A stretch of 64,000 nt of DNA from an uncultured Rhodanobacter sp. Its GTDB lineage: Bacteria > Pseudomonadota > Gammaproteobacteria > Xanthomonadales > Rhodanobacteraceae. The notes below the pieces were generated by a model. That model did no database searches, had not been told where the DNA came from, and worked only from the letters and a program-made list of their open reading frames with translations. Positions 1 through 64,000 of this stretch are shown here, in pieces (within the stretch, counting starts at the first letter, position 1; each line of letters starts with the position of its first letter). Location of the stretch: contig CAZAXF010000003.1 in NCBI GenBank assembly GCA_964489055.1, forward strand, positions 11,087 to 75,086. Direction: 5' to 3'. The translations under genes were made by a program, and so were the position numbers.

Positions 1-169
1 GGTAGCCGGTGTCGCTGCCGCTGTTCCTGCCGCTGCCGAAATAGCTGTGGCCAGCGCTGCCGTTGAGGAAAAATCCGCTGTCGGTGCCGGTGGCTTCCTG
101 CGCGAGGGCGGGAGCCGTCGCGATCAAACCGGCGGCGGCGAGGGCGAGAACGATTGCAGTGTTGCGCAT
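1..169 (-). CDS. Secreted / outer-membrane beta-barrel-like protein, N-terminal 56 codons only (gene runs off window start)
   Basis: Reverse translation from ATG (169-167): MRNTAIVLALAAAGLIATAPALA-QEATGTDSGFFLNGSAGHSYFGSGRNSGSDTGY. This is a Sec signal peptide with an ALA-Q site followed by a Gly/Ser/aromatic-rich segment. It is absent from the ORF track because it is truncated. Confidence 0.45.
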   Translation of the reverse strand, partial: MRNTAIVLALAAAGLIATAPALAQEATGTDSGFFLNGSAGHSYFGSGRNSGSDTGY

Positions 170-288
170 GGTTGTCTCCACTTGTGGGAATTCGCGCACG
201 CAGATGCATGCGCTTGTCCGGTGGGACTGGCGGCAATCGGCAACGTTCGTTAAGAATTCGATGGGGTGTCAGGCGTTGTTCATCGCGT

Positions 289-1452
<1,164 letters not shown>

Positions 1453-1502
1453 GTGAGTCCCGGGAAACTGCCGGCCTGCGACGGCTACCTTGGCACGTTA
1501 TC

Positions 1503-2912
1503 ATGCAGCTGGAACCGTTTACATCCGCCGAATCCGCGCCGATGCCCGACAACCCGGAAACCGCCCAGACGCCATTCCCGGACGGGTTCCTGTGGGGTTG
1601 CGCGACTTCCGCGTACCAGATCGAAGGCTCGCCGCTGGCCGACGGCGCGGGCGTGAGCAACTGGCATCGCTTCGTGCACACGCCGGGCCGCGTGCGCGAT
1701 GGCGACACCGGCGATGTCGCCTGCGACCACTATCGCTGCTGGCGCGATGACGTGGCGCTGATGCGCACACTGGGGCTCGGCGCCTATCGCTTCAGCATCG
1801 CCTGGAGCCGGGTGTTGCCCGAGGGGCGTGGCCGGGTCAACCCCGCGGGCCTGGCGTTCTACGACCGCCTGGTCGATGCCCTGCTGGAGAACGGCATCCA
1901 GCCCATGGCGACGCTTCACCACTGGGATCTCCCGGTAGCCCTGGATGATCGCGGTGGCTGGCTCAATCCCGACAGCGTGGCCTGGTTCACCGACTACGCG
2001 CAGGTCCTGTTCGACAAGCTGGACGACCGTGTCCGGCTGTGGGCAACCCTCAACGAGCCATGGGTGGTCACCGACGGCGGTTACCTGCACGGGTTGATGG
2101 CGCCCGGCCACCGCAGCGCCTTCGAGGCGGTGATCGCGGCGCACCACCTGCTGCTGGCGCACGGCGCCGCGGTCGAGGCCTATCGCGCCACCGGCCGCAA
2201 CCGGATCGGCATCGTGGTCAACCTGGAACCGAAGTATCCGGCCACGCAAAGCGCCGAAGACCTTGCGGCCACCGCGCGCGCCGATGCCTACATGAACCGC
2301 CAGTTCCTGGATCCGGTGTTCCTCGGTCGCTATCCGGACGAGTCGCGCGAGGTATTCGGCGCTGCCTGGCGCGAATGGCCATCCGAAGACCTGGCGCGGA
2401 TCCGCCAGCCGCTGGATTTCGTGGGCGTGAACTATTACACCCGCAGCGTGGTTCGGGACGATCCGCGGGCGTGGCCGCTGCGCGCCGCCGGCGTGCGACA
2501 GAAACAGGCCACGCACACCGAAACCGGTTGGGAGGTGTACCCGGAGGGACTGACCGATGTCCTGCAATGGGTCAGTGAACGCTACGGTCGCCCGCCCATC
2601 TACATCACCGAGAACGGTGCCGCGTTCTACGATCCGCCGACCGTGGAAGATGGATCGGTGGCCGACCCGCTGCGCGTCGCCTACCTTCGCGGACACCTTC
2701 GCGCCGCCCGCGCGGCAATGGAGCGCGGCGTGAACCTGCGCGGCTACTTCGCGTGGTCACTGCTGGACAACTTCGAGTGGGCACTCGGCTACGCCAAACG
2801 CTTCGGCCTCGTGCACGTCGACTACGCCACCCAGCAGCGCACCTTGAAGGACAGCGCGCGCTTCTACGCCGGGGTGATCGCCACGCACGGCGCAGCCATC
2901 CAGGCCGCCTGA
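1503..2912 (+). CDS. GH1 beta-glucosidase
   Basis: 469 aa. It has an FLWGCATSAYQIEGS N-terminus, acid/base TLNEP and nucleophile YITENG motifs. It is divergent from the ATPase gene. Confidence 0.95.
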   Translation: MQLEPFTSAESAPMPDNPETAQTPFPDGFLWGCATSAYQIEGSPLADGAGVSNWHRFVHTPGRVRDGDTGDVACDHYRCWRDDVALMRTLGLGAYRFSIAWSRVLPEGRGRVNPAGLAFYDRLVDALLENGIQPMATLHHWDLPVALDDRGGWLNPDSVAWFTDYAQVLFDKLDDRVRLWATLNEPWVVTDGGYLHGLMAPGHRSAFEAVIAAHHLLLAHGAAVEAYRATGRNRIGIVVNLEPKYPATQSAEDLAATARADAYMNRQFLDPVFLGRYPDESREVFGAAWREWPSEDLARIRQPLDFVGVNYYTRSVVRDDPRAWPLRAAGVRQKQATHTETGWEVYPEGLTDVLQWVSERYGRPPIYITENGAAFYDPPTVEDGSVADPLRVAYLRGHLRAARAAMERGVNLRGYFAWSLLDNFEWALGYAKRFGLVHVDYATQQRTLKDSARFYAGVIATHGAAIQAA

Positions 2913-2920
2913 GCAGCAAG

Positions 2921-2962
2921 CCCTCCCATTCAAGGGGAGGGTCCGGGTGGGGATGGGTCTGG
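2921..2962. terminator. GC hairpin plus GGGGATGG tail (variant of the hairpin-A repeat family), downstream of the convergent bgl and permease genes
   Basis: CCCTCC-cattcaag-GGAGGG followed by tccgggtGGGGATGGgtct. It has the same architecture as 4834-4875 and 25284-25325. Confidence 0.5.
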
Positions 2963-3010
2963 ATGCCTGGAGTGGTTCCGGAGCCCCTGACATCGAACGT
3001 GCGCCGCTTC

Positions 3011-3832
3011 TCACCCCTTCACGCTGCCGAGCAGCAGGCCACGCAGGTAGTAGCGCTGCAGTGCCAGGAACAGCAGCAGCACCGGAATCACGGTCACCAC
3101 CGCGCCGGCCATCATCAGGCCCGAGTCCTGCACGTGTTCGCGCGAGAGCGAGGCAAGGCCGACGGGGAGGGTGTAGTGGTCCTGCCCGGTCAGGGCGATC
3201 AAGGGCCACATGAAATCGTTCCAGGCGGTGAGGAACGTGAACACCGCCAGCGTCACCAGGATCGGCTTGAGCAGCGGCAGCACCACCCGCACGAAGATGT
3301 GCGCTTCTCCCGCGCCGTCGACGCGGGCCGCTTCCAGCAGTTCGCCCGGAATGCTGCGCGCATACTGGCGCACCAGGAAGATGCCGAACACGCTGGCCGC
3401 GGCCGGCAGGATCACCGCCCAGTAGGTATTCACCAGTCCCACGTATTTCAGCAGCAGGAACAGCGGCAGCATGGCCACCTGCGCCGGGATCACCAAGGCG
3501 CCGATCAGCACCCCGAACAGTCTTTCGCGCCCGGCGAACCGCAGCTTGGCGAACGCGTAGCCGGCCAGCGTGTTGCACGCCAGCGACAGCAGCGTGATGG
3601 CGACCGAGATGATCAGGCTGTTGGCGAAATACCGGCCCATGCCGGCGTGTGCGAACAGCTCACGATAATTGTGGAGGGTCGGATCCAGCGGCAGCATCGG
3701 CGGTGGCAGCGTGTTGGCCTCGCCCGGTTGCATGAACGATACCGACAGCATCCAGAAAAGCGGAAACAGCGCCAGCGCGGTGCAGGCCAGCAGACTGCCG
3801 TTGACCAGCCACTTTGCCGCGCGCGGAGTCAC
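3011..3832 (-). CDS. Carbohydrate ABC transporter permease (MalG/UgpE-like)
   Basis: GTG at 3832 overlaps the upstream stop (GTGA). It has six hydrophobic segments and the EAA loop ELLEAARVDGAGEAHIFVRVVLPLLKP. The ORF-track entry 3011..4906 over-extends upstream. Confidence 0.9.
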   Translation of the reverse strand: MTPRAAKWLVNGSLLACTALALFPLFWMLSVSFMQPGEANTLPPPMLPLDPTLHNYRELFAHAGMGRYFANSLIISVAITLLSLACNTLAGYAFAKLRFAGRERLFGVLIGALVIPAQVAMLPLFLLLKYVGLVNTYWAVILPAAASVFGIFLVRQYARSIPGELLEAARVDGAGEAHIFVRVVLPLLKPILVTLAVFTFLTAWNDFMWPLIALTGQDHYTLPVGLASLSREHVQDSGLMMAGAVVTVIPVLLLFLALQRYYLRGLLLGSVKG

Positions 3833-4710
3833 GCGAAGTCCCCGCGGGCCCGGCCGAACCGCCACATCAACGCGGTGGCGGCGAACATCACCAGGAACAG
3901 CAGGAACGCCACGGCCGAGGCGGTGCCCATGTTCCACCACTTGAAGCCCTCGTTGTACATCAGGTACAGCACGCTCACCGTGCTCTGCAGCGGTCCGCCC
4001 TCGGTGATCACGTAGGGTTCGGCGAACAACTGGAAGTAACCCGATACGGTGAGGATGCCGACCAGCACCAGGATCGGCGAGAGCGCGGGCAGGGTGATGT
4101 GGCGAAACTGCTGCCAGCCGGAGGCCCCGTCGATGCGCGCGGCTTCGTACAGGTCGGCCGGGATCGCCTGCAGTCCGGCCAGCAGGATGATCATGTTGTA
4201 GCCGAAGTTCTTCCACACCGCGAACAGGATGATCATGGGCATCGCCCAGTGCGGGTCGCCCAGCCAATCGATCCGCGGCAGACCCAGGTGCACCAGCACG
4301 AAGTCGACCACCCCGAATTGCGGGTTGAAGAGATAACGCCAGATCACCGCCACCGCCACCACCGTGGTCACCACCGGTGCGAACAGCGCGGTGCGGAACA
4401 GCGGCCTGCAACGCGCCGCCTGCGCGTTCAACAGCATCGCGGTGCCCAGCGACACCAGGATCGACAGCGGCACGCCGACGATCACGAAATACAGCGTGTG
4501 CCCCAGCGCGGCCCAGAACAGCGGGCGGTGCAGCAGGGCCCAGTAATTGGCCAGCCCGACGAAGCGCAGGTTGTGGATGTCCGCGAGTGCGTACAGGTCG
4601 TAGTCGGTGAGGCTGAGCCCCAGGCCCGCGAGCACCGGCAGCAGGAAAAACACGCCCAGCACCAGCAGCGCCGGCGCCAGGAACCACCATGCGGCCGATG
4701 CACGGTTCAT
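3829..4710 (-). CDS. Carbohydrate ABC transporter permease (MalF/UgpA-like)
   Basis: Start chosen at MNRASAAWWFLAPALL (ATG 4710; the ORF extends to 4755). EAA loop DLYEAARIDGASGWQQFRHITLPALSP. Confidence 0.9.
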   Translation of the reverse strand: MNRASAAWWFLAPALLVLGVFFLLPVLAGLGLSLTDYDLYALADIHNLRFVGLANYWALLHRPLFWAALGHTLYFVIVGVPLSILVSLGTAMLLNAQAARCRPLFRTALFAPVVTTVVAVAVIWRYLFNPQFGVVDFVLVHLGLPRIDWLGDPHWAMPMIILFAVWKNFGYNMIILLAGLQAIPADLYEAARIDGASGWQQFRHITLPALSPILVLVGILTVSGYFQLFAEPYVITEGGPLQSTVSVLYLMYNEGFKWWNMGTASAVAFLLFLVMFAATALMWRFGRARGDFA

Positions 4711-4774
4711 GGCGTGGCGCATCCTGCACGAACTTTCCGATACCGTGGCGCACATCCGCCCGACGCTTCGCGTC

Positions 4775-4875
4775 GACCCCCTTCCTGCGTACGGGGGTGA
4801 TTAACCGGGTGCCGCGTGGGGGCACGCTGATCTTCCCCCTTCGCTTGCGAAGGGGGATCGAGGGGGATGGCTTTT
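4775..4875. repeat. Two GC-hairpin repeat elements (type B 4775-4806, type A 4834-4875)
   Basis: B is GACCCCCTTCctgcgtacGGGGGTGATTaacc. A is TCCCCCTTCGCTTGCGAAGGGGGATCGAGGGGGATGGCTTT. Near-identical copies of both occur at 25284-25389. Confidence 0.85.
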
Positions 4876-4951
4876 GGCGTGGGCGCATCCGTTGCTTCGC
4901 GGCCAAACGAAACGGTGTGGCGTTGCGGCCCGTTCGTACCCCGCACGGCGT

Positions 4952-6223
4952 TCATTTGTCCTGCCTCGCCAGTACCCAGCGGCGTTTGGCAAGAATCGTA
5001 TCCGCCTGCGCGTCCATTTGCGCGGTGGCCTGATCGATGCTGAGCTTGCCCGCGATCGCGCGCGCGGCGATGTGCTGCATCATGTTGACGATCTGTTCCC
5101 ACTCGGGCACCTGCGGCGCCGGGCGCATGTGTTCCATCTGGGCGCGGAAGGCGCGCAGCTTCGGATCATTTTGCAATACCGGATCGTTCCACGCGGATCG
5201 CCGCGCCGGCAGGTCGCCCAGGCGTTCGTAGAAGCGCACCTGCACGTCGGGCCGTGACAGGTATTCGATCAGCTTCCAGGCGGCGTCCTTGTGCCTGGAA
5301 TGACGCAGGATCACCAGGCTGGAGCCGTAGGCCACCGAGTCGCCGGGACCGTCCGGCCCGGGCAATTGCGCGGTGGACCAGTCGCCCTGCCTCGAGGGCG
5401 ACAGGCGCCGGCGGAACTCGCCGATGTTCCACGGCCCGGAAAGGTAGAACACGAACGTGCCGTGCGCGAACGACTGCCACGGATTGCCCACCTGCACGTT
5501 GGTCCAGTCGGGCACGTCGCCGCGCCGGAACAGTCCCACGTAAAAGGCCAGCGCGCGCTTGAAGCCGGCACTCTGGAAATTGCCGTAGCGCCCGCCGTCG
5601 CGCAGCAGCGGTACCTGTTGTTGCAGCGCCAGCGCCAGCAACTGGTCGTATTCGTTGGTCGGCAGCAACGCGCCCCAGCGCTTGCCGTGGCTGTCCGCGC
5701 GGATCGCATCCATCTGCGCCTGCCATTGGGCCCAGGTGCGCGGCGGCGCGTCGAAACCGGCCTCGCGCAGCAGGTCGGTGCGGTAGAACAACAGCCGCGT
5801 GTCGACGTACCAGGGAATCCCGTACAGCCTGCCGTCGATGACATTGGTCGCCCAGGCACTTGCGAAGTAGTCGTCCTGTCGAATCACGTGTGAAGCGTCG
5901 ACGCGGCCCTGCAGCGGTTCCAGTGCATGCAGCGCCGCGAACTCGGCGATCCAGGTGTTGCCGATCTGGGTGACGTCCGGCAGCGAATCGCCGGCATAGG
6001 CCGTCAGCAGTTTTTCGTGCGCCGCGGTCAGCGGGATCTGTTGCACGCGCACGTGGATATCCGGGTGTGCGCGTTCGAACGCCGGCAACAGTTGCGTGAC
6101 CGTCTCGCCTTCGCTGCCGACCGTCCAGAACTCCAGCGTCACGCCGTGCCGGCCGGGATTGGTGCAGCCGGCCAGCAACAGCATGGCTGCGCATGCGGCG
6201 GCCCGGACGAGGCGCCCGGTCAT
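4952..6223 (-). CDS. ABC transporter extracellular solute-binding lipoprotein (family 1, oligosaccharide type)
   Basis: 423 aa with lipobox MLLLAGC. It shows typical family-1 SBP similarity. Its ATG overlaps the upstream stop (ATGA at 6220-6223). Confidence 0.9.
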   Translation of the reverse strand: MTGRLVRAAACAAMLLLAGCTNPGRHGVTLEFWTVGSEGETVTQLLPAFERAHPDIHVRVQQIPLTAAHEKLLTAYAGDSLPDVTQIGNTWIAEFAALHALEPLQGRVDASHVIRQDDYFASAWATNVIDGRLYGIPWYVDTRLLFYRTDLLREAGFDAPPRTWAQWQAQMDAIRADSHGKRWGALLPTNEYDQLLALALQQQVPLLRDGGRYGNFQSAGFKRALAFYVGLFRRGDVPDWTNVQVGNPWQSFAHGTFVFYLSGPWNIGEFRRRLSPSRQGDWSTAQLPGPDGPGDSVAYGSSLVILRHSRHKDAAWKLIEYLSRPDVQVRFYERLGDLPARRSAWNDPVLQNDPKLRAFRAQMEHMRPAPQVPEWEQIVNMMQHIAARAIAGKLSIDQATAQMDAQADTILAKRRWVLARQDK

Positions 6224-7893
6224 TGCGTTGCAAGCCTGCGGGCGCGCACCCGTTCCCGGAAAGATGAATCATGCCGCGGTGGAGCGCTGCACCCAGAATC
6301 GCCCGACGCGTAGGGCGGACATTGTCCGCCGGCGTGTGCCGCGACGGGCAGTGCCCGTCCTACCCGTGCCGCGGCGGGCGGTGTCCGCCCTGACGGCTCC
6401 GCGGCGGCTTCCAGCCAGCCGCCGGTGAATCCGGCGCGTTCGAGGCCACGGCGGATATACGGGTTCTTCTTCATCACCTTCCACACGAAACCCGAGCGGT
6501 AGTTCTCGATCATCAGCAGGATCGGCCCCTGGTCGATGCCCAGGTATTCGTTGTCGAACCAGCCTTCACCGGGCACCACCCGGCCCGTACGCACCTTGGC
6601 GTTCTCGAGGCGGAAGGTGGGGTTGAATGCGTCCTTGAAGCCGTATTCCGAGTACAGCCATTTCCCGTAGCGCTGGTACATCACCTGGATCGTGGGCAGC
6701 ACCAGTTCCGGTGCGAACACGATCGATGCGATCGACGCGGTCGGCGCGATGGTGCCGTCGTCGACGATGTGCCCGACGTCGGCACCGCGCGCGAGGTATC
6801 CGTGGAACTTCACCTGCGTTCCGTCGCCGCGCGTGAACGTGAAGTTGCCAGGGCCGTTGCAGGCCGTGAGGCCCCAGATGTCCTTGCCGTAACCGGTGAA
6901 ACGCCCGCCGCCTGACACCGCGTAGGCGTGCTGGCCGACCACCGAGCGGCGGCTGTTCTCGAAGTAGTCGAGATCATGCGCGCGCATGAAGGCGTCCTGG
7001 ATGCCGCGGAAATCGATCCACGCCTCGCTGTACTGGTGTCCGAACAGCGGCGCGAAACCGATGTGCGGCAGCCCGCCCATGAAGCTGCCCCAGGTCAGGT
7101 GGTAGGTCGATGTCCACGCCTCCCACGCGTCGGGTTGCACCGGGTGGGTGGGCGAGCCGAGCGCGAGGATGTACAGGATCATCGCCTCGTCGTAGCCCTT
7201 CCAGTCGTGCGGGATGAACTTTCCGCCCGGCGTCCAGCCCATGCTGATCAATGGTGCGCGCACCTGGGCCCAGTTCCAGTCCACGTTGCGGTAGAGCTCG
7301 TCCGCAAGCCGGCGGATTTCGCGTTCTTCGGGATTGTCGCGATCGAAATAGGACTGGTCGAACAGCACGCCGGCCATCAGCAGCGTGGTGTCGATGGTCG
7401 AGACTTCGTCGCGGCGGCTCCAGCGCTTGCCGCTTTGCATGTCCAGGAAGTGGTAGAAGAATCCGTGGTAGCCGGCGTCGTCGTCCTCGTCGGTGCCCTG
7501 CGGCGCGTTGGCGAAAAAGCGCAGCGTGGTCAGCACGCGCTGGCGCGCCTGTTCGCGGGTGATCCAGCCGCGCTCGACGCCGATCGGGTAGGCCGTCAGC
7601 GCGAAGCCCACCGCCGCGATGCTGGAAAACGGCGTCTTGCCCATCGGCCAGTGGTCGGGCACCAGGCCGTTTTCCGGGTTGGCCGTCTGCCAGAAGAAAT
7701 TGAAGGTACGGTGTTCGAGCTGATCGAGCGACAGCGTCGCCGGCGCAACCTGCGTGGACAGCGCCGGCTGTGTGCGTTGCGCAGCGGCCTGCAGCGGGGA
7801 TGCCAGCACCAGCAGGCCCAGCAGGATCCCGGTGCCGGCCTTGCGCGCGAATCCAGCCAGGGTGCCTGAAAACTTTCCCGCCCATCCGCTCAT
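6220..7893 (-). CDS. GH144-like (DUF3131, 'glucoamylase family') protein, candidate endo-beta-1,2-glucanase
   Basis: 557 aa with a signal peptide (LLVLASPLQAAAQ). The body matches my memory of DUF3131/GH144 proteins (FNFFWQTANPENGLVPD, GFFYHFLD, STIDTTLLMAGV, GIDQGPILLMIENYRSG, AGFTGGWL). The last ~65 codons read through REP elements. Confidence 0.8.
   Translation of the reverse strand: MSGWAGKFSGTLAGFARKAGTGILLGLLVLASPLQAAAQRTQPALSTQVAPATLSLDQLEHRTFNFFWQTANPENGLVPDHWPMGKTPFSSIAAVGFALTAYPIGVERGWITREQARQRVLTTLRFFANAPQGTDEDDDAGYHGFFYHFLDMQSGKRWSRRDEVSTIDTTLLMAGVLFDQSYFDRDNPEEREIRRLADELYRNVDWNWAQVRAPLISMGWTPGGKFIPHDWKGYDEAMILYILALGSPTHPVQPDAWEAWTSTYHLTWGSFMGGLPHIGFAPLFGHQYSEAWIDFRGIQDAFMRAHDLDYFENSRRSVVGQHAYAVSGGGRFTGYGKDIWGLTACNGPGNFTFTRGDGTQVKFHGYLARGADVGHIVDDGTIAPTASIASIVFAPELVLPTIQVMYQRYGKWLYSEYGFKDAFNPTFRLENAKVRTGRVVPGEGWFDNEYLGIDQGPILLMIENYRSGFVWKVMKKNPYIRRGLERAGFTGGWLEAAAEPSGRTPPAAARVGRALPVAAHAGGQCPPYASGDSGCSAPPRHDSSFRERVRARRLATQ
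6310..6394. repeat. Three GTAG-headed REP (SMAG-like) palindromes in alternating orientation
   Basis: GTAGGGCGGACATTGTCCGCC (6310-6330). The reverse complement of 6341-6363 is GTAGGACGGGCACTGCCCGTCGC. 6373-6394 is a degenerate third copy. Confidence 0.8.
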
Positions 7894-8111
7894 GGCCGTT
7901 GCCCCGCGATTGGGTACTTGCCGGAGGTCCGTTGCCGGGTGCGTTCGTGGAAGGCCGTCGTGATTTGATCCGGTGTGGACACGCAGTATCCCTCGTGGTG
8001 GACGTTTTGCTGGACGAAATGGTTGTCTTGCCTGGTGGGTTGGTCGACGAGCACGTGGTCGATTGTGCCCGAAGTCGGCCGGTGCCCCGCCAAGGCGCGC
8101 GATTTCCGCAT
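7890..8111 (-). CDS. Possible 73-aa coupling ORF of unknown function (or decayed gene remnant)
   Basis: Its ATG overlaps the halogenase-remnant stop (TAATG at 8109-8113) and its stop overlaps the GH144 start (ATGA at 7890-7893). The peptide is MRKSRALAGHRPTSGTIDHVLVDQPTRQDNHF... with His/Gln/Thr-rich odd composition. Third-position GC is lower than in its neighbours. Confidence 0.25.
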   Translation of the reverse strand: MRKSRALAGHRPTSGTIDHVLVDQPTRQDNHFVQQNVHHEGYCVSTPDQITTAFHERTRQRTSGKYPIAGQRP

Positions 8112-8802
8112 TACGTCAGGGAGCCTTGGAGCGGAGCCGCGCGCGGAGCGTGCGGGCAGCCGTTGGACCGGCTCCGGTGCCACCCCGGAAACGAAGCCTG
8201 ACACGGGTCGTCCCACACCGCCGCGCAACTGCGCGCGATGGATTGTTCGTGGGTGGACATGGCATCCGCGCAGGCGGCGATCGCGCGCTGCACGTCGTCC
8301 ATCAGGTGTTTCAGTTCGGCATCGGAAAGCTGGTCCACCGCCGAGTGCCAGGCGCGCGGCAGGATGCGCTGGCCGATCATCACTTCCACCCAGCTCGTGA
8401 GCGCGAACAATTCCTCGGCATTGCGGTAGAAGCGCCCGCTGTCGCGGAACAGGCGGATGTTCTCGGCCAGCTCGTCGGGGATGTCCATCGTGCGGCAATG
8501 ATTCCAGAGCGGCGTGTCGTCGCGTTCGGTGGCGACATAGTGCAGGATGATGAAGTCGCGGATGCGCTCGATCTCGAACGCCGTCTGCGCGTTGTAGCGG
8601 TCGATCACCGCGGGGTTGAACTCGCGGTCGGGGAACAGGTTCACCAGCCGCGCGATGCCCGACTGGATCAGGTAGATGTTGGTCGATTTCAGCGGCTCCA
8701 GGAAGCCGGCCGCGAAGCCCGGCGCGACCACGTTGCGGTCCCGGATCTTCCGGCGCTGGACGGGCACGAAACGCAGCATGCGCGGTTCGCCGATCGCCGG
8801 TG
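8111..8802 (-). pseudogene. Tryptophan-halogenase-family gene, C-terminal ~40 percent only (5' end deleted)
   Basis: The ORF 8111..8779 reads ...RRKIRDRNVVAPGFAAGFLEPLKSTNIYLIQSGIARLVNLFPD...RIRDFIILHY.... The GFLEPL(E/K)ST motif sits about two-thirds into full-length (~500 aa) homologues. No N-terminal FAD-binding part is present upstream. Confidence 0.75.
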
Positions 8803-8945
8803 CGTCCAGGCACTCGAGCAGGCGCGCGGCGGCGCGCTCGATGCGCGCGCGAACCGGGGGTGACGCGGCTGCTGCCGTTCAGTGTGCGCGACACGATAGC
8901 CACTGAAACCCTTGCCTCCCGGGCGACGTCTTTGATCGTCACGAC
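8803..8945 (-). pseudogene. LacI-family regulator remnant (HTH region only, frameshifted), paralogous to 14234-15280
   Basis: VVTIKDVAREARVSVAIVSRTLNGSSRVTPGSRA matches VTIRDVAREARVSVATVSRALNNSPMVTPATRA at about 25/33 residues by hand. The match continues after a frameshift as RARIERAAARL versus RARVQQVAARL, then joins the halogenase remnant. Confidence 0.7.
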
Positions 8946-9011
8946 TGTGGGCGCTCCTTGCCGTTGTCCCCGACCGGGGCGCCCATCCCGGACGCGGTGG
9001 AGCAGGGCGAA

Positions 9012-9025
9012 TGTAAACGTTTTCA
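9012..9025. promoter_or_regulatory. LacI-family operator (relic copy)
   Basis: TGTAAACGTTTTCA fits TGnAAnCGnTTnCA. The extended match GAATGTAAACGTTTTCA is identical to 15349-15365. Confidence 0.55.
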
Positions 9026-9097
9026 TATCGGAATGCAAAACCGATGTTGTCTACGCCCGGTCGCCCCCGGGACTCACGACGGACACGGCTCGCCGGA

Positions 9098-10918
9098 TCA
9101 GCCGGCGAAGAAGGCCTCGAACTTCGCGATGGTGGTGAACGTCGCCGCGCCGCCGGGCTTGCCGACGATGCGTACCCCGTCGCCCCGCGTCGGCGCGAAG
9201 TCGAGCACGTAGCGCCGGTTGGGGCCGGCGCTGCGGTCACGGGGGTAGGGCGGGCTGACGTGCAGCCGTCGCACATCGAACCAGCGGCCATCGCGGCGGA
9301 CCTGGACCTTCAGGGTGTCGAACCAGCCGCCGTCCGCGAACGTTTCGCCGCTGGTGTAGACGACCCGGTCGAGGTGATACATGCACGTCCAGGTCACGCC
9401 CCAGAAGTCCGCGGGTTTGTCGGCCTCGCAGTCGAAGCTGCTCTCGACGGCGCCGGCGCGGCCGTAGCGAGCGCACTTCTCGATCGCGACCGCGCCTGTG
9501 CCGTGGGCCGCGAGGTCCAGGTCGGGGTCGGGCCTGTTGTGCGGCTCCGTGGGCGTGAACGGCTCGACCCGCAGCCGGCGCAGCCCGAAGTTGTAGTTCG
9601 GCTTGCCGCAGGCGAAGTTCCAGCGCTTCCAGGTGCTGGTCTGCACCCACATGCTGCGGCCGTCCGCACTGATGTATTTGGAAGGAATCGTGGTGGGATA
9701 ACCGCCGACGCGCAGGCCGGGGCAGTCGCAGGCGGGCTCGTCGCACGGCCCGTAGAACGGCGTCGCGCCGAAGTCCTTGTGCAGGAACAGCCGCCACGGG
9801 CCCCAAGGCGTGGGCGCCTCGTAGAACTCGAAGGTGTACCAGGTCCACGACGTGTAGAGGTAGCGTTTCAGCGGCGCGTTGTAGACCACGCCGCCCTGGG
9901 AGATCACCGACACGTTGCTGGCCTTCTGGTCGCCCGGCCGGCCGCCGCAGCGCAGTTTCGGATATACGGTGCGCGCATCGTGCAGCACCGGCCTGCGCGC
10001 GGCGATGTCAGGCGTCCAGCGCGGTACACCGTCCGCGTCCATGCCCGCGAAGAAGTGCCAGGCATCGCGCTGCTGGATGCGGTCCTTCGGCACCCGCGCG
10101 AGGTACAGGTCGGTGGTGGACGGCAACGCCGGGTCGGTCGGATCGCGCCAGTTGTAGTCGATGCCGTAGGCATACACGTAGCGCGAATCCTCGGGGCCCA
10201 GCACGCGGGCGTGTTCGCCGCTGCGGCCGAAATCGAGGAAGAACACCGTGGTGAAGACGTGGTCGGTGAACATCGGCGCGTCCGTCTCATGCCAGGTCCT
10301 GCCGTAGTCATCCGAGCGCACGATGGTGGCCGAGGGCGCGTCGTTGAAGCATTCGGGACAGGGCGCGGTGTGCAGCGCCTGGATGGCGAGATACAGCTCG
10401 TCGCGGCCGTCGCCATTGCCGTCGACGGCCAGCATCCCGGTGGGCTTGCGGTTGTAGTGTTTCGGGTCGGCCCAGATGCGGCCGAGCTTTTCGCCGGCGG
10501 CGACGCGCTCGCCGGTGATGCCGGTTTCCGGTGTCCCCGACAGGCGGCTGACGCAGATGTCGTGCGAGGGTGCGGGGCCGAAGCCGCGGCCGTCGCCATT
10601 GGCGGCGTAGACGTGGTCGTCGTCGGCCCAGCACGAGGGCCAGAGGTCGCCGTCACTGGCGGTGGTGACCGAATAGCAGTATTCGACCCATGCGGTGGCA
10701 AAGAAACGGCTGTCGGGATCGACCACGCCGGCGATGCCGGCGGCGCCGGCCCGCGTGTCCGCGCCCATTGCGACGGCCGCGGCGATGGCGTGCGCGAGCC
10801 GCTGCGGCAGGCCGGCGCCCACCACGGCCGCGGCCGCCAGGCCGGAGGCCCGAAGGAACGCGCGGCGGCCGGGGCTCCCCGGCACCGCGGCGGATGGATC
10901 GGTATTGTGTCGGGCCAT
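9098..10918 (-). CDS. Tat-exported hypothetical protein, candidate novel glycosidase (propeller-like body plus C-terminal galactose-binding-like domain)
   Basis: 606 aa with the twin-arginine signal SPGRRAFLRASGLAAAAVVGAG. The WADDDHVYAANGDGRGFG and SDDYGRTW motifs are reminiscent of DUF4185/sialidase-like folds (uncertain). The C-terminus GGWFDTLKVQVRRDGRWFDV...GVRIVGKPGG...FTTIAKFEAF resembles a binding-module beta-sandwich. Confidence 0.7.
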   Translation of the reverse strand: MARHNTDPSAAVPGSPGRRAFLRASGLAAAAVVGAGLPQRLAHAIAAAVAMGADTRAGAAGIAGVVDPDSRFFATAWVEYCYSVTTASDGDLWPSCWADDDHVYAANGDGRGFGPAPSHDICVSRLSGTPETGITGERVAAGEKLGRIWADPKHYNRKPTGMLAVDGNGDGRDELYLAIQALHTAPCPECFNDAPSATIVRSDDYGRTWHETDAPMFTDHVFTTVFFLDFGRSGEHARVLGPEDSRYVYAYGIDYNWRDPTDPALPSTTDLYLARVPKDRIQQRDAWHFFAGMDADGVPRWTPDIAARRPVLHDARTVYPKLRCGGRPGDQKASNVSVISQGGVVYNAPLKRYLYTSWTWYTFEFYEAPTPWGPWRLFLHKDFGATPFYGPCDEPACDCPGLRVGGYPTTIPSKYISADGRSMWVQTSTWKRWNFACGKPNYNFGLRRLRVEPFTPTEPHNRPDPDLDLAAHGTGAVAIEKCARYGRAGAVESSFDCEADKPADFWGVTWTCMYHLDRVVYTSGETFADGGWFDTLKVQVRRDGRWFDVRRLHVSPPYPRDRSAGPNRRYVLDFAPTRGDGVRIVGKPGGAATFTTIAKFEAFFAG

Positions 10919-10982
10919 GCGCGGTCTCCTGGCCGGATGCGAGCTGGCCGCGGGCGCCCGGCCGGTGAGGCCCGCGGTCCCA

Positions 10983-11140
10983 TCAGTTGCCGGTGCGCGT
11001 TTCCAGCATCGCTACCGCCGTCAAGGTTTTGCCTTCGACGGATGCCAGGAACGCGCCGCCGCCGGTCGAGACGAGGGGGGACCCGGTCGGCGACGCGGTA
11101 CTTGTCGAGCGCCGCGACGGTATCGCCGTCACCGGTGATC
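10983..11140 (-). pseudogene. pgk: Relic of a phosphoglycerate kinase 3' end (last ~52 codons, +1 frameshift)
   Basis: The reverse strand reads ITGDGDTVAALDKYRVADRV / (frameshift in the GGGGGG run at ~11075) / [28 protein letters not shown]. The intact Pgk C-terminus (23294-) reads [51 protein letters not shown]. Confidence 0.8.
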
Positions 11141-11151
11141 TAAGGTGCGAC

Positions 11152-14100
11152 TCAGAACCGCACGCCCATCTCGAATTTGAGTGTGCGGGGCACGTAGGTG
11201 ATGTTGCCGATCGTGTTGTAGGTTACGACGGTTGTGCCCGGCCCACCGGTGGTCACGACCCGGTAGCCGTTGAAGTTCCTGAAGTTGAACGCGTTCAAGA
11301 GGTCGAGGCGGGCGTACAGCGTGGTGCCGTGGCCCAGCTGGAAGTTCTTGGTGACCTGGAAGTCCACGTCCCGGTATCCCCAGATCTTGCCGCCGACTAT
11401 GAACCTGCCGCCGCTCGATGGGGTGATTCCCTCCGCCACGCAATGGCCGCCGTTGGCGAAGGTAACGGACTGGCCGCCACCCTGCCTTACGAAAGCCGAG
11501 TTCGGCCCGTAGCAGGAGATGCCGTTCCAGGGTGTCGGTGTGGCCAAGGTCAGCTTGGCGCCGAATACCAGCCCCCACGGCCCGGCCAGCGAACCCGTGG
11601 CCACGATGCGGTGCTTGGGCGCCGCGTTGGAGAGGATAAACGGGTAATCCTGGACGGTCGGATAGTCGAAGGAGTAGTGCTCGTTGATGTCGCGGTTCTG
11701 CTTGGCGTCGGTGAAGGTATAGGCGATGGTCGCGCCCCAGCCGGATTCCTTCGTGAACGGCTTGCTCGCCGAAAACAGGAACTCCGTGCTGCGGACCTCG
11801 ATGCCGTTGTTGCCGAGGATCAGGCCGCCGAAACCGGGAATGCTCTGGCCGAATTGATTGCCGTTCGGGCCAAAGAATGAACCGTCCGGATAGCGTCCGC
11901 CCAAGGTGAAGGCGAAGCCGCGGTGATAGAGCGTACGCACGACGGTGGCATCGGTCTGCCAGGCGCCGATGCGGTTGCGCATGCCGAGGCTGAACTTGTC
12001 GGTGTACGGCGGCTTGAGGTTGTTGTTGAGCATGTCGACCTCACCGCCATTCGTCGCCTGTACCAGCGCCTGCAGGTTCGCGAGCCCATTCAGGTAATCA
12101 GGATTCCACGCGAAACAGGGGGTCGAATCGTTGAAGCATTTGCCGGTCGCCGGATCCTGGAAATAGACCGTGAACTGCGGCAGCGCCGACTTGGTGGTCT
12201 CGAGCTGCATGTAGTTGTACAGGTTGCGGTCGTAGGCACGCCCCGCGCCGCCGTGGATTACATGTGCCTGGTCACCATCGATGTCGTAGGAGAAGCCGAG
12301 GCGTGGTTGCCATTCGCCCTTGTAGCCGTGGCGGTTGTGGCCGGTGCTGATGTAATCGTTGATGTTGATGCCGCCCATCGCCAATGCCTGGGCAAAGGTT
12401 TCGCCGGGTGCGGCGCTTGGCCGGTTGTACGGACTGTTGAGGGCGGCGATCACGTTCGCCGGCGTCACAAAATCGGTATACGAAGGGTCGTCCTCGTAAT
12501 CCCAGCGTACGCCCAGGTTCAGCAGCAATTTGTCGGTGACTTGCCAATCATCCTGGATATAGGCGCCGTACTGCTTGTCCTTGGTGACCACGGTCGGGGT
12601 GAGGCCGAGGCCGGCCACGGGTTTGGTGAAGAATGCCTTCCAGGGTGTGTCCTCGGCTCCCGACGCCGTAACGTTGTAGCTGAACTGCGGGTTCACGTCG
12701 GCTGCATCGGCCGCCGTGAGGGTCAGGTCACGGTAGTCGAAACCCACCTTGATGACGTGGTGGCCGTGCCAGTCGATGGTGTCGAACGTGAGGTCGTCCT
12801 TGAACGTCCAGCCTTCCTGCCCCTTGTTCTGAGCGGCCAATGGCGTGGCCGGCCCCGTGCGGATGATGACGGGTCGCCGCGGCCTGCCGCCCCACGTGTA
12901 GACCGAGCCATTGCCGAATGCCAGCGGCGTCGGATGGAAGAACGAGTACTGGTGCTCGATGTTCACCTCGTTGAACCAGCGATCGGCACTGTGATCCCAC
13001 GTGAGCTTGTAGCGCTTGTCGGTATTGTTGTTGTCGACGCCGGCAGAGGCCGCGGTGACGCCGCCCACGTCCTTGCGCGAATGCTCGTTGCGCACGCTCG
13101 CGGTCAGTATGAGCGTATCCCGGTCGGTCGGTTCCCAATCCAGTTTGCCGAAATACAGGTCCTCGTTGAACGGAAGATTCGCGGGACCCAGTTGCGCGGC
13201 GACGTCGGCCGGGAGGTATTGGGCACCATCGGCGGAATTGGAGTTGGGCGTGACGGTGATCGGCGTGTTGAACCGCTTGCCGGCATAGGTCACGAAGAAG
13301 TGCATCCGATTTTTGATGATCGGACCGCCCAGCGCGAAGCCGAACTCACGCTCATAAGAGGGGATTTTCTTGCCGGAATTGTTCTCCGCCGGCGTGCGTG
13401 CCCGGAATTTGCTGCTGGTATATCGGTCGAAAACCTCGCCATGGAATTCGTTGGTGCCGGACTTGGTGACGGCAGTGATCGCAGCGCTCCCGAGCTGCGA
13501 GTACTCGGCCTTGTAGCTGGCAGTGATCACGCGGTATTGGCCGATCGCCAGTTCCGGGAACGGGTTGCCCTGGCTGGCGTGCTGGCCGGCAATCGCGCCG
13601 CCCATCACGTAGCTCTTCCGACTGACGCCGTCGATGTAGACGTTGATCTGACTGTCGTTGAGGGCACCTGCGCGCAGTGAAGTAGTGCCGTTGGGCGCAA
13701 CGCTGAACTGCATACCGGGAACGATGTCCGCGAATTCCAGGAAGTTGCGCGAGACCTGCGGGATGGTCTGGATCTGGTGTTGCGAAACCGTCTGGCCGAC
13801 CTGCGAAGTATCCACGTGCAGCAGCGGCGTGGCCACCACGTGGATGGTCTGCAGCGTTTCCGGGGCCGCCGGGGCGGGCGCGGCGGCTTCCCTGGAAAGA
13901 TTCAGGGTCGAGGTCGAGGCCACCGACAAGGTCACCGTCTGGGCGGTGCCGGGGCCGGCGTCCACGCGATAAGTGCCGGGCGGCAGTCCCACCAGCACGT
14001 AGCTGCCCGCCGAGGACGCCTTGGTGACGCGCACCGCGCCGGTGGCGACGTTGCGTGCGGTCACGGTGGCGTTCGGAGGGGCCGTGCCGCGCAGGTTGGC

Positions 14101-14208
14101 GTTGGCCGACTGGGCGAAGGATACCGACGGTCCTCCCAGCGACGCGGCGATGCCGCTCGTGATCAGCGCTGCCAGCAGTTTTTTCCGCAACTTGATTGGG
14201 TGTTTCAT
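11152..14208 (-). CDS. TonB-dependent receptor, Oar-like (N-terminal carboxypeptidase-regulatory-like domain)
   Basis: Start at MKHPIKLRKKLLAAL (ATG 14208, AGGAGG upstream) with a signal peptide ending SFAQS. It has a CarboxypepD_reg-like segment (GSYVLVGLPPGTYRVDAG), a ~1000-aa barrel and a terminal aromatic residue (...KFEMGVRF). Confidence 0.93.
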   Translation of the reverse strand: MKHPIKLRKKLLAALITSGIAASLGGPSVSFAQSANANLRGTAPPNATVTARNVATGAVRVTKASSAGSYVLVGLPPGTYRVDAGPGTAQTVTLSVASTSTLNLSREAAAPAPAAPETLQTIHVVATPLLHVDTSQVGQTVSQHQIQTIPQVSRNFLEFADIVPGMQFSVAPNGTTSLRAGALNDSQINVYIDGVSRKSYVMGGAIAGQHASQGNPFPELAIGQYRVITASYKAEYSQLGSAAITAVTKSGTNEFHGEVFDRYTSSKFRARTPAENNSGKKIPSYEREFGFALGGPIIKNRMHFFVTYAGKRFNTPITVTPNSNSADGAQYLPADVAAQLGPANLPFNEDLYFGKLDWEPTDRDTLILTASVRNEHSRKDVGGVTAASAGVDNNNTDKRYKLTWDHSADRWFNEVNIEHQYSFFHPTPLAFGNGSVYTWGGRPRRPVIIRTGPATPLAAQNKGQEGWTFKDDLTFDTIDWHGHHVIKVGFDYRDLTLTAADAADVNPQFSYNVTASGAEDTPWKAFFTKPVAGLGLTPTVVTKDKQYGAYIQDDWQVTDKLLLNLGVRWDYEDDPSYTDFVTPANVIAALNSPYNRPSAAPGETFAQALAMGGININDYISTGHNRHGYKGEWQPRLGFSYDIDGDQAHVIHGGAGRAYDRNLYNYMQLETTKSALPQFTVYFQDPATGKCFNDSTPCFAWNPDYLNGLANLQALVQATNGGEVDMLNNNLKPPYTDKFSLGMRNRIGAWQTDATVVRTLYHRGFAFTLGGRYPDGSFFGPNGNQFGQSIPGFGGLILGNNGIEVRSTEFLFSASKPFTKESGWGATIAYTFTDAKQNRDINEHYSFDYPTVQDYPFILSNAAPKHRIVATGSLAGPWGLVFGAKLTLATPTPWNGISCYGPNSAFVRQGGGQSVTFANGGHCVAEGITPSSGGRFIVGGKIWGYRDVDFQVTKNFQLGHGTTLYARLDLLNAFNFRNFNGYRVVTTGGPGTTVVTYNTIGNITYVPRTLKFEMGVRF

Positions 14209-14233
14209 GTCCCCTCCTGCACACTTGGGGTTG

Positions 14234-15280
14234 TCAGGTTGGTGTCGTCGCGAGCCGTCCGTGCCGTTTCGTGCCGGTTGCGGGCCCACGCGCGCCGCAT
14301 GACGCGCGCACCACCACCTCGCACGGCATGGTCGTCACGTCCGCTTCCGGTGTTTCCGGGTTTTCCAGTTGCATGACCAGCCGCTCCAGGGCGGCGTGCC
14401 CGAGGTCCGCGATCGCCACCCGCACGGTGGTCAGGGGCGGGTGCGTGTAGCGGGCGATCGGGATGTCGTCGAAGCCGGCCAGCGCGATTTCGTCGGGCAC
14501 CGACACGCCGGCCTCGTTGAATGCCGACAGGCAGCCGATCGCCATCATGTCGTTGGCCGCGAACACGGCGTCCGGGCGTTTGCGCGCGGACAGCAGCGCG
14601 CGTCCGGCGCGGTGGCCGGATTCCTCGGTGTAGTCGCCCTGCAGGTAACGCGCGGTCACGCCGCGTTTCCCCGCGATGGTTTCCTGGAAGCCGCGGCGGC
14701 GCTCGCGCGCGTCGTGGTTGGCGCGGGGGCCGCCGATGAACGCCAGGCGGCGATGACCGCGCGCGAGCAGGTGCCGGGCCATGGCGCTGGCGCCGCCATG
14801 GTTGTCGATGTTGACGTGGGCGCGGTGCAGGCCGTGTGGCGCGGTGTCGACCAGGACCGCCGGCAGGGTCGTGGCGAGGTACCGGCGCAGGTCGCGGGAG
14901 TCGAGGTGCGGCGACATGATGATGATGCCGTCGACCCGACCCTGCATTGCGCGCAGGGCGTCCGCGGCTTCGTCGGCGCCGCCGTGCGAACTGGAAACCA
15001 GAAGGTGCAACCCGTGCGCGCGCGCGGCGAGGTCGATGCCCCGGATCAGCTCGGAAAAGAACTCACCGAACAGGTCGGGCAGCAGCGCGCCGACCGCCAT
15101 CGTGCGCCGGGTCACCAGGCTGCGCGCGGCGCCGGTGGGAACGTAGCGAAGGCGGGCCGCGACCTGCTGGACGCGCGCGCGCGTGGCCGGCGTCACCATC
15201 GGGCTGTTATTCAACGCACGTGACACGGTCGCCACAGACACCCTTGCCTCCCGGGCGACGTCCCTGATCGTCACCGCCAC
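14234..15280 (-). CDS. LacI-family transcriptional regulator
   Basis: GTG start at 15280 (or 15274). HTH VTIRDVAREARVSVATVSRALN and a periplasmic-binding-fold core. The ORF track extends to 15412 across its own operator. Confidence 0.9.
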   Translation of the reverse strand: MAVTIRDVAREARVSVATVSRALNNSPMVTPATRARVQQVAARLRYVPTGAARSLVTRRTMAVGALLPDLFGEFFSELIRGIDLAARAHGLHLLVSSSHGGADEAADALRAMQGRVDGIIIMSPHLDSRDLRRYLATTLPAVLVDTAPHGLHRAHVNIDNHGGASAMARHLLARGHRRLAFIGGPRANHDARERRRGFQETIAGKRGVTARYLQGDYTEESGHRAGRALLSARKRPDAVFAANDMMAIGCLSAFNEAGVSVPDEIALAGFDDIPIARYTHPPLTTVRVAIADLGHAALERLVMQLENPETPEADVTTMPCEVVVRASCGARGPATGTKRHGRLATTPT

Positions 15281-15351
15281 AGTCGTCCCCCCTCCGAGCC
15301 ATCGGTCATTCGGGGTCTCCAGGTCTCCCCGGCGCCCCGGTCGAGGTCGAA

Positions 15352-15365
15352 TGTAAACGTTTTCA
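15352..15365. promoter_or_regulatory. LacI-family operator upstream of the lacI-TBDR unit
   Basis: TGTAAACGTTTTCA lies ~70 nt upstream of the LacI start. Confidence 0.6.
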
Positions 15366-15408
15366 ATGACAATTGCAAAGGCCTCCCGGTTGGTGGCCGG
15401 CCACGGCG

Positions 15409-17697
15409 TCACCCGCGCCCGGCCCGGATCGCCGGTGCGTGGCGAGGAGCCTTCGGTGGTGCGGAAGCCTTGCCGGCCGGCGTGTTCCGGTCCGGCCCGG
15501 CGGCGGCGTCCGGAACCGGCGTCACGCGCAGTGCGCCGATGTGCGCCTTGTTCAGCGGTCCGCTGGCGCCGCCCTGGCCGGCCGTGTAATGGGAAAAATG
15601 CGCAAGGTCACTCATGTTGAAGCCCTGCTGCAGCGAGAACGTGCAACGGGCGTGGGCGGGTGCCGCAAGGGTGCCGGTGGTGGAAAGCTGCATGCCGCGG
15701 CTTTGCGGCATCACGATCGGGATCGTCTGCTGCGGAACGCTGCTGCAATCGACCACGAGCCGCTTCACGGCGGCCGTGATCCCGGTGTTGATGGGACCGT
15801 GGTCGTTGGCGTAGTCCAGCGCCACCCGGTAGCGGCCGCCGGCGGGCGCGGTCCAGCTTCGCGGCCACGGGCCGGTCACATCGAACGCGTCGCCAACGCA
15901 GGTTGCCGGGCTGGGCAGCGATTCGAGGCCGTGTTCGCCAAGGCGGGCCAGGCGAAGGCAATGGCGCGCCGGTGACGCCGGCAGCGTCCACGTCGCGCCG
16001 GGCGGGCCGTGACGGCGGCCGTCAACGTACAGCACGTTCCGGCCCCCAGCGGCGCGCACCCGCCACGTCTGGCCCTCGCGTGTCACCGTCGGCGCGGGCG
16101 GCGCTTCGGGTGCATACATCGGCGCGCCCGTGTGCAGCGGCAGCGCCGGAACGTGGACGGCTTTCAAGGCAACCGTGGTGTGCATGCCTTCCTGCGTGAC
16201 GGTGCCGGCGACCAGCAGGTTGCCGTCGAGGGATTGCGGGCGTCGCAAGGTGATGCGCCGGTGCGGCAGGTCCAGCGTGATGGTGTGGCGCTTGCCGAAC
16301 AGGGTCGGCACCAGCGACACCGGCAGCTTGGGCTCGACCTTGCCGCCGGAGGTGAGTCCGAACACGCCTTCGGTCACCATGTCCAGGTAGCCTGCGACCG
16401 ACCACAACTGGCGCGGCGAATTGACCACCGGGCCGCTCAGCCTGCCCTCGTCCACGTGCACGGCCTGGCTCAGCATGGCGTAGTTTTCCATGTTGGAACC
16501 GGCCAGCGCGGGGCCGCGCATCAGCGAGCGGACCTGGCGCGCGATCAGCGCCGGATCGTCCACCTTGCGTGCGGCGCGCAACGCGTAGGCGCTGACGAAC
16601 GGCCAGATCGCGCGGTTGTGGTAGATCGGCTGGTCGGCCCGCTCGGGCCAGATCACCGGGCTGCCGGCAGGCCACACGGGATAGTGCGCAAGCGATTGGC
16701 GCGCGCGTGCCCGATCGGCGACGCCGCTGGTGATCGCAAGCGAGATCCCCAGCAGGTCGTAGGTGTCGACCGGCAGGCCGTCGCCGCCGAGGTAGCTCAT
16801 GTACATGCCGCGATCGGCGCGCCAGAAATGCGCGTTGATGGCCTGCTTCAGTGCCGCTGCCTGCCGACGGTATCGCGCGGCGGACGAATCGTGGCGCGCG
16901 TCGGCCATCCGCGCGGCCAGGCGCAGCGCCTGGTAGTGCAGCACGTTGGTCGAGAGCGCGAAGGACTGCGCGATGAACACCACGTTGTCCTTCGTCCAGG
17001 CGGGATAGGTCTGCTCGCGCCAGTCCAGGAACGAGGTCTCGCCGCGGTACAGGCCGAGGTGCGCGTCGAAGGCGTATTCGCGATCCTGCGCGAGCGTGTC
17101 TTGCAACGCCCGCCACACCTTGCCGGCGAAGGCCTTGTCGCCGAGCAGGTGGCGCGCGCCCAGGAACCACGCGACGCGGTCGGTGCTGATGGGCCAGCTT
17201 CCGCCCGAGCCGGTGTCCTGCATGGGATAAAGCCGTCCTGAATCCGGGCCCTGCGGCACGTCTTTCGCGCGCACGCCGGAGAGCTTGAACAGCAGCGATG
17301 CGCGCGCCCGCGCCGGGTCGTAGCGCCAGATGCCGAGGTCGATCGAATACGAAGTGTCGCGCGTCCACACGTAGGGCCACTTCACGCCGGTGACGAAGCA
17401 GTGGCAGGGCATCGGCCGGCCGTGGTCGTAGGCGGGGTCGCGCACCGCCGCCACCGAATCCTCGTCCAGCTCCTGCCGCGCCATCGCGAACAGGCCGTCG
17501 AACAGCGGGCTCGCGGTGTGGGTGGCCGCGCGCGCGGGCGAAATGTCGCGCTCGCCGAACGGCCCCTTGAGCCGGTAGCCGCCGTTCGCGGTGCGCGACA
17601 TGGAAGCGGTCTGCCCGCGCCACTCGAGGCTCGCGTGCCATGCAGGCGGCGCCGGTGCGGCTGCCGTCGCCAGCGCCAGCAGGATGCCCGGGATCAT
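15409..17697 (-). CDS. Secreted (alpha/alpha)6-barrel glycoside-hydrolase-like protein with C-terminal CBM6/35-like domain; family not recognised
   Basis: 762 aa with a short N-terminal hydrophobic leader. WPYVWTRDTSYS, GETSFLDWREQTYP, IYHNRAIWPFVSAY and SPRQLWSVAGYL resemble the GH15/GH63/GDE_C six-hairpin clan. The C-terminus reads YRVALDYANDHGPINTGITAAVKRLVV. Confidence 0.75.
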   Translation of the reverse strand: MIPGILLALATAAAPAPPAWHASLEWRGQTASMSRTANGGYRLKGPFGERDISPARAATHTASPLFDGLFAMARQELDEDSVAAVRDPAYDHGRPMPCHCFVTGVKWPYVWTRDTSYSIDLGIWRYDPARARASLLFKLSGVRAKDVPQGPDSGRLYPMQDTGSGGSWPISTDRVAWFLGARHLLGDKAFAGKVWRALQDTLAQDREYAFDAHLGLYRGETSFLDWREQTYPAWTKDNVVFIAQSFALSTNVLHYQALRLAARMADARHDSSAARYRRQAAALKQAINAHFWRADRGMYMSYLGGDGLPVDTYDLLGISLAITSGVADRARARQSLAHYPVWPAGSPVIWPERADQPIYHNRAIWPFVSAYALRAARKVDDPALIARQVRSLMRGPALAGSNMENYAMLSQAVHVDEGRLSGPVVNSPRQLWSVAGYLDMVTEGVFGLTSGGKVEPKLPVSLVPTLFGKRHTITLDLPHRRITLRRPQSLDGNLLVAGTVTQEGMHTTVALKAVHVPALPLHTGAPMYAPEAPPAPTVTREGQTWRVRAAGGRNVLYVDGRRHGPPGATWTLPASPARHCLRLARLGEHGLESLPSPATCVGDAFDVTGPWPRSWTAPAGGRYRVALDYANDHGPINTGITAAVKRLVVDCSSVPQQTIPIVMPQSRGMQLSTTGTLAAPAHARCTFSLQQGFNMSDLAHFSHYTAGQGGASGPLNKAHIGALRVTPVPDAAAGPDRNTPAGKASAPPKAPRHAPAIRAGRG

Positions 17698-17710
17698 GCC
17701 GGCATACCGG

Positions 17711-19291
17711 TCATGGCGACTTCGCGTTGTCGCCGGGCGCGATCTTCACCACCACGAGGCCCTGCGGCGGCACGCTGAGCGCGAGTTTCCCGTCGTGCAC
17801 GGCGAACTGCTGCGTCGCCGCCGGCTGGCCGGCCGCGCGCAACTGCGCGATCTGGCTGCGGCTGGGGAAGGCCGGTCGACCCATCCTGTCGTAAAGGGCG
17901 ATCACGTTGCCGTGGGTTGCATCCAGTCGCCACACGGTGGCGGTGGCCGATCCGTCGAGGTGGGCGATTCTCACCTTGAAGTCCTTCGTCGCACCTTCGG
18001 GCGCGCCCGGGGTATAGGTCGACCCGTGGGCGACCGGCGGCGCGTAGTTCCACAGCGCCAGCACCAGCGCGCCATCGGTGTTGCGCGTGGCCAGCGCGCT
18101 GTCCGAATCCAGCGGCAGGCGGGTGTGCCCGAGCCGGTGCAGCATCGCGAAGGCATTGAAGGACGGTTTGGGGATGCGGTACTCGGCGATCAGGCCGAAT
18201 CCGCCGTAGAACGGGGTCCTGGGCACGCCCTGTTCCTCGAACACGTCCGAGAACGTCCAGTAGCTCATCATTGCCACCTTGCCCGCGCAGGCGCGGATGT
18301 TGTTGGCCATCCACGGCCCCATGAACACGGTGTCGGTGACGTTCGGCAGGTTTGCGTAGGACGCGTTGTACTCGCTGAAGACCAGCGGCAGCTTCGGGTA
18401 CGGCGAGGCGAGGATCTGCTTGTGGACCTTGTCGACGGCGCGGCAGACCATGTCCCTGCGCGAGATGTGTTCGTCGGTGTGGAACACGTTCTCGGCGGTG
18501 TCGTCGCCGTACACGTGGGTGCTGACGAAATCGACCGGCACGTGGTTCTCGTGCACGTGCGCGAGGAAGGCCGGAATCCATGCAGCCTGGGCCGTGGCCG
18601 GGCCGCCCACGCGGATGCGCGGGCTGACCGACTTCAGCGCGCGCACGGTGTGGTCGTACAGCTTGAAGTAGGTCGCCTGCGCGGGCTTGCCGCCCCAGAA
18701 GTCGATGTTGGGCTCGTTCCAGACCTCGAAGTACCAGCTCGCGACCTCGTCGATGCCGTAGCGATCGACCAGGTGCTTCGCGAAGGCGCGGATCATCGCG
18801 TCCCACTCGGCGTAGTCCTTCGGTGGCATCACGTTGGGGTGGTACCAGAAGCTGTGGTGCTGCGAGGGATCCGAACTCATCGCCAGCGGCATGAAGCTCA
18901 GCTCCACGAAGGGCTTCACGCCCGCGGCCAGCAGGCCGTCGTAGATCTGGTCCACGTAGGAAAAGTTGTAGTGGATCTTTCCGTCCTTGCCGCGCTCGGC
19001 CAGGCCCACGTCGCGGTCGAAGATGCCGTGGAAGCGCACGTATTTGAATCCCGTGGCCTGGTGCACGGTATCGAGATCCTTGCGGTAGTCGTCGCGCAGC
19101 GCCAGCACCGCGCGGCCCGAGCCGAACATCTGCTCCCAGAAGTGCGGGAACGGCGTGCCCCTGGCCCCGGCGTCCAGCGTGACGTGCACGGTCTGCGCGG
19201 GCGGCGCGGCCAGCGCGATGCCGCCGGTCGCCAGCAGCGCGAATGCCGCCAGGCCCAATGCAAGATGACGAATACCCTCAAGGCGTTTCAT
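17711..19291 (-). CDS. GH39-like glycosidase (beta-xylosidase family)
   Basis: Start at MKRLEGIRHLALGL (ATG 19291) with a signal peptide. FKYVRFHGIF and YFEVWNEPN (clan GH-A acid/base) are present. 526 aa. The ORF track extends to 19876. Confidence 0.88.
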   Translation of the reverse strand: MKRLEGIRHLALGLAAFALLATGGIALAAPPAQTVHVTLDAGARGTPFPHFWEQMFGSGRAVLALRDDYRKDLDTVHQATGFKYVRFHGIFDRDVGLAERGKDGKIHYNFSYVDQIYDGLLAAGVKPFVELSFMPLAMSSDPSQHHSFWYHPNVMPPKDYAEWDAMIRAFAKHLVDRYGIDEVASWYFEVWNEPNIDFWGGKPAQATYFKLYDHTVRALKSVSPRIRVGGPATAQAAWIPAFLAHVHENHVPVDFVSTHVYGDDTAENVFHTDEHISRRDMVCRAVDKVHKQILASPYPKLPLVFSEYNASYANLPNVTDTVFMGPWMANNIRACAGKVAMMSYWTFSDVFEEQGVPRTPFYGGFGLIAEYRIPKPSFNAFAMLHRLGHTRLPLDSDSALATRNTDGALVLALWNYAPPVAHGSTYTPGAPEGATKDFKVRIAHLDGSATATVWRLDATHGNVIALYDRMGRPAFPSRSQIAQLRAAGQPAATQQFAVHDGKLALSVPPQGLVVVKIAPGDNAKSP

Positions 19292-19391
19292 GGCAACTCC
19301 CCGCTCGCTGGGGCTTTCATCCGCGCCGCGACCGCAGGGCCGGAACCCGGTGACGGCAGGCGCCGGAGTGCGTGGGCTGGACACGGGCCGA

Positions 19392-19405
19392 TGAAAGCGT
19401 TTACA
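19392..19405. promoter_or_regulatory. LacI-family operator in the divergent GH39 / MFS promoter region
   Basis: TGAAAGCGTTTACA. Its reverse complement GAATGTAAACGCTTTCA differs by one base from the other two sites. Confidence 0.6.
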
Positions 19406-19502
19406 TTCGGCCCCGAGTCTCGCCGATTCGCGCCTGCACGTCCAGTGGGGTATCGAAGGAACGTGCAGGCGACCGGTTGCGGCGCCAGGATGCTGGGGAG
19501 TC

Positions 19503-20933
19503 TTGTTGGTGAAACCTGCCTCGAACATGCCCGACGACCGTTCCGGACGCGCCAGTCTGCGCGTGATCCTCATCGCCGCCGCCGCCGCGCTGGGCGGTTT
19601 CCTGTTCGGCTTCGACACCGCGGTCATCAACGGCGCGGTGGATGCGCTCGGGCAGGCGTTCGACCTGGGACCGGTGGTGAAGGGCTTCGCGGTGTCCCTG
19701 GCGCTGCTCGGCTCGGCGCTGGGTGCCTGGTATGCCGGCGCGCTGGCGGACCGTTTCGGCCGGGTGCGCACCATGCAGGTCGCGGCGGTGCTGCTGGCCG
19801 CCGGCGCGGTCGGCGCCGGGTTTGCCGGATCGGTGGAATGGCTGATCCTGTGGCGCATCGTGGCCGGCATCGGCATCGGCGTGGCCTCGGTGGTGGCGCC
19901 GGCCTACATCGCCGAGGTCTCGCCGGCCTGGATCCGCGGCCGGCTGGGTTCGATGCAACAGCTTGCGATCGTGCTCGGCATCTTCGCCGCGCTGCTGAGC
20001 GATGCCTGGTTGGCCCACGCCGCGGGCGGCGCCAGCCAGCCGCTGTGGCTGGGGGTGGCATCGTGGCGCTGGATGTTCGTGGTCGGGGTGATCCCGGCGG
20101 CGATCTACGGCGGCCTGGCGCTGACCGTGCCCGAATCGCCGCGCCACCTGGTGGCGCGCGGGCGAAGCGAGGAGGCCCTGGCCGTGCTGCGGCGGGTGCT
20201 GGACCTGGACTCCGAATCCGCCCTGCGCGGCAAGTTGGCCGACATCGAGGTCAGCCTCAAGCGCGAGCACAAGCCGCGCTGGGGCGATCTCGTCGGCGGC
20301 CGCGGCGGGCTGCTGCCGATCGTGTGGGTGGGCATCATCCTGTCGGTGTTCCAGCAGTTCGTCGGCATCAACGTGATCTTCTACTACTCCACGATGCTGT
20401 GGCACTCGGTGGGCTTCAGCGAGGCCGATTCGTTCACGCTCACGGTGATCACCTCGATCGTGAACGTGGTGGTGACACTGGTGGCGATCGCGCTGGTGGA
20501 CAAGGTCGGGCGCAAGCCATTGCTGTTGACCGGATCGGCCGGCATGGCGATCACCCTGGCGCTGATGGCGTGGTGTTTCTCGCAGGCCACCGGCAGCGGC
20601 GCCAACATCAGCCTGCCCGCACCATGGGGCGTCACCGCACTGGCTGCGGCCAATGCCTACGTGGTGTTCTTCGGCGTGAGCTGGGGGCCGGTTGTGTGGG
20701 TGCTGCTGGGCGAGATGTTTCCCAACCGCATCCGCGCGATGGCGCTGGCGGTGGCGGCCGCGGCGCAATGGCTGGCCAACTTCGCGATCACCAGCACCTT
20801 CCCGGTGATGGCGCAGTTCAGCCTGCCGTTCTCCTACGGCGTGTACGCGTTGTTCGCGACCCTGTCGCTGCTGTTCGTGTGGCGGTTCGTGCGCGAAACC
20901 CGCGGGGTGGAGCTGGAGGACATGCCCGGGTAG
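19503..20933 (+). CDS. MFS sugar porter (glucose/galactose/xylose-H+ symporter family)
   Basis: 476 aa with 12 TM segments and the motifs GFDTAVINGA, LADRFGRVRTM, PESPRHL and VRETRGVELE. Confidence 0.92.
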   Translation: MLVKPASNMPDDRSGRASLRVILIAAAAALGGFLFGFDTAVINGAVDALGQAFDLGPVVKGFAVSLALLGSALGAWYAGALADRFGRVRTMQVAAVLLAAGAVGAGFAGSVEWLILWRIVAGIGIGVASVVAPAYIAEVSPAWIRGRLGSMQQLAIVLGIFAALLSDAWLAHAAGGASQPLWLGVASWRWMFVVGVIPAAIYGGLALTVPESPRHLVARGRSEEALAVLRRVLDLDSESALRGKLADIEVSLKREHKPRWGDLVGGRGGLLPIVWVGIILSVFQQFVGINVIFYYSTMLWHSVGFSEADSFTLTVITSIVNVVVTLVAIALVDKVGRKPLLLTGSAGMAITLALMAWCFSQATGSGANISLPAPWGVTALAAANAYVVFFGVSWGPVVWVLLGEMFPNRIRAMALAVAAAAQWLANFAITSTFPVMAQFSLPFSYGVYALFATLSLLFVWRFVRETRGVELEDMPG

Positions 20934-20938
20934 GCGCC

Positions 20939-23293
20939 ATGGTGCTGTCGCTGCCGAACGGATCGCCAAGGGCGCGCGGCCATGGTCGCCGTGGTCCGTC
21001 GGTGCGCGGGTTCGCCGTGCGGACCATCGTTGCTGGTTTCGCGCTGGCCACGGCGCTGTCCGCATTGGCAATGCCGGCATTGGCCGCTGCTTCCGGCGCG
21101 ACGACGACCGCGCCTGCGCATGACGAGGCGGCGATGCACGCGTTCGTCGATCACCTGATGCAGCGGATGACGCTGGAGGAAAAGATCGGCCAGCTCACGA
21201 TCGTCGGCAGTGGCCTGTCGCAGGACCAACTCGAACGCTGGATCCGGGAAGGCCGCGTCGGTGGCACCAACGGGGTGCTGCAGCAGGCCGACGTGCTGGC
21301 CTACACGCGCCACATGCAGCAACAGGCGTTGCGCTCGCGCCTCGGCATCCCGCTGTGGTTCATGGGCGATGTTTGCCACGGGTTCCGCACCGTGTTTCCG
21401 GTTCCACTTGCCATGGCCGCGACCTGGGATCCGGCGCTCTACCGCGAGGTGGATCGCGCAGCGGCGGTCGAGGCCACTGCGGCGGGCGTGGACTGGTCGT
21501 TCTGCCCGATGGTCGACATCAGCCGCGATCCGCGCTGGGGCCGGGTGGTCGAGGGCGCCGGAGAGGATCCGTTTCTCGGCAGCGCCATGGCCGCGGCCCA
21601 GGTCCGGGGCCTGCAGGGCGAGGACCTTGCCGCGCCCGACACCATGATGGCCACCGTCAAGCACTTTGCCGGCTACGGCGCCGCGGAAGCCGGGCGCGAC
21701 TACAACTCGACCTGGATACCGCCGCGCGAATTCCGCGACGTGTACCTTCCCCCGTACCACGCCGCCGTCGACGCCGGTGCCGCGGCGGTGATGCCCTCGC
21801 TGAGCGCGCTGGACTATCTGCCGGCGACCGCCGACCGGCACCTGCTGACCGGCATCCTGCGCGATCAATGGGGCTTCAAGGGTCCCGCGGTTTCCGACTA
21901 CGACGCGATCCCGGACCTCATCCACCATGGCGTGGCGGATTCGCTCACCGACGCGGCGCGCCAGGCGCTCGCGGCCGGCGTCGACATCGACCTGCACAGC
22001 GCGACGTACCTGAAGGAGCTTCCGAACCTGGTGGAAAGCGGCGCGGTGCCCGAGGCGGAAGTCGATGCCGCGGTGCGCCGCGTGCTGGTGGCGAAATACC
22101 GGCTGGGTTTGTTCCAGGATCCGTTCCGCTATGGCGACCGCGCAACGGAGCGGCGCGTGACGCGCTCCGCTGCGCATCTTGCCTTGGCGCGCAAGGCGGC
22201 CCGCGAATCGATGGTGCTGCTGGAAAACCAAAACGGCGTGTTGCCGCTGGCGCGGCGCGGACGCATTGCGGTGATCGGCCCGCTCGCCGATGCGTCGGTG
22301 GCCATGCAAAGCACCATGCCCGCGCTCGGCAGGCCGGCCAACGTGGTGACCATCCTCGAGGGCATCCGCGCCGGGGCCGGGGCCGCGGTGCGGGTCGATT
22401 ACGCCAAGGGAGTCGGCTCCGACGCCGGCAGCGACGACGCGGACATCGCCGCCGCCGTGAAGCTGGCGAAGGCTTCCGATGTCGCCGTACTGGTGCTGGG
22501 CGAGGACCGCGCCATGATCGGCGAGGGCAACAGCGTGGCGCATCTTGGCCTGCCGGGCCACCAGCTTGCGCTTGCCAAAGCCGTCAAGGCCACGGGCACA
22601 CCGATCGTCGTGGTGCTGGTCAACGGGCGGCCGCTGGCGATCCCGTGGCTGGCGGCGCACGCCGACGCGATCCTCGAAGCCTGGAATCCGGGCGACGAGG
22701 GCGGTCCCGCGGTGGCCGACCTGCTGTTCGGCGATCACGATCCATCCGGAAAACTTCCGATCACCTTTCCGCGCTCGGTCGGCCAGGTGCCGATCTACTA
22801 CGCGCACCTTGAAACCGGCCGGCCCTACGATCCCGAGAACCCCGCCTATACGACCCGCTACGTCGACGCACCGAATTCACCCCTGTACCCGTTCGGGTAC
22901 GGACTGGCCTACACGCGCTTCGCGTTCGGTCCGCTGCATCTGGATCGTGACACGCTGGTGCCGGGCGGCAAGCTCGCGGTGCGCGTGCGCGTGCGCAACA
23001 CCGGCAAGCGGCGCGGTACCGAAGTGGTGCAGTTGTACCTGCGCGACCGGGTCGCCGACGTCAGCCGGCCGGTGCGCCAGTTGCGCGGCTTCCGGCGCGT
23101 CACGCTGGCGCCCGGCGAATCGCGGCAGGTGACGTTCACGATCACGCCGTCCATGCTGGCATTCACCCGCCGCGACATGAGTTGGGGCACCGAGCCCGGC
23201 GTCTACGACGTGTACGTGGGCGGCGATTCGACCGCTACCGACCACGCGCGCTTCACGCTGGTCGCGCCGCACGCTGACGGTACGGCGCGCTGA
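20939..23293 (+). CDS. Periplasmic GH3 beta-glucosidase (BglX-like)
   Basis: ATG at 20939, 5 nt after the MFS stop, with a signal peptide ALAMPALAAAS. LEEKIGQL, GFKGPAVSDYDAI (nucleophile region) and a C-terminal Fn3-like domain. It is only the last 785 codons of the 1900-aa ORF-track entry. Confidence 0.93.
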   Translation: MVLSLPNGSPRARGHGRRGPSVRGFAVRTIVAGFALATALSALAMPALAAASGATTTAPAHDEAAMHAFVDHLMQRMTLEEKIGQLTIVGSGLSQDQLERWIREGRVGGTNGVLQQADVLAYTRHMQQQALRSRLGIPLWFMGDVCHGFRTVFPVPLAMAATWDPALYREVDRAAAVEATAAGVDWSFCPMVDISRDPRWGRVVEGAGEDPFLGSAMAAAQVRGLQGEDLAAPDTMMATVKHFAGYGAAEAGRDYNSTWIPPREFRDVYLPPYHAAVDAGAAAVMPSLSALDYLPATADRHLLTGILRDQWGFKGPAVSDYDAIPDLIHHGVADSLTDAARQALAAGVDIDLHSATYLKELPNLVESGAVPEAEVDAAVRRVLVAKYRLGLFQDPFRYGDRATERRVTRSAAHLALARKAARESMVLLENQNGVLPLARRGRIAVIGPLADASVAMQSTMPALGRPANVVTILEGIRAGAGAAVRVDYAKGVGSDAGSDDADIAAAVKLAKASDVAVLVLGEDRAMIGEGNSVAHLGLPGHQLALAKAVKATGTPIVVVLVNGRPLAIPWLAAHADAILEAWNPGDEGGPAVADLLFGDHDPSGKLPITFPRSVGQVPIYYAHLETGRPYDPENPAYTTRYVDAPNSPLYPFGYGLAYTRFAFGPLHLDRDTLVPGGKLAVRVRVRNTGKRRGTEVVQLYLRDRVADVSRPVRQLRGFRRVTLAPGESRQVTFTITPSMLAFTRRDMSWGTEPGVYDVYVGGDSTATDHARFTLVAPHADGTAR

Positions 23294-24472
23294 TCAGCGC
23301 CTCGCGCGCGCTTCCAGCATCGCCACGGCCGGCAGGGTCTTGCCTTCCAGGAATTCCAGGAATGCGCCGCCGCCGGTGGAGATGTAGGAAACCTCATCGG
23401 TGATGCCGTACTTGTCTATGGCGGCCAGGGTGTCGCCGCCGCCGGCGATCGAGAATGCACTTGCATCGGCAATCGCGCGCGCGAGGGTTTCGGTGCCCTT
23501 GCCGAAGGCGTCGAACTCGAACACGCCGACCGGACCGTTCCACACCACCGTGCCGGCCTTGCCGATCATCCCGGCGTAGTGCCTGGCGGTTTCCGGACCG
23601 ATGTCCAGGATCATCTCGTCGTCCTCGACCTGGTCCACCGCCTTGACGGTGGCCGGCGCATCGGCAGCGAACTTTGGCGCCACCACCACGTCGACGGGGA
23701 TGGGAACCTCGGCGCCGCGCGTGGAGGCGGCGCTGATGACGTTGCGTGCGGCGTCCAGCAGCTCGGCTTCGCACAACGACTTCCCGACCTTGTAGCCGGC
23801 CGCCGCGATGAAGGTGTTGGCGATGCCGCCGCCCACGATCAACTGGTCCACCCGTTGCACCAGGTGCTGCAGCAGTTCCAGCTTGGTCGAGACCTTGGAA
23901 CCAGCGACGATTGCCAGCAGCGGCCGCGCCGGAGCCTGCAGCGCCTTGCCGAGCGCATCGAGTTCGGCGGCCAGCAGCGGGCCGGCGCAGGCGGTTCCGG
24001 CGAATTTCGCCACGCCGTGGGTCGATGCCTGCGCGCGATGCGCGGTGCCGAAGGCGTCCATCACGAACACATCGGCCAGCGCGGCGTATTTTTTCGCGAG
24101 CGCCTCGTCGTTGGCCTTCTCGCCGACGTTCATGCGGCAGTTTTCCAGCAGCACCACCTCGCCGGATTCGACGGGGACGCCGTCGAGGTAATCGCGCTCC
24201 AGCCGCACCGTGGTGCCGAGCTGTTCGCCCAGCCAGCGCGCGACCGGCGCCAGGGACTGGGCTTCATCGAACACGCCTTCCTTCGGGCGTCCCAGGTGCG
24301 AGATCACGAGCACCGCCGCGCCGGCGTCGCGCGCGGCGCGGATCGTCGGCAGCGCGGCGTCGAGGCGGCGGGTCGAGGTGATGCGGCCGTCCTGGATGGG
24401 TACGTTGAGGTCCTCGCGGATCAACACCCGCTTGCCCGCGAGGTCGAGGTCGGTCATGCGCAGGAAATTCAT
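23294..24472 (-). CDS. pgk: Phosphoglycerate kinase
   Basis: Start at [25 protein letters not shown] (ATG 24472). HLGRPKEG and [14 protein letters not shown] are present. 392 aa. Confidence 0.97.
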
Positions 24473-24599
24473 GCTCGAGGCTCGCCGTGGAAAGCCGCCA
24501 TTCTCGCCGCCGCCGTGCGGGCGGGCAACGTGCGATTGTCGCGGCGTCGCGATATGGCGTAGCCTTGGCTTCCTGATTCGCGGCGAAGGGGGCATGGCC

Positions 24600-25265
24600 A
24601 TGCAACTCACCCTGTACAGCTACTGGCGTTCCAGCGCGGCGTACCGCGTGCGGATCGCGTTGAACCTCAAGGGTCTGGAGTACGCCATCGAGCCGGTGCA
24701 CCTGGTGCGCGACGGCGGCCAGCAGCACGCCGAAGGCTACCGAAAGCTCAACCCGCAGCAACTGGTGCCGACCCTGCTCGACGGCGAGCGCGTGATGCGG
24801 CAGTCGCTGGCGATCATGGAGTACCTGGACGAAGCCTATCCCGACACACCGCGGCTGTTGCCGCATGACACCCGCGAGCGCGCCCGGGTGCGTGCGCTGG
24901 CGCTGGCGATCGCCTGCGACATCCACCCCGTCGGCAACCTGCGGGTGTTGCAATACCTCACCGGCGAACTTGGCGCCAGCGACGAGCAGAAACAGGCCTG
25001 GTCGCGACACTGGATCGAGGTGGGGTTCGAGGCGCTGGAAGCGTTGCTGGCGCACAGTCCCGAGGTCGGCAGTTTCTGCAGTGGTGATGACCCCTCGCTG
25101 GCCGATTGTTGCCTGGTGCCGCAGGTGTACAACGCCCGCCGCTTCGGCGTGGCGATGGACGCCTATCCCACCATCGCGCGTATCGACGCCGCCTGTGCCG
25201 AACGGGATGCGTTCAAGCGCGCTGCGCCCGAAGCCCAACCCGACGCGCCGGCCGCCAAGGCGTAG
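24600..25265 (+). CDS. maiA: Maleylacetoacetate isomerase (GST zeta)
   Basis: [25 protein letters not shown] (zeta-class SSxxxRVRIAL motif). 221 aa. An alternative ATG lies at 24594. Confidence 0.9.
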
Positions 25266-25283
25266 GGCGGTTGCGTCGTTGGC

Positions 25284-25414
25284 TTCCCCCTTCGCTTGCG
25301 AAGGGGGATTGAGGGGGATGGCTTTCCGCCGCCGGTACATCCCCCCGGCGCTTTGCGCCGACCCCCTTCGCCCCGAAGGGGGTGATTGGCTCCCCCTTCA
25401 TCCCGAGGGGCCGG
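25284..25414. repeat. Cluster of GC-hairpin repeats (type A 25284-25325, type B 25358-25389, plus a third imperfect hairpin)
   Basis: TCCCCCTTCGCTTGCGAAGGGGGATTGAGGGGGATGGCTTT and CGACCCCCTTCGCCCCGAAGGGGGTGATTGGC. These are the same families as 4775-4875 but in the order A-B instead of B-A. Confidence 0.85.
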
Positions 25415-25417
25415 GAG

Positions 25418-26767
25418 TCAGGAAAGTGTACTCTGACCCCGGTTTTCGGGGGCTGCCTCGGGGAGGCGCCAGGACCAGAAGGTGCCGGCGCTGCCCATCA
25501 ATCCCAGCAGGACCAGCGCCCACACGGTGCCAGCCAGTGCCACCGCGGCGCTGATCGCCCCGGTCGTCAGCAGCAGCACGCCGATGACGGTGTTGCTGAC
25601 GGCGGTGTAGTCGGTGCGCTTGTTGCCGCCGGCTATGTCCACGAGGTAGGTCTTGCGGCCGATGCGCACGCCGGAGTGGGCAACCGCCAGCACGAAGAAC
25701 GCGACCGGATAGGCCCAAGTGCCGCCGTGCCAGGACGGGTGGCCGAGCGCCCAGGCGGCCACCCCCAGGCAGGTGAGCGAGGCCAGGCCGCCGCCGTACA
25801 TCATCACCCGGCGGCTGGAGGTGTCGGCCAGGAAACCCCAGACGCTGGCGCTGACGGCGCTGGCCAGGCTGGATGCGGCGATGAACGCGCCCAGCAGCAG
25901 TGCGGCGCCGTGCGCGTCGCGCTGGGCCAGCATCACGATGAAGGGCGAACCCAGCGCCGAGGCCATCAGCAGCGCGCGCGCCACCACGAAGTTGCGGAAC
26001 GGCACGTCGCGCCGCAGCAGCCCGAGCCCGCGCCACGCCGCGGCCAGCGCGTTGCCGCCGCCGGCGGTTTCGCCGGCGAATTCCTGGATCCGGGCGAACA
26101 CCACCGCGGCCACGAACCAGCATGCCCCCGCCGCCACCAGCAGCAGCGTGTAGAAACGCACGCCGGGTTCGCTGCCGTCGCCGAGCAGCAGCAGCGCCGC
26201 CACGAACGTGACCAGTCCCGACACGGTGGCCGAAAGGCCGGCCAGCCGCCCGCGCCGCGCGCGTGGCACGGTCTTGCCCTGCACGTCCTTCATGGCCACC
26301 GAGCACAACCCCCGGCTGAGGCTGAACATGGCCAGCAACACCACCAGCAGCGCGCCGGCCGCGGCCCCGGTCGCAAGCCACACCGTGGCCGCCATGCCCA
26401 GCACCGCCAGTCCCTGCAGCACCGCGCCGAGTACCCAGAAACCCTTGCGGTGCGGGTAGTGGCGTACCCAGGCGCCGATCGCGAGCTGCGGGATCATCGA
26501 GCCCGATTCGCGGATCGGCACCAGGATGCCGGCCAACGCCGGTGGCGCCCCGACCGCGACCACCAGCCACGCCAGCACTGTCTTGGGATTGATCAGCAGG
26601 TCCCCGATCTTGGTCAGGACACTGGCCAGGATGATGCGGAAGAAATTGCCCGGCACCTCGCGACACGCGGCATCGCTGATGTCGGTGCACACGCGCGCGT
26701 CTTCCTCGTTCGCGACCAGTGCGTACAGGTGATCGACCGGCGTGACTTTGCGCATGGCGCGGTCCAT
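25418..26767 (-). CDS. MFS transporter, substrate unknown
   Basis: Start at MDRAMRKV (26767) or MRKV (26755). It has about 12 hydrophobic segments. Confidence 0.8.
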   Translation of the reverse strand: MDRAMRKVTPVDHLYALVANEEDARVCTDISDAACREVPGNFFRIILASVLTKIGDLLINPKTVLAWLVVAVGAPPALAGILVPIRESGSMIPQLAIGAWVRHYPHRKGFWVLGAVLQGLAVLGMAATVWLATGAAAGALLVVLLAMFSLSRGLCSVAMKDVQGKTVPRARRGRLAGLSATVSGLVTFVAALLLLGDGSEPGVRFYTLLLVAAGACWFVAAVVFARIQEFAGETAGGGNALAAAWRGLGLLRRDVPFRNFVVARALLMASALGSPFIVMLAQRDAHGAALLLGAFIAASSLASAVSASVWGFLADTSSRRVMMYGGGLASLTCLGVAAWALGHPSWHGGTWAYPVAFFVLAVAHSGVRIGRKTYLVDIAGGNKRTDYTAVSNTVIGVLLLTTGAISAAVALAGTVWALVLLGLMGSAGTFWSWRLPEAAPENRGQSTLS

Positions 26768-26823
26768 CCCGGAAACGGAGCGTGATCGTGGCGCCGGCGA
26801 ACCTGCAGCCGGCGCGTTGCAGG

Positions 26824-26841
26824 CCGCCCCGCGCGGGGCGG
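26824..26841 (-). terminator. GC-rich palindrome downstream of pckG
   Basis: CCGCCCCGC/GCGGGGCGG lies 15 nt after the pckG stop. There is no clear U-tract. Confidence 0.35.
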
Positions 26842-26855
26842 GCGGCAAGGTCTGG

Positions 26856-28655
26856 TCAGCTGGCGGCAGCCGTTCGCCTGGCCGATGGCGCCGATTCCGC
26901 GTCGGCGGCGTCCAGCGCGTCCACGATGCGCTGGTGTTCGGCCTTCAGCTTGTCGGGCAGGTGCTCGCCGTACTGCGCAAGATATTCGCCGATCCTGGCC
27001 TGCTCGTCGCGCCAGCCCGCTTCGTCGACGCGGAACAGCTCGTCCAGCGCGCCGTCGCCGAGGTGGACGCCTTCGAGATTGAGATCGTCCGCGTGCGGCA
27101 GGTTGCCGATCGCCGTTTCGCGCGCATCGGCCTGGCCGGTGACGCGCTTGAGCATCCACTCCAGCACGCGCATGTTCTCGCCGAAGCCGGGCCACAGGAA
27201 CCCGCCGTCGGCATCCCGGCGGAACCAGTTGACGTGGAAGATCTTCGGCAACCGGGCACCGGGCTGGTCGAACGAGAGCCAGTGCGCGAAATAGTCACCG
27301 TAGTTGTAGCCGCAGAAGGGCTTCATGGCCATCGGGTCACGCCGGATGTTGTCGCCCACGTCGGCCGCGGCGGCGGTCTTCTCCGACGCCATCGAGGCGC
27401 CGATGAGCACGCCGTGGGCCCAGTCGCGGGCCTCGAACACCAGCGGCACCAGCGCGGCGCGGCGCCCGCCGAACACGATCGCGTCGATCGGCACGCCCTG
27501 GTCGTTCTCGGCCTCGGGCGACCAGCTCGGGCACTGGTTGGCGCGCACGGTGAAGCGCGAGTTGGGATGCGCGGCCGGCCCGTTGGCAGGGTCATGGTCG
27601 CGGCCCTGCCAGTCCTTCGCCGGCGTGCGATCGTCCAGGCCCTCCCACCACGGCTGCATGTCGTCGGTGACCGCGACGTTGGTGAAGATGGTGTCGTGCT
27701 TGAGCATCGACACCGCGTTGGGATTGGTCTTCTTCGAGGTGCCGGGTGCGACGCCGAAGTAACCCGCCTCGGGATTGATGGCGTACAGCCGCCCGTCCGC
27801 ACCGGGGCGCATCCAGCAGATGTCGTCGCCCACCGTCCAGACCTTCCAGCCTTCGTTGCGATACCCTTCCGGCGGAATCAGCATCGCGAGGTTGGTCTTG
27901 CCGCAGGCCGAGGGGAACGCCGCGGCGACGTAGCGGATTTCGTGCTTCGGGTTCTCGATGCCCACGATCAGCATGTGCTCGGCCAGCCAGCCTTCGCTGC
28001 GCGCCTGGTACGAGCCGATTCTCAGTGCGTGGCACTTCTTGCCCAGCAGCGCGTTGCCGCCGTAACCCGAGCCGTAGGACTTGATGGTCAGTTCCTCGGG
28101 GAAATGCATGATCCAGCGCCGCTCGGGGTCGAGCTCGCCGACCGAGTGCTGAGCCTTGATGAAGCGTCCCTCGCGCTCGATGCGCTCCAGCGCCGCGGTG
28201 CCCATGCGGGTCATGATGCGCATGTTGGCCACGACGTATTTCGAGTCGGTGATCTCCACGCCGCAGCGTGCCAGCGGTGAGCCGATCGGGCCCATGCAGT
28301 AGGGAATCACGTACATCGTGCGCCCTTCCATGCAGCCATCGAACAGCGCGTCGATTTTCTTGTGGGCGTCGGCGGGGGCCATCCAGTTGTTGTTGGGGCC
28401 GGCCGCGTCCTTGTCCTTCGTGCAGATGACGGTCAGCTTCTCGACGCGCGCGACGTCCTTCGGGTCCGAGCGGTGCAGGTAGCAGCGAGGGTGGGTCTGC
28501 TGGTTGAGTTCGATCAGCTCGCCCGTTTCCAGCATCTCGTCGACCAGCTTGCGGTATTCGGCGTCCGAGCCGTCGCACCAATGGATGTGGTCGGGGCGGG
28601 TGCGTTTGGCTACTTCGTCAACCCATTGGTTCAGCGTGTCGAGCTTGCTAGGCAT
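26856..28655 (-). CDS. pckG: Phosphoenolpyruvate carboxykinase (GTP)
   Basis: Start at MPSKLDTLNQWV (ATG 28655). 599 aa with the kinase-1a loop AAFPSACGKTNLAM. Confidence 0.96.
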   Translation of the reverse strand: MPSKLDTLNQWVDEVAKRTRPDHIHWCDGSDAEYRKLVDEMLETGELIELNQQTHPRCYLHRSDPKDVARVEKLTVICTKDKDAAGPNNNWMAPADAHKKIDALFDGCMEGRTMYVIPYCMGPIGSPLARCGVEITDSKYVVANMRIMTRMGTAALERIEREGRFIKAQHSVGELDPERRWIMHFPEELTIKSYGSGYGGNALLGKKCHALRIGSYQARSEGWLAEHMLIVGIENPKHEIRYVAAAFPSACGKTNLAMLIPPEGYRNEGWKVWTVGDDICWMRPGADGRLYAINPEAGYFGVAPGTSKKTNPNAVSMLKHDTIFTNVAVTDDMQPWWEGLDDRTPAKDWQGRDHDPANGPAAHPNSRFTVRANQCPSWSPEAENDQGVPIDAIVFGGRRAALVPLVFEARDWAHGVLIGASMASEKTAAAADVGDNIRRDPMAMKPFCGYNYGDYFAHWLSFDQPGARLPKIFHVNWFRRDADGGFLWPGFGENMRVLEWMLKRVTGQADARETAIGNLPHADDLNLEGVHLGDGALDELFRVDEAGWRDEQARIGEYLAQYGEHLPDKLKAEHQRIVDALDAADAESAPSARRTAAAS

Positions 28656-28776
28656 GGAGGTTCCTTCGCCGGTTGCCGCATGAGACGGGGTCGTTGACGG
28701 TAAACCGCGCCTGCCGCCTTTGCAAGAATCGCGGATCGACGCGTTCAAGTTGCGATCATGCAGGCAACGGCGGCAA

Positions 28777-29415
28777 TCAGTGCGCGGCTTGCTCGCCTTC
28801 GTCCCCCGGCACCAGGGTTGCGATGACATGTTCGACGTAGGCGTCGTACTGCTCGTGCGACAGGTGCGGCAGTTCCAGCGTCAGGTTCAATTGCAGGAAC
28901 CCGACGTAGGCCGCGTAGGTGAGCCGCGCGCGGTGTTGCGCGGCGGCGTGGTCCAGCCCGGCCTGGCGGAACGCCAGTCCAAGCAGGTCCATGCGGCGTT
29001 GCGAAACGCGCGTCATCACCGGCTTGACCAGCGGGTGTTCCAGCGCCTGCAGCAGCGCGGCGTACACCCGGTGCGGCTGGATTTCGCCGGAGACCCAGCG
29101 GAACAACGCGCCAAGCCGTTCGCGCGGATCGTCGTGGATGGCGCCGACGTGGTGTTGCAGTTCCTGCTCGTCCTCGGCTTCCCAGCGCGCCAGCGCGGCC
29201 TGCAGCAGCGCTTCGCGGTTCTTGAAGTGCCAGTAGAAACTGCCTTTGGTGACACCGAGCCGGCGCGCCAGCGCCTCCACCGCGAGCGCGGCGATGCCTT
29301 CCTCGGCGATCACCTCCAGCGCGCCGCGCTCCCAGTCGCCCGCGGACAGGCGTGCATGCGCGCGCCGCGCGGGGGTGTCCGATGCAGTGTGGGCGGGCTC
29401 GGTGAACACGACCAT
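28777..29415 (-). CDS. TetR-family transcriptional regulator
   Basis: 212 aa with HTH LARRLGVTKGSFYWHFKNREALL. Confidence 0.9.
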   Translation of the reverse strand: MVVFTEPAHTASDTPARRAHARLSAGDWERGALEVIAEEGIAALAVEALARRLGVTKGSFYWHFKNREALLQAALARWEAEDEQELQHHVGAIHDDPRERLGALFRWVSGEIQPHRVYAALLQALEHPLVKPVMTRVSQRRMDLLGLAFRQAGLDHAAAQHRARLTYAAYVGFLQLNLTLELPHLSHEQYDAYVEHVIATLVPGDEGEQAAH

Positions 29416-29466
29416 ACTTTAGCGTATTGACAGGCGTTGCGCACAAATCCATACTTGGGCGTATGG
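29412..29466. promoter_or_regulatory. Two copies of CCATACTTnnGCGTAT (ATAC-N6-GTAT palindromes), candidate TetR operators
   Basis: CCATACTTTAGCGTAT (29412-29427) and CCATACTTGGGCGTATGG (29449-29466) sit in the 47-bp divergent spacer. Each overlaps one start codon. Confidence 0.3.
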
Positions 29467-30395
29467 AAAAGAATGTGCCCGCGGGCGCCAGCGCCCACCT
29501 GCATCGCATCCCGGTCGAAGCCGGCTTGTCGCTGGCGACGGAAACCCGTGGCCCGGTCGATGCGCCCGCCATCGTGTTCGCGCACGGCTTCGGCCAGAGC
29601 CGCCGCGCGTGGACCCGCAGCGCCAGGACCCTGGCCGCGCAGGGCTGGTCCACGGTCACGTTCGACGCACGCGGCCACGGCGACAGCGGACGTCCGCCCG
29701 ATGGCGATTACCGGATCGAGGCGTTCGTGGCCGACCTTTTGGCTGTGACGCGATTGCCGCCGCGCCCGCCGGTGCTGGTGGGCGCGTCGATGGGCGGCCT
29801 GCTGGGCCTGGCCGCCGCCGGAGAGGTCCGCCCCGATCCGTTCCGCGCACTGGTGCTGGTGGACATCACGCCGCGCTGGGAGAGCGCCGGCGTGGAGCGC
29901 ATGCTGGACTTCATGCGCGCGCATCCCGATGGCTTCGCCTCGCTGGACGAAGCGGCGGGCCAGGTTGCGTCCTACCTGCCGCAACGCCGCCGGCGCAAGG
30001 ACCGCGACGAGCTGGCGCAACTGCTGCGCCACGGCGCCGACGGGCGGTTGCACTGGCACTGGGATCCGGCCATGCTCGATTCCATCGCGCAGGACGGCGA
30101 ACGCCACCAGCAGCGCCTGATGAACGCGGCGCGCAACGTGGACGTACCGGTGCTGCTGGTGTCGGGCGGGCGCAGCGACATCGTTTCCGAAGATACCGTG
30201 CGCGAATTCCTGGCCGCCGTGCCGCACGCCGAACACGTCCAGGTTCCGCATGCCACCCACACGCTGGCGGGCGATGACAACGCTGCCTTCACCGCCGCCA
30301 TCGCACCATTCCTGCACTCGCTTGCAAAGGAGACGGAGGCGATCAATCCGCCCGCCAGGGGCCCATGCACCGCAGCGCGCCATCGTTCGGCCTGA
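29463..30395 (+). CDS. Alpha/beta-fold hydrolase
   Basis: Start at MEKNVPAG (ATG 29463; the ORF starts at 29427). HGFGQS and the nucleophile elbow GASMGG are present. 310 aa. Confidence 0.85.
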   Translation: MEKNVPAGASAHLHRIPVEAGLSLATETRGPVDAPAIVFAHGFGQSRRAWTRSARTLAAQGWSTVTFDARGHGDSGRPPDGDYRIEAFVADLLAVTRLPPRPPVLVGASMGGLLGLAAAGEVRPDPFRALVLVDITPRWESAGVERMLDFMRAHPDGFASLDEAAGQVASYLPQRRRRKDRDELAQLLRHGADGRLHWHWDPAMLDSIAQDGERHQQRLMNAARNVDVPVLLVSGGRSDIVSEDTVREFLAAVPHAEHVQVPHATHTLAGDDNAAFTAAIAPFLHSLAKETEAINPPARGPCTAARHRSA

Positions 30396-30425
30396 TTGCC
30401 GCCGTCCCCTTTTGAGAGGTTCGTC

Positions 30426-32903
30426 ATGAGCACCATCATTACCCTGATCTGCGTGGCCATCGTCGGCCTGGCCTGTGCCTATTTCCGCGCCCGCCTGTGG
30501 CTGTGGTCGCTGCTGACGATCGCGACCATCCTTGCCGTCGGTTTCGGCCTGCACGCGCTGGTGCCGATGTGGGTACTGCTGGGCATCTTCGTGGTGCTGG
30601 TGGCGATCCCGTTGAACGTGAAACCGTTGCGTCGCGCGCTGTTCGCCGCGCCGGTGCTGAAACTGTTCAAGCGGGTGCTGCCGAAGATTTCCGAGACCGA
30701 GCAGGTCGCGCTGGACGCCGGCACGGTCGGATTCGAGGGCGAGCTGTTCGCCGGCAAGCCCGCCTGGGCCAAGCTGCTGTCCGAACCCAAACCCGAGCTC
30801 AGTGAGGAGGAACAGGCGTTCCTCGATGGCCCGTGCGAAGAACTGTGCGCCATGGTCGACGACTGGCAGATCACCCACGAACTGGCCGACCTGCCGCCGG
30901 AGATCTGGGAGTTCATCAAGAAGAAGGGATTCTTCGCGATGATCATCCCCAAGCGCTATGGCGGGCTCGAATTTTCCGCCTTCGCGCACTCGGCGGTGCT
31001 GCAGAAACTCTCCAGCATTTCCGCGACGCTTTCCTCGCTGGTGGCGGTGCCCAACTCGCTGGGCCCGGCCGAACTGCTGCTGCGCTATGGCAGCGAGGAC
31101 CAGAAGAACCATTATCTGCCGCGCCTGGCCGATGGCCGCGAGGTGCCGTGCTTTGCGCTGACCGGCCCGTACGCGGGTTCGGATGCGACATCGATTCCCG
31201 ACTACGGCATCGTGTGCAAACAGACCGTCGATGGCAAGGAAACGCTGGGCATCAAGCTCACCTTCGACAAGCGCTACATCACCCTGGCGCCGGTCGCGAC
31301 GCTGGTGGGCCTGGCGTTCCGGATGTATGACCCCGAAAGCCTGTTGGGTGACACCGAAGACCTCGGCATCACCCTGGCGCTGATTCCGCGCGAAACCGAG
31401 GGACTTGAAATCGGCCGCCGGCATTTCCCGCTCAACATTCCGTTCCAGAACGGCCCGTTGCGCGGCAAGGACGTGTTCGTGCCGATTGACACCCTGATCG
31501 GCGGTCCGCACATGGCCGGCCACGGCTGGCGGATGCTGGTTGAATGCCTGTCGGTGGGGCGCGGCATCTCGTTGCCGTCCAATGCCACCGGTTTCGTGCG
31601 CATGGCGGCCGGCGCGACCGGTGCCTACGCGCGCATCCGCAAGCAGTTCGGTCTCGCGGTGGCGCGCTTCGAGGGCGTCGAGGAAGCGCTGGCGCGGATC
31701 GGTGGCTATTCCTACGCGGTGGCGGCGCTCTCGCGCGCGTCGGCGGCCGCGGTCGATCGCGGCGAAAAACCGGCGGTCGCCTCGGCGATCGCCAAGTGCC
31801 ACGCCACCGAGCTTGGCCGGTCCGTGATCCAGGACGCGATGGACGTGCACGGCGGCAAGGGCATCCAGCTCGGGCCGTCCAATTACCTTGGCCGCATGTG
31901 GCAAGGCGCGCCGATCCCGATCACGGTCGAGGGTGCCAACATCATGACCCGCAGCCTGATGATATTCGGCCAGGGCGCGATCCGCTGCCATCCGTGGATC
32001 CTCAAGGAAATGCACGCGGTGCAGGAACCGGACCGCAGCAAGGCGCTGCGCGAGCTGGACGAGGCGCTGTTCGGGCACATGGGCTTCGGCATTTCCAACG
32101 CGGTGCGCTCATTCTGGTTCGGGATCACCTTCGCCAAGTTCGGCAAGGCGCCGGGCGACGCCTACACGCGCCGCTACTACCGCAAGCTGAACCGCTACTC
32201 GGCGGCGCTGGCGCTGCTTTCCGACACCGCTATGGGCGTGCTGGGCGGCAAGCTGAAGTTCAAGGAAAAGATTTCCGCGCGCCTCGGTGACGTGCTCTCG
32301 TACCTGTACATCTGCTCGGCAATGCTGAAGCGCTACGAGGACGAGGGCCGGCCCGAAGTCGAGCGGCCGATGCTGGCCTGGGCCTTCCATGAATCGATGT
32401 GGCGGATCCAGATGGCGCTGGACGGCGTGATCCGCAACTTCCCGGTGCGCCCGGTCGCGTGGCTGGTGCACACCCTGGTGTTTCCGTTCGGCCGCCGCGA
32501 GGTGCCGCCCTCGGATCGACTGGGTCGCCGCGTGGCTGCGCTGCTGACCGCACCCAACGCCGCGCGCGACGCACTGGTCAAGGGCGCGTACCTGAGCCCC
32601 GAGGCCAACAACCCCATCGGCCGCATGCACGCGCTGCTCCCCGATGTGATTGCCGCCGAGCCGGTCGAACGCAAGTTCCTCAAGGCGATGAAGTCGGGCA
32701 CCATCAAGGCGCACGACTACTTCGAGCAGCTTGCCGAGGCCGAACAGCAGGGCGCCATCAGCGCAACCGAACGCAAGCAGCTCGAACACCTGCGCCGCAT
32801 CACCGCCGAATTCATCAACGTCGACGACTTCGACTCCGAGGAAATGCGCGCGGCCGTGATCCACGACAGCAAGGACGCGAAGCGCTCGCTGCACGTGGCG
32901 TGA
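30426..32903 (+). CDS. fadE: Large membrane-anchored acyl-CoA dehydrogenase (FadE type)
   Basis: Start at MSTIITLICVAIVGLACAYF (GAGAGG RBS). ~825 aa with two N-terminal TM segments, an ACAD core and a C-terminal DUF1974-like region, as in E. coli FadE. Confidence 0.9.
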   Translation: MSTIITLICVAIVGLACAYFRARLWLWSLLTIATILAVGFGLHALVPMWVLLGIFVVLVAIPLNVKPLRRALFAAPVLKLFKRVLPKISETEQVALDAGTVGFEGELFAGKPAWAKLLSEPKPELSEEEQAFLDGPCEELCAMVDDWQITHELADLPPEIWEFIKKKGFFAMIIPKRYGGLEFSAFAHSAVLQKLSSISATLSSLVAVPNSLGPAELLLRYGSEDQKNHYLPRLADGREVPCFALTGPYAGSDATSIPDYGIVCKQTVDGKETLGIKLTFDKRYITLAPVATLVGLAFRMYDPESLLGDTEDLGITLALIPRETEGLEIGRRHFPLNIPFQNGPLRGKDVFVPIDTLIGGPHMAGHGWRMLVECLSVGRGISLPSNATGFVRMAAGATGAYARIRKQFGLAVARFEGVEEALARIGGYSYAVAALSRASAAAVDRGEKPAVASAIAKCHATELGRSVIQDAMDVHGGKGIQLGPSNYLGRMWQGAPIPITVEGANIMTRSLMIFGQGAIRCHPWILKEMHAVQEPDRSKALRELDEALFGHMGFGISNAVRSFWFGITFAKFGKAPGDAYTRRYYRKLNRYSAALALLSDTAMGVLGGKLKFKEKISARLGDVLSYLYICSAMLKRYEDEGRPEVERPMLAWAFHESMWRIQMALDGVIRNFPVRPVAWLVHTLVFPFGRREVPPSDRLGRRVAALLTAPNAARDALVKGAYLSPEANNPIGRMHALLPDVIAAEPVERKFLKAMKSGTIKAHDYFEQLAEAEQQGAISATERKQLEHLRRITAEFINVDDFDSEEMRAAVIHDSKDAKRSLHVA

Positions 32904-32978
32904 CTTGGTGCGTCCCCCTTGTCCCACGGGAAGAAGGGGGCGAACGGCTGGATGCAGGTCCGGAATCGACCGGTGGGT

Positions 32979-33138
32979 GTAGCGTGCACTCCGTGCACGA
33001 CAGGGCTCGCCGCTTGCCCACCGCCCATCGTGCGCGCAGCGCACGCTACAGCCATTGCGCGATGCCGTGTAGCGTGCACTTTGTGCACGTCGGACCAACG
33101 GGATGACGGCACTCCGTCGTGCGCGCAGCGCACGCTAC
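32979..33138. repeat. BIME-like cluster of four GTAG-headed REPs in alternating orientation
   Basis: GTAGCGTGCACTCCGTGCACG (32979-32999), CGTGCGCGCAGCGCACGCTAC (33029-33049, inverted), GTAGCGTGCACTTTGTGCACG (33069-33089), CGTGCGCGCAGCGCACGCTAC (33118-33138, inverted). Confidence 0.9.
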
Positions 33139-33224
33139 GGGAATCGGTGTTGCCGTTTGCAACGTGCGTTTGCCGGCCTGAACCTGCGATGCTTGGGCGG
33201 GAGCGTTGATCGGTGGTGGGAGAG

Positions 33225-34715
33225 ATGACGCACTTTCTGGTACTGGACCAGGGCACGAGCAGCAGCCGCGCGATGGTGTTCGATGCGCGTGGGCGGATCG
33301 TGGCGGTGGCGCGGCGCGAGCTGCAGGTGGCGTATCCGCATCCGGGCTGGGTCGAGCAGGATGCGGGGGAAATCTGGACCTCACAGCAACAGGCCGCCGT
33401 CGAGGCGCTGGCGCAGGCCGGGATCGGTGCGGATGAAATCGCCGCGCTCGGCATCGCCAACCAGCGCGAGACCACGGTCATCTGGGATCGCGCCGACGGG
33501 CGGCCGATCGTGCCGGCGATCGTGTGGCAGGACCGGCGCACGGCCGCGGAATGCCGGCGCCTGGATGCCGCCGGGGTTGCCGACATGGTGCGTGCCAGGA
33601 CCGGCCTGCGCCTGGATCCGTATTTCGCGGCGACCAAGATCGCCTGGATCCTCGCCCACGTCGACGGCGCCCGCGAGCGCGCACGTCGCGGCGAGCTGGC
33701 GTTCGGCACCGTGGATGCGTGGCTGGTCTGGAACCTCACCGAGGGTCGCGTGCACGCCACCGACGTCACCAACGCTTCGCGCACGTTGCTGTTCAACATC
33801 GATTTGCGGGACTGGGATCCGGAACTGCTGGAACTCTTCGACATCCCGCGCGCACTGCTGCCGGAGGTGCGTCCGTCGGCGGGGCGTTTTGGCAGCACCA
33901 CGCTTGGCGGCGGCAGCATCGACCTGATCGGCGTGGCCGGCGACCAGCCGGCGGCGCTGCTCGGGCAACAATGCCGGCGCGCGGGGCAGGCCAAGAACAC
34001 CTACGGCACCGGCGCGTTCGTGTTGATGCACACCGGTGCGCGGCGGCTGGACGCCGAGGGATTGATTGCCTCGCCGGTGTGCAGCCTGCCGGGCGAGGCG
34101 CGGGCGTATGGACTGGAAGGGTCCATGTTCGTCGCCGGTGCGCTGGTGCAGTGGCTGCGCGACGGGCTGGGCCTGATCGAACATTCCGCGGACATCGAGG
34201 CGCTGGCGCATGAAGTGCCCGACAGCGGCGGCGTGACCATCGTGCCGGCGCTGACCGGCCTTGGCGCGCCGTACTGGGATCCCGCCGCGCGCGGCACCAT
34301 CCTCGGCGTGACCCGCGGCACCACGGCCGCGCACCTTGCCCGTGCCTGCCTTGAGGCCATCGCGTTCCGGACCTGCGACGTGATCGAGGCGATGCGGGCG
34401 GTGCTTGCGGCGCCCGTCGATGCGCTGCGCGTCGATGGCGGCGCCGCCGGCAACGACCTGCTGCTGCAGATCCAGGCCGACCTGCTCGGGATTCCGATCC
34501 TGCGGCCCACGGAAGCCGAATCCACCGCCAAGGGCGCGGCGGTGCTGGCGGCGGCAGGATCCGCGACGGTCGATGTTGATGGATTCGACGACTGGTGGCA
34601 GCTCGACCGGCGCTTCGACCCGGCGTTGACCGAAGACGCGCGCAACCGTCGCTGCGCGCACTGGCGGCGGGGGATCGAACGTGCGCGCGACTGGGCAAGG
34701 GATGCCGAGCCGTGA
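33225..34715 (+). CDS. glpK: Glycerol kinase
   Basis: MTHFLVLDQGTSSSRAMVFD. ~496 aa. A GTG alternative lies at 33213. Confidence 0.96.
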   Translation: MTHFLVLDQGTSSSRAMVFDARGRIVAVARRELQVAYPHPGWVEQDAGEIWTSQQQAAVEALAQAGIGADEIAALGIANQRETTVIWDRADGRPIVPAIVWQDRRTAAECRRLDAAGVADMVRARTGLRLDPYFAATKIAWILAHVDGARERARRGELAFGTVDAWLVWNLTEGRVHATDVTNASRTLLFNIDLRDWDPELLELFDIPRALLPEVRPSAGRFGSTTLGGGSIDLIGVAGDQPAALLGQQCRRAGQAKNTYGTGAFVLMHTGARRLDAEGLIASPVCSLPGEARAYGLEGSMFVAGALVQWLRDGLGLIEHSADIEALAHEVPDSGGVTIVPALTGLGAPYWDPAARGTILGVTRGTTAAHLARACLEAIAFRTCDVIEAMRAVLAAPVDALRVDGGAAGNDLLLQIQADLLGIPILRPTEAESTAKGAAVLAAAGSATVDVDGFDDWWQLDRRFDPALTEDARNRRCAHWRRGIERARDWARDAEP

Positions 34716-34720
34716 GCGGC

Positions 34721-36295
34721 ATGGACCGCGCGCAAAACCTCGCCCGGCTGCAGCGCGAATCCTTCGACCTGCTGGTGATCGGCGGCGGCGCGACCGGCGC
34801 CGGCGTGGCGCTGGACGCCGCCGCGCGCGGACTGTCGGTGGCACTGATCGAGCGCGGCGATTTCGCCAGCGGCACTTCCAGCCGCTCGACCAAGCTGGTG
34901 CACGGCGGGGTGCGCTATCTCGATGCCGCGGTGATGCATCGCGACCGCGCGCAGTTTCACCTGGTTCGCGAAGCACTGGCCGAGCGTGCGATCCTGCTTT
35001 CCATCGCGCCGCACCTGGTGCATCCGCTGCGCACCGTGGTGCCGGCGTACACGTTGTGGCAGGCGATTTTTTATCGCGCGGGCCTGTGGCTGTACGACCG
35101 TGCGGCGGGCGACGCCGCGATCGGGCGCAGTCATTTCCTCTCGCGTGCGCGCATGCTTGCGTCCTTCCCACGGCTTAAGCGACGCGGCCTCAAGGGCGGC
35201 ATTGCCTATTACGACGGCCAGTTCGACGACGCGCGCATGGCGCTGGCGGTGCTGGCGACCGCGGCGCGCGAGTCCGCGGTGGTGGTCAATCGCGTCGAAG
35301 CCGTGGCGCTGCTGGAAGAGGGTGGACGCCTGCGCGGTGCGCGCGTGCATGACCGGATCGGCGGGCAAACGTTCGCGCTTGCCGCGCGCGTGGTCGTCAA
35401 CGCGACCGGCCCCGGCAGTGATGCCCTGCGCCGCATGGAAAATCCGCGCGCCACGCCGCTCCTGGAACCCAGCCGCGGCACCCATGTAGCGCTGGAACGA
35501 TCCTGGGCGCCGCGCGACGACGGTTTGCTGATTCCGAAGACTTCCGACGGGCGCGTGCTGTTCCTGCTGCCGTGGCAAGGCGCCACGCTTGCCGGCACCA
35601 CCGACGTGGCCGCCGACGCGTGCTTCGATCCCGAGCCGAGCGACGCGGAAATCGACTACCTGCTGGCGCAACTGTCCGAATGGCTGGAGCCGCCGCCAGC
35701 TCGCGCGGCACTGCGCGCGAGCTGGGCCGGCCTGCGCCCGCTGATCGCCGAAGCCGCGACCCGCACCGCCAACATCGTGCGCGAGCACCACGTCGCAGTC
35801 GGACCGAAGGGCCTCGTGACCATCGCCGGCGGCAAGTGGACGACCTACCGGCGAATGGCCGAGGAGACCGTCGATCGTGCGATCGAGACGGCACACCTTG
35901 CCCCGCGCAATCCCTGCCGCACCCGCGAACTGAAGCTGGTCGGCGCCGAAGGTTTCGACCATGGATTGGCACGAACGCTCGCCACGCAACACCATCTCGA
36001 CAACGACATCGCCGAACACCTGGCCCACGCCTACGGTGGCCTTGCCGCGCAACTGCTGGCCGAGGCCGGTGAAACCGGCACGCAGCGCCTGTGCCAGGGC
36101 CATCCGTACATCGACGCCGAGGTCTGCTGGGCCCAACGGCACGAAATGGCGCTCACCGCCGCCGATGTCCTGGCCCGGCGCATGCGTCTTGCATTCATCG
36201 ACACCCGCGCCGCGGCCGCGGTGCTACCGCGCGTCGAGGAGATCCTCGCCCGTCACGATCAATGGGGTCAGGATCAATGGGGTCAGAGTCATTGA
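34721..36295 (+). CDS. glpD: Aerobic glycerol-3-phosphate dehydrogenase
   Basis: MDRAQNLARLQRESFDLLVIGGGATGAG (FAD fold). 524 aa. The tail DQWGQDQWGQSH is encoded by the GATCAATG repeats. Confidence 0.93.
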   Translation: MDRAQNLARLQRESFDLLVIGGGATGAGVALDAAARGLSVALIERGDFASGTSSRSTKLVHGGVRYLDAAVMHRDRAQFHLVREALAERAILLSIAPHLVHPLRTVVPAYTLWQAIFYRAGLWLYDRAAGDAAIGRSHFLSRARMLASFPRLKRRGLKGGIAYYDGQFDDARMALAVLATAARESAVVVNRVEAVALLEEGGRLRGARVHDRIGGQTFALAARVVVNATGPGSDALRRMENPRATPLLEPSRGTHVALERSWAPRDDGLLIPKTSDGRVLFLLPWQGATLAGTTDVAADACFDPEPSDAEIDYLLAQLSEWLEPPPARAALRASWAGLRPLIAEAATRTANIVREHHVAVGPKGLVTIAGGKWTTYRRMAEETVDRAIETAHLAPRNPCRTRELKLVGAEGFDHGLARTLATQHHLDNDIAEHLAHAYGGLAAQLLAEAGETGTQRLCQGHPYIDAEVCWAQRHEMALTAADVLARRMRLAFIDTRAAAAVLPRVEEILARHDQWGQDQWGQSH

Positions 36296-36410
36296 TCGCA
36301 TCTGCCGCGAAGAATGGCAGTGCCTGTCGTCATTGCAGTCGAGGCCGGGGCGACGTTGAAACAGGATCAATGACTCTGACCCCATTGATCTCATTGATCC
36401 CATTGATCTT
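36257..36410. repeat. GATCAATG-motif repeat block with a 26-bp perfect inverted repeat (36272-36297 / 36365-36390)
   Basis: GATCAATGGGGTCAG occurs twice in tandem, followed by AGTCATTGATC. The exact reverse complement GATCAATGACTCTGACCCCATTGATC lies 67 nt later and is followed by two more CATTGATC. This block is a probable bidirectional terminator. Confidence 0.9.
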
Positions 36411-37329
36411 GTTCAACGGCCATGGCGGGATCGTCGAGGCACATCGCGGCCACGCCGGATTGTGCGAGCCGGGAGAGGCTTTCGCGGTCGCGCACGTTGG
36501 GGCCCCAGGTGGCTACGGAAACTCCGCACGATGCCGCCGCGCGGACTCGTTCGGTCGTGCAGTCCCGGTCGTACACGAACCATGCATCGCCGCCCGTGGC
36601 CGCGATCGCTTCGGGGTAGCCCTTGCGCGGGTCTTGTCCGGCAAGCCATGGTGCCGTCCCGGACTGGTATTGGTCGCGCAGCATCTGCAGGTCGGCTGCC
36701 GGCGGCGGGTCGTCTTCGCGAGGGGGCGGGCCGGCTTCGAACCAGCTCAGCGGGTTGGTGGTGAACCACGTTGAAAGCGTCGGGCACTGTTGCTTCGCGG
36801 CCACCAGTGCGCTCCAGTCGAAGGAACACAGCGTGGTGCGCGCGATGAAATCGTGCTCGCGGAGGATGGCCAGCGTTTTTTCGACCAGCGCGTGCCAGGG
36901 TTCGCGCGCCGCATCCTCGATCGGCGTCTTGATTTCGACGATCAAGCGGAACGTGGGCGAGCGCGTTTTCACCAGCGCGATGACGTCCGCGAGCCGGGGG
37001 ATGTGCTGGTCCGGCACCGGCTTGATCCGCGGGTGGCCGCGGGCGTAGGCGCTGCCGGGACGCGGGGTGCCGATGTCGAAGCGTTGCAATTCGGCGAACG
37101 TCAGGTCCGCGATCCGCGGCGGGTTGATTTCACCGATCCACACACCGTCCGGACCGCGGCAGAACCCACCGTCCAGTGCATCGTCGTGATGCACCACCAC
37201 CTGCCGGTCACGGCTCAGACGCACGTCAAGCTCGGCGCCGTCGGCGCCAAGCTCGATGGCATGGTCGAACGCTGCCAGCGTGTTCTCGACACGCAACGCC
37301 GCGGCCCCACGGTGTGCAATCACCTGCAT
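36391..37329 (-). CDS. Glycerophosphodiester phosphodiesterase family protein
   Basis: Start at MQVIAHRGAAALRVENTLAAF (ATG 37329). It has GDPD HR..EN and ELDV motifs. The tail EQDQWDQ is encoded by the repeat block. Confidence 0.88.
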   Translation of the reverse strand: MQVIAHRGAAALRVENTLAAFDHAIELGADGAELDVRLSRDRQVVVHHDDALDGGFCRGPDGVWIGEINPPRIADLTFAELQRFDIGTPRPGSAYARGHPRIKPVPDQHIPRLADVIALVKTRSPTFRLIVEIKTPIEDAAREPWHALVEKTLAILREHDFIARTTLCSFDWSALVAAKQQCPTLSTWFTTNPLSWFEAGPPPREDDPPPAADLQMLRDQYQSGTAPWLAGQDPRKGYPEAIAATGGDAWFVYDRDCTTERVRAAASCGVSVATWGPNVRDRESLSRLAQSGVAAMCLDDPAMAVEQDQWDQ

Positions 37330-37589
37330 GGTCTTGTCCCTGGCCCCGGACATGCCCGGACATCGCCGCGTTTGGCCAATCCCGGGCCAATGCCATTGCA
37401 GACGGGCGCGACTCCGCGACAAATTTCATCGTCATTCCGGACGCCGCGGAGCGGTGATCCGGAATCCACTTCGGCGCTGTTGCTGGCGCAAAAGTCAACC
37501 TGGATTCCGGGTTCCGTCCTTCGGCCGGCCCCGCAATGACGGGCAAAAACGGGATTGCCCCGGTGCATGAACCGCGTGGCCTGCTGGTG

Positions 37590-38432
37590 TCACGCACACA
37601 ACACCGCGGCGTGGTGCCGCAGGTGGTCCTCGATGAAACTTTGCACGAACCAGTAGCTGTGGTCGTAGCCCGGCTGCATGCGCAGGGTCAGCGGCTGACC
37701 GGCGGCCTTGCAGGCCTCGTCCAGCAGCTCGGGGCGCAATTGTTCGTGGAGGAAGGGATCCTGCTCGCCCTGGTCGACCAGGATCTTGCCGGGGAAACGC
37801 TTGCCCGCCCGGATCAATTCGGTCGCGTCGTGCTGCTTCCATTGCTCGCGATCCGGTCCGAGGTACATGATGAAGATCTTGCGTTCTCCCCACGGAACCT
37901 GTGTGGGGGCGGCGATCGGCGCCAGCGCCGAGAGCGAGCGGTATTTGCCCGGGTGCCGGAGTGCCAGCGTCAGCGCACCATGGCCGCCCATGGAATGGCC
38001 CATGATGCCGCAGCGCTCGAAATCGGCGGGAAAGTTCGCCGCGATTACGTTCGGCAGTTCATCGCTCACCCAGGTTTCCATCTGGAAACGTGACGACCAC
38101 GGCGACTCGGTGGCATCGACGTAGAAACCTGCCCCCTCGCCGAATTCCCAGTCGTCGGTGGCGCCCTCGAAACCCGTGTCGCGCGGACTGGTGTCCGGCG
38201 CGACCAGGATCAGGCCGAGCTCGGCGGCGGCGCGCTGGGCGCCGGCCTTGATCGGAAAGGTTTCGGGCGTGCAGGTGAGGCCGGCGAGGTAGATCAATAC
38301 CGGAGCCTTCCCGTTGGCGGCCTGGGGTGGTGTGTATACCGCAAACTCCATGGGACCCGCGCATGCCTTCGACTCGTGGCGATAGAAGCCTTGCATGCCG
38401 CCGAAGCAGCGTTGTTCCGAAATCGTTTCCAT
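37590..38432 (-). CDS. fghA: S-formylglutathione hydrolase (esterase D)
   Basis: 280 aa with GHSMGGHGAL and typical FrmB/EstD similarity. It lies downstream of adhC. Confidence 0.95.
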   Translation of the reverse strand: METISEQRCFGGMQGFYRHESKACAGPMEFAVYTPPQAANGKAPVLIYLAGLTCTPETFPIKAGAQRAAAELGLILVAPDTSPRDTGFEGATDDWEFGEGAGFYVDATESPWSSRFQMETWVSDELPNVIAANFPADFERCGIMGHSMGGHGALTLALRHPGKYRSLSALAPIAAPTQVPWGERKIFIMYLGPDREQWKQHDATELIRAGKRFPGKILVDQGEQDPFLHEQLRPELLDEACKAAGQPLTLRMQPGYDHSYWFVQSFIEDHLRHHAAVLCA

Positions 38433-38563
38433 TGTTTCTCACTCCTCGATTGACGGGAATCGGCAGCTTGCGCCTGCCGGGAAATTCGCGACTTGCTCGT
38501 CAATCACGGGCGGCTCGCGCCGTTGGCGTGCAGCACCCGGAATGACGAAGCCTTGCGAGGCCA

Positions 38564-39673
38564 TCAGTACACGACCACGCTGCGTATCGACTCCCCCTTG
38601 TGCATCAGGTCGAAACCGTGATTGATGTCCTCGAGCTTCAGGTGGTGCGTGATCATCGGGTCGATCTCGATCAGGCCCTGCATGTACCAGTCGACCACCC
38701 TGGGTACGTCGGTGCGTCCGCGCATCCCGCCGAACGCGGTGCCGATCCAGCGCCGTCCGGTGACCAGCTGGAAGGGCCGCGTCGAGATTTCCTTTCCGGC
38801 CCCGGCGACGCCGATGATGCAGGAAACGCCCCAGCCCTTGTGGCAGCATTCCAGCGCCTGGCGCATCACCTTGACGTTGCCGATGCACTCGAAGGAGTAA
38901 TCGGCGCCGCCTTTCGTCAATGAAACAAGGTAGGGCACCAGGTCGCCTTCGACTTCGCCGGCGTTGACGAAATGCGTCATGCCGAATTTTTCCGCGAGCT
39001 CCTTGCGTTTGGGGTTCAGGTCGACGCCCACGATCATCGCCGCGCCGGCAAGGCGTGCACCCTGGATCACGTTGAGGCCGATGCCGCCCAATCCGAAAAC
39101 CACGACCTTCGCGCCCGGTTCCACCTTTGCCGTATTGACGACCGCGCCGATGCCCGTCGAGACGCCGCAGCCGATGTAGCAGACCTTGTCGAACGGCGCG
39201 TCCTCGCGGATCTTCGCCACCGCGATTTCCGGCAGCACCGTGTATTCGGCGAAGGTGGAGGTGCCCATGTAGTGGTGGATCATTTCGCCGCCCGATGAAA
39301 AGCGGCTGCTGCCGTCGGGCATCAGGCCCTTGCCCTGGGTTTCGCGGACCGCCTGGCACAGGTTGGTCTTGGGGTTGAGGCAATACTCGCACTCGCGGCA
39401 TTCGGGCGTGTACAGCGGGATCACGTGGTCTCCCTTCTGCACCGACGTGACCCCTGCGCCGGTCTCGACCACGACGCCCGCGCCCTCGTGCCCGAGGATC
39501 GCCGGGAACAGGCCTTCGGGGTCGTCGCCAGACAACGTGAAGGCATCGGTGTGGCACAGGCCGGTGGCCTTCAATTGCACCAGCACCTCGCCCGCGTGCG
39601 GGCCCTCGAGGTCGACGGTTTCGATTGTGAGCGGCGCACCGGCCTTGTGCGCGACGGCGGCTTTCACTTTCAT
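38564..39673 (-). CDS. adhC: S-(hydroxymethyl)glutathione dehydrogenase / class III alcohol dehydrogenase
   Basis: Start at [15 protein letters not shown] (ATG 39673). GLCHTD and GHEGAG zinc motifs are present. 369 aa. Confidence 0.96.
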
Positions 39674-39749
39674 GCGGTGGCTCCGTTTCAAGGCGACCCC
39701 GGAGTGTAACCTGACGATCGTGAGGTTCGCGTTGTCGCGCTGTGTCGTG

Positions 39750-40497
39750 AAGAACGCTTGCCACAGATCAAGAGCATCGGACGCGGATCGACGCGGATTC
39801 CCGCGGGTCAGAAGCCCTTGTCCGCGTTTGTCCGCGCAAATCCGCGTCAAAAGCTCTTTGCCACGGATTGACACGGATGCCACGGATCAGAAGCATTCTG
39901 ACGCGGATCGACGCGGATGCCCGCGGATCAGAAGCCCTTGTCCGTGTTTGTCCGCGCAAATCCGCGTCAAAAGCTCTTTGCCACGGATCTACACGGATGC
40001 CACGGATCAGAAGCATTTTGACGCGGAGCGACGCGGATTCCCGCGGGTCAGAAGCCCTTGTCTGCGTTTGTCCGCGCAAGTCCGCGTCAAAAGCTCTTTG
40101 CCACGGATTGACACGGATGCCACGGATCAGAAGCATTTTGACGCAGAGCGACGCGGATGCCCGCGGATCAGAAGCTCGCATCCGTGTTCATCCGTGCAAA
40201 TCCGTGGTCGAGATTGCCGTCGTGGTTGCGAGCCGTGGACGCGGATCGACCCGGATACTGCGGAACAAGCACAGCTTCCATCCGCGTTTGTCCGCGCAAG
40301 TCCGCGTCAAGAGCGCTTTGCCACGGATCAAAAGCATTTTGACGCGGAGCGACGCGGATGCGCGCGGATTAGAAGCCATTGTCCGTATTCTTCCGCGCAA
40401 GTCCGCGTCAAGAGCGCTTTGCCGCGGATGAACACGGATGCCACGGATCAGAAGCCTTTATCCGTGTCGATCCGTGCAAATCCGTGGCAGAAAAGCC
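39750..40497. repeat. Hierarchical tandem array: three near-identical 120-bp units (39781, 39901, 40021) plus about four degenerate modules
   Basis: Exact 120-bp periodicity is visible in the raw lines. Each unit holds 10-bp-phased ACGCGGAT/CCACGGAT heptamer triplets and their inverted copies, with CAGAAGC loops. See findings. Confidence 0.95.
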
Positions 40498-40507
40498 TTG
40501 GTAGTGC

Positions 40508-42103
40508 TCAGGCTTCGATGCGGCTCTCGCGTGTGTCGGAGAAAGTGATATCGGGCCAGCGTTCCTGCGCCAGTTGCAGGTTCACGCGGGTCGGCGCCAG
40601 GTACACCAGTTGCTCGGCTGCATCCAGCGCCAGGTGCGACGCGTTGCGTTCGCGAAACTCGGCCAGCTTCTTCGCATTGTCGCAGTGCACCCAGCGTGCG
40701 GTCACGACGGCGACATTGTCGAACGTGCAGTCGACGTTGTATTCGTCCTTCAATCGATACGCGGCGACATCGAACTGCAGCACGCCGATCGCGCCGAGGA
40801 TCAAGTCGTTGGACATCAGGGGACGGAAGAATTGCGTGGCGCCTTCCTCGGACAATTGCGCAAGGCCCGCGCGCAGCGCCTTCATCTTCAGCGGGTCGCG
40901 CAGGCGCGCGCGGCGGAACAGCTCCGGCGCGAAGTTGGGGATGCCGGTGAAAACCAGCTTTTCGCCCTCGCTGAAGCTGTCGCCGATGGAAATGGTGCCG
41001 TGGTTGTGCAGGCCGATCACGTCGCCCGGATACGCTGCGTCGGCGATGCCGCGTTCGGAGGCCATGAAGGTCAACGCGTTGGCCAGCTTCACTTCCTTGC
41101 CGGTGCGCACCTGCAGTGCCTTCATTCCGGATTCGTACCTGCCCGAACACACGCGCAGGAACGCCACGCGATCGCGGTGCTGCGGATCCATGTTGGCCTG
41201 GATCTTGAACACGAAGCCGGTGAGCTTGTCTTCGTCGGGCAGAACCTTCCGTGAAACGGTTGCGCGCGGGCCGGGCGACGGCGCGTGTTCGACGAAGAAA
41301 TCCAGCAGCGGCTGGACGCCGAAGTTGTTGACGGCCGAGCCGAAGAACACCGGCGTCTGTTCGCCTGCCAGGTATTTTTCGACGTCGAACGGATGCGAGG
41401 CACCCTGCACCAGCTCCAGTTCCTCGCGCACTTCGGCCAACGCGTCCGCGCCGATGCGCCTTTCCAGCTCCGGGTCGTCGAGGCCCTTCAGGATGGTCGA
41501 ATCCTGGCGCGTGAAATTGCGCCCCGGCTCGTACAGGTGCACTTCGTCGGCGAGCAGGTGGTACACGCCCTTCAGGCGCTTGCCCATACCGATCGGCCAG
41601 GTGACCGGGGCACACTGGATTTTCAGCACAGACTCGATTTCATCCAGCAGCTCGATCGGCGGTCGGCCTTCGCGGTCGAGCTTGTTGATGAAGGTCATGA
41701 TCGGCGTGGTGCGAAGGCGGCACACCTCCATCAGCTTGATGGTGCGCTCCTCCACACCGCGGGCGCAGTCGATCACCATCAGCGCCGAATCGACCGCGGT
41801 CAGCACGCGGTAGGTGTCCTCGGAAAAATCCGCGTGCCCGGGGGTGTCCAGCAGGTTGACGATGCGATCGGCATACGGAAACTGCATCACCGAAGAGGTG
41901 ACCGAGATGCCGCGCTCCTTTTCCAGCGCCATCCAGTCGGACGTGGCATGGCGCGCGGTCTTGCGACTCTTGACCGCGCCGGCCATCTGGATCGCGCCGC
42001 CGAACAGCAGCAGCTTTTCGGTCAGCGTGGTCTTGCCCGCGTCCGGGTGCGAGATGATCGCGAAGGTGCGGCGACGGGCGGTTTCGGTGGCGTGGGATGG
42101 CAT
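40508..42103 (-). CDS. prfC: Peptide chain release factor 3
   Basis: 531 aa with G1 [16 protein letters not shown] and typical RF3 similarity throughout. Confidence 0.97.
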
Positions 42104-42141
42104 GGCAGGCAGGTTTGCGCGCGACGCAAACCGGCCATTCT

Positions 42142-42345
42142 AGCCCGCATTTCTCACCACGTCGCGTAGCGAGGCGTTTCGAGGGCGTGCGCTGCCTGGT
42201 GGTCGCAACCGAAGCGCGCGCAGACGTACTTGCAGGTACGTTGAGCACGCTGACCGAGCGAGCGCCAGGCAGAGCCTGCTCCGGACTCGATCCGGGGGTG
42301 CGCCATCGGGGTGCCGCAGTAGTGAGGTGGTGAGAAATGCGGGCT
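42142..42345. mobile_element. MITE-like 204-bp non-coding element with 19-bp perfect terminal inverted repeats
   Basis: AGCCCGCATTTCTCACCAC (42142-42160) and GTGGTGAGAAATGCGGGCT (42327-42345). There is a central palindrome ACGTACTTGCAGGTACGT (42224-42241), and the halves are partly self-complementary. Confidence 0.5.
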
Positions 42346-42370
42346 GGCTGCTCCGGCGTTGCCCGCGCCG

Positions 42371-42985
42371 CTACGGGTCCTGCACCGCCTCGACCTGGAT
42401 CTGCATGGAAACCTTCATGTCGAAGCCGAACGAGGCCCCGCCATCGATGCCGAAGTCCGCGCGATCGAACGTGGCCGAGGCTTCCGCGCCGCAGCGCTCG
42501 CGCGGCTTCTGCATGGGATCGGGAATGCACTTGAAGTGCTCGATCTGAAGGTCCAGCGGGCGCGTCACGCCGTGCAGCGTCAGCTTGCCCGTCACCCGCG
42601 TTGGTGCGCCATCGACGAAATCCACGAGCCGGCCGTCATAGACCGCAGTCGGGTACTTCGCGGCGTCGAAGAATGCGCATTGCGACTTGCAGCGCGCGGC
42701 GGGCAGCGCCTCGCGCAGCACCATCCGCGTCAACGCCGGATTGCCGAAATTGATGCTGCCGACCTGCGTGACGATGTGCACCGTCCCCGTCTGCCTTGCC
42801 CGGTCGAGCGTGACGGCGCCGGTGGTCTGGTCGAACTTGCCGCGCCAGGTCGAAAGCCCCATGTGGTCGACGGCGAAGCTGGGGTAGGTGTGGCCGGGGT
42901 CGATGGTGTAATGCACCGGTGCGGCGGTGGCGGCGCCGGCGACCAGCAGCAGTGCGAGCAGCGGGAAATGCGCGGGGTGGCTCAT
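42371..42985 (-). CDS. YceI-family periplasmic protein
   Basis: 204 aa with a signal peptide and YTIDPGHTYPSFAVDHMGLSTWRGKF, typical of YceI. Confidence 0.9.
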   Translation of the reverse strand: MSHPAHFPLLALLLVAGAATAAPVHYTIDPGHTYPSFAVDHMGLSTWRGKFDQTTGAVTLDRARQTGTVHIVTQVGSINFGNPALTRMVLREALPAARCKSQCAFFDAAKYPTAVYDGRLVDFVDGAPTRVTGKLTLHGVTRPLDLQIEHFKCIPDPMQKPRERCGAEASATFDRADFGIDGGASFGFDMKVSMQIQVEAVQDP

Positions 42986-43015
42986 GGTCGTGATCCTCGT
43001 GCGGTGTCGGGAGGC

Positions 43016-43720
43016 TCAGTCGCCATACTCGTCGTGCAGGCGCACCCAGTGCATGGTCCCTGCATCCTCGTTGCGACCCTTTGGCACGAGGTCGAGCCAG
43101 TTGAAGGCACCGACCAGCAGCTCGACGCCGCGGTGGTAGGTGGAGTAGGTGTGGAAGATGTCGCCGGCGTCGTCCCTGGTGAAAATGCTGACGCCGAACA
43201 TGTCCGGGCTGGTGCGGATCGGCGTGAGGCCGTAGTTGTACGTGGCGCGACCGGCGGCGCGGTCGGCCTCGCGGAACGAAACGCCGAAGTCGTAATTGAA
43301 GTCGGTGTCGCCGGAAGAGACCCAGCGGAACGTCCAGCCCATGCGCTGCCTGACTTCCTCGATGCGCGCGACCGGTGCACGCGAAACCGCCGCGAAGGCG
43401 AGGTCGGCGTGTTCGAAGTGCTGCCGCGCTGCGTCCAGGTGATCCATCACGAATGAACAGCCATCGCAGATGTGGTCCGAGCCCGGCGTGAGCATGAAGT
43501 GGTAGATGGCGAGCTGGCTGCGACCGTCAAAGAGGTCGGAGAGCGTACACGTGCCGCCCGTTCCCTCGAACACGCAGGGCTTGTCCAGCCTGACCCACGG
43601 AAGCCGGCGCCGCTCCGCGCGCAGGGCGTCGAGCTGGTGGGTCATGGCGCGCTCCTTTTCAAGCAGGGCCTTGCGCGCGCGCAGCCATTCCTCGCGCGTC
43701 ACAACCGCCGGAGGGTTCAC
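43016..43720 (-). CDS. DUF899 thioredoxin-like protein
   Basis: GTG at 43720 overlaps the upstream stop (GTGA). REEWLRARKALLEKE and the CxxC-type CDGC motif (SDHICDGCSF) are present. 234 aa. Confidence 0.85.
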   Translation of the reverse strand: MNPPAVVTREEWLRARKALLEKERAMTHQLDALRAERRRLPWVRLDKPCVFEGTGGTCTLSDLFDGRSQLAIYHFMLTPGSDHICDGCSFVMDHLDAARQHFEHADLAFAAVSRAPVARIEEVRQRMGWTFRWVSSGDTDFNYDFGVSFREADRAAGRATYNYGLTPIRTSPDMFGVSIFTRDDAGDIFHTYSTYHRGVELLVGAFNWLDLVPKGRNEDAGTMHWVRLHDEYGD

Positions 43721-44139
43721 GGCGCGCCTCCGGGCCGGTCGCAGTTCACCATCCAGTGGATGCCGAAGCGGTCGGTGAGCATGCCGAAGCGCTGCGCCCA
43801 CGAGGTTTCCGCGATCGGCATGGTGATGCTGCCGCCTTCGCCGAGCGCGGCGAACACCCGCTCGGCCTGCTCCACGGAGTCGACGCCGATCGCGACCGCG
43901 CAGCCCTTCATGGGATCGAACGGCTGGCCTGGCGGGCAGTCCGAAGCCATCAAGGTGCTGTCGCCGGCCTTCAGGCAGATGTTGGCGATCAGCCCCTTCG
44001 AATCGTCGGACATCTCCTGGCCATCGGGCATGTCACCGTACGTGACCTTGCCGATGATCTCGCCATCGAGGCAGCGGGCGTAGAAGTCGAACGCCTCGGC
44101 GGCGTTGTTATGGAAGAACAGATAAGTTGTGAGTTGCAT
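43717..44139 (-). CDS. VOC-superfamily protein (PhnB / 3-demethylubiquinone methyltransferase-like domain)
   Basis: MQLTTYLFFHNNAAEAFDFYARCLDGEI... 140 aa. Confidence 0.85.
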   Translation of the reverse strand: MQLTTYLFFHNNAAEAFDFYARCLDGEIIGKVTYGDMPDGQEMSDDSKGLIANICLKAGDSTLMASDCPPGQPFDPMKGCAVAIGVDSVEQAERVFAALGEGGSITMPIAETSWAQRFGMLTDRFGIHWMVNCDRPGGAP

Positions 44140-44168
44140 GGTGCTCTCCTGTCGTGTGTCGGGGTGGG

Positions 44169-44663
44169 TCAGGTGTCGCCGCGGCGCGCGGCCTCGATCG
44201 CGGCGATGTCGATCCTGGTCATCTGCATCATGGCTTCCATGCCGCGCCTGGCGGCGGCCCGGTCGGGATCCGCCAGGTTCTCCATCAGCACGCGTGGCGT
44301 GATCTGCCAGGAAAATCCCCAGCGGTCCTTGCACCAGCCGCATGGGCCTTCCGTTCCGCCACCATCGACGATTGCCTTCCACAGACGATCGGTCTCTTCC
44401 TGATCGTCGGTATAAACCTGAAAGCTGACCGCTTGGTTCGGCTTGAAACCGGGACCGCCATTCAGGCCCAGGAAGGCTTGGCCCAATACGGTGAATTCGA
44501 CCAGCAGTTCGTCACCGGTGTTGCCGCTGGGAGTGTCCGTTGGTGCGGTATGTACGGCGCCCACGGCGCTGTCGGGAAATGTCGCGGCGTAGAACTCGGC
44601 CGCCTTGCGGGCTTCGCCGCGGTCGAACCAGAGGCAGGTCGCGAGCTTGGTTTTGGCGTTCAT
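44169..44663 (-). CDS. VOC-superfamily protein (PF06983-like)
   Basis: MNAKTKLATCLWFDRGEARKAAEFYAATFPDS... 164 aa. Confidence 0.85.
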   Translation of the reverse strand: MNAKTKLATCLWFDRGEARKAAEFYAATFPDSAVGAVHTAPTDTPSGNTGDELLVEFTVLGQAFLGLNGGPGFKPNQAVSFQVYTDDQEETDRLWKAIVDGGGTEGPCGWCKDRWGFSWQITPRVLMENLADPDRAAARRGMEAMMQMTRIDIAAIEAARRGDT

Positions 44664-44743
44664 TGGATGGGTTCTCCTGGGCGGTAGCTGGATGGACGAC
44701 AAACGGGATTGCCGGGCATCGAAAAATGTGCCTGAAGCCACGT

Positions 44744-45367
44744 TCAGGTCGCGACGGCCAACGCGGGGAAGGGCTCGCGCCAGGCGTCGAGTTCGTTCAG
44801 GCGATCGTGCCAACGCTGGATCGCGGGGAAACCGTCCAGCGGGATCCGGGCGTCCGGGGCAAAGGGCAGGGTGATCGCTGTCGAGAAGTCCGCGACCGTG
44901 AGCGTGTCGCCGACCAGCCAGCGTTGCCGGGCCAGGTGCGCATCGAGGATCGCGGCAAAGGTGCAAAACGCGTCGGTTGCCTGCGCGACCGCCTTGTCAT
45001 CGGGAGCGCCGAGGTCGAAGCGTGGCTTGATGAGGTATTCGAAATACAGGGTGCCGGCTGCGTGGTTGAAGTGCTGCGTGGCCCAGCTCAGCCAGCGGAC
45101 CACCTCGATCTGGCGATCGTCCTGCGGCCACAGGTCCGAATCCGATCGCGCGGCCAGGTGGCACATGATCGCGTCGGCTTCCCACAGCGTGCGCGTGCCG
45201 TCGACCAGCGTCGGGACCTTGCCGTTGGGATTCAGCGTCAGGTACTCGGGCGTCTTGTGCTCGCCGCGGGCGAGGTCGAGGTACACGTAATTCACCGGCG
45301 ATTGCAGGTATTTGGCGACCACGCAGGCCTTGCGCGGGGACAATACGTCGGACCAGTAGAGATTCAT
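44744..45367 (-). CDS. Glutathione S-transferase
   Basis: MNLYWSDVLSPRKACVVAKYL...NPNGKVPTLVDG. 207 aa. It is only the C-terminal third of the 616-aa ORF-track entry. Confidence 0.9.
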   Translation of the reverse strand: MNLYWSDVLSPRKACVVAKYLQSPVNYVYLDLARGEHKTPEYLTLNPNGKVPTLVDGTRTLWEADAIMCHLAARSDSDLWPQDDRQIEVVRWLSWATQHFNHAAGTLYFEYLIKPRFDLGAPDDKAVAQATDAFCTFAAILDAHLARQRWLVGDTLTVADFSTAITLPFAPDARIPLDGFPAIQRWHDRLNELDAWREPFPALAVAT

Positions 45368-45855
45368 CACATGGGCTCCTTTCCGGCCGTGGATGGAAGC
45401 GGCATGACGCAAGGGCCGCCGGCGAGCCGATGCAGGCTGGCGGCGGCCTCGCGGCCAATGTCGTCGAGCAGGCGCTGCTGGGTTTCGCGCCAGGCCGGAA
45501 GCGCCGCGTGCAGGGTCCGCGATCCCTTGGCCGTGATCGTCGCGATCCGCGCGCGGGCGTCGTCGCGGTCGGTCTTCAGCGTGACCCAGCCATGATCGGC
45601 GGCGACGGCGAGGTTGCGCGTGAGCGTGGTGCGGTCGGCGGACATGATTTCGGCCAGCGCGCCGATCGATTGCGGACCGGCCAGGCGCAGGGCCGCCAGC
45701 AGGGTGAACTGGGTCGCGCGCAGGCCCTGCGGGCGCAGGGCCTGGTCGAATTCGCGCGTGATCGTGCGCGCCGCGCGGCGGGCCGCCAGGCACAAGCAGC
45801 GGGTGGTCTCGAAAAGGGCCGGGTCCGGTTGCATGGAACATATGTGTATATGCAC
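45367..45855 (-). CDS. MarR-family transcriptional regulator
   Basis: 162 aa with a winged HTH (LRATQFTLLAALRLAGPQSIGALAEIMSADRTTLTRNL). Its stop shares one base with the GST start. Confidence 0.9.
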   Translation of the reverse strand: MHIHICSMQPDPALFETTRCLCLAARRAARTITREFDQALRPQGLRATQFTLLAALRLAGPQSIGALAEIMSADRTTLTRNLAVAADHGWVTLKTDRDDARARIATITAKGSRTLHAALPAWRETQQRLLDDIGREAAASLHRLAGGPCVMPLPSTAGKEPM

Positions 45856-45914
45856 GTAAATGGCTTGTCAAGCTTTCGTGTGGATGGATGAACGTCGCTG
45901 CGGCCTGTGCGGGT

Positions 45915-45955
45915 TTGTCATATGGACGTCTAAACGTCCATAAAATCATTGACAA
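45915..45955. promoter_or_regulatory. Nested palindrome, candidate MarR operator
   Basis: TTGTCA-TATGGACGT-CTAA-ACGTCCATA-aaatcat-TGACAA sits in an AT-rich island between marR and the riboswitch. Confidence 0.4.
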
Positions 45956-45978
45956 CCAGACTGCGGCATGGCTACAGT
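45949..45978 (+). promoter_or_regulatory. Sigma70-like promoter for the riboswitch-metX transcript
   Basis: TTGACA (45949-45954), an 18-nt spacer, then TACAGT (45973-45978). This places the TSS a few nt before the riboswitch P1. Confidence 0.4.
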
Positions 45979-45989
45979 ACGCGCCACTG

Positions 45990-46105
45990 CTCATCGAGAC
46001 CGGCTGAGGGACAGGCCCTTGGAAGCCGGGGCAACCCGCCGAACCTTTCCGGTTCGGCAACGGTGCCAACTCCTGCGGGGGCGCGAACGCCCGCCGAGAG
46101 ATGAG
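45990..46105 (+). promoter_or_regulatory. SAM-I (S-box) riboswitch
   Basis: P1 CTCATC...GATGAG. The conserved core is AGACCGGCTGAGGGACAGGCCCTTGGAAGCCGGGGCAACC, then a P3 hairpin CGCCGAACCTTTCCGGTTCGGC, then GGTGCCAACTCCTGC, then a P4 GGGGGCGCGAACGCCCGCC, then GAGAGATGAG. Confidence 0.9.
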
Positions 46106-46111
46106 CCGCAC

Positions 46112-46133
46112 AACCCCGCCGTGCCGCGGGGTT
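46112..46133 (+). terminator. Hairpin of the riboswitch expression platform
   Basis: AACCCCGC-cgtgcc-GCGGGGTT immediately follows P1, with a T-rich stretch (CCGGTTTTCC) further on. Whether it acts by termination or by sequestration is not resolved. Confidence 0.4.
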
Positions 46134-46191
46134 GACGGCCGTTTCCGGTTTTCCGCATGACCCGATGAGGTATGCCAGCCGGAGAACCGCC

Positions 46192-47220
46192 ATGAGTCGC
46201 GCCGCCGCACCCCTGCTTTCCGAGTCCTCCACCGGAACCGTGCCCGTTGCGGCGCGTGCCGCCCTCGCACAGCAGCGCGGATCGCGCCGCATTCGCATGG
46301 CGCCGCGCTACGGTACGGGCGATCGCGAAGTGGAAATCCGCTACCTGTGGATCGGCCCACCGGACGCACCCACCGTGGTGGTGCAGGGCGGCATCTCGGC
46401 CGATCGTGATGTGTGCACCAGCGCCGGGCATCCGGCGCCGGGGTGGTGGGAGGCACTGGTCGGCGCCGGCCGCGTGGTCGATCTCGAGCGCGTGCGCGTG
46501 CTCGCCATCGACTGGCTGGATGCCGATGATCTTGTTGCACCATCGGTATCGAGCGACGACCAGGCCGACGCACTGGTGGCGTTGCTGGACGCACTCGGGA
46601 TCACGCGTGTCGCGGCGTTCGTGGGAGCGTCCTACGGCGCGATGGTCGGGCTTGCGTTCGCGGCACGCCACGGTGGCCGCCTCGGCCGACTGGTGGCGCT
46701 GGCCGGGGCGCATCGCCCGCATCCGCTGGCGAGTGCGCAGCGCGCGGTGCAGCGCGGCATCATCCGGCTGGGCCTTGCCAACGGCTGCGTGGACGACGCG
46801 CTTTCGCTGGCGCGCCAGCTCGCGCTCACCACGTATCGCAGCGGCGGCGAATTCGACCGTCGCTTTGCCGGTGGCGCGGAATACCGCAACGAGCGCTTCC
46901 GCTTGCCGGTCGAAGACTGGCTGGAACTGCACGGTCGCCGCTTCGCCGCGCGCTTCACGGCGCGTCGCTATCTCGCCCTGTCCGAATCGATCGACCTGCA
47001 CGACGTCGATCCCGCGGCCGTGCGCACGCCGACCCGCCTGATCGGCTTCGCCAGCGACCGCCTGGTGCCGCTCGCCGACCTGTGCGCGTTGCAGCAACGA
47101 TTCGGCGCGCCGGCCAGCCTGGAAGTCGTCGAGACGCCGTACGGTCACGACGGCTTCCTGAAGGAACCCGAACGCCTCGCGCCGCTGCTGCGTGAAGCCC
47201 TGAACGATTGCGGAGCCTGA
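46192..47220 (+). CDS. metX: Homoserine O-acyltransferase (MetX; succinyl- or acetyl-specific not resolvable)
   Basis: ATG at 46192 with a GGAGA RBS. Alpha/beta fold with the elbow GASYGAMVG. 342 aa. Confidence 0.9.
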   Translation: MSRAAAPLLSESSTGTVPVAARAALAQQRGSRRIRMAPRYGTGDREVEIRYLWIGPPDAPTVVVQGGISADRDVCTSAGHPAPGWWEALVGAGRVVDLERVRVLAIDWLDADDLVAPSVSSDDQADALVALLDALGITRVAAFVGASYGAMVGLAFAARHGGRLGRLVALAGAHRPHPLASAQRAVQRGIIRLGLANGCVDDALSLARQLALTTYRSGGEFDRRFAGGAEYRNERFRLPVEDWLELHGRRFAARFTARRYLALSESIDLHDVDPAAVRTPTRLIGFASDRLVPLADLCALQQRFGAPASLEVVETPYGHDGFLKEPERLAPLLREALNDCGA

Positions 47221-47221
47221 C

Positions 47222-48412
47222 ATGACCCTCGACATCGAATCGTGTACCCGCGCGGTGCGCGCCGGCATCGAAAGCGACACCCGGCACGGCGCGGTGGTGC
47301 CGCCGCTGCACCTGTCCACCAACTACGCGTTTGCCGGCTTCAACCAGAAGCGCGCCTACGACTATTCGCGCAGCGGCAATCCGACGCGCGACCTGCTGGC
47401 CGAAGCGCTGGCGGACCTGGAACAGGGCGCCGGCGCGGTGGTGACCGCCAGCGGCATGGCCGCGGTGGCGCTGGCGCTGGAACTGGTGCCCGATGGCGGC
47501 CGTGTGCTGGCCGCGCATGATTGCTACGGCGGGACGTGGCGCCTGCTGGATGCGTGGGCGCGCAAGGGACGTTTCGATCTGCGCTTTGCCGACCTGACCG
47601 ATCCCGCAGTGCTGGCTGCGGGAGTGGCCGAACGGCCCTCGCTGGTGTGGGTGGAAACGCCATCCAATCCACTGCTGCGCATCACCGACATCCGCGACGT
47701 CGCACAGGCGGCACACGCCGCAGGCGCGCTGTGCGTGGTCGACAACACCTTCCTGTCGCCGGTGCTGCAACAGCCGCTGGCGCTGGATGCCGACGTGGTG
47801 GTGCACTCGACAACCAAGTACATCAACGGCCACAGCGATGTGGTCGGTGGCGCGGTGGTGGCGCGTGCGCCGGAAATCGCCGAGCAGCTGAAATGGTGGG
47901 GCAATTGCCTGGGGCTCACCGGCGCGCCGTTCGACAGCTGGCTGACCTTGCGCGGCCTGCGCACCCTGTCGGCACGATTGCGCGTGCACCAGGACAACGC
48001 CGCGGCGCTGGCCACGCTGCTGGATGCGCACCCCGTGGTCACGCGGGTGTTCCACCCGGGGCTCCCCGCGCATCCGCAGCACGCGCTGGCGACGCGCCAG
48101 CAATCGGGATTCGGCGCGATGCTTTCATTCGAGCTCGCCGGGGGCGAAGCCGCGGTGCGTGCATTCCTCGACGGCCTGCGATGCATCACGCTGGCCGAAT
48201 CGCTGGGCGGGGTGGAGAGCCTCGTTGCGCACCCGGCCACCATGACCCACGCGGCAATGGCGCCGGAGGCGCGCCGCGCCGCGGGCATTTCCGACACCTT
48301 GCTGCGGCTGTCGGTCGGCATCGAGGACGTCGGCGACCTGTCACGCGACCTGCGTGCGGCGCTGGTGCGTGCCGAGGCCGCGCGCAAGAAATCCGTGGCG
48401 GTGGACGCATGA
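47222..48412 (+). CDS. metB: Cystathionine gamma-synthase / O-succinylhomoserine sulfhydrylase (PLP Cys/Met family)
   Basis: 396 aa with YSRSGNPT and the PLP-lysine region STTKYINGHSD. Confidence 0.9.
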   Translation: MTLDIESCTRAVRAGIESDTRHGAVVPPLHLSTNYAFAGFNQKRAYDYSRSGNPTRDLLAEALADLEQGAGAVVTASGMAAVALALELVPDGGRVLAAHDCYGGTWRLLDAWARKGRFDLRFADLTDPAVLAAGVAERPSLVWVETPSNPLLRITDIRDVAQAAHAAGALCVVDNTFLSPVLQQPLALDADVVVHSTTKYINGHSDVVGGAVVARAPEIAEQLKWWGNCLGLTGAPFDSWLTLRGLRTLSARLRVHQDNAAALATLLDAHPVVTRVFHPGLPAHPQHALATRQQSGFGAMLSFELAGGEAAVRAFLDGLRCITLAESLGGVESLVAHPATMTHAAMAPEARRAAGISDTLLRLSVGIEDVGDLSRDLRAALVRAEAARKKSVAVDA

Positions 48413-49488
48413 GCGCCGTCCTGGCGCAAGGCACCATCGCGCGGTCGGCGCTGGTGCGCGACATCGCGGTGGTGTTGCTTGGCACCGGCCAGGTCGGTGG
48501 CGCGTTCCTGCGATTGCTGCGCACGCCGGCCGGCGCGCGGATTCGTTTGCTCGGCGCCGCCAATTCACGCCATCAGCAACTGGACCCGTGCGCCCTGGCC
48601 GATCGCCGCCTGCGCGAGCGACTGGACCACGCCGGCGGGGCTCGCGACGATGCCGCACTGCTGGCTGCGCTCGAGGCAAGCGACGCGCCGGTCCGCGTGG
48701 TGGTCGACGCCACCGCTTCGGCCGAACTTGCACTGCGCCATCCCGAATGGCTGGCGCGTGGCTGCCACGTCGTCACCGCCAACAAGGCGCTGGCCGGCGG
48801 CGATCTCGAAGGCTGGCGCGCGCTGCAGGCCGCGTGCGCCCGGGGTGCGCACTACGGCGACAGCGCCACCGTGGGCGCCGGCCTGCCGGCGCTGGCCACG
48901 CTGCGTCGGCTGCATGCCTGCGGCGATCGTGTCACCCGCATCGAAGGCGTGTTTTCCGGATCGCTGTCGTACCTGTTCAATCACCACGACGGCCGCCAGC
49001 CGTTTTCGACCCTGCTGCGCGAAGCCTGCGCGCTGGGCTACACCGAACCCGATCCGCGCGCCGATCTTGCGGGCGAGGACGTGGCGCGCAAGCTCCTGAT
49101 CCTGGCGCGCATCGCCGGTTACCCACTGGAACGTACCGACATCGAGGTCGAAAACCTGGTGCCGGAATCCCTGCGCGCGCTGCCGCGAGCCGTACTCCCG
49201 GACCGCCTCGACGAGCTGGATGCGCCCGTGGCCGCGCGCCACGCCGGGGCCGCGGCACACGGCAACGCCTTGCGCTACCTCGCCCGTTTCGATGCAGCCT
49301 TGGGCGCGACGGTCGGCCTGGTCGAGGTGCCCTGCACGCACCCGACCGCGCACCTGCAGGGTGCAGACAACCTGTTTGCCTTCACCACTGCGCGCTACGC
49401 GCAACGCCCGCTGGTGATCCAGGGCGCAGGCGCCGGGCCGGAAGTGACCGCGCAGGCGATCCTCGGCGACATTCTCCTCGCGGCGTGA
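48409..49488 (+). CDS. hom: Homoserine dehydrogenase
   Basis: The ATG overlaps the metB stop (ATGA). LLGTGQVGGAF (NAD), VVTANKAL and ATVGAGLP are present. 359 aa. Confidence 0.88.
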   Translation: MSAVLAQGTIARSALVRDIAVVLLGTGQVGGAFLRLLRTPAGARIRLLGAANSRHQQLDPCALADRRLRERLDHAGGARDDAALLAALEASDAPVRVVVDATASAELALRHPEWLARGCHVVTANKALAGGDLEGWRALQAACARGAHYGDSATVGAGLPALATLRRLHACGDRVTRIEGVFSGSLSYLFNHHDGRQPFSTLLREACALGYTEPDPRADLAGEDVARKLLILARIAGYPLERTDIEVENLVPESLRALPRAVLPDRLDELDAPVAARHAGAAAHGNALRYLARFDAALGATVGLVEVPCTHPTAHLQGADNLFAFTTARYAQRPLVIQGAGAGPEVTAQAILGDILLAA

Positions 49489-49598
49489 GATCCGCGCGCC
49501 GGGCAGGATCGTGCATCGCCGCGTGCCATCCGCGGGCATCCCGCGGCTGTGCCGCGTTCGGTTACCATCGCGGCGTGCCAAGTGGCGACGGGCCACCC

Positions 49599-51773
49599 AT
49601 GGAACAGTCGCATCCACCAGTCGCTGGTCGCGCCGCGCCGAAGGCGACAGCCCCGCGCACGCGCCGGATCTGCACGCTGCTGGTGTGCGACCTGGCCGAT
49701 TCCACCGCGCTGGTGGAACGCCTTGGCGACCAGCGTGCCTCGGGACTGATCGAGCAGCACGATCGGCTCGCGCGCGCGCTGGCGGCGCAGCACCACGGCC
49801 GCGAAATCGACAAGACCGACGGCTTCCTGCTGCTGTTCGAACGCCCCAGCCACGCGGTGGCCTGGGCGATGGACTACCACCGCGAACTGGCTGCGTTGTC
49901 CGGGGCCGGGGGCGAAACGTTGCAGGCCCGGGTCGGCATCCACATGGGCGACGTGGTGACCTGGGAAAATCCGCCAGAGTCGGTGGCGCACGGCGCCAAG
50001 CCGATGGAAGTGGAGGGACTTGCCAAGCCCGTCGCGGCGCGGCTGGCGCAACTGGCCCTGCCGGGCCAGACCCTGCTCACCGAATCCACGGCCGGACTGG
50101 CACAACGCGCCGAGGACGAGATCGGCATCGGCGATGGCGAGTTGTGCTGGCTGGCGCACGGCCGGTTCCGGTTGAAGGGCCTGCCCGAACCGGTGGTTGT
50201 CACCGAGGTGGGCATCCGCGGACTGGCCCCGCTGCGCGTACCGGTCGACCGGCGCAGCGCGGCGCGCGTGGGTCGACCGCGCACCGCATTCCTGGTTGCG
50301 CTGGCGCTGGTCGCGTTGCTGGGCATCGCGGCCGCAGCCTGGTTTGCGCGCCGGGCTCCGGCCCCGCCCATTCCCGAAAAGTCCATCGCGGTGCTGCCCT
50401 TCGCCAACGAGAGCGGCGACCCGGGCCAGCAGTTCTTTTCCGACGGGCTGTCGGAAAACCTCATCAATGCGCTGTCGCAATTCGACGGGCTCAAGGTCAT
50501 CAGCCGCAATTCGGCTTTCCAGTTCCGCGACAGCAAGGACACCGCGGCACGGATCGGTCGCGCGCTGGGCGTCGCGCACCTGCTGGAGGGCACGGTGCAG
50601 CGCGCCGGCGGCGAGGTGCGCATCACCGCGACACTCGTCAATGCCGCCGACGGCAGCACGCTGTGGTCGGATCACTACGACCGCCCGTACAAGGACCTGT
50701 TCGCGCTGCAGGACGACATCACCCACGCGGTCGCCACGGCGCTGCAGGCGAAGCTGCTTACCTCACCCGGTGCGGTGGTGCAAAGCGAACGTCCGCCGGG
50801 CGGCAGCGTGGCCGCCTACATCGCCTACCAGCACGGCCTGGCCTACGACAAGCTTGCGACCGAACAGGGTTCGCGGCAGGCGATCGCGGCCTACGGCGAG
50901 GCCATTCGCATCGACCCGCAGTACGCCGCGGCCTACGCGCAGATGGCCGGTTCGTGGGTCAGCATGGCGGCGCAGTTCCTGGGCGGTGCGCAGGCGGCGG
51001 ATGCGTTCGCGCAGGCACGCAGGGCCGCGCGCAAGGCCCTGGCGCTGGACCCGGACCTGTCGCTGGCGCACCAGGCGCAGGCCGCCTTGTTGCAGCTAGC
51101 CGACAGGGACTGGCGTGGCGCCGAGGCCGAGGCCCGGCGCGCGCTGCAACTGGCGCCCAACGATCCACAGGCGAAATTCGGGCTGGCCTACATCTCGCCG
51201 GCGCTCGGGCAGGTGCGGCGCGCAGCCGAGCTGACGCGGCAGGCGCTGCGGGTCGACCCGCGCCATTCGCGCTGGTACGAATGGCTGAGCTACTACCTCG
51301 CTGGCACGGGCCATCTCGATGAGGCGCGCCAGGCCGCCCACACGGCCATTTCGTTGCAACCCGATGCCGCGTCCAATTACGAGCAGCTCGCGATCATCGA
51401 GATCCTGCGCGGCGATCCGGCGGCAGCGCTGGCGGCTGCGCGCCGCGAACCGCCGGGCGTGTGGCACGACGCCGCGATGGCGCTGGCGCTGCAGGTGGGG
51501 TCCGATCGTGCAGCCGCCGATGCGGCATTGAAGAAACTCGTCGCCGGCCACGCCGGTGATGCGGCCTATCAGATCGCGCAGGTATACGCGCTGCGCCGCG
51601 ATCCCGACGCCATGTTCAAGTGGCTGGACCGCGCCTGGGACAACCACGACGGCGGGATCATGCTGGTTCTTTCCGACCCGATGATCCTGCGATACCGGGA
51701 TGACCCGCGCTTTGCAGCCCTGTGCGCCAGGGTCGGCGTGCCCGACACCACCGATGCAGTGGCGATGAACTGA
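49599..51773 (+). CDS. Class III adenylate/guanylate cyclase fused to a TM segment, TolB-N-like module and TPR repeats
   Basis: Start at MEQSHPPVAG. Cyclase motifs LVCDLADSTALVERLGD and VGIHMGDV. TM TAFLVALALVALLGIAAAAWF. IAVLPFANESGD is followed by TPR-like helices. 724 aa. Confidence 0.85.
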   Translation: MEQSHPPVAGRAAPKATAPRTRRICTLLVCDLADSTALVERLGDQRASGLIEQHDRLARALAAQHHGREIDKTDGFLLLFERPSHAVAWAMDYHRELAALSGAGGETLQARVGIHMGDVVTWENPPESVAHGAKPMEVEGLAKPVAARLAQLALPGQTLLTESTAGLAQRAEDEIGIGDGELCWLAHGRFRLKGLPEPVVVTEVGIRGLAPLRVPVDRRSAARVGRPRTAFLVALALVALLGIAAAAWFARRAPAPPIPEKSIAVLPFANESGDPGQQFFSDGLSENLINALSQFDGLKVISRNSAFQFRDSKDTAARIGRALGVAHLLEGTVQRAGGEVRITATLVNAADGSTLWSDHYDRPYKDLFALQDDITHAVATALQAKLLTSPGAVVQSERPPGGSVAAYIAYQHGLAYDKLATEQGSRQAIAAYGEAIRIDPQYAAAYAQMAGSWVSMAAQFLGGAQAADAFAQARRAARKALALDPDLSLAHQAQAALLQLADRDWRGAEAEARRALQLAPNDPQAKFGLAYISPALGQVRRAAELTRQALRVDPRHSRWYEWLSYYLAGTGHLDEARQAAHTAISLQPDAASNYEQLAIIEILRGDPAAALAAARREPPGVWHDAAMALALQVGSDRAAADAALKKLVAGHAGDAAYQIAQVYALRRDPDAMFKWLDRAWDNHDGGIMLVLSDPMILRYRDDPRFAALCARVGVPDTTDAVAMN

Positions 51774-51853
51774 ATGCCTCGTGACAGGGACTGGAAAAGG
51801 TGCATTGATTGTGGCAAATACAAATGTGCAGAACAGTTGTTGAGGTCTGCAAC

Positions 51854-52087
51854 ATGTCAACCGTCATGATCCAGGTTCGCAATGTCCCGCAACGCGTGCA
51901 TCGCACGCTCAAGGCCCGCGCGGTGCTGGCGGGCAAGAGTCTCAGTGACTGCATCCTCGAAGAGCTGACGACCATGGCGGCACTGCCCTCGCAGGAAGAG
52001 GTGTGCTCGATGCTGGGTGCGGCGGAGCCCTTCGCAATGAAGAGGTCGTCTGCCGCCAGGGTGCGTTCGGCACGGGACGCCGCGTGA
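51854..52087 (+). CDS. RHH antitoxin (FitA/VapB-like)
   Basis: MSTVMIQVRNVPQRVHRTLKARAVLAGKSLSDCILEEL is typical of Arc/RHH 'plasmid stability' antitoxins paired with PIN toxins. 77 aa. Confidence 0.75.
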   Translation: MSTVMIQVRNVPQRVHRTLKARAVLAGKSLSDCILEELTTMAALPSQEEVCSMLGAAEPFAMKRSSAARVRSARDAA

Positions 52088-52097
52088 GTCCGTCGAC

Positions 52098-52175
52098 GTG
52101 AGCCGCGTACTGGTGGTCGATGTTTCGGTCGCGATCACCAACCAGTGCACGCCCTTGCAACGCCTCGCCAGGTGA
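52098..52175 (+). pseudogene. Remnant of a PIN-domain (VapC/FitB) toxin, first ~15 codons recognisable
   Basis: A GTG 10 nt after the antitoxin stop gives VSRVLVVDVSVAITNQCTPLQRLAR*. LVVDxSVAI is the usual PIN N-terminus with the first catalytic Asp. The reading frame ends after 25 codons. Confidence 0.4.
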
Positions 52176-52229
52176 CGTGGCGGGAAATGCAGGCTGGTGG
52201 GCGCATGCCAACGGGCCATGGCGTACCGA

Positions 52230-53564
52230 CTACGCAGCCGCGAACGCCTCGCGCGTGAGGTTCAGCGGCTCGCCTTCGGTGCACGCGACGTCGTCCTCGA
52301 TGCGGATGCCGCCGTACTTGCGGAATGCGTCGACCTTGTCCCACACCACGTCCTTCGCGGCGGGTCTGGCTTTCAGTTCCTGCAGCAGCATGTCGATGAA
52401 GTAGAGCCCGGGCTCGATGGTCACGACCATGCCCGGTTCCAGCGTGCGGGTGAGGCGCAGGTAGGGATGCCCGTCGGGCCTGGGGATCGTGTTGCCCTGC
52501 TCGTCGCGCGCGAAGCCGGCCACGTCGTGCACCTGAAGGCCGATCAGGTGCCCGAGGCCGTGCGGGAAGAATGTCGATGAGATGCCGTTTTCCACCGCCA
52601 CCTCGGGCGAACAGGTTATGAAACCCTGCTCGCGCATCACCTGCATCAGCACGTGGTGCGCGTGCACGTGCAGTTCGGGATAGCCCTGGCCCGCGCGCAC
52701 CCTGGCGCAGAAGTCCTGCTGCGCTTTTTCCACCGCGTCGATCAACGCCTGCCATTCACCGGCATCCGGTGAGGCGTAGCTGCGGGTGATGTCCGAGGCG
52801 TAGCCATGGAAGCGGCCGCCGGCGTCGATCAGGAACGAGTGCGCGTGCGTTGGCGGGTTGTGGTTGAACTGCATGTAGTGCAGCACCGCGGCGTGCGCAT
52901 CCAGTGCGATGATGTTGCCGTAGGGCAGCTGCGATTCGGCCAGCCGCGTGGCCTCGAGATAACGGCAGTGGATGTCGAATTCCGACAGCCCCTCGCGGAA
53001 CGCCTTTTCCGCCGCACGATGGCCATGTACGCCAAGCTTGCTGGCGGTGCGCATCATGGTGATCTCGTAGGGTGTCTTGAACGCGCGCCGGTAGTGCAGC
53101 AGGTTCATCAGTGGCGCCGGGTTGTCCGGCACGACATCGCCGATCGCCGCGTTGGCTTCGCCCACGATCGCGCAACGCGACGGGTCGCCCGGCAGATGCG
53201 CCCGCGCCTCGTCCGGCGTGCGGATCGTGACGATGTCGAAGTGTCCGGTCCAGTATCCGGCGGGCGCGGCGGGCACCACGTGCCAGTAGTCGTGTGGTTG
53301 CAGGAACACCAGCTTCGGCTTGGCGCCCGGCGTGTACACCAACCAGCTTCCCGGCGCATCGGCCAGCGGCAGCCAGTGGAGGAAATGCGGGTTGGCCCGG
53401 AACGGATGGTCCTGGTCGTCCAGGAACACCGGATGCGGCCGGCCGGCGGCGATCACCAGCGTGTCGCGCCCGCACGCGGCCAGCGCCTCGTTGCTGCGCT
53501 TTTCGACCTCGGCGAGGTGCGCGGGATACAGCGCGGAAAGATTGTCCTGCGGGGATGCGGTCAT
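52230..53564 (-). CDS. pepQ: Xaa-Pro dipeptidase
   Basis: Start at MTASPQDNLSALYPAHL (ATG 53564). HGLGHLIGLQVHD, IEPG and IRIEDDV are present. 444 aa. Confidence 0.93.
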   Translation of the reverse strand: MTASPQDNLSALYPAHLAEVEKRSNEALAACGRDTLVIAAGRPHPVFLDDQDHPFRANPHFLHWLPLADAPGSWLVYTPGAKPKLVFLQPHDYWHVVPAAPAGYWTGHFDIVTIRTPDEARAHLPGDPSRCAIVGEANAAIGDVVPDNPAPLMNLLHYRRAFKTPYEITMMRTASKLGVHGHRAAEKAFREGLSEFDIHCRYLEATRLAESQLPYGNIIALDAHAAVLHYMQFNHNPPTHAHSFLIDAGGRFHGYASDITRSYASPDAGEWQALIDAVEKAQQDFCARVRAGQGYPELHVHAHHVLMQVMREQGFITCSPEVAVENGISSTFFPHGLGHLIGLQVHDVAGFARDEQGNTIPRPDGHPYLRLTRTLEPGMVVTIEPGLYFIDMLLQELKARPAAKDVVWDKVDAFRKYGGIRIEDDVACTEGEPLNLTREAFAAA

Positions 53565-53652
53565 GGCGGAAAAGCTGCGGATCGAAAACGCCATGATGCG
53601 TCGACGCGCCGCACAACGCAAAGTACGGCGCCGAAGCCCCGGCCGTGCGGCA

Positions 53653-53985
53653 TCAGGCCGGGACCTGGCCGAGCCACTCCTCCAGCGCCCTGGCGTCGGG
53701 CTTGCTGATCGAGATGATACGCAGCCCGGACCATTGGTAGCCGCCGGTGCTGGCCTGTTCGGTCCACATGGTGTGGACGCCGGCTTCGATTTCCGGGCCC
53801 GACCCGTCCAGGCGAAAGCGCAGCTGGTACAACGCGCCGTCGTGCAGCGGCTGGTTGCAGATCAGCATCATGCCGTTGCGCGAAAGGTTGCCGATGCGGC
53901 CGACGTTCTCGCCGGTGATCGCGTCGGTAACCACGATGGGAGCCTGGACCGGCTTGCGCGGGGCGCTGCGGCGCTCGTCGTTCAT
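53653..53985 (-). CDS. PilZ-domain c-di-GMP receptor
   Basis: MNDERRSAPRKPV... has the RRxxxR (ERRSAPR) and N-x-S-x-x-G (NLSRNG) motifs. 110 aa. The ATG overlaps the upstream stop (ATGA). Confidence 0.85.
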   Translation of the reverse strand: MNDERRSAPRKPVQAPIVVTDAITGENVGRIGNLSRNGMMLICNQPLHDGALYQLRFRLDGSGPEIEAGVHTMWTEQASTGGYQWSGLRIISISKPDARALEEWLGQVPA

Positions 53986-56228
53986 GTCGCGACCTCGGTG
54001 GTTTCCTTGCTGCGGCCGAACTTGCGCAGGCCCGCCAGCAGCGCATTCCAGGCGCGGTCGAACATGCCGCTGTCCTGGGGCGGCAGCAGGTGGATCTGGC
54101 CGCGCGCCATCATGCGCGCAATCTGCTCGAGGCTGCGTTCCGGCGCTGCGGCGCCGCGCGCGTTCACCAGCAGGCAACGGCCGCTGCTCGGCGCATACCA
54201 GGCCAGCTTGCGGGCCACTTTCTGGCCCTGCTGGTTGACCGTGAATTCCAGCCAGCTTCCGAACGGCAGGGTCTTGAGCGTTTCCAGCGCCTTGCGCTCG
54301 GTCGGCGTAAGCGACAGCTTGCGCGGGCCGGGGGCGGCTTCGGGCTTGGCCTCCTCCGGTTTCTGGCGCGCCTTGAGGCGGATCAACAGTTCCGTCTGGC
54401 TGACTTCCGGGCCGGTGTCCTTTTCACTGGCCGGCAGGTCCAGCACGTGCCCGGTGATCTGTGCTGCCTCGCCGGCCTGCAGTCCGACCTGGGTCAGCCC
54501 GCGATTGAGTTCGGCGGCGAGCCGCCGGTTGTCGCGCGCGGTGGCCGGCCCCAGCAGCTCGTCGATAACGGCCAGCCGGCGCCGGTAGGTGTCGCTGTTC
54601 TCGCCTTCGCGCAGAAGCGTGAGGGTGAGTGCGTCGGTCCAGGCGTGTTCCAGCAGCGCGCGCACGAGCGGCGTGGCCTGTTTGTCGGCCAGGCGCCTGG
54701 CGATGGCCGCGCGCGCCTGCGCTCGCGAGGACTGCAGGCGGTCGCGGCCCTGGGCCGCCTCGACCTGCCGGCGTTCGGCGATCTCGGCGCGTCGCGTCAG
54801 CAACTTGAGGTGCGCGTCCAGATCGTCGGCTTCGCGTTCGACCACGGACAGGTCGCCTTGGTAATCCCTGGCGACGCGCTGCACGCAGCGCTGCAGGCGC
54901 TGGTTGAGCGCGGTGTCGAAACTGCCGTCGCTGCGATCGAGCCACAGGTTCGCGGTTTCCAGCACGCTGTTCAAAAGCCGCCGCGCGGGATGGTTGCGGA
55001 CGGTGAAGAAATTGCTGTCGGCCAGCGCGATCCGGAGCAGCGGCACCTGCAGCACCGTCATCAATTGCTGCGCGGTGCCTTCGGCACGCGTTTCCTGCAG
55101 CAGTCCGTCGTAGAGCAATGACATCAGGTCGATGGCATCGCGGTGGTCGGGCTGCAATTGCGGCGCTTCGCCCCCCGGGGATGCCTGGCGCAGTTGCGCC
55201 AGCAGATCCTTGCGCAGGCGTTCGCCGGCGTGTGGTGCCGCCTGTTTCACCGGCTGCGCCTGCAGCGCCAGCAACGCCGATTCAAGGTCCGCCAGCGAGG
55301 CTTCGCCGCCTGGGCCAGGATGCGGCGATGCCGCAGCGCCCGGGTCCAGCGCGCGGCGGCGTGCGTCCAGCAGGCCGTGCAGTTCGGCCATGGCGGGCGG
55401 CTGCGGCAGGGGCGCGGCGCCGCGGGGGGGCGAAAATTCCGTGACCGGCGCCATCGGCGTCGAAGCGGATTCGGTTTCGGGCTCGGGCGTGTCCGGCGTG
55501 GTCTCGTCCCTGTCCGGGTCCGGCGCGCTGCCGGCGCGCCGCGGCAGGTAATTGCGCAGGTACGGCAGGATGCCGGCATCCTTCAGTTCGTCGTTCAGGT
55601 GCCCGTAGAACGCCTCCGCGGCCGCGAACAGGCGCCGGTCGCACAGGCGGTAGAACAGCTTGCGATGATCGCCCTGCATGCCCAACGTACGGGCAGCTTC
55701 GCCCAGCACGTCGGCGAACATGTGCGGGCCACAGGGCAGGGCGTCGCCTTCCAGCGGCGGTGCGGCCACCAGCACCGCGTAGCGATGACACAACTCGAAC
55801 AAGGCGCTGCTGGCGTGCAGCTCGGTGCGTGAGGCCAGGTCGCCCAGCGCCATGCTTTCGTCGAATTCGTCGGGATCGACCAGCTTCAGGTCACTGTCGC
55901 CGGTTGCTGTCGAAATGACTGCATCGGCGGGTTCGGGCATGCCCAGCGCGCTGAAGCGCTGTTCCAGCAGGGCCATCAGGTAGCCGTGGAACCCGGTACG
56001 TGCACGCTTGATCTCGCGCAAGGCTTCCAGGGCCTCGTGCTGGGTCTGACCGCCGCTGGACTTCTCGGCAATCCGGAACAGTTCCTGCTCCAGGTCGTCC
56101 AGTGCGCCGCGCAGCAGCGGCTCGAGCAGTTCGCTGCATCCGGCCAGTTGCTGCTCCAGCAATTGCCGCGCGCGAGGGGCCAGATCGCCGCGGCTGGCAA
56201 GTGTCGACATGTGCGGGTGTCTTTCCAT
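53982..56228 (-). CDS. DUF1631-family protein
   Basis: ~748 aa, helical and acidic. The N-terminus LLEQQLAGCSELLEPLLRGALDDLEQELFRIAEKS is typical of DUF1631. The start is at 56228 or 56210. Confidence 0.75.
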   Translation of the reverse strand: MERHPHMSTLASRGDLAPRARQLLEQQLAGCSELLEPLLRGALDDLEQELFRIAEKSSGGQTQHEALEALREIKRARTGFHGYLMALLEQRFSALGMPEPADAVISTATGDSDLKLVDPDEFDESMALGDLASRTELHASSALFELCHRYAVLVAAPPLEGDALPCGPHMFADVLGEAARTLGMQGDHRKLFYRLCDRRLFAAAEAFYGHLNDELKDAGILPYLRNYLPRRAGSAPDPDRDETTPDTPEPETESASTPMAPVTEFSPPRGAAPLPQPPAMAELHGLLDARRRALDPGAAASPHPGPGGEASLADLESALLALQAQPVKQAAPHAGERLRKDLLAQLRQASPGGEAPQLQPDHRDAIDLMSLLYDGLLQETRAEGTAQQLMTVLQVPLLRIALADSNFFTVRNHPARRLLNSVLETANLWLDRSDGSFDTALNQRLQRCVQRVARDYQGDLSVVEREADDLDAHLKLLTRRAEIAERRQVEAAQGRDRLQSSRAQARAAIARRLADKQATPLVRALLEHAWTDALTLTLLREGENSDTYRRRLAVIDELLGPATARDNRRLAAELNRGLTQVGLQAGEAAQITGHVLDLPASEKDTGPEVSQTELLIRLKARQKPEEAKPEAAPGPRKLSLTPTERKALETLKTLPFGSWLEFTVNQQGQKVARKLAWYAPSSGRCLLVNARGAAAPERSLEQIARMMARGQIHLLPPQDSGMFDRAWNALLAGLRKFGRSKETTEVAT

Positions 56229-56329
56229 CGAATCCCCCATGGGTCGGGAATGCAAGCATCCTGCCAATCGGCGCCCAGTGCCGGGATTCTATGGAAGCCT
56301 GCGGCAAAGCGCCATGGCGGGTCCGACGG

Positions 56330-56512
56330 TCACTCGTCGCCGGTCCGGACGTCGACCGCGACCCGGTCGCCGTCGATGGTGACTTGTACCTGCATCGGGT
56401 TGCAACAGACCGGGCAATCTTCCACGTAGCCCGCCGAGCCGGCGGACGCGTCCACCAGCAACTCGATCGGCTCGCCGCAGTACGGGCAGTGGACGGAGAC
56501 GGGCTCAGGCAT
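56330..56512 (-). CDS. CPXCG-motif zinc-ribbon protein
   Basis: 60 aa with HCPYCG...CPVCCNPM. It overlaps the hemW stop by 8 nt. Confidence 0.8.
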   Translation of the reverse strand: MPEPVSVHCPYCGEPIELLVDASAGSAGYVEDCPVCCNPMQVQVTIDGDRVAVDVRTGDE

Positions 56513-57788
56513 GCCGGCGCGCCGCCTTGGCCGATGGCAGGAACGCCTCGATCACGTCGTTGAGGAAGCGTTGGCCGAGCGCCGTGGTCTGGAGGTATTC
56601 GGGATCGTCGACCAGCCAGCCCCTCGTGCGTGCCGCGCGCAGCGGTGTGGCGATCGCCGCGCGCGCGAGGCCGGTGCGCGCGGTGAATTGCGCGAGCGGC
56701 ACACCATCGTGCAATCGCAATGCATTCAACATGAACTCGAACGGCAACTGCCCGGCGGTGATGGTTTCGTTGCCCTTGATGCGCCGTGTCGAGGCCGCGC
56801 CCTGCAGATACGCACGCGGCGAGCGCACTTTCGCGCGCCGCCGGATCACCAATGCACCCGCGACCTGCGTCGTCCCCGGTCCCCGGTCCCCGGTCCCCGG
56901 TCCCGACACCTTTCCATGTGCCCCCGCCCCGATCCCGAGGTAATCCCCGAATTCCCAGTAGTTGAGGTTGTGCCGGCAACGCCGGCCCGCCTGCGCGTAG
57001 GCCGACACTTCGTACTGCGCATAGCCGGCTTCGGCCAGCCGCGTCTGACAGGCCTCCTGCATGTCCCAGGCGGCATCGTCGTCGGGCAGCGGCGGCGGAC
57101 GCTTCGCGAACGGCGTGCCCGGCTCCAGCGTCAACTGGTAGTGCGAGACGTGCGCGGGCGCCAGCGCGATGGCGCGTTCCACGTCCGCCATTGCGCCATC
57201 CAGCGTCTGGTTGGGCAGCGCGTACATCAGATCCAGGTTGATGTTGTCGCAGCCGGCATCCTGTGCCTGCTTCACCGCCGCCTCGGCTTCGCCCGCCGAG
57301 TGGATGCGTCCCAGCGCGCGCAGTTTTGCGTCATCGAAACTCTGCACGCCGAAGGAAATGCGGTTGACGCCCGCGTCGCGATAGCCGTCGAAGCGACCGT
57401 GCTCGACCGTGCCGGGATTGGTTTCCAGGGTGATTTCGCAGTCACGCGCGAACGGCAATCGTGCTGCCGCGCCATCGAGGATCGCGGCGATGGAATCGGG
57501 GGCGAACAGGCTGGGCGTGCCACCGCCAAAGAACACGCTGACGATTTCGCGCCCCGCCAGCGCGTCGCCGAAATCGGCAATGTCCCCGTCGAGGTCGGCC
57601 AGCAGCGCCGCCACGTATTCGCACTCGGGCATCGCCGCGCGCAGCCCGTGCGAATTGAAGTCGCAGTACGGACACTTCTTCACGCACCAGGGGATGTGGA
57701 TGTAGAGCGAAAGCGGGACCGGGGACTGGGGACCGGGGACCGGGCTTCGGCGGATTTCGGGCTGCGTCGTGGCTGGAATGGGGGGCAT
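56505..57788 (-). CDS. hemW: Radical SAM haem chaperone HemW (HemN-like, oxygen-independent coproporphyrinogen oxidase family)
   Basis: Start at MPPIPATT (ATG 57788). LYIHIPWCVKKCPYCDFNSH (CxxxCxxC). 427 aa, about 50 longer than E. coli HemW because of two heptamer-repeat-encoded inserts. Confidence 0.92.
   Translation of the reverse strand: MPPIPATTQPEIRRSPVPGPQSPVPLSLYIHIPWCVKKCPYCDFNSHGLRAAMPECEYVAALLADLDGDIADFGDALAGREIVSVFFGGGTPSLFAPDSIAAILDGAAARLPFARDCEITLETNPGTVEHGRFDGYRDAGVNRISFGVQSFDDAKLRALGRIHSAGEAEAAVKQAQDAGCDNINLDLMYALPNQTLDGAMADVERAIALAPAHVSHYQLTLEPGTPFAKRPPPLPDDDAAWDMQEACQTRLAEAGYAQYEVSAYAQAGRRCRHNLNYWEFGDYLGIGAGAHGKVSGPGTGDRGPGTTQVAGALVIRRRAKVRSPRAYLQGAASTRRIKGNETITAGQLPFEFMLNALRLHDGVPLAQFTARTGLARAAIATPLRAARTRGWLVDDPEYLQTTALGQRFLNDVIEAFLPSAKAARRHA
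56872..56905. repeat. Heptanucleotide microsatellite (GTCCCCG)x4.9, cluster a, inside hemW
   Basis: gtccccg gtccccg gtccccg gtccccg gtcccg. It is translated on the minus strand as [11 protein letters not shown] in a loop after GAHGKV. Confidence 0.95.
57715..57744. repeat. Same heptamer in inverted orientation (GGGGACC-type on + strand), cluster b, hemW codons ~15-25
   Basis: gggacc ggggact ggggacc ggggacc ggg. It is translated as SPVPGPQSPVP. Confidence 0.95.
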
Positions 57789-57820
57789 GGGCGTTGCGTG
57801 CTCTGGACTCGCGCGGAATG

Positions 57821-58576
57821 TCAGGTACTGCCGGTCCCCGGTCCCAGGCTTCCGCTTCCCGGTCCCCGGTCCCCGGTCCCCAGCGTCTGACGCAGCTCCG
57901 CCAACGCCCTTCCCCGATGACTGATCCGGTTCTTGACCGCCGGATCGAGTTCGGCGGAGCTGAGCCCGCCGCCGTCGTCGGGCAGGAACAGCGGGTCGTA
58001 GCCGAAGCCGCCTTCGCCGCGCGGCGCGGTGAGCACGCGGCCGGGCCAACGGCCGGTGGCGAGGATCGGGTCGGGATCGTCGGCATGCCGCAGCAGCGCC
58101 AGCACGCAGGTGAAGTGCGCACCGCGGCGATCTTCGGGCACGCCTTCCAGTTCGCGCAGCAACCTGGCGTTGTTGCCGGCGTTGTCGCCGTGCACGCCGG
58201 CGTAGAGCGCCGAATACAGGCCCGGCGCGCCGTCCAGCGCATCCACGCAGATCCCCGAGTCGTCGGCCAGCGCCGGCAGGCCCGACGCGCGCGTGGCGTG
58301 GCGCGCCTTCAGGATGGCGTTCTCGACAAAGGTCAGCCCGGTTTCCTCCGCATCGTCGATCCCGAGTTCGCGCTGCGAAACCAGCTCGATGCCGCTGCCC
58401 GCCAACAGCCCGCGCAGTTCGGCGAGTTTGCCGGCGTTGCCACTGGCCAGGACGATGCGTTCCCCCGGTCCCCGGAAACTCGCCGCTCCTGCGGCTCGCC
58501 CTCCGGGCCATCGGCTGCGCCGATGTTCGCTCCGGCATCCTGCCTCCGCAGTCCCGGTCCCCGGTCCCGGTTTCAT
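57821..58576 (-). CDS. rdgB: Non-canonical purine NTP pyrophosphatase (RdgB/HAM1)
   Basis: [21 protein letters not shown] and ISHRGRA are present. The only in-frame canonical start is the ATG at 58576 (ATGA overlap with the rph stop). This gives a ~40-aa N-terminal extension relative to typical ~200-aa RdgB proteins. Confidence 0.88.
57831..57881. repeat. Heptamer cluster c (2 + 3 copies) at the 3' end of rdgB
   Basis: ccggtccccggtccca ... cccggtccccggtccccggtcccc. It encodes the RdgB C-terminal tail [20 protein letters not shown]. Confidence 0.95.
58462..58475. repeat. Heptamer cluster d (2 copies) in the rdgB N-terminal extension
   Basis: cccccggtccccgg, translated as FRGPGE. Confidence 0.8.
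58551..58570. repeat. Heptamer cluster e (~3 imperfect copies) at rdgB codons 2-8
   Basis: gtcccggtccccggtcccgg, translated as KPGPGTGT. Confidence 0.85.
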
Positions 58577-59298
58577 GCGTCCAGCGCCTCCCGCTGCGCC
58601 TCGATCAACTTCCCGATCCCCTTCTGCGCCAGCGCCAGCAAGGCGTCCAGCTCGTCGCGTCGGAACGCGTGGCCTTCGGCGGTGCCCTGCAGCTCGATGA
58701 AACCGCCGCCGTCGTTCATCACCACGTTCATGTCGGTGTCGCAGTTCGCATCCTCGGCGTAGTCGAGGTCCAGCACCGGCGTGCCCTGGAAGATGCCGAC
58801 CGAAACCGCGGCGACGGCGCCGTGGATCGGGTTGCGCTTGAGCGTGCCGCGCTTCAGCAGCACGTTGACCGCATCGACCAGCGCCACGTAGGCGCCGGTG
58901 ATCGAGGCGGTGCGGGTGCCGCCGTCGGCCTGCAGCACGTCGCAGTCCAGCGTGACCACGCGCTCGCCCAGCGCCGCACGGTCCACGCAGGCGCGCAGGG
59001 AGCGGCCGATCAGGCGCTGGATTTCCAGCGTGCGCCCGCCCTGCTTGCCGCGTGCGGCTTCGCGCTGGGTGCGCTCGGTGGTGGCGCGCGGCAGCATGCC
59101 GTACTCGGCGGTCACCCAGCCTTCGCCCTTGCCGCGCAGCCATGGTGGCACGCGATCCTCGACGCTGGCCGTGCACAGCACCCGGGTGTCGCCGCAGGCG
59201 ATCAGCACCGAACCTTCGGCGTGCATGGTGTAGCGACGTTCGATGGTGACCGTGCGCAGCGCGTCGGGCGCACGGCCGGAGGGACGGGGAGTGGGCAT
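58573..59298 (-). CDS. rph: Ribonuclease PH
   Basis: 241 aa with [19 protein letters not shown]...[20 protein letters not shown]. Confidence 0.97.
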
Positions 59299-59367
59299 CG
59301 ACGAGGTATCCGTGCGAGACGTGCCAGTTTATCATCGCCCCTTGCAGGGCCCACGGGGAAACGCCGC

Positions 59368-60228
59368 ATGATCCGCAGCATGACCGCCTACGCGAACCTC
59401 GAGGACACGACGCCCCAGGGCTGGCTGGCGTGCGAGGTGCGGGCCGTGAACTCGCGCTTCCTGGAAACCGGCGTGCGGTTGCCTGACGAACTGCGCACCC
59501 AGGAGCCGGCGGTGCGCGAACGCGTCGCGGCCCGCCTGGCGCGCGGCAAGGTGGAGGTCGGTTTTCGCTACCGCCCGCCCGCGGCGGCCGCCGACCTGCT
59601 GCTGGACGAGAACACCGCCGCGCAACTGGCCTCGGCTGCGGAAACACTGAAGGCGCGCTTTCCGCAACTGGCCACCGACTTCGCGGGCCTGCTGGATTGG
59701 CCCGGCCTTCTGGTGAAGCCCGAGGTCGACCAGGCCGGGCTGGCGCAGGCGTCGCTGGCATTGCTGGATCGCACGCTGGACGAATTCATCGCCGGGCGCG
59801 AGCGCGAGGGTGCCAAACTCGCCGCGGCGTTGCGCGCACGGCTGGATGGCATCGAGCGGATCGTCGCCGAGGTGCGCGCGCTGCTGCCGGACGTACGCAA
59901 GGCGCTTCGCGCCAAGCTGGAATCACGACTCGACGAACTGCGGCAGGCGGCCGATCCCGGCCGGCTGGAGCAGGAACTGGTGCTGCAGCTTTCGCGCATC
60001 GACGTGGACGAAGAGCTCGATCGCCTCGATGCGCACGTTGGCGAGGCACGGCGAATCCTGGAACTGGACGAACCGGTCGGGCGGCGGCTGGATTTCCTGA
60101 TGCAGGAATTCAACCGCGAGGCCAACACGCTGGCGTCGAAATCGGCCGACCCGCGCGCCACCCGCGCCGCGGTGGATTTGAAGGTACTGATCGAACAGAT
60201 GCGCGAACAGGTGCAGAACCTGGAGTGA
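59368..60228 (+). CDS. yicC: YicC-family stress-induced protein
   Basis: MIRSMTAYA...[11 protein letters not shown]... The C-terminus reads [16 protein letters not shown]. 286 aa. Confidence 0.93.
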
Positions 60229-60230
60229 CG

Positions 60231-60479
60231 ATGAGCGAACGCCGTTTCAAGCTGACCCTGGGTGCGTGCGTGGTGTACGAGGCCACGGGCGTGATGGTCA
60301 AGGGCGAGGATGGCCAGTGGCGTTACTGGATCGAGTTCGATCGGCGCCTGTTTCCGGGGCAGGGCGAATTTCCGCCCACGCGCGCCGGGCATGCGCGGCT
60401 GAAGGCGTGCGCCGCCGACCAGTTCGAGGCGCTGGTGTACGGGCGCCGCCGCAGCGACACGCCCGAGGACATCCGGTGA
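60231..60479 (+). CDS. Hypothetical 82-aa protein
   Basis: The ATG lies 2 nt after the yicC stop. High third-position GC. I recognise no family. Confidence 0.5.
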   Translation: MSERRFKLTLGACVVYEATGVMVKGEDGQWRYWIEFDRRLFPGQGEFPPTRAGHARLKACAADQFEALVYGRRRSDTPEDIR

Positions 60480-60525
60480 CGCGTGGCCGGTTGTTCATCG
60501 TCGGGGCGCCTGCACCGGGTGTTTC
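60476..60525 (+). pseudogene. gmk: Relic 5' end of a guanylate kinase gene
   Basis: A GTG overlapping the upstream stop (GGTGA) gives VTRGRLFIVGAPAPG, compared with the intact Gmk SGNLFIVAAPSGAGKS. TTCATCGTCGgGGCGCCT matches 61329-61346 at 17 of 18 bases. The P-loop is destroyed. Confidence 0.5.
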
Positions 60526-60628
60526 GCAGGTGAGTGGCATTCGGCAGCGCCGACTGGACGGGCTGCGCGCAGGTAGTGACGATGACATCCACCGTGCGCT
60601 GCATTAGGATACACATACCGAGGTGTAT

Positions 60629-60847
60629 ATGAACACGCGCACGAACATCGTGATCGACGACAAGTTGATCAAGCGGGCAATGAAGATGGCTGGCGCCAGG
60701 ACCAAGCGCGAAGCCGTGGACATCGCGCTGCGGCAACTGGTGCGTGATCGCGAGCAGATGCAGGCGCAGCGGGCGATTCTGGGGCTTGCCGGCAAGGACA
60801 TGATCGCCCCGGACTACGATTACAAGAGGGTCCGCAGTGGCGACTGA
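60629..60847 (+). CDS. vapB: Type II antitoxin VapB-like
   Basis: MNTRTNIVIDDKLIKRAMKMAGARTKREAVDIALRQLV. 72 aa. A GAGGTG RBS and an ATACAC/GTGTAT palindrome lie upstream. Confidence 0.8.
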   Translation: MNTRTNIVIDDKLIKRAMKMAGARTKREAVDIALRQLVRDREQMQAQRAILGLAGKDMIAPDYDYKRVRSGD

Positions 60848-60871
60848 TGCCATGGCCTGCTTCGGGCGGGC

Positions 60872-61303
60872 ATGACGGTTCTCGTCGATACCTCCGTCTG
60901 GATCGATCACCTGTGTGGGCACCGTGGTGCGCATGTGGCCGAATTGCGTGCGTTGCTGGTACGTCCGCGCGCCGTGGCCGTGGCGCCACCCATTTTGCAG
61001 GAAGTCCTGCAGGGAGCGACCACGCGCCAGCGCTTCGCGTCATTGAGCCGGCATTTCGCCGCGCTTCGGTGTTGTGCGCCGCGCGATGCCGTTGCCGCGG
61101 CTGTGGAATCCGCGCGGCTGTATGTCGAATGCCGGCTGCGCGGTACCACGCCGCGTTCCAGCCATGACTGCCTGATCGCGTGCATTGCCATCGAACACGG
61201 GCTTGCGCTGCTGCACAACGATCGCGATTTCGATGCGATCGCCCGCGTCGAGCCGGCACTGCGTATCCACCGTTGCACGACGCAAGGCATGGTGCACGAA
61301 TGA
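60872..61303 (+). CDS. vapC: PIN-domain toxin VapC
   Basis: MTVLVDTSVWIDHL...HDCLIACIAIEHGLALLHNDRDFD, with acidic PIN residues D6 and D-x-D near the C-terminus. 143 aa. Its stop overlaps the gmk start (ATGA). Confidence 0.88.
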   Translation: MTVLVDTSVWIDHLCGHRGAHVAELRALLVRPRAVAVAPPILQEVLQGATTRQRFASLSRHFAALRCCAPRDAVAAAVESARLYVECRLRGTTPRSSHDCLIACIAIEHGLALLHNDRDFDAIARVEPALRIHRCTTQGMVHE

Positions 61304-61941
61304 ACAGCGCGCCTGCTTCCGGAAACCTCTTCATCGTCGCGGCGCCTTCCGGTGCCGGGAAATCCACGCTGGTGAACGCGTTGCTGGCGCGTGAGCCGGA
61401 CATTTCGCTTTCGATATCACACACCACGCGCGCGCCACGGCCGGGTGACATTGACGGCGTGCAGTACCACTTCGTCGATCGCGCGCGGTTCGATGCGATG
61501 GTCGCCCGCGGTGAATTCCTGGAGTACGCCGAGGTGTTCGGCAATGCCTATGGCACGTCGCGCGGTGCGGTCGAGCCGATCCTGCAGTCCGGCCGCGACG
61601 TGCTGCTGGAGATCGACTGGCAGGGTGCCGAACAGGTGCGCCGCGCGATGCCCGAGTGCGTGTCGATCTTCATCCTGCCGCCCTCGCGCGCCGAGCTGGA
61701 ACGCCGCCTGCGTGCGCGCGGCACCGACGATGCGGCGACCATCGAGAAACGCCTGGTGGCCTCGCGCGAGGAAATCGCCCATGCCGGCGAATTCGACTGC
61801 ATCGTGGTGAACGACCGCTTCGAGGATGCGGTGGGTGCCTTGCAGGCGATCGTGCACGCGGCGCGCGAAGGACGCACGCTGCCACGCGATCGGCACGAAG
61901 ATCTGGTCGGTCAATTGCTGGCGGCCGCCGCGTCCGGGTGA
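61300..61941 (+). CDS. gmk: Guanylate kinase
   Basis: MNSAPASGNLFIVAAPSGAGKSTLV, TTRAPRPGD and EIDWQG are present. 213 aa. Confidence 0.96.
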   Translation: MNSAPASGNLFIVAAPSGAGKSTLVNALLAREPDISLSISHTTRAPRPGDIDGVQYHFVDRARFDAMVARGEFLEYAEVFGNAYGTSRGAVEPILQSGRDVLLEIDWQGAEQVRRAMPECVSIFILPPSRAELERRLRARGTDDAATIEKRLVASREEIAHAGEFDCIVVNDRFEDAVGALQAIVHAAREGRTLPRDRHEDLVGQLLAAAASG

Positions 61942-62018
61942 CCGGCGGAGTGACAAGGCGCACCGGTTTTGCCCGTGGCCCATTCAGGTCGCCTGCACGC
62001 AGGGTGAGAGCAGGCGTT

Positions 62019-62043
62019 CACGCGATGCCGGGGGCATCGCGTG
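62019..62043 (+). terminator. Perfect 11-bp stem-loop downstream of gmk
   Basis: CACGCGATGCC-ggg-GGCATCGCGTG. There is no U-tract. Confidence 0.35.
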
Positions 62044-62284
62044 CCCGGCTGAACGCCCGGTCCGGGAAGGCCGGGCCGGCGCTGTGCACCATGCATGGTT
62101 GCTTGCCGGTGTGGCCGGTCGCGAGCAAGTCCGCTCCTGCCAACACACCGGTTGCGAACACCCTGGTCCGCGAGCCCTCGTGCAGGCGACCCCCGCGAAT
62201 CCGCCGCAGCAGGTCCGCGCTTGGCGCAAAACACCTGCTGCGCTACCGTAACGCGTTCGTGCCAGCGCGCTTTTCGATGACGCC

Positions 62285-63124
62285 ATGAGTGTCGCGACAA
62301 ACCGGGATCGATCGTCCACCGACGCGCTGGTCGAGGTGCGCGGCCTGCACACGCGCCTTGGCGGAAAGATGATTTTCGACGGGCTGGACCTCGACGTGCC
62401 GCGCGGCAGCGTGACCGCGATCATGGGCCCTTCGGGCACCGGCAAGACCACGCTGCTGAAGCACCTTACCGGCCAGCTCCGGCCCGATGCCGGCAGCGTG
62501 CGCGTGGACGGCAAGGAAGTGACGCGGTTGTCGCGCCGCGCATTGTTCGATTTGCGCGAACGGATCGGGTTCCTGTTCCAGAACTCGGCCCTCCTCACCG
62601 ATTTCAGCGTCTTCGAGAACGTCGCGTTCCCGCTGCGCCAGCATGCGCGGCTGCCGGAGGAACTGGTGCGCAACGTGGTCCTCACCAAGCTGCAGGCGGT
62701 CGGCCTGCGTGGTGCGGCACGGTTGATGCCCAGCGAGCTTTCCGGCGGCATGGCCCGGCGCGTGGCCCTGGCGCGGGCGATCGTGTTCGACCCGATGCTG
62801 ATCCTCTACGACGAGCCTTTCGTGGGCCTGGATCCGATCGCGTTGAACCAGGTCCTGCGCCTGATCGCAACGCTCAACCGAACGCTCGGGATCACTTCGA
62901 TCCTGGTTGCACATGAGCTGGCCGCGGTGCGCCAAGTCGCACGCCACATCCACCTGATCGCCGAGGGCAAGCTGGTCGCGCAGGGCGCGCCCGACGAACT
63001 GGAACAGCGTGATTCGCCGTGGACGCGGCAGTTCTTCGGCGGCGAGGCCAACGGCCCGGTGCCGTTCCACTATCCCGCGCCCGACTATGCCACCGAGCTC
63101 GGGCTCCCCGGGGCGCGCCGGTGA
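62285..63124 (+). CDS. mlaF: Phospholipid ABC transporter ATP-binding protein MlaF
   Basis: 279 aa with GPSGTGKTT, LSGGMARRVALARA and ILYDEPFVGLDP. Confidence 0.92.
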   Translation: MSVATNRDRSSTDALVEVRGLHTRLGGKMIFDGLDLDVPRGSVTAIMGPSGTGKTTLLKHLTGQLRPDAGSVRVDGKEVTRLSRRALFDLRERIGFLFQNSALLTDFSVFENVAFPLRQHARLPEELVRNVVLTKLQAVGLRGAARLMPSELSGGMARRVALARAIVFDPMLILYDEPFVGLDPIALNQVLRLIATLNRTLGITSILVAHELAAVRQVARHIHLIAEGKLVAQGAPDELEQRDSPWTRQFFGGEANGPVPFHYPAPDYATELGLPGARR

Positions 63125-63888
63125 GCGCCAACGTCCGTCGCCACTGGCTGCTGCAGGGCATCGCCACCGTCGGCGAGTGCGGGCTGTTTTTCCTGGCCAT
63201 GCTGGCGGCGCTTCCCGCAAGCGTGCGCCACTGGCGCGAGACCGTGCGCCAGGTATGGTTCGTGGGCGCGATGAGCCTGGTGATCGTGATGATCAGCGGG
63301 CTGTTCGTGGGCATGGTGCTGGCGCTGCAGCTCTACTACACGCTGTCGATCTTCGGCGGCACCTCGGCGCTTGGCACCGTGGTGGCGCTGTCGCTGTTCC
63401 GCGAACTGGGGCCGGTGGTGACCGCGCTGCTGGTGGCCGGACGCGCCGGCACCGCGGTGACGGCCGAGATCGGCCTGATGCGCGCCACCGACCAGCTCGA
63501 TGCGATGTCGATGATGGCGGTCGACCCGATGGCCTACGTGGCCACGCCGCGTTTCCTGGCCGGGGTGATCGCGATGCCGTTGCTGGCGAGCGTGTTCAAC
63601 GCCATGGGCATCTTCGGCGGGCACCTGGTCGGGGTGTCCTGGCTTGGCCTGGACAATGGCACCTTCTGGAGCAACATGACCTCCACCGTGTCGCTGCACC
63701 GCGACATCCTCGATGGCCTGTACAAATCCATCGTGTTCGGCGGCATCGTCAGCCTGATCGCGGTGTTCCAGGGGTACACCGCGCCGCCCACCAGCGAAGG
63801 CGTGGCCTATTCGACCACCCGCACGGTGGTGTTTTCCTCGATCGTGGTGCTGGCGTTCGACTTCGTGATGACGGCGTTCATGACATGA
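63121..63888 (+). CDS. mlaE: Phospholipid ABC transporter permease MlaE
   Basis: The GTG overlaps the mlaF stop (GTGA). 255 aa with typical MlaE similarity (ELGPVVTALLVAGRAGTAVTAEIGLMR). Confidence 0.92.
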   Translation: MSANVRRHWLLQGIATVGECGLFFLAMLAALPASVRHWRETVRQVWFVGAMSLVIVMISGLFVGMVLALQLYYTLSIFGGTSALGTVVALSLFRELGPVVTALLVAGRAGTAVTAEIGLMRATDQLDAMSMMAVDPMAYVATPRFLAGVIAMPLLASVFNAMGIFGGHLVGVSWLGLDNGTFWSNMTSTVSLHRDILDGLYKSIVFGGIVSLIAVFQGYTAPPTSEGVAYSTTRTVVFSSIVVLAFDFVMTAFMT

Positions 63889-64000
63889 GGGCTCGGGATG
63901 CAATTGCGTGCGTGTCCGTGGCGCGTTGCGCGCACGCCCTTGTCCTGCCGGACGCCGTGCCGCACCGTGGCGGAGGAACGTCACGCGAGGAAAAATGGAT

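Follow-up and report, generated by a model that had tools for sequence, protein, structure and literature searches.

Genomic islands integrate at the 3′ ends of tRNA, tmRNA and protein-coding genes, and the att site is duplicated in the process. In the Xanthomonadales, CUT loci or PUL-like clusters are mosaic, TonB-dependent-receptor carbohydrate-utilisation loci. Homology-facilitated illegitimate recombination (HFIR) and the single-crossover integration of recircularised DNA have been documented in Acinetobacter, S. pneumoniae, P. stutzeri and E. coli; in the single-crossover variant the homologous segment is duplicated as direct repeats around the insert, and the experimental events of these two kinds have been very rare, with inserts of about 1-2 kb (PMC3240628). 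In T6SS effector, Rhs and CdiA loci, displaced 3′ ends and orphan immunity genes lie downstream, and T6SS/Rhs modules enter via the conserved 5′ part of a gene and shift the old 3′ end downstream in the same orientation (PMC5361080).

We analysed a 64,000-nucleotide stretch of DNA from an uncultured Rhodanobacter sp. (the window), in which the 233-nt spacer between a TBDR gene and a DUF4185-like gene holds a remnant of the 3′ end of pgk, the phosphoglycerate kinase gene. The remnant has the same orientation as the intact pgk and is separated from it by a 12-kb block of six genes. The block and its surroundings comprise the following features.

8216-8809, minus strand: the 3′ 40% of a Trp_halogenase-like gene, in frame (PF04820 positions 286-457 of 458, E=1e-56)
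8819-9060, minus strand: 5′ relic of a LacI_2 gene, LacI_2b, residues about 5-88 (tblastn against LacI_2; Pfam LacI E=2e-9)
9098-10918, minus strand: DUF4185-like gene, product with a twin-arginine signal (Pfam DUF4185 at 36.7 bits, short of the 39.5 cut-off)
10983-11148, minus strand: 3′ relic of pgk, Pgk codons 339-392 plus stop (tblastn, Pfam PGK, DNA identity)
11152-14208, minus strand: TBDR gene, the last gene of the block (Pfam)
14234-15280, minus strand: LacI_2a, an intact LacI-family regulator gene (Pfam)
15409-17697, minus strand: six-hairpin glycosidase-like gene (Pfam)
17711-19285, minus strand, start approximate: GH39 gene (Pfam E=1e-104)
19503-20933, plus strand: MFS sugar transporter gene (Pfam Sugar_tr)
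21134-23293, plus strand: GH3 gene, convergent with pgk (Pfam)
23294-24472, minus strand: intact pgk, 392 aa, whose tail (23294-23458) is repeated in the relic (Pfam PGK E=2e-141)

An earlier note, made from the letters of the sequence alone, had listed the block as TBDR, LacI, six-hairpin protein, GH39, MFS and GH3, which matches the Pfam assignments, and its claim that the spacer carries a C-terminal copy of Pgk on the minus strand was borne out by tblastn and Pfam alike. When the window was searched with its own Pgk, tblastn returned two colinear HSPs in the spacer (joint E=1.1e-9), both on the minus strand: residues 342-361 were matched at 11139-11080 with 60% identity and, after a change of frame, residues 364-389 at 11072-10995 with 77% identity. 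The relic peptide, translated after removal of one C from a C6 run, scored 32.5 bits (E=6e-8; cut-off 27) with PF00162 (PGK) and covered profile positions 343-379 of 379. At the DNA level the relic is 73.6% identical to the intact tail (23294-23458) over 163 nt, 33 of its 54 residues are identical to those of the intact Pgk tail, and its stop codon (10985-10983) occupies the same codon position as that of intact pgk. The homology is firm from 11143 and possibly begins at 11148, which leaves 4-9 nt between the start of the relic and the TBDR stop codon (11154-11152).

The relic carries several lesions. A frameshift suspected in a G run near 11075 proved to be one extra nucleotide in the G6 run at 11075-11080 (plus strand). 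An in-frame TAG at 11142-11140, in place of Ser341, was absent from the earlier note. Pgk codons 1-338 are gone through a 5′ truncation, and the catalytic-loop residues are altered from GGGD to GDGD. Given these lesions, the relic cannot encode a functional Pgk. Compared with the consensus of five intact tails it shows 40 differences, distributed 17, 9 and 14 over codon positions 1, 2 and 3, whereas intact pgk tails compared pairwise differ at about 5, 4 and 18 sites of these three classes; the relic also deviates at 19 of the 113 positions on which the intact tails all agree. On this evidence the relic, whose differences are spread evenly over codon positions, unlike those of the intact tails, is a true pseudogene fragment that has decayed neutrally under relaxed constraint, and not a chance match.

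To place the relic in an evolutionary context, species-representative genomes were scanned with the DUF4185-like protein, which yielded 63 loci, the closest of them in Rhodanobacteraceae MAGs; the nearest relatives of the window are 77-85% identical to it at the protein level. Two of these MAG loci, L001 (77%) and L007 (73%), share the backbone of the window (ACDH, alpha/beta hydrolase, PEPCK, GST and pgk) and lack the block. In both, a full-length pgk stands immediately upstream of the DUF4185 orthologue, which is the adjacency that the earlier note had proposed to look for in block-free relatives of the 9098-10918 gene. The order in the two loci is pgk, DUF4185, (GH3′), LacI_2, TBDR, Trp-halogenase, glucoamylase and SBP, and the stretch from DUF4185 to glucoamylase, whole or partial, also occurs in L002, L003, L064 and L065. 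Because pgk directly precedes DUF4185 in L001 and L007, the relic occupies precisely the place of the pgk tail in these relatives and marks the ancestral pgk-DUF4185 junction, and 11152-23293 is an insertion relative to that order. To this extent the insertion proposed in the earlier note stood.

A second arrangement was found by a metagenome scan with Pgk and by look-ups of GH3 homologues. In L149, L154 and L155, pgk is followed on the same backbone by a convergent GH3 gene (80%) and by GH39 (77%); LacI_2 (78%) comes next in L149 and L154, the contigs of which end inside that gene, and the L155 contig ends inside GH39, with nothing visible beyond these points. In L066 and L086, GH39 follows pgk directly. 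LacI_2 and TBDR thus lie inside the block in the window and downstream of DUF4185 in the relatives, and in none of the relatives examined does a TBDR gene adjoin pgk sequence. On this comparison, the block is an alternative version of the same locus rather than foreign cargo, and in that respect the earlier proposal did not hold. At least three gene sets, namely DUF4185 onward, GH39 onward, and convergent GH3 plus GH39 onward, occur right after the pgk stop in six lineages sharing the ACDH-PEPCK-GST-pgk backbone. It is possible, though we put this forward only tentatively, that the pgk 3′ end is a recurrent, integrase-independent landing pad for carbohydrate-utilisation cassettes in the Rhodanobacteraceae.

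The individual genes of the block have different affinities. The intact pgk ends right at the GH3 stop, as had been noted earlier: there is no spacer, and the two stop codons abut (TGATCA) inside the palindrome GCGCTGATCAGCGC at 23287-23300. The GH3 gene groups with that of L149 (80%, 292/300 bootstraps), apart from the DUF4185-linked paralogue GH3′. By contrast with this L149 affinity of GH3, GH39 groups with L146/L148 (82%) and not with the pgk-adjacent GH39 genes of L066, L086 and L149 (77-78%). Neither the six-hairpin gene nor the MFS gene has a counterpart in L001, L007 or L149; the best homologues of the former, 76% identical, lie in GH31-GH39-six-hairpin-MFS loci. Both GH39 and the six-hairpin gene are similar to a GH31-GH39-six-hairpin module that occurs elsewhere in the family. 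A motif search placed an operator-like site at 19392-19405, in the divergent GH39/MFS spacer, and an operator search placed the LacI_2a operator, TGAAAACGTTTACA, at 15352-15365. LacI_2a itself is 76-79% identical at the amino acid level to LacI_2 of L001, L007 and L149. For TBDR, the closest homologues of which are P0002 (83%) and P0003 (71%), sliding-window identity showed that residues 1 to ~140 are like L001/L007 (75-88% in the best windows) and that the protein from residue ~150 to the C terminus is like L064 (80-97%); the blastn match to L064 stops exactly at 11152. The TBDR protein is therefore chimeric. With GH39 and the six-hairpin gene L146/L148-like, an MFS gene not found in L149 and such a TBDR, the block itself is a mosaic, so that more than one event is needed to explain it.

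Gene content and composition bear on the possibility of site-specific integration, in which an att site in the pgk 3′ end would have been used, a replacement tail brought in and the integrase later lost. Such a course would yield direct repeats of a gene 3′ end around a 12-kb insert with the gene left intact, and the gene sets found after pgk in six lineages would be in keeping with it, but we consider it highly improbable. The six tightly packed genes of the block encode glycan enzymes, transporters and a regulator. No recombinase gene was found by Pfam in these genes or in either flank, in agreement with the earlier remark that no integrase is left, and the gaps are too small for another gene. 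The Pfam domains of block and flanks are glycan-related, transport, regulator and housekeeping only; the insert holds homologues of the locus's own genes and no mobility functions. GC3 ranges from 0.83 to 0.92 in the block and from 0.84 to 0.91 in the flanks, codon-usage divergence is similar, and the low GC of the TBDR gene is confined to codon positions 1 and 2; the comparison of composition and codon usage between block and flanks that the earlier note had suggested thus revealed no anomaly. The repeats are 74% identical and contain no att-like exact core beyond conserved codons, their longest exact runs being universally conserved codons such as STGGGA, but decay could have erased a core. 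Finally, no further pgk-tail relic was present among the 153 other fetched loci (2.1 Mb).

That the insert brought a new pgk 3′ end could not be demonstrated, the intact tail resembling the relatives to the same degree as does the rest of pgk. Window Pgk is 82-85% identical to Pgk of L001, L007, L066 and L149, and sliding identity revealed no crossover inside pgk, with flat profiles and an intact tail no different from the remainder; informative sites were split 38 to 38 between L007 and L149/L066 and showed no spatial trend, in a test of low power because all of the lineages are about equally diverged. The geometry and the insertion idea of the earlier note are essentially right, and the detail of a foreign island with a replacement end is unproven.

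Downstream of DUF4185, two further scars were found. The LacI_2b relic has suffered a 2-nt deletion, and its operator TGAAAACGTTTACA is still intact at 9012-9025. It is followed by the halogenase fragment, which is 83% identical to the L001 protein at the amino acid level, with a dN/dS of 0.15. In L007 and L151, a full-length Trp-halogenase gene separates TBDR from the glucoamylase gene, and the L001 contig ends inside the halogenase gene. Together, the two remnants downstream of DUF4185 point to a second, native LacI_2-TBDR copy: the remains show that such a pair formerly followed DUF4185 and that a deletion removed TBDRb together with the adjoining 3′ part of LacI_2b and 5′ part of the halogenase gene. 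Since the halogenase fragment is in frame with a dN/dS of 0.15 and the divergence of the LacI relic from L001 is only 14%, the deletion appears to be much younger than the pgk relic. A 382-aa ORF at 7890-9038 was at one point taken for a LacI gene, 'LacI_1', and was rejected, the matches in relatives being the halogenase gene read out of frame. The ORF is an artefact, a remnant of LacI_2 fused to a remnant of the halogenase gene, and as such pseudogene debris.

The relic, the pgk-DUF4185 adjacency, the occurrence of either arrangement in relatives, the LacI_2b and halogenase scars and the mixed affinities of the block are observed; from them we infer in what order the events took place, in which direction DNA was transferred and by what molecular mechanism. 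We hold, with moderate confidence, that the block was inserted at pgk, anchored by homology on one side and joined illegitimately on the other, and that redundant native genes were lost afterwards. The ancestor would have had the order of L001/L007, that is, pgk, DUF4185, (GH3′), LacI_2, TBDR, Trp-halogenase, glucoamylase and ABC transporter, and the donor would have been a related Rhodanobacteraceae lineage with the L149 arrangement of pgk, convergent GH3, GH39, LacI_2 and TBDR. In the incoming DNA, pgk would have served as the homologous anchor, and the far end, just beyond the TBDR stop, would have been joined illegitimately to resident pgk codon ~339. An illegitimate joint is indicated because the TBDR stop lies within 4-9 nt of pgk codon ~339-341 and the homology to L064 ends at 11152. 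The event may have been an HFIR or, alternatively, a single crossover of a recircularised fragment carrying the pgk tail only. It would have left a complete pgk followed by the 12-kb block and, still joined to DUF4185, the final 54 codons of the resident pgk.

The intermediate genome would accordingly have read pgk, [GH3, (MFS), GH39, (six-hairpin), LacI_2a, TBDRa], pgk tail, DUF4185, LacI_2b, TBDRb, halogenase, glucoamylase. In it, the two LacI_2-TBDR pairs may have been co-resident for a long period, and the functionless orphan tail would have decayed by ~0.17-0.19 substitutions per site and acquired its frameshift and stop codon. A later deletion of 4-5 kb, with end points at LacI_2b codon ~88 and halogenase codon ~300, would then have removed the native pair.

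The doubling of LacI_2-TBDR, together with the joining of the TBDR end to the interior of pgk, would also follow naturally from an internal rearrangement, namely a tandem duplication of the segment bounded by pgk codon ~339 and the TBDR stop, after which the first copy lost or replaced DUF4185 and the second lost its LacI_2-TBDR pair. This reading covers the partly deleted second pgk copy that the earlier note had mentioned as another possible source of the pattern, it predicts the deletion scar at 9060-8216 as the loss in the second copy, and codon usage is uniform across the region. However, neither LacI_2 copy has the other as its closest relative. At the DNA level, the LacI_2b relic is 85.8% identical to LacI_2 of L001, 81% to that of L149 and 71.7% to LacI_2a, and in a four-point comparison it paired with L001, and LacI_2a with L149. 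Being so much closer to L001 than to LacI_2a, the relic comes from a lineage other than that of LacI_2a, which argues against a recent internal duplication. Nor is the pgk relic any closer to the window tail (73.6%) than to that of L007 (75.6%). In addition, four genes not present in L001/L007 (GH3, GH39, MFS and the six-hairpin gene) would need separate import, which brings the total to at least three events, against two for the homology-anchored insertion. We therefore regard an internal rearrangement as quite improbable.

The tail comparison is otherwise uninformative about ancestry. The relic is 73-76% identical to the tails of the window, L001 and L007, and 70-74% identical to dozens of the 83 pgk tails collected from relatives and metagenomes. 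Unique states common to the relic and a single tail number two for L001, one for L007 and one for the window. Lying about equally far (70-76%) from all tails, the relic is not assignable to a lineage in this way, the tail being too short for the purpose and its sequence too conserved.

Which side was incoming is a separate matter, on which the backbone is informative. In a tree of six linked backbone genes with short internal branches, the window joined L007, ((window,L007) 89%, L001, (L066,L149) 79%), and since L007 is a block-free genome, a resident of the L001/L007 type is favoured. The direction of transfer is favoured but not proven, because exactly the same final structure is predicted by the mirror image, in which the block was resident and an L001-like fragment (pgk tail, DUF4185, LacI_2b, TBDRb and halogenase) was imported after TBDRa. 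The resident order would have been pgk, GH3, GH39, LacI_2a, TBDRa, halogenase and glucoamylase. The homology anchor would then lie on the halogenase/glucoamylase side and the illegitimate joint right behind the TBDRa stop, and the relic would be a hitch-hiking piece of donor pgk that had never been part of the resident gene. We think this unlikely, although the relic side is indeed L001-like (DUF4185 82%, LacI relic 85.8% at the DNA level, halogenase 83%), the window PEPCK, GST and pgk are slightly closer to L007, and the lack of a crossover in pgk is as expected if pgk was not involved. With the backbone tree joining the window to L007 and not to L066/L149, a resident block would need an extra change.

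The synonymous divergence of the relic side also speaks against its import. The dS between window and L001 is 0.66 for DUF4185 and 0.62 for the halogenase fragment, compared with 0.64 for pgk and 0.63 for PEPCK, values that lie near a plateau of 0.55-0.9 and discriminate poorly (LacI_2a was left out of this comparison). Because its dS to L001 is the same as that of the backbone genes, the relic side fits vertical descent, and there is no sign of a more recent common ancestry with L001. The use of dS as a clock for the foreign side was dropped, all comparisons falling between 0.55 and 0.9. Although the window DUF4185 groups with L001 (82%, 299/300 bootstraps), the DUF4185-GH3′ segment of L007 looks L002/L003-like, which could by itself explain why the window resembles L001 rather than L007 there.

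We also examined what the TBDR-DUF4185 spacer does at present. There was no indication of a structured RNA in the spacer (folding z-score -0.69), no Rfam match in 8000-25000 and no promoter-like site in 8700-11400. The spacer contained no terminator-like site, the single match, at 8912-8926, lying outside it, and the operator search found no LacI operator in it. In L001 and L007, an operator is present between pgk and DUF4185. Since the spacer has no promoter, terminator or operator, and an operator is present at this position in L001 and L007, DUF4185 is now probably transcribed by read-through from the TBDR operon. We had also considered that the 65 nt between the relic and DUF4185 were homologous to the corresponding spacers of L001/L007, with a precise deletion of the operator; this was dropped, because the alignment score of 22 was within the range of shuffled sequences (mean 19.4, sd 3.5). 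Today, the relic is mere spacer.

Under the homology-anchored insertion, the relic is a record, dated and resolved to the base, of the rebuilding of a polysaccharide-utilisation locus in a soil gammaproteobacterium, and three scars (the pgk tail, the 5′ end of LacI_2b and the truncated halogenase gene) permit the intermediate state of the genome to be reconstructed. Such loci would be exchangeable between related lineages by recombination in flanking housekeeping genes, without mobile-element machinery. If the landing pad were general, the tails of housekeeping genes would serve metabolic cassettes as tRNA genes serve integrase-borne islands. For annotation, the 233-nt spacer and the ORF at 7890-9038 are best treated as pseudogene debris containing no genes. 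The event is of a known kind, a clear and ordinary scar of locus reshuffling, and leaves the current understanding of recombination unchanged.

Among known systems, genomic islands share with the window the direct repetition of a gene 3′ end around an insert and the intactness of the target gene. In the window, by contrast, neither an integrase nor other mobility genes accompany the insert, no short exact att core is seen at present, composition gives no signature, and the insert is a variant of the neighbouring locus. As in CUT loci, genes for a TBDR and a LacI-family regulator cluster with those for glycoside hydrolases and inner-membrane transporters, with a shared operator and variable content; whereas CUT loci have been described by gene content, the window shows the physical scars of one reshuffling, in the pgk tail, the LacI 5′ end and the halogenase 3′ end. 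The T6SS/Rhs orphans resemble the relic in that an old 3′ end is kept downstream in the same orientation. However, T6SS, Rhs and CdiA loci consist of polymorphic toxin/immunity genes under diversifying selection, often with arrays of several orphans, whereas in the window the tail of a housekeeping gene was displaced once, the cargo serves carbohydrate utilisation and the orphan is functionless. As in HFIR, one end would have been anchored in a conserved gene, here pgk, and the other joined without homology, and the repeat geometry around the insert is exactly that of single-crossover integration. By contrast with the experimental HFIR events, the insert in the window is 12 kb long, and the event is ancient and deduced from comparative data alone.

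A remnant of a second copy of the gene for the LacI-family regulator LacI_2 was found in the window next to the DUF4185-like gene, where it is fused to a fragment of another gene:

8819-9060, minus strand: decayed 5′ relic of the second LacI_2 copy (residues ~5-88, with a 2-nt deletion)
8216-8809 (ORF to 8111), minus strand: 3′ 40% of a Trp_halogenase-like gene, in frame (PF04820 positions 286-457/458)

At the DNA level, the relic was 85.8% identical to LacI_2 of L001, versus 71.7% to the window's own LacI_2; L001 and L007 are Rhodanobacteraceae MAG loci in which pgk is followed directly by the DUF4185 orthologue. A 382-aa “LacI” ORF at 7890-9038 was rejected as a gene, being an out-of-frame artefact of the high-GC halogenase-fragment DNA.

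The relic still contains an intact copy (9012-9025) of the palindromic LacI-type operator TGAAAACGTTTACA, which gave six matches over both strands, corresponding to four distinct sites (chance expectation, 0.06):

9012-9025, 15352-15365, 19392-19405 and 1510-1523: LacI-type operator sites

These sites lie at the promoters of LacI_2 and the LacI relic, in the GH39/MFS divergent region and, weakly, at GH1. In both L001 and L007, the operator is present in the pgk-DUF4185 spacer, upstream of DUF4185, whereas it is missing upstream of the window DUF4185.

Sequence comparison indicated that the TBDR gene (11152-14208, minus strand) is a recombinant, its similarity changing partner near 13760-13790. 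The N-terminal ~140 residues are L001/L007-like, and over the rest the protein shares 80-97% identity with the TBDR encoded by L064, a different MAG whose adjoining genes show just 52-63% identity to those of the window.

L001 retains, at ~11720-11917 between DUF4185 and LacI_2, a 5′ remnant (residues 1-67, E=6e-10) of GH3′, the DUF4185-linked GH3 paralogue, and deletion scars therefore occur at this locus in relatives too. L149 and L154, independent assemblies of an L149-type lineage with an alternative arrangement downstream of pgk, break inside LacI_2 (1-767 and 1-739, respectively) at points no more than ~27 nt apart; these near-coincident breaks may reflect a repeat in that lineage, such as a second LacI_2 copy. 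At the convergent pgk/GH3 junction, a perfect 14-nt palindrome, GCGCTGATCAGCGC (23287-23300), holds the abutting stop codons with zero spacer, compared to 235 nt in L149, and neither gene is followed by a terminator.

The backbone varies at a second place, the PEPCK-GST interval:

25418-26848, minus strand: MFS transporter gene within this interval

This gene is absent from L001, L007, L149 and L066 (pgk followed by GH39), and in its place L149 carries SnoaL-like and antitoxin genes. The DUF4185-like, Tat-signal protein is itself patchily distributed across phyla (36-65% identity; loci L005-L063), occurring in Rhodanobacteraceae, Acidobacteriota, Actinomycetota, Planctomycetota and a few Bacillaceae, which suggests frequent horizontal transfer of its gene.

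Follow-up and report, generated by a model that had tools for sequence, protein, structure and literature searches.

A gene-free array of phased heptamer hairpins between prfC and adhC in an uncultured Rhodanobacter: a probable orphan cluster of a widespread selfish repeat element

What is a gene-free array of about 0.75 kb doing in the spacer between prfC and adhC? In the window analyzed here, a 64,000-nt stretch of a contig from an uncultured Rhodanobacter sp., positions 39759-40497 of this spacer are filled with the heptamer CRCGGAT and its inverse, ATCCGYG. The original prediction, made from the sequence alone, offered three options: a protein-binding array following the logic of iterons and centromeres, a multi-hairpin RNA, or an unusually ordered REP/BIME. 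The last came closest, and the first two are not supported by the evidence below. Our best reading is that the array consists of locally amplified, REPIN/MITE-like elements. More specifically, with a probability of roughly 0.6, non-autonomous copies of a selfish intergenic element that is widespread have formed an orphan cluster here, lacking the gene that usually accompanies them.

The periodicity anticipated by the original prediction was recovered. Allowing up to one mismatch, we counted 51 heptamers between 39740 and 40510 (30 direct and 21 inverted, against the “about fifty” counted by hand), corresponding to 66 per kb, compared with 8.4 per kb in the rest of the window. Strict CRCGGAT occurred 79 times in the window versus 42.4 ± 7.0 in shuffled sequences, and 33 of the 79 fell within 39782-40486. 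As anticipated from the 10-bp phasing, 25 of 35 spacings between same-orientation neighbors in the array were 10 nt, and four were 9 nt. Tandem Repeats Finder assigned 39759-40204 the expected period of 120 (3.7 copies, 90% matches, score 703), with a 40-nt period beneath it over 39801-40134. Similarly, a repeat search placed copies of a 185-nt repeat at 39780, 39900, and 40020 (100, 94, and 93% identity, the first serving as reference) and a degenerate copy at 40341 (69%). The motif CGGATCAGAAGC, estimated to recur about ten times, was found 10 times in the window with at most one mismatch, every time within the array. The GC content was indeed lower than in the flanks (0.57-0.605 versus 0.61-0.69).

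The array is composed of seven convergent arm pairs and additional solo arms. Each pair, one of the seven hairpin modules that the original prediction had drawn from direct and inverted triplets, folds into three short helices, with internal loops of about 3-4 nt on each side between them; the loops between the arms span about 11-23 nt, and the fold energies range from -28 to -51 kcal/mol. Three 120-bp units, starting at 39781, 39901, and 40021 (39781-40140), are a recent tandem duplication, the second and third copies being 94% and 93% identical to the first. Each unit contains one hairpin module (a CGCGGAT arm, the loop CAGAAGCCCTTG, and an inverted arm) and one solo CACGGAT arm; the unit equals 1.5 modules. 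The first module, H1 (39770-39858; arms at 39782-39808 and 39820-39846), carries an outer extension, AAGAGC/GCTCTT, and folds with -48.5 and -50.8 kcal/mol on the + and - strands (z about -6). It is followed on the + strand by the first solo arm (39859-39887), TGCCACGGAT-tga-CACGGAT-g-CCACGGAT, with spacings of 10 and 9 nt. Next come H2 (39890-39978; -44.2 / -48.5 kcal/mol), the second solo CACGGAT arm (39979-40007, + strand), H3 (40010-40098; -45.8 / -43.7 kcal/mol), and the third (40099-40127, + strand). H4 (40130-40212), a hybrid module with one CGCGGAT and one ATCCGTG arm, forms the weakest stem (-30.0 / -28.0 kcal/mol, z -1.6 / -1.3). A short heptamer-free stretch (40207-40239) breaks the array, beyond which lie the degenerate H5 (40232-40316; -37.1 / -38.6 kcal/mol), a solo-arm remnant on the + strand (40319-40339; a single TGCCACGGAT, then CAAAAGC), H6 (40331-40418; -41.7 / -38.7 kcal/mol), and H7 (40412-40498; -43.4 / -42.2 kcal/mol). 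H7 has the canonical form, with GCCRCGGAT three times, an 11-nt loop, ATCCGTG three times, and a terminal GGCA.

Profile matches confirmed both flanking genes named by the original prediction. The flank upstream in the direction of transcription is prfC (peptide chain release factor 3; 40508-42103, - strand; NF001964, 874 bits), whose stop codon (40508-40510) lies 10 nt from the array's end, as described. Downstream lies adhC (S-(hydroxymethyl)glutathione dehydrogenase; 38564-39673, - strand; TIGR02818, 606 bits), followed by fghA (37590-38432; TIGR02821); a phosphodiesterase is a further neighbor, and rep, par, or related genes are absent from the flanks. The native adhC leader (39674-39758, - strand) has a proximal segment of about 45 nt (GTTACACT...GGAGCC..ATG) in common with relatives that lack the array. 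Synteny with prfC and adhC, a check proposed at the outset, did not extend to these relatives: the array was absent from all eight loci examined (82-92% PrfC identity by ranking). Five of them keep prfC and adhC adjacent, with spacers of about 170 bp and no arm, while in the remaining three a different gene follows prfC and no arm was seen at the prfC 3' end. Judged from these loci, the array would be a lineage-specific insertion.

We searched for the repeat elsewhere with an arm pattern of three heptamers, free spacers of 2-4 nt, and an outer end of ttRRC or GCC, which matched more than 120 stretches in a viral collection and more than 120 in a genome collection. The matches listed include Acidobacteriota, Verrucomicrobiota, Planctomycetota, Chloroflexota, and Proteobacteria, and among them are Xanthomonadales copies from Luteimonas arsenica (L152, L156), a Lysobacteraceae MAG (L158), and a Proluteimonas luteida locus (L239). 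L152, L156, and L158, the three read as sequence, match the window in their outer ends, ttttGCCACGGAT ... ATCCGTGGCaaaagc; the window arms end in GCCACGGAT / ATCCGTGGC, as these copies do. L152 and L156 come from one genome and have interior sequence in common, making them dispersed related copies. Overall, the matches listed comprised 476 arms in 240 loci, with a modal number of three heptamers; arms were arranged convergently in 101 cases, divergently in 13, and in tandem in 21, 57% were solitary, and the loops between paired arms varied in sequence and in length (3 to 237 nt). Single modules among these matches sit at unrelated intergenic sites in many phyla. The outer flank has the consensus T-T-A-R-C, and the heptamers are conserved, with free spacers and loops and with lineage variants that lack GGA (CACAGAT, CGCTGAT, TTATGAT). 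The family can be defined by two to five (modally three) xxxxGAT heptamers at 9-11 nt spacing and a conserved outer end. The window array conforms to this definition and has the family's convergent arm pairs with a free loop. A similar array, of six tandem modules of about 131 nt, is found in a delta-proteobacterial MAG (L183). The window-specific junction pattern TCAARAGCKCTTTGCCRCGGAT had no match in viral contigs. No earlier description of the repeat was found in the literature searched (heptamers, GxxExxY, PDDEXK_3).

When convergent arms stand 380-520 nt apart, a particular gene recurs between them. Of seven convergent pairs spaced 330-520 nt apart in the heptamer-seeded genome loci listed, five, from four phyla, enclose a PD-(D/E)XK “GxxExxY” gene (PF13366/TIGR04256; Pfam PDDEXK_3), and the other two hold no convincing gene. 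This association was recovered in an independent sample of 80 PDDEXK_3 loci seeded on the protein motif alone. Phased xxxxGAT triplets occurred there at 2.51 per kb within 170 nt of the gene ends versus 0.09 per kb farther off, an enrichment of about 28-fold; the commonest arrangement was a + arm upstream and a - arm downstream, and matched inverted arms bracketed the gene in 29 of the 80 loci. The alignment shows no variation at D73 and K85 of the D...(D/E)xK motif. There was no second recurrent cargo family among the arm neighbors, and other arm-bracketed ORFs looked spurious. GxxExxY genes may also occur in 23S rRNA intervening sequences. No S23p four-helix-bundle cargo was recognized among the arm-bracketed ORFs, which were inspected with neither a PF05635 model nor a seed. 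The PDDEXK_3 protein had no PDB relative by sequence and no match in PADLOC or PHROGs.

A family that spans many phyla and whose arms bracket a nuclease gene is most likely selfish repeat DNA, rather than a centromere or iteron array. The idea of a host chromosomal array, with about 50 sites on one DNA face serving iteron- or centromere-like functions or organizing the nucleoid, draws on the prevalent 10-bp phasing, the conservation of heptamers next to free spacers, and the finding that pairing is not favored over sequence. Nevertheless, its neighbors are prfC, adhC, and fghA instead of rep, par, or related genes, single copies of the module stand at unrelated intergenic positions in many phyla, the array is missing from the closest relatives examined, and the gene that the arms recurrently bracket encodes a PD-(D/E)XK nuclease and not Rep or Par. 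We therefore regard a host array as quite improbable. Iterons and partition centromeres (parC, sopC) resemble the array in having short protein-binding repeats in helical phase; however, they adjoin rep or par genes, are confined to a single replicon, and do not occur as scattered hairpins, and the present array differs from them in each of these respects.

Are the repeats read as DNA or as RNA? Since the heptamers are conserved, spacers and loops are free, and no pairing-specific covariation was found, it remains plausible that one-turn phasing marks protein-recognition sites, and the heptamers are probably such sites. Partner heptamers matched each other no better than non-partners did (85.2% versus 84.8% at position 2; 78.2% versus 78.3% at position 4), so this comparison yielded no support for pairing-specific covariation. 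In gene-bearing cassettes, transitions created G.U pairs 8 times in the sense and 18 times in the antisense RNA, revealing no sense-strand bias, and the hairpins of the window are as stable on one strand as on the other. Selection on RNA pairing was accordingly rejected.

A cis-acting RNA within a prfC-adhC co-transcript, acting as a stabilizer of the prfC mRNA 3' end, as RNase III sites, or as an insulator or attenuator of adhC-fghA, would nonetheless suit several features of the locus. The flanking genes are co-directional, no promoter- or terminator-like site was found in their spacer, the first stem lies about 10-20 nt past the prfC stop, and the region folds far more stably than its shuffles on the sense strand (z -10.0), with stems of -28 to -51 kcal/mol. 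ORF-bearing 23S rRNA intervening sequences, which have 28-bp terminal stems cut by RNase III (PMC4990558), offer a precedent. However, the fold of the antisense strand is at least as stable (z -12.3), the in-stem spacers are not complementary while the heptamers are conserved, and the G.U counts and absent covariation point the same way. Rfam returned no relevant match in the array at gathering or permissive thresholds; the permissive matches there were noise (three miRNA and one snoRNA eukaryotic families, 16-21 bits, E 0.35-4.5). The only gathering-level match in the window was a SAM riboswitch outside the array. Given the strand symmetry, the lack of covariation and of an Rfam match, and the relatives that keep the same gene pair without the array, an RNA effect is more likely a side effect than a selected function, and we consider a cis-acting RNA unlikely. 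A terminator was rejected as well: T-runs come before the stems and A-runs after them, opposite to the order in an intrinsic terminator, and no terminator-like site was found. Under the selfish-element reading, the array would place strong hairpins in the prfC 3' end and the adhC leader and is probably neutral baggage for the host. About 0.75 kb of very stable hairpins separates a translation factor gene from a formaldehyde-detoxification operon in this organism, and their coupling may change.

The CACGGAU form of the heptamer fits the CANGGAN core of CsrA/RsmA sites, and Xanthomonadales have RsmA. With about 30 CRCGGAU motifs, the + strand could in principle yield an RNA that sequesters CsrA/RsmA, and for an unrelated heptamer repeat that crosses phyla, binding by CsrA-like proteins has been proposed (PMC4679880). 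This is a far-fetched reading, since lineage variants of the arm have no GGA, the motif-rich strand is antisense to both neighbors, and neither the inverted arms nor the nuclease association would be accounted for. A sponge RNA is a discrete transcript that has a promoter and a terminator to itself and exposes GGA motifs in its loops, whereas here stems take up most of the motifs, and neither a promoter nor a terminator was found.

Among known systems, the selfish-element reading invites comparison first with REP/BIME/REPIN repeats and their RAYT partner (PMC3116915, PMC3337134). Both comprise short intergenic repeats that occur as singlets, inverted doublets forming long hairpins, and tandem clusters, and both strongly prefer one inverted arrangement (here the convergent one, among the matches listed). 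Each also has one small gene with repeats on either side, and gene-less copies far outnumber gene-bearing ones. REPs, however, are small imperfect palindromes of about 20-40 nt with a GTAG head, whereas the arms here are three direct heptamers at one-turn spacing, not self-complementary, without GTAG, and with an outer TTARC or GCC. The flanked gene encodes a PD-(D/E)XK nuclease (PF13366) instead of the IS200-like HUH/Y1 transposase RAYT. Moreover, the heptamer recurs across phyla, while REPs are lineage-specific. REPs reach tens to hundreds of copies per genome; in the window, which covers 64 kb of this genome, copy density is low, with one locus. Motif scans found no arm in the window besides the prfC-adhC array, so this genome may have very few copies for an element described as “dispersed.”

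In MITEs, likewise, terminal inverted repeats enclose a variable non-coding interior, a gene is carried by a longer form that has the same ends, and related copies are dispersed in one genome, as with L152 and L156. They differ in that here each end contains repeats of its own, solitary arms are numerous, and the partner protein of the same-end cassettes is no known transposase. Nor was a target-site duplication seen: the flanks (ttaaC.../...Gttaa and ttttGCC.../...GGCaaaa) are inverted rather than direct and form part of the inverted repeat. The ORF-bearing 23S rRNA intervening sequences of Coxiella and Leptospira (PMC4990558) are small selfish cassettes located inside a transcription unit, with an ORF of unknown function bracketed by terminal inverted repeats of about 28 bp that form a stem; unlike the present element, they sit in rRNA helices, are excised by RNase III, and encode the S23p four-helix-bundle family. 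Finally, the TAACTGA repeats of Beggiatoaceae, Cyanobacteria, and Bacteroidetes (PMC4679880) are also intergenic heptamer direct repeats in distant phyla with no known mechanism, often just upstream of start codons, comparable to the solo arms in phage-like contigs. By description they are direct repeats of the heptamer itself, which we take as contiguous (7-nt period), with only one inverted set and no nuclease partner reported.

An arm consists of three heptamers (here CRCGGAT, generally xxxxGAT) 9-11 bp apart plus a short conserved outer end, two convergent arms make a hairpin-forming module, and the full-length element has two arms bracketing the nuclease gene of about 125-150 aa. In the mechanism we propose, the heptamers would be read on double-stranded DNA by a multimeric protein, for which the bracketed nuclease is the obvious candidate, and modules would spread through this protein supplied in trans. 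One or a few may have landed just after prfC in this lineage and multiplied locally, the latest step presumably being unequal recombination or slippage of the 120-bp unit. A broader proposal, which we advance tentatively and with distinctly less confidence than the selfish-element reading itself, is that the heptamer-armed hairpins and the GxxExxY gene form an undescribed mobile system of many phyla, parallel to REPIN/RAYT and driven by a PD-(D/E)XK protein. The nuclease would recognize three phased heptamers per end on duplex DNA, and the system would have given rise to gene-less modules, solo arms, and tandem arrays such as the present one as non-autonomous descendants. Alternatively, the recurrence of the same heptamer across phyla could reflect a host factor rather than an element-encoded protein. 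If the selfish-element reading is right, the family would be a second, mechanistically different case of the REPIN/RAYT lifestyle, would provide a simple in vitro-testable recognition code of three xxxxGAT heptamers one helical turn apart, and would have a testable protein partner, one that has been on record without a known function since 2012 (PMC3424549).

Several observations run against the selfish-element reading: the large share of solitary arms, the missing target-site duplication, the lack of a PDDEXK_3 gene anywhere in the 64-kb window, and the solo arms that precede nearly every gene in phage-like contigs, which a transposon-end model does not explain. A first crude count found arms oriented toward downstream genes in 53 versus 27 cases. 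Once the counts were split by source, no orientation bias appeared in bacterial genomes (22 versus 20; 11 versus 12), and a weak bias toward downstream genes remained in phage-like contigs. A promoter or 5'-UTR element as a general property of the family was thus rejected.

All three + frames are open across the array, and a long + ORF runs antisense to prfC. The array does translate to IRVHP/IRVNP-like strings, in line with the IRVHP-like peptides mentioned by the original prediction, but a protein search with three concatenated array reading frames returned nothing at E <= 0.001. These strings are therefore spurious frames, and a coding region was rejected. An assembly artefact deserves equally little weight, both being very improbable: a short-read assembly could mis-count three near-identical 120-bp units, yet scattered substitutions set the units apart, four further modules, each distinct and degenerate, lie beside them, and comparable arrays and single modules occur in independent assemblies. 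Annotation should mask such arrays as repeats rather than call genes in them. If the selfish-element reading holds, one element family would account for spurious “IRVHPW / NTDEHG”-type ORFs and for odd hairpins between the genes of soil and freshwater phyla.

The repeats that fill the spacer between prfC (40508-42103, minus strand) and adhC (38564-39673, minus strand; fghA lies next) are best interpreted as members of a REPIN/MITE-like element family that form an orphan cluster amplified in place; the gene-bearing form of the family probably carries a PDDEXK_3 nuclease. The array and its position, as given in the original prediction, were borne out by Tandem Repeats Finder, a repeat search of the window and heptamer counts. 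Tandem Repeats Finder reported a 120-nt period at 39759-40204 (3.7 copies, 90% matches, score 703), underlain by a 40-nt period, and the repeat search recovered copies of a 185-nt repeat at 39780, 39900 and 40020 (100, 94 and 93%), with a degenerate copy at 40341. The window has 79 copies of the strict heptamer CRCGGAT, compared with 42.4 ± 7.0 in shuffles, and 33 of the 79 fall within 39782-40486. With one mismatch permitted, 39740-40510 holds 51 heptamers (66/kb versus 8.4/kb in the rest of the window); same-orientation neighbours are 10 nt apart in 25 of 35 cases and 9 nt apart in four. All ten occurrences of CGGATCAGAAGC in the window (at most one mismatch) lie within the array, the GC content of which is 0.57-0.605 versus 0.61-0.69 outside.

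The building block is an arm, in which 2-4 nt separate each of three heptamers from the next. Where a direct arm is followed by a loop and then an inverted one, a hairpin module results; the array has seven of these (H1 to H7), and each of the three 120-bp units comprises one CGCGGAT-type module and one solo CACGGAT arm. H1-H7 each fold into three short helices with internal loops of ~3-4 nt per side between them, at energies of -28 to -51 kcal/mol that are roughly equal for both strands; the entire spacer is far more stable than shuffles (z = -10.0 and -12.3 for the two strands). No Rfam family matched the array, no promoter-like or terminator-like sites were found in the prfC-adhC spacer, and a protein search found no homologues of the array's reading frames.

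The window's PrfC is at best 92% identical to those of relatives (Rhodanobacteraceae host). Five relatives that share the prfC-adhC adjacency (L121-L125) have spacers of ~170 bp with zero arms, and in three more (L126, L327 and L328), where genes other than adhC follow prfC, no arm was seen at the prfC 3′ end. Within the 64-kb window, there is neither a PDDEXK_3 gene nor any further arm of the array type. Together, these absences argue for an insertion specific to this lineage, with expansion afterwards; the latest expansion step is the three 120-bp units, the later two being 93-94% identical to the first. The ~45 nt before the adhC start (GTTACACT ... GGAGCC..ATG; window 39674-39720) resemble, by eye, those of array-less relatives (L121 7755-7793, L123 7745-7783) and possibly represent the control region native to adhC. 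The closest relative's spacer contains an unrelated duplicated motif, GCCCTTCC..GGAAGGGGCGAGGG (L121 7680-7745); the prfC-adhC spacer seems to collect repeats.

Searching IMG/VR and a species-representative genome collection with the pattern CGGAT-N2-4-CRCGGAT-N2-4-CRCGGAT yielded at least 120 stretches in each. Named hosts among the matches listed span Acidobacteriota, Verrucomicrobiota, Planctomycetota, Chloroflexota, Nitrospirota, Spirochaetota and delta-, beta- and gamma-Proteobacteria, the Xanthomonadales among them being Luteimonas arsenica, Proluteimonas luteida and one Lysobacteraceae MAG. The same heptamer recurs in different phyla. We recorded 476 arms in 240 loci, most commonly of three heptamers (363 arms); 57% were solitary, and neighbouring pairs were convergent in 101 cases, divergent in 13 and tandem in 21. 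Loops between arms measure 3-237 nt and show no sequence relationship, the outer flank of the arm has the consensus T-T-A-R-C, and element ends in Proteobacteria (ttttGCCACGGAT ... ATCCGTGGCaaaagc) are identical to those in the window. Two Luteimonas copies at distant sites partly share their interior. A delta-proteobacterial MAG (L183, 1015-1766) harbours an array directly comparable to that in the window: six tandem heptamer-armed modules of ~131 nt each, in two alternating subtypes that create a 262-nt higher-order unit. An iteron or centromere, as originally suggested, found no support in either the gene context (prfC, adhC, fghA) or this distribution; these readings and that of a CsrA sponge fall short on context, distribution and heptamer variants.

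Arm orientation relative to genes is unbiased in bacterial genomes. On phage-like contigs from IMG/VR, most of the short intergenic gaps inspected are occupied by solo arms of 2-5 heptamers, which follow gene direction (L062 2059-8379; L082 3232-11491; L025; L027) and often stop a few tens of nt before a start codon; on some of these contigs, almost every gene has a solo arm immediately ahead of it. A transposon-end model does not explain these solo arms ahead of genes.

An all-against-all comparison of ORFs adjoining arms revealed a single recurrent cellular family, proteins of ~125-150 aa encoded between convergent arms 380-520 nt apart (L136, L168, L192, L216 and L245, from four phyla). These proteins belong to Pfam PF13366 PDDEXK_3 (E = 1e-34 to 1e-39; NCBIfam TIGR04256, "GxxExxY protein"), and the gene is present in 5/7 convergent pairs with 330-520-nt gaps in the genome loci. 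Avoiding the bias of repeat seeding, we also chose 80 metagenome PDDEXK_3 loci by protein motif only. Up to 170 nt from the gene ends, phased xxxxGAT triplets reached 2.51/kb, versus 0.09/kb beyond 300 nt; most often, the upstream arm was direct and the downstream one inverted, and matched inverted arms bracket the gene in 29 loci. In some cases, two complete hairpins flank the gene. The heptamer differs between lineages (CACGGAT, CGCGGAT, CACAGAT, CGCAGAT, CGCTGAT, TTATGAT), with the GAT core and ~10-nt phase constant. The protein alignment shows no variation at D73 and K85 of the D...(D/E)xK motif. PMC3424549 lists the family as "Unknown", with "multiple transfers"; sequence comparison identified no related solved structure, and PADLOC and PHROGs gave no match. 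At L245 5738-6181 and L192 3537-3932, the called ORF start falls within the upstream arm, and N-termini such as MNTDEHG and MARMDTDKD are thus merely translated heptamers. PDDEXK_3 cassettes also occur at apparently identical genomic sites in different metagenomes (L247-L255), one such site preceding an ispF-like gene starting MRIGYGWDSHEF; their arm number and type vary among samples.

Selection for base pairing would be expected to make partner heptamers co-vary and to bias G.U pairs towards the transcribed strand. Neither was seen: within the same hairpin, partner and non-partner heptamers matched equally (85.2% vs 84.8% at position 2; 78.2% vs 78.3% at position 4), and transitions in 31 gene-bearing cassettes would create 8 G.U pairs in sense RNA and 18 in antisense, with no sense-strand preference. 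This lack of a pairing signal, combined with conserved heptamers, free spacers and one-helical-turn phasing, points to a protein that reads the heptamers on duplex DNA, for which the nuclease encoded between the arms is no more than the obvious candidate.

The closest described lifestyle is that of REP/BIME/REPIN sequences with their RAYT, which likewise occur as singlets, oriented inverted doublets and clusters with a single small repeat-flanked gene. Membership fails on both unit shape and gene type: the arm family lacks a palindromic unit headed by GTAG, and its flanked gene encodes PDDEXK_3 rather than a Y1 transposase. The terminal inverted repeats agree with MITEs, but no target-site duplication was seen. 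ORF-bearing 23S rRNA intervening sequences have a similar design, with an ORF enclosed by a ~28-bp stem (PMC4990558). The still unexplained TAACTGA direct repeats of Beggiatoaceae and others (PMC4679880) are also cross-phylum heptamer repeats, although their geometry differs. No description of the heptamer-arm family was found in Rfam or the searchable literature.

Elsewhere in the window, a second, different phased-repeat hairpin lies between convergent ORFs (36252-36411) as the only copy. It contains a perfect 26-nt inverted repeat (36272-36297 / 36365-36390, 67 nt apart), with CATTGATC three times at 9-nt phase and GATCAATGGGGTCAG twice at 15-nt phase. The sole gathering-score Rfam match is a SAM riboswitch (45988-46107, plus strand; RF00162, 80.3 bits), and 7-nt tandem repeats (GTCCCCG, GGGACCG, CCGGTCC) cluster over ~1.7 kb at 56872-56904, 57715-57744, 57831-57881 and 58551-58571.

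Follow-up and report, generated by a model that had tools for sequence, protein, structure and literature searches.

Translated GGGGACC arrays in the rph-rdgB-hemW operon of an uncultured Rhodanobacter: probable pieces of a dispersed G-rich heptamer element

A stretch of 64,000 nucleotides from a contig of an uncultured Rhodanobacter sp. (hereafter the window) carries the heptamer GGGGACC in five tracts, all of them inside two neighboring housekeeping genes, rdgB and hemW, which raises the question of how a repeat with a unit of 7 nt came to be translated there and what, if anything, it does. A sequence-only reading that first described the tracts offered three options, namely contingency (VNTR) loci, control of the operon through G-quadruplexes (G4), and footprints of a small repeat that spreads locally. 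Tandem Repeats Finder (TRF), which that reading had proposed to run, recovers period-7 arrays at four of the tracts, 56872-56904 (4.7 copies, 100% match), 57715-57744 (4.3 copies, 91%, opposite strand), 57831-57881 (two blocks with GGGAAGCGGAAGCCT between them) and 58553-58568, and the fifth consists of two imperfect units at 58462-58475, so that all five tracts are where they had been placed; the peptides quoted for them are also correct. The heptamer arrays are 33, 30, and 51 nt in length. With up to one mismatch, the two-unit query GGGGACCGGGGACC has 10 matches in the 64 kb, all at 56871-58569, compared to 0.12 expected, and none of 100 shuffles gave 10 matches. Single GGGGACC copies are likewise concentrated (11 of 13 within the tract region) and no further GGGAC-type period-7 array was found in the 64-kb window, which bears out the earlier impression that the repeat is absent elsewhere in it. 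The five tracts are three insertion sites, laid out in the operon as follows.

56330-56512, minus strand: CPXCG gene (Pfam).
56505-57788, minus strand: hemW, radical SAM heme chaperone, 427 aa (Pfam Radical_SAM and HemN_C).
56872-56905, minus strand: solo array of 4.7 GGGGACC units, 33 nt (divisible by 3), encoding HemW residues ~295-306 (TRF, codon view).
57715-57744, plus strand: 3′ arm of the palindromic rdgB/hemW (junction) element, 4.3 units, 30 nt (TRF), encoding HemW residues 15-25, SPVPGPQSPVP; its G-rich strand is the plus strand, so that the mRNA reads C-rich (GGUCCCC)n.
57745-57830, minus strand: loop or spacer of the junction element, holding the rdgB stop (57821-57823) and the hemW start (57786-57788).
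57821-58576, minus strand: rdgB, Ham1-family dITP/XTP pyrophosphatase, 251 aa (Pfam Ham1p_like, residues 41-230).
57831-57881, minus strand: 5′ arm of the junction element, 51 nt, in the order (GGGGACC)3.4, GGGAAGC-GGAAGCC terminus, 2.3 units more; RdgB C-terminal tail, residues 232-251.
58462-58475, minus strand: right-hand flanking array of the rph/rdgB element, 2 units; RdgB residues 34-39.
58478-58554, minus strand: 77-nt conserved core, composed of GGACTGCGGAGGCAGGATGCCGGAGCGAAC, a hairpin (58509-58525, 7 bp/3 nt) and GGCCCGGAGGGCGAGCCGCAGGAGCGGCGAGT; RdgB residues ~8-33.
58551-58570, minus strand: left-hand flanking array of the rph/rdgB element, ~2.8 units, starting right behind the ATG that overlaps the rph stop; RdgB residues 3-9.
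58573-59298, minus strand: rph (Pfam).

RdgB is thus lengthened by repeat DNA at both ends, by 40 aa at the N-terminus and 21 aa at the C-terminus, and HemW has two repeat-derived segments. For rdgB, ATG 58576 is the only ATG, GTG, or TTG upstream of the conserved residues and overlaps the rph stop as ATGA, so that, by start-codon logic, the start should not lie downstream of the N-terminal tracts, the case in which, according to the sequence-only reading, the translated-repeat view of RdgB would fail. For hemW, ATG 57788 is the only canonical start upstream of LSLYIHIPWC, and the next one, GTG 57683, would cost the first Cys of the CxxxCxxC motif. The identical 251-aa RdgB product stands on the NCBI record, and the closest named homologues of HemW are from Rhodanobacteraceae. 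Judged by start-codon logic and gene calls, translation of the extensions holds, the tracts lying within the only workable rdgB and hemW frames. Their positions had been thought to be tolerated ones, and this is supported on both proteins: the Ham1 domain of RdgB is intact between the two extensions (Pfam), and in an AF2 model of HemW the insert is predicted to form the tip of a β-hairpin (strands 291-297 and 313-320), with pLDDT <50 at residues 1-22 and 299-310 and otherwise confined to a few loops. Many HemW orthologues are in the empty state, GAHGKLTDAHAVRRRWK, in agreement with the proposal that the inserts are lineage-specific. The tracts would be read through as harmless Gly/Pro-rich peptide.

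Repeats of this kind are known from other bacteria. G-rich heptamers of Xanthomonas (GGGAATC; consensus GGGNATC) and Nostoc (GGGGA(C/T)T) have been described as a class with about four units, arranged as convergent inverted pairs at stop and start codons, forming G4 in vitro and with no known function; for Xanthomonas, the same study states that the repeats as a rule show no link to mobile elements (Rehm et al., PLoS One 2015; PMC4692102). The window's tracts resemble that class in having a tandem 7-nt unit with a run of three or four G, present in 2-4.7 units at five places and, in the two longest tracts (4.7 and 4.3), close to the four-unit mode. They also include a convergent pair, 57831-57881 being sense over the end of rdgB and 57715-57744 antisense at the start of hemW, and in the published placement the G-rich strand is likewise coding at the stop and non-coding just upstream of the next ORF. 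Overlap with ORFs is a trait of a minority of copies in the class too, the host order (Xanthomonadales/Lysobacterales) is shared with Xanthomonas, and the unit at 57721-57727 is exactly the GGGGACT of Nostoc. The GGGGA(C/T)T repeats of Nostoc are the cyanobacterial STRR repeats. On the other hand, the unit is GGGGACC here and GGGACTC or GGGACCC in relatives and agrees with neither published consensus, making the GGGGACC repeat a sequence variant of the class. Moreover, all five window tracts lie inside reading frames, one of them mid-enzyme, and arrays in Rhodanobacteraceae stand on either side of a 77-nt hairpin core, conserved and dispersed in its own right. High abundance and dispersal over the genome are properties of the class; for the present repeat, dispersal can be read from that linked core in relatives and from (GGGGACC)3 in metagenomes, the window copies being restricted to the operon. 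As a literature string, GGGGACC returned primer noise only, and GGGAATCGGGAATC and GGGACTCGGGACTC returned no papers.

The 77-nt core recurs in other genomes. In the relative L001, positions 10914-11013, it lies inside hemW with 87% identity to the window core over 106 nt (E 6e-28), and it is found inside hemW of L004 as well. It reads TAEAGCRSE... in L001 and in the window and a different peptide in L004, which indicates that the DNA is conserved and not the peptide; over all copies, translation runs through the core in no fewer than three frames or orientations. When species-representative genomes were searched with a 20-mer from it, 47 loci matched; about 28 of them are true copies, all from Rhodanobacteraceae, Dokdonella, Rudaea, or unclassified gammaproteobacterial MAGs, with as many as nine copies in one MAG and six in another. 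On either side of most copies stand arrays of GGGACTC, GGGACCC, or GGGAATC. Copies in other genomes are 87-99% identical to the window core (80% for one Dokdonella copy), and at third codon positions of hemW the identity to relatives' sequences is just 58-69%. Compensatory double changes occur in the central hairpin; these were scored by script, as RNAalifold on a MAFFT alignment of 29 core copies had missed the hairpin owing to misalignment of long and short core variants. These identities and paired changes show that the core is under constraint as a nucleic-acid sequence. None of the six frames is closed by a stop in either the heptamer units or the core, and in three element copies all six frames are open, a state shared by 6% of random 110-nt window segments. 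No match to the core was obtained by blastn against plasmid and phage collections, and no match to arrays or core in Rfam, searched permissively on 56000-59500 and at gathering threshold over the whole window. A protein-database search with the 44-aa core peptide gave two short matches only, the query being too short for the E-value scale. Outside the tract region, the window contains a SAM riboswitch, its sole Rfam match.

In-frame copies of the core, confirmed by Pfam, have been found in six protein families, PheT, LeuS (two), LpxB, RecD (in the opposite orientation), an IcmF-like protein, and HemW, and together with RdgB these proteins all carry a multi-copy short repeat in frame. PheT has a hotspot of its own, with empty, solo-array, and array-core-array states. 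Because the core is multi-copy and stands in different frames in unrelated genes, the repeat is dispersed and is not a local microsatellite. Among the three options of the sequence-only reading, the footprints of a small repeat therefore come closest, but its spread is more than local, since copies occur at unrelated genes elsewhere. (GGGGACC)3 is present in at least 120 metagenome contigs, and for 86 metagenome arrays of at least three units an inverted array follows within 300 nt downstream in 28 cases and upstream in 0; the 80 (GGGGACC)3 loci examined yielded neither a core nor a match to the window and carry no information on the source species. Behind many arrays at other loci stands a GGAAAGC-like terminus, and units in Dokdonella are GGGAATC or GGGAGTC. 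At the HemW hotspot, arrays begin at the identical nucleotide position in L001, L004, L018, and L054, and those at the hemW N-terminus, the rdgB tail, and the HemW hotspot keep the same positions in L001, L004, L005, and L054. All three are absent from the outgroup L006, which lacks the junction element and in which the rdgB stop and hemW start overlap as ATGA. The idea of a strictly genome-specific unit was dropped, L004 having GGGGACC at the junction and GGGGCTC plus GGAACTC at the hotspot. In relatives, the repeats are confined to the operon within 10-21 kb, as they are in the 64-kb window, and this operon-only occurrence looks more like a conserved local feature, which counts against random dispersal.

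On balance, we consider that the GGGGACC tracts probably belong to the G-rich heptamer class and represent pieces of a dispersed element at three sites, translated and carried as selfish or neutral passengers. At the rph/rdgB site, an array, the 77-nt hairpin core, and a second array would have taken the place of the spacer along with the original start of rdgB, and RdgB would now begin at the ATG overlapping the rph stop and read through the element. At the rdgB/hemW site, a palindromic element of ~167 nt, in which ~86 nt of loop separate a G-rich 5′ arm from a C-rich 3′ arm, spans the rdgB stop and the hemW start, adding 21 aa to RdgB and ~25 aa to HemW. The HemW β-hairpin site holds a solo array, with array-core-array at the same position in related genomes. 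Given the lack of stops in six frames, a copy in a permissive place would need only a total length divisible by three for the gene to keep working, and may then be translated as a disordered segment rich in Gly, Pro, Thr, Asp, and Arg. Presumably elements insert or are copied, arrays may be grown and homogenized by slippage or gene conversion, and solo arrays may arise by loss of the core through recombination between the flanking direct arrays. As passengers in the operon, the tracts would have at most side effects, via a ~26-bp RNA stem or G4.

A stronger version, to which we give some but distinctly less than even credence, is that arrays and core constitute an active, undescribed non-autonomous mobile element of the Xanthomonadales. 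The core would either target existing heptamer arrays or carry arrays as its ends, recognition by a trans-acting enzyme would keep it 87-99% identical across genomes, with homogenization within genomes, and essential genes would be colonized in frame at recurrent loop hotspots. Direct signs of mobility, such as a transposase or a target-site duplication, were not found at the loci compared; core copies without arrays have no flanking direct repeat, and elsewhere a duplication is indistinguishable from the arrays. Such an element would parallel, in a free-living host of high GC content, the Rickettsia palindromic elements (RPEs) (Ogata et al., 2000; after the review PMC10969869). As that review outlines them, RPEs resemble the present repeats in being small non-coding repeats, multi-copy per genome, in frame in unrelated housekeeping genes, with the added peptide sitting where the protein fold permits; however, they are outlined there as palindromes of ~100-150 bp with one conserved frame, in contrast to heptamer arrays with six open frames, at least three of them translated. 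With no sequence relationship, no Rfam match, and a free-living, high-GC gammaproteobacterium as host, the present repeat is an analogue of RPEs and not a member.

Other small repeats share parts of this architecture. REP/BIME and REPIN sequences are short GC-rich hairpin repeats too, often in inverted pairs after stop codons within operons, forming mosaic clusters with other small repeats and homogeneous in sequence within a genome. REPs are linked to the RAYT transposase. Unlike the present repeats, many copies of which are intragenic with stems of tandem heptamers, REPs are extragenic, each defined by one imperfect palindrome and a conserved 5′ tetranucleotide. The junction element is MITE-like in its terminal inverted repeats, (GGGGACC)n and (GGTCCCC)n arms that pair over ~26 bp, whereas the rph/rdgB element is flanked by direct arrays; a single-strand DNA fold of the latter gave z -1.67, not that of a strong overall palindrome.

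It is unlikely, though worth weighing, that the inverted junction arrays and possibly the G4-capable tracts are retained as nucleic-acid structure tuning rph-rdgB-hemW expression, be it by stabilizing the upstream mRNA in the manner of REP/BIME hairpins, by gating hemW initiation, or by pausing polymerase or ribosome at G4s. The rdgB-tail G-tract (57858-57881) is complementary to the hemW N-terminal C-tract (57715-57744), and the two fold as a ~26-bp stem. A junction hairpin is predicted in all five element-carrying genomes (z -2.5 to -4.6), with arms GGGGACC/GGUCCCC in the window, L004, and L005 and GGGACCC/GGGUCCC in L001 and L054, mixed with GGGACUC/GAGUCCC in L001. Both arms thus switch unit together and the loop sequence is not conserved between genomes; arms that stay complementary in five genomes despite the unit change could reflect selection for structure rather than neutrality. 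The hemW N-terminal array, perfect in L004 and L054, also holds 3.4-4.3 units in the five genomes despite saturation of synonymous sites nearby, and the published four-unit preference and in vitro G4 formation of related units (PMC4692102) point the same way. Against it, the same arrays and core occur, in both orientations and in more than one frame, within ORFs that are unrelated, L054 and L004 retain just one or two units of the 5′ arm, the element is missing from the L006 outgroup and many relatives, and a regulatory role was not found in the published study (PMC4692102). The G4 component is also narrower than had been claimed. Four of the five tracts had been described as textbook G4 motifs on the transcript, but at least four G-runs on the sense strand exist only at 56874-56904 and 57858-57881; 57715-57744 has its four on the antisense strand, and the N-terminal tracts of rdgB reach only two or three each. 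Three tracts fit the G3+N1-7 x4 pattern, as a motif in sequence alone, and with published CD data on related units G4 formation by the tracts is plausible. G4 potential stands for three tracts, yet one of the two on the mRNA can pair into the ~26-bp stem, which would compete with G4 formation.

Growth in place fares worse. Each tract would have arisen by slippage from a chance GGGACC-like seed, heptamers being the most slippage-prone unit size in bacteria, with no mobile element involved. Heptanucleotides are indeed given as the most abundant long SSRs of many bacteria, Xanthomonas among them (Mrazek et al., 2007, summarized in PMC4679880), some empty HemW sites read SGTGD, a possible seed, and decay of arrays by point mutation is visible in many homologues. 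What this origin leaves unexplained is the identical 77-nt core at non-homologous sites, the strictly convergent inverted pairs (28 vs. 0), the common GGAAAGC-type terminus, and one unit in all five window tracts with another at the orthologous sites of relatives; it is already disfavored, and we regard it as improbable. Contingency loci, in which rdgB or hemW would be turned off and on as single 7-nt units are gained or lost, can be set aside with near certainty, for although the hemW array of 4.7 units is perfect and, as in the contingency SSRs of Haemophilus and Neisseria, the tandem repeat lies inside an ORF with a unit that is not a multiple of three, the genes are housekeeping and not surface or restriction genes, the unit is 7 nt instead of 1-5 nt, every array length in intact orthologues keeps the frame, the Xanthomonas study came to the same conclusion (PMC4692102), and in 10 HemW clusters at ≥90% identity (~60 sequences, the window's own species being a singleton cluster) hotspot arrays of near-identical relatives vary by point changes and never in unit number, which makes such a role unlikely.

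The G-rich heptamers of Xanthomonas and cyanobacteria are abundant and form G4 in vitro, and are still without a known origin or role. The present locus and its relatives extend their class to the Rhodanobacteraceae, with the units GGGGACC, GGGACTC, and GGGACCC. They also show a physical link between the arrays and a 77-nt core that is strongly conserved, bears a hairpin, and behaves as a dispersed repeat, and they show essential enzymes (HemW, PheT, LeuS, LpxB, and RecD) tolerating arrays and core in frame, time and again, at the same loop hotspots. For annotation, this accounts for odd Gly/Pro-rich extensions and inserts in proteins of the Xanthomonadales. Should a mobilizing activity exist, the system would offer a tractable model for the entry of selfish repeats into proteins and for the tolerance of intragenic G4-capable DNA, and the mobile-element version, if true, would give the unexplained G-rich heptamer repeats of Xanthomonas and Nostoc a mobile-element origin.

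The sequence-only reading had placed five GGGGACC heptamer tracts in a single region of the window, and both their places and their confinement were borne out by TRF and by a pattern search with shuffles. Ten matches to the two-unit pattern (at most one mismatch) were found in the 64-kb window, all within 56871-58569, compared to 0.12 expected from shuffles, and 11 of the 13 single GGGGACC copies lie within the tract region, with no further GGGAC-type heptamer array elsewhere in the 64 kb. The tracts are real and non-random.

Heptamer tracts and genes of the locus
56872-56904: period-7 array, 4.7 copies, 100% match (TRF)
57715-57744, opposite strand: period-7 array, 4.3 copies (TRF)
57831-57881: period-7 array in two blocks (TRF)
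58462-58475: fifth tract, two imperfect units
58553-58568, in tract 58551-58570: period-7 array (TRF)
56330-56512, minus strand: CPXCG zinc-ribbon gene (Pfam)
56505-57788, minus strand: hemW (Pfam)
57821-58576, minus strand: rdgB (Pfam)
58573-59298, minus strand: rph (Pfam)

Two other features of the window were recorded. The intergenic stretch at 39750-40490, about 750 bp long, consists of a higher-order tandem repeat with a 120-bp unit (3.7 copies, 90% match), which is composed of short palindromic sub-repeats of the GACGCGGATC / GATCCGCGTC type, and a SAM riboswitch (RF00162, 80 bits) at 45988-46107 on the plus strand is the sole Rfam match above the gathering score.

The ATG overlapping the rph stop codon (ATGA) is the only canonical rdgB start upstream of a conserved 10-residue motif, and ATG 57788 is the only one for hemW upstream of LSLYIHIPWC. 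Any synthesis of the two proteins must therefore include translation of the tracts, and on these start-codon positions the earlier claim of in-frame translation within RdgB and HemW holds. RdgB retains a complete Ham1 domain (residues 41-230 of 251, Pfam), preceded by an N-terminal extension of 40 aa and followed by a tail of 21 aa, both derived from repeat DNA. The named homologues of the window's HemW place the organism in the Rhodanobacteraceae; in five HemW homologues of this family (P0019, P0020, P0030, P0048, P0076) an endonuclease-like domain, DUF559 (PF04480) plus PF18741, is fused to the N-terminus.

Comparison with orthologous loci obtained from related genomes via HemW homologues (L001, L004, L005, L006 and L054) resolves the five tracts into three elements, and in five genomes one operon holds the three clustered sites. 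At the rph/rdgB junction, a 77-nt core (58478-58554) lies between tracts 58551-58570 and 58462-58475, and an insert in L001 hemW matches it at 87% identity over 106 nt (E 6e-28); L004 also has the core inside hemW. Translation gives TAEAGCRSE... in both L001 and the window's RdgB and a different peptide in L004; the core is conserved as DNA but not as peptide. The second site is a hotspot in HemW, where the arrays of the window, L001, L004, L054 and a further related locus, L018, share one starting nucleotide after GAHGK; the array stands alone in the window and L054, and takes an array-core-array form in L001, L004 and L018. In the window, the core sits at the rph/rdgB junction and hemW has the array alone, the reverse of L001, L004 and L018, which could reflect relocation or coincidence. 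At the third site, the rdgB/hemW junction, the mRNA carries a G-rich array in the rdgB tail and a C-rich array at the hemW N-terminus, their positions being shared by the window, L001, L004, L005 and L054; the outgroup L006 lacks these arrays, and its hemW start overlaps the rdgB stop. The two arms are predicted to form a stem of about 26 bp enclosing the stop and start codons (-96 kcal/mol, z -3.0, as good in 0 of 200 shuffles), and the fold is predicted in all five array-bearing genomes (z -2.5 to -4.6). The loop sequence is not conserved between genomes. The arm unit is GGGGACC in the window, L004 and L005, and GGGACCC in L001 and L054, mixed with GGGACTC in L001, the changes occurring in both arms together.

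The core belongs to a dispersed family. One core 20-mer scanned against one genome per species matched 47 loci, about 28 of them with the whole core, all in Rhodanobacteraceae, Dokdonella, Rudaea or unclassified gammaproteobacterial MAGs; the remaining loci were rejected as chance matches in unrelated phyla. Three MAGs hold 9, 6 and 3 copies. Copies usually follow the order (GGGACTC)n, core, (GGGACTC)n, GGAAAAGC, with GGGAATC or GGGAGTC flanking units in Dokdonella, while the copies of one MAG occur without heptamers within a larger repeat. Pfam places in-frame copies in PheT, LeuS (two copies), LpxB, RecD (opposite orientation) and an IcmF-like protein. PheT homologues (L012, P0179-P0298) have their own recurrent hotspot after RLFE.GVVF, in empty, solo-array and array-core-array states, the last still present in P0298 at 63% identity to the query. 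Among 120 cluster representatives, a recognisable array peptide was found in 17 HemW and 10 PheT hotspots, and a core peptide in 4 and 3. In the Bin4_1 MAG (L019 and L020), about 50 nt have been inserted after GGCAGG within two core copies, so the core can itself receive further small insertions.

Related loci show other insertions. Another kind of small palindromic repeat, with CGTCATTCCGG...CCGGAATGACG as its ends, occupies the rph-rdgB spacer of relatives (L004 at about 4370-4560, L054 at about 4170-4270) and adjoins core copies in L021, L028 and L041, indicating that small repeats cluster as mosaics. In L005, rph and rdgB are separated by some 300 nt of AT-richer inserted DNA (5061-5357; a called 98-aa ORF without Pfam match), which makes this spacer a general landing site for insertions. 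In L001 (Centralia MAG), an island with integrase, DnaG-like primase and DUF3987 (1-7400) adjoins yicC upstream of the rph operon.

The window core is 87-99% identical to other genomes' copies (80% for one Dokdonella copy); third codon positions of hemW share only 58-69% with the fetched relatives. In the central hairpin, double changes keep the pairing, from CATCGGC/GCCGATG to CGTCGGC/GCCGACG with a G.T intermediate, and from CGGC/GCCG to CCGC/GCGG or CAGC/GCTG. A metagenome scan with (GGGGACC)3 yielded at least 120 loci, and polarity was scored for 86 arrays in 80 of them: an inverted partner array within 300 nt lies downstream in 28 of the 86 and upstream in none, so that the G-rich arm is always 5′ on both strands. 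One element type with defined ends gives a single polarity; independent slippage would give both. Neither a mobilising enzyme nor a target-site duplication was found at the window and fetched loci, a duplication being inseparable from the arrays.

Similar G-rich heptamer repeats have been described as GGGAATC-type in Xanthomonas (186 and 183 per genome) and GGGGA(C/T)T in Nostoc, with four units preferred, 70-75 convergent inverted pairs per genome, ORF overlap in 7-11%, G4 formation seen by CD, and neither a mobile-element link nor a known function (Rehm et al., 2015, PMC4692102). The window tracts share the tandem heptamer build, the preference for about four units and the convergent inverted pairing, and differ in unit consensus; they are hence a new sequence variant, in a sister family, of an already known repeat class. 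That heptanucleotides are the commonest of the long SSRs, X. campestris having one of the richest genomes, goes back to Mrazek et al. (2007; summarised in PMC4679880).

A hypermutable, contingency role is unlikely, judging from ten HemW clusters of at least 90% identity, in which hotspot arrays differ by point substitutions only and never in unit number; these arrays are short and imperfect, and come from relatives of the window's own species. As for G4, four of the five tracts had been credited with a motif on the mRNA. Defined as at least four runs of G3+, canonical motifs do lie on the sense strand at 56874-56904 and 57858-57881, but that at 57715-57744 is antisense, and the two rdgB N-terminal tracts have none. 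Moreover, 57858-57881 is one side of the predicted stem, paired with the C-rich arm, so a G4 there would have to compete with the duplex. The G4 and hairpin potential may possibly be side effects.

Tolerance of copies within genes can be explained by their composition and position. The units GGGGACC, GGGACTC, GGGACCC and GGGAATC are stop-free in every frame, three complete element copies can be read through in all six (compared to 6% of random 110-nt window segments), and the three arrays span 33, 30 and 51 nt. In the AF2 model of the window's HemW (mean pLDDT 80, pTM 0.83), residues 1-22 and 299-310 have pLDDT values under 50, and the insert forms the tip of a beta-hairpin with strands 291-297 and 313-320. 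An analogous in-frame colonisation of housekeeping genes, with no homology, is that of the Rickettsia palindromic elements as outlined in PMC10969869. The elements are best read as passenger repeats that are translated in frame.
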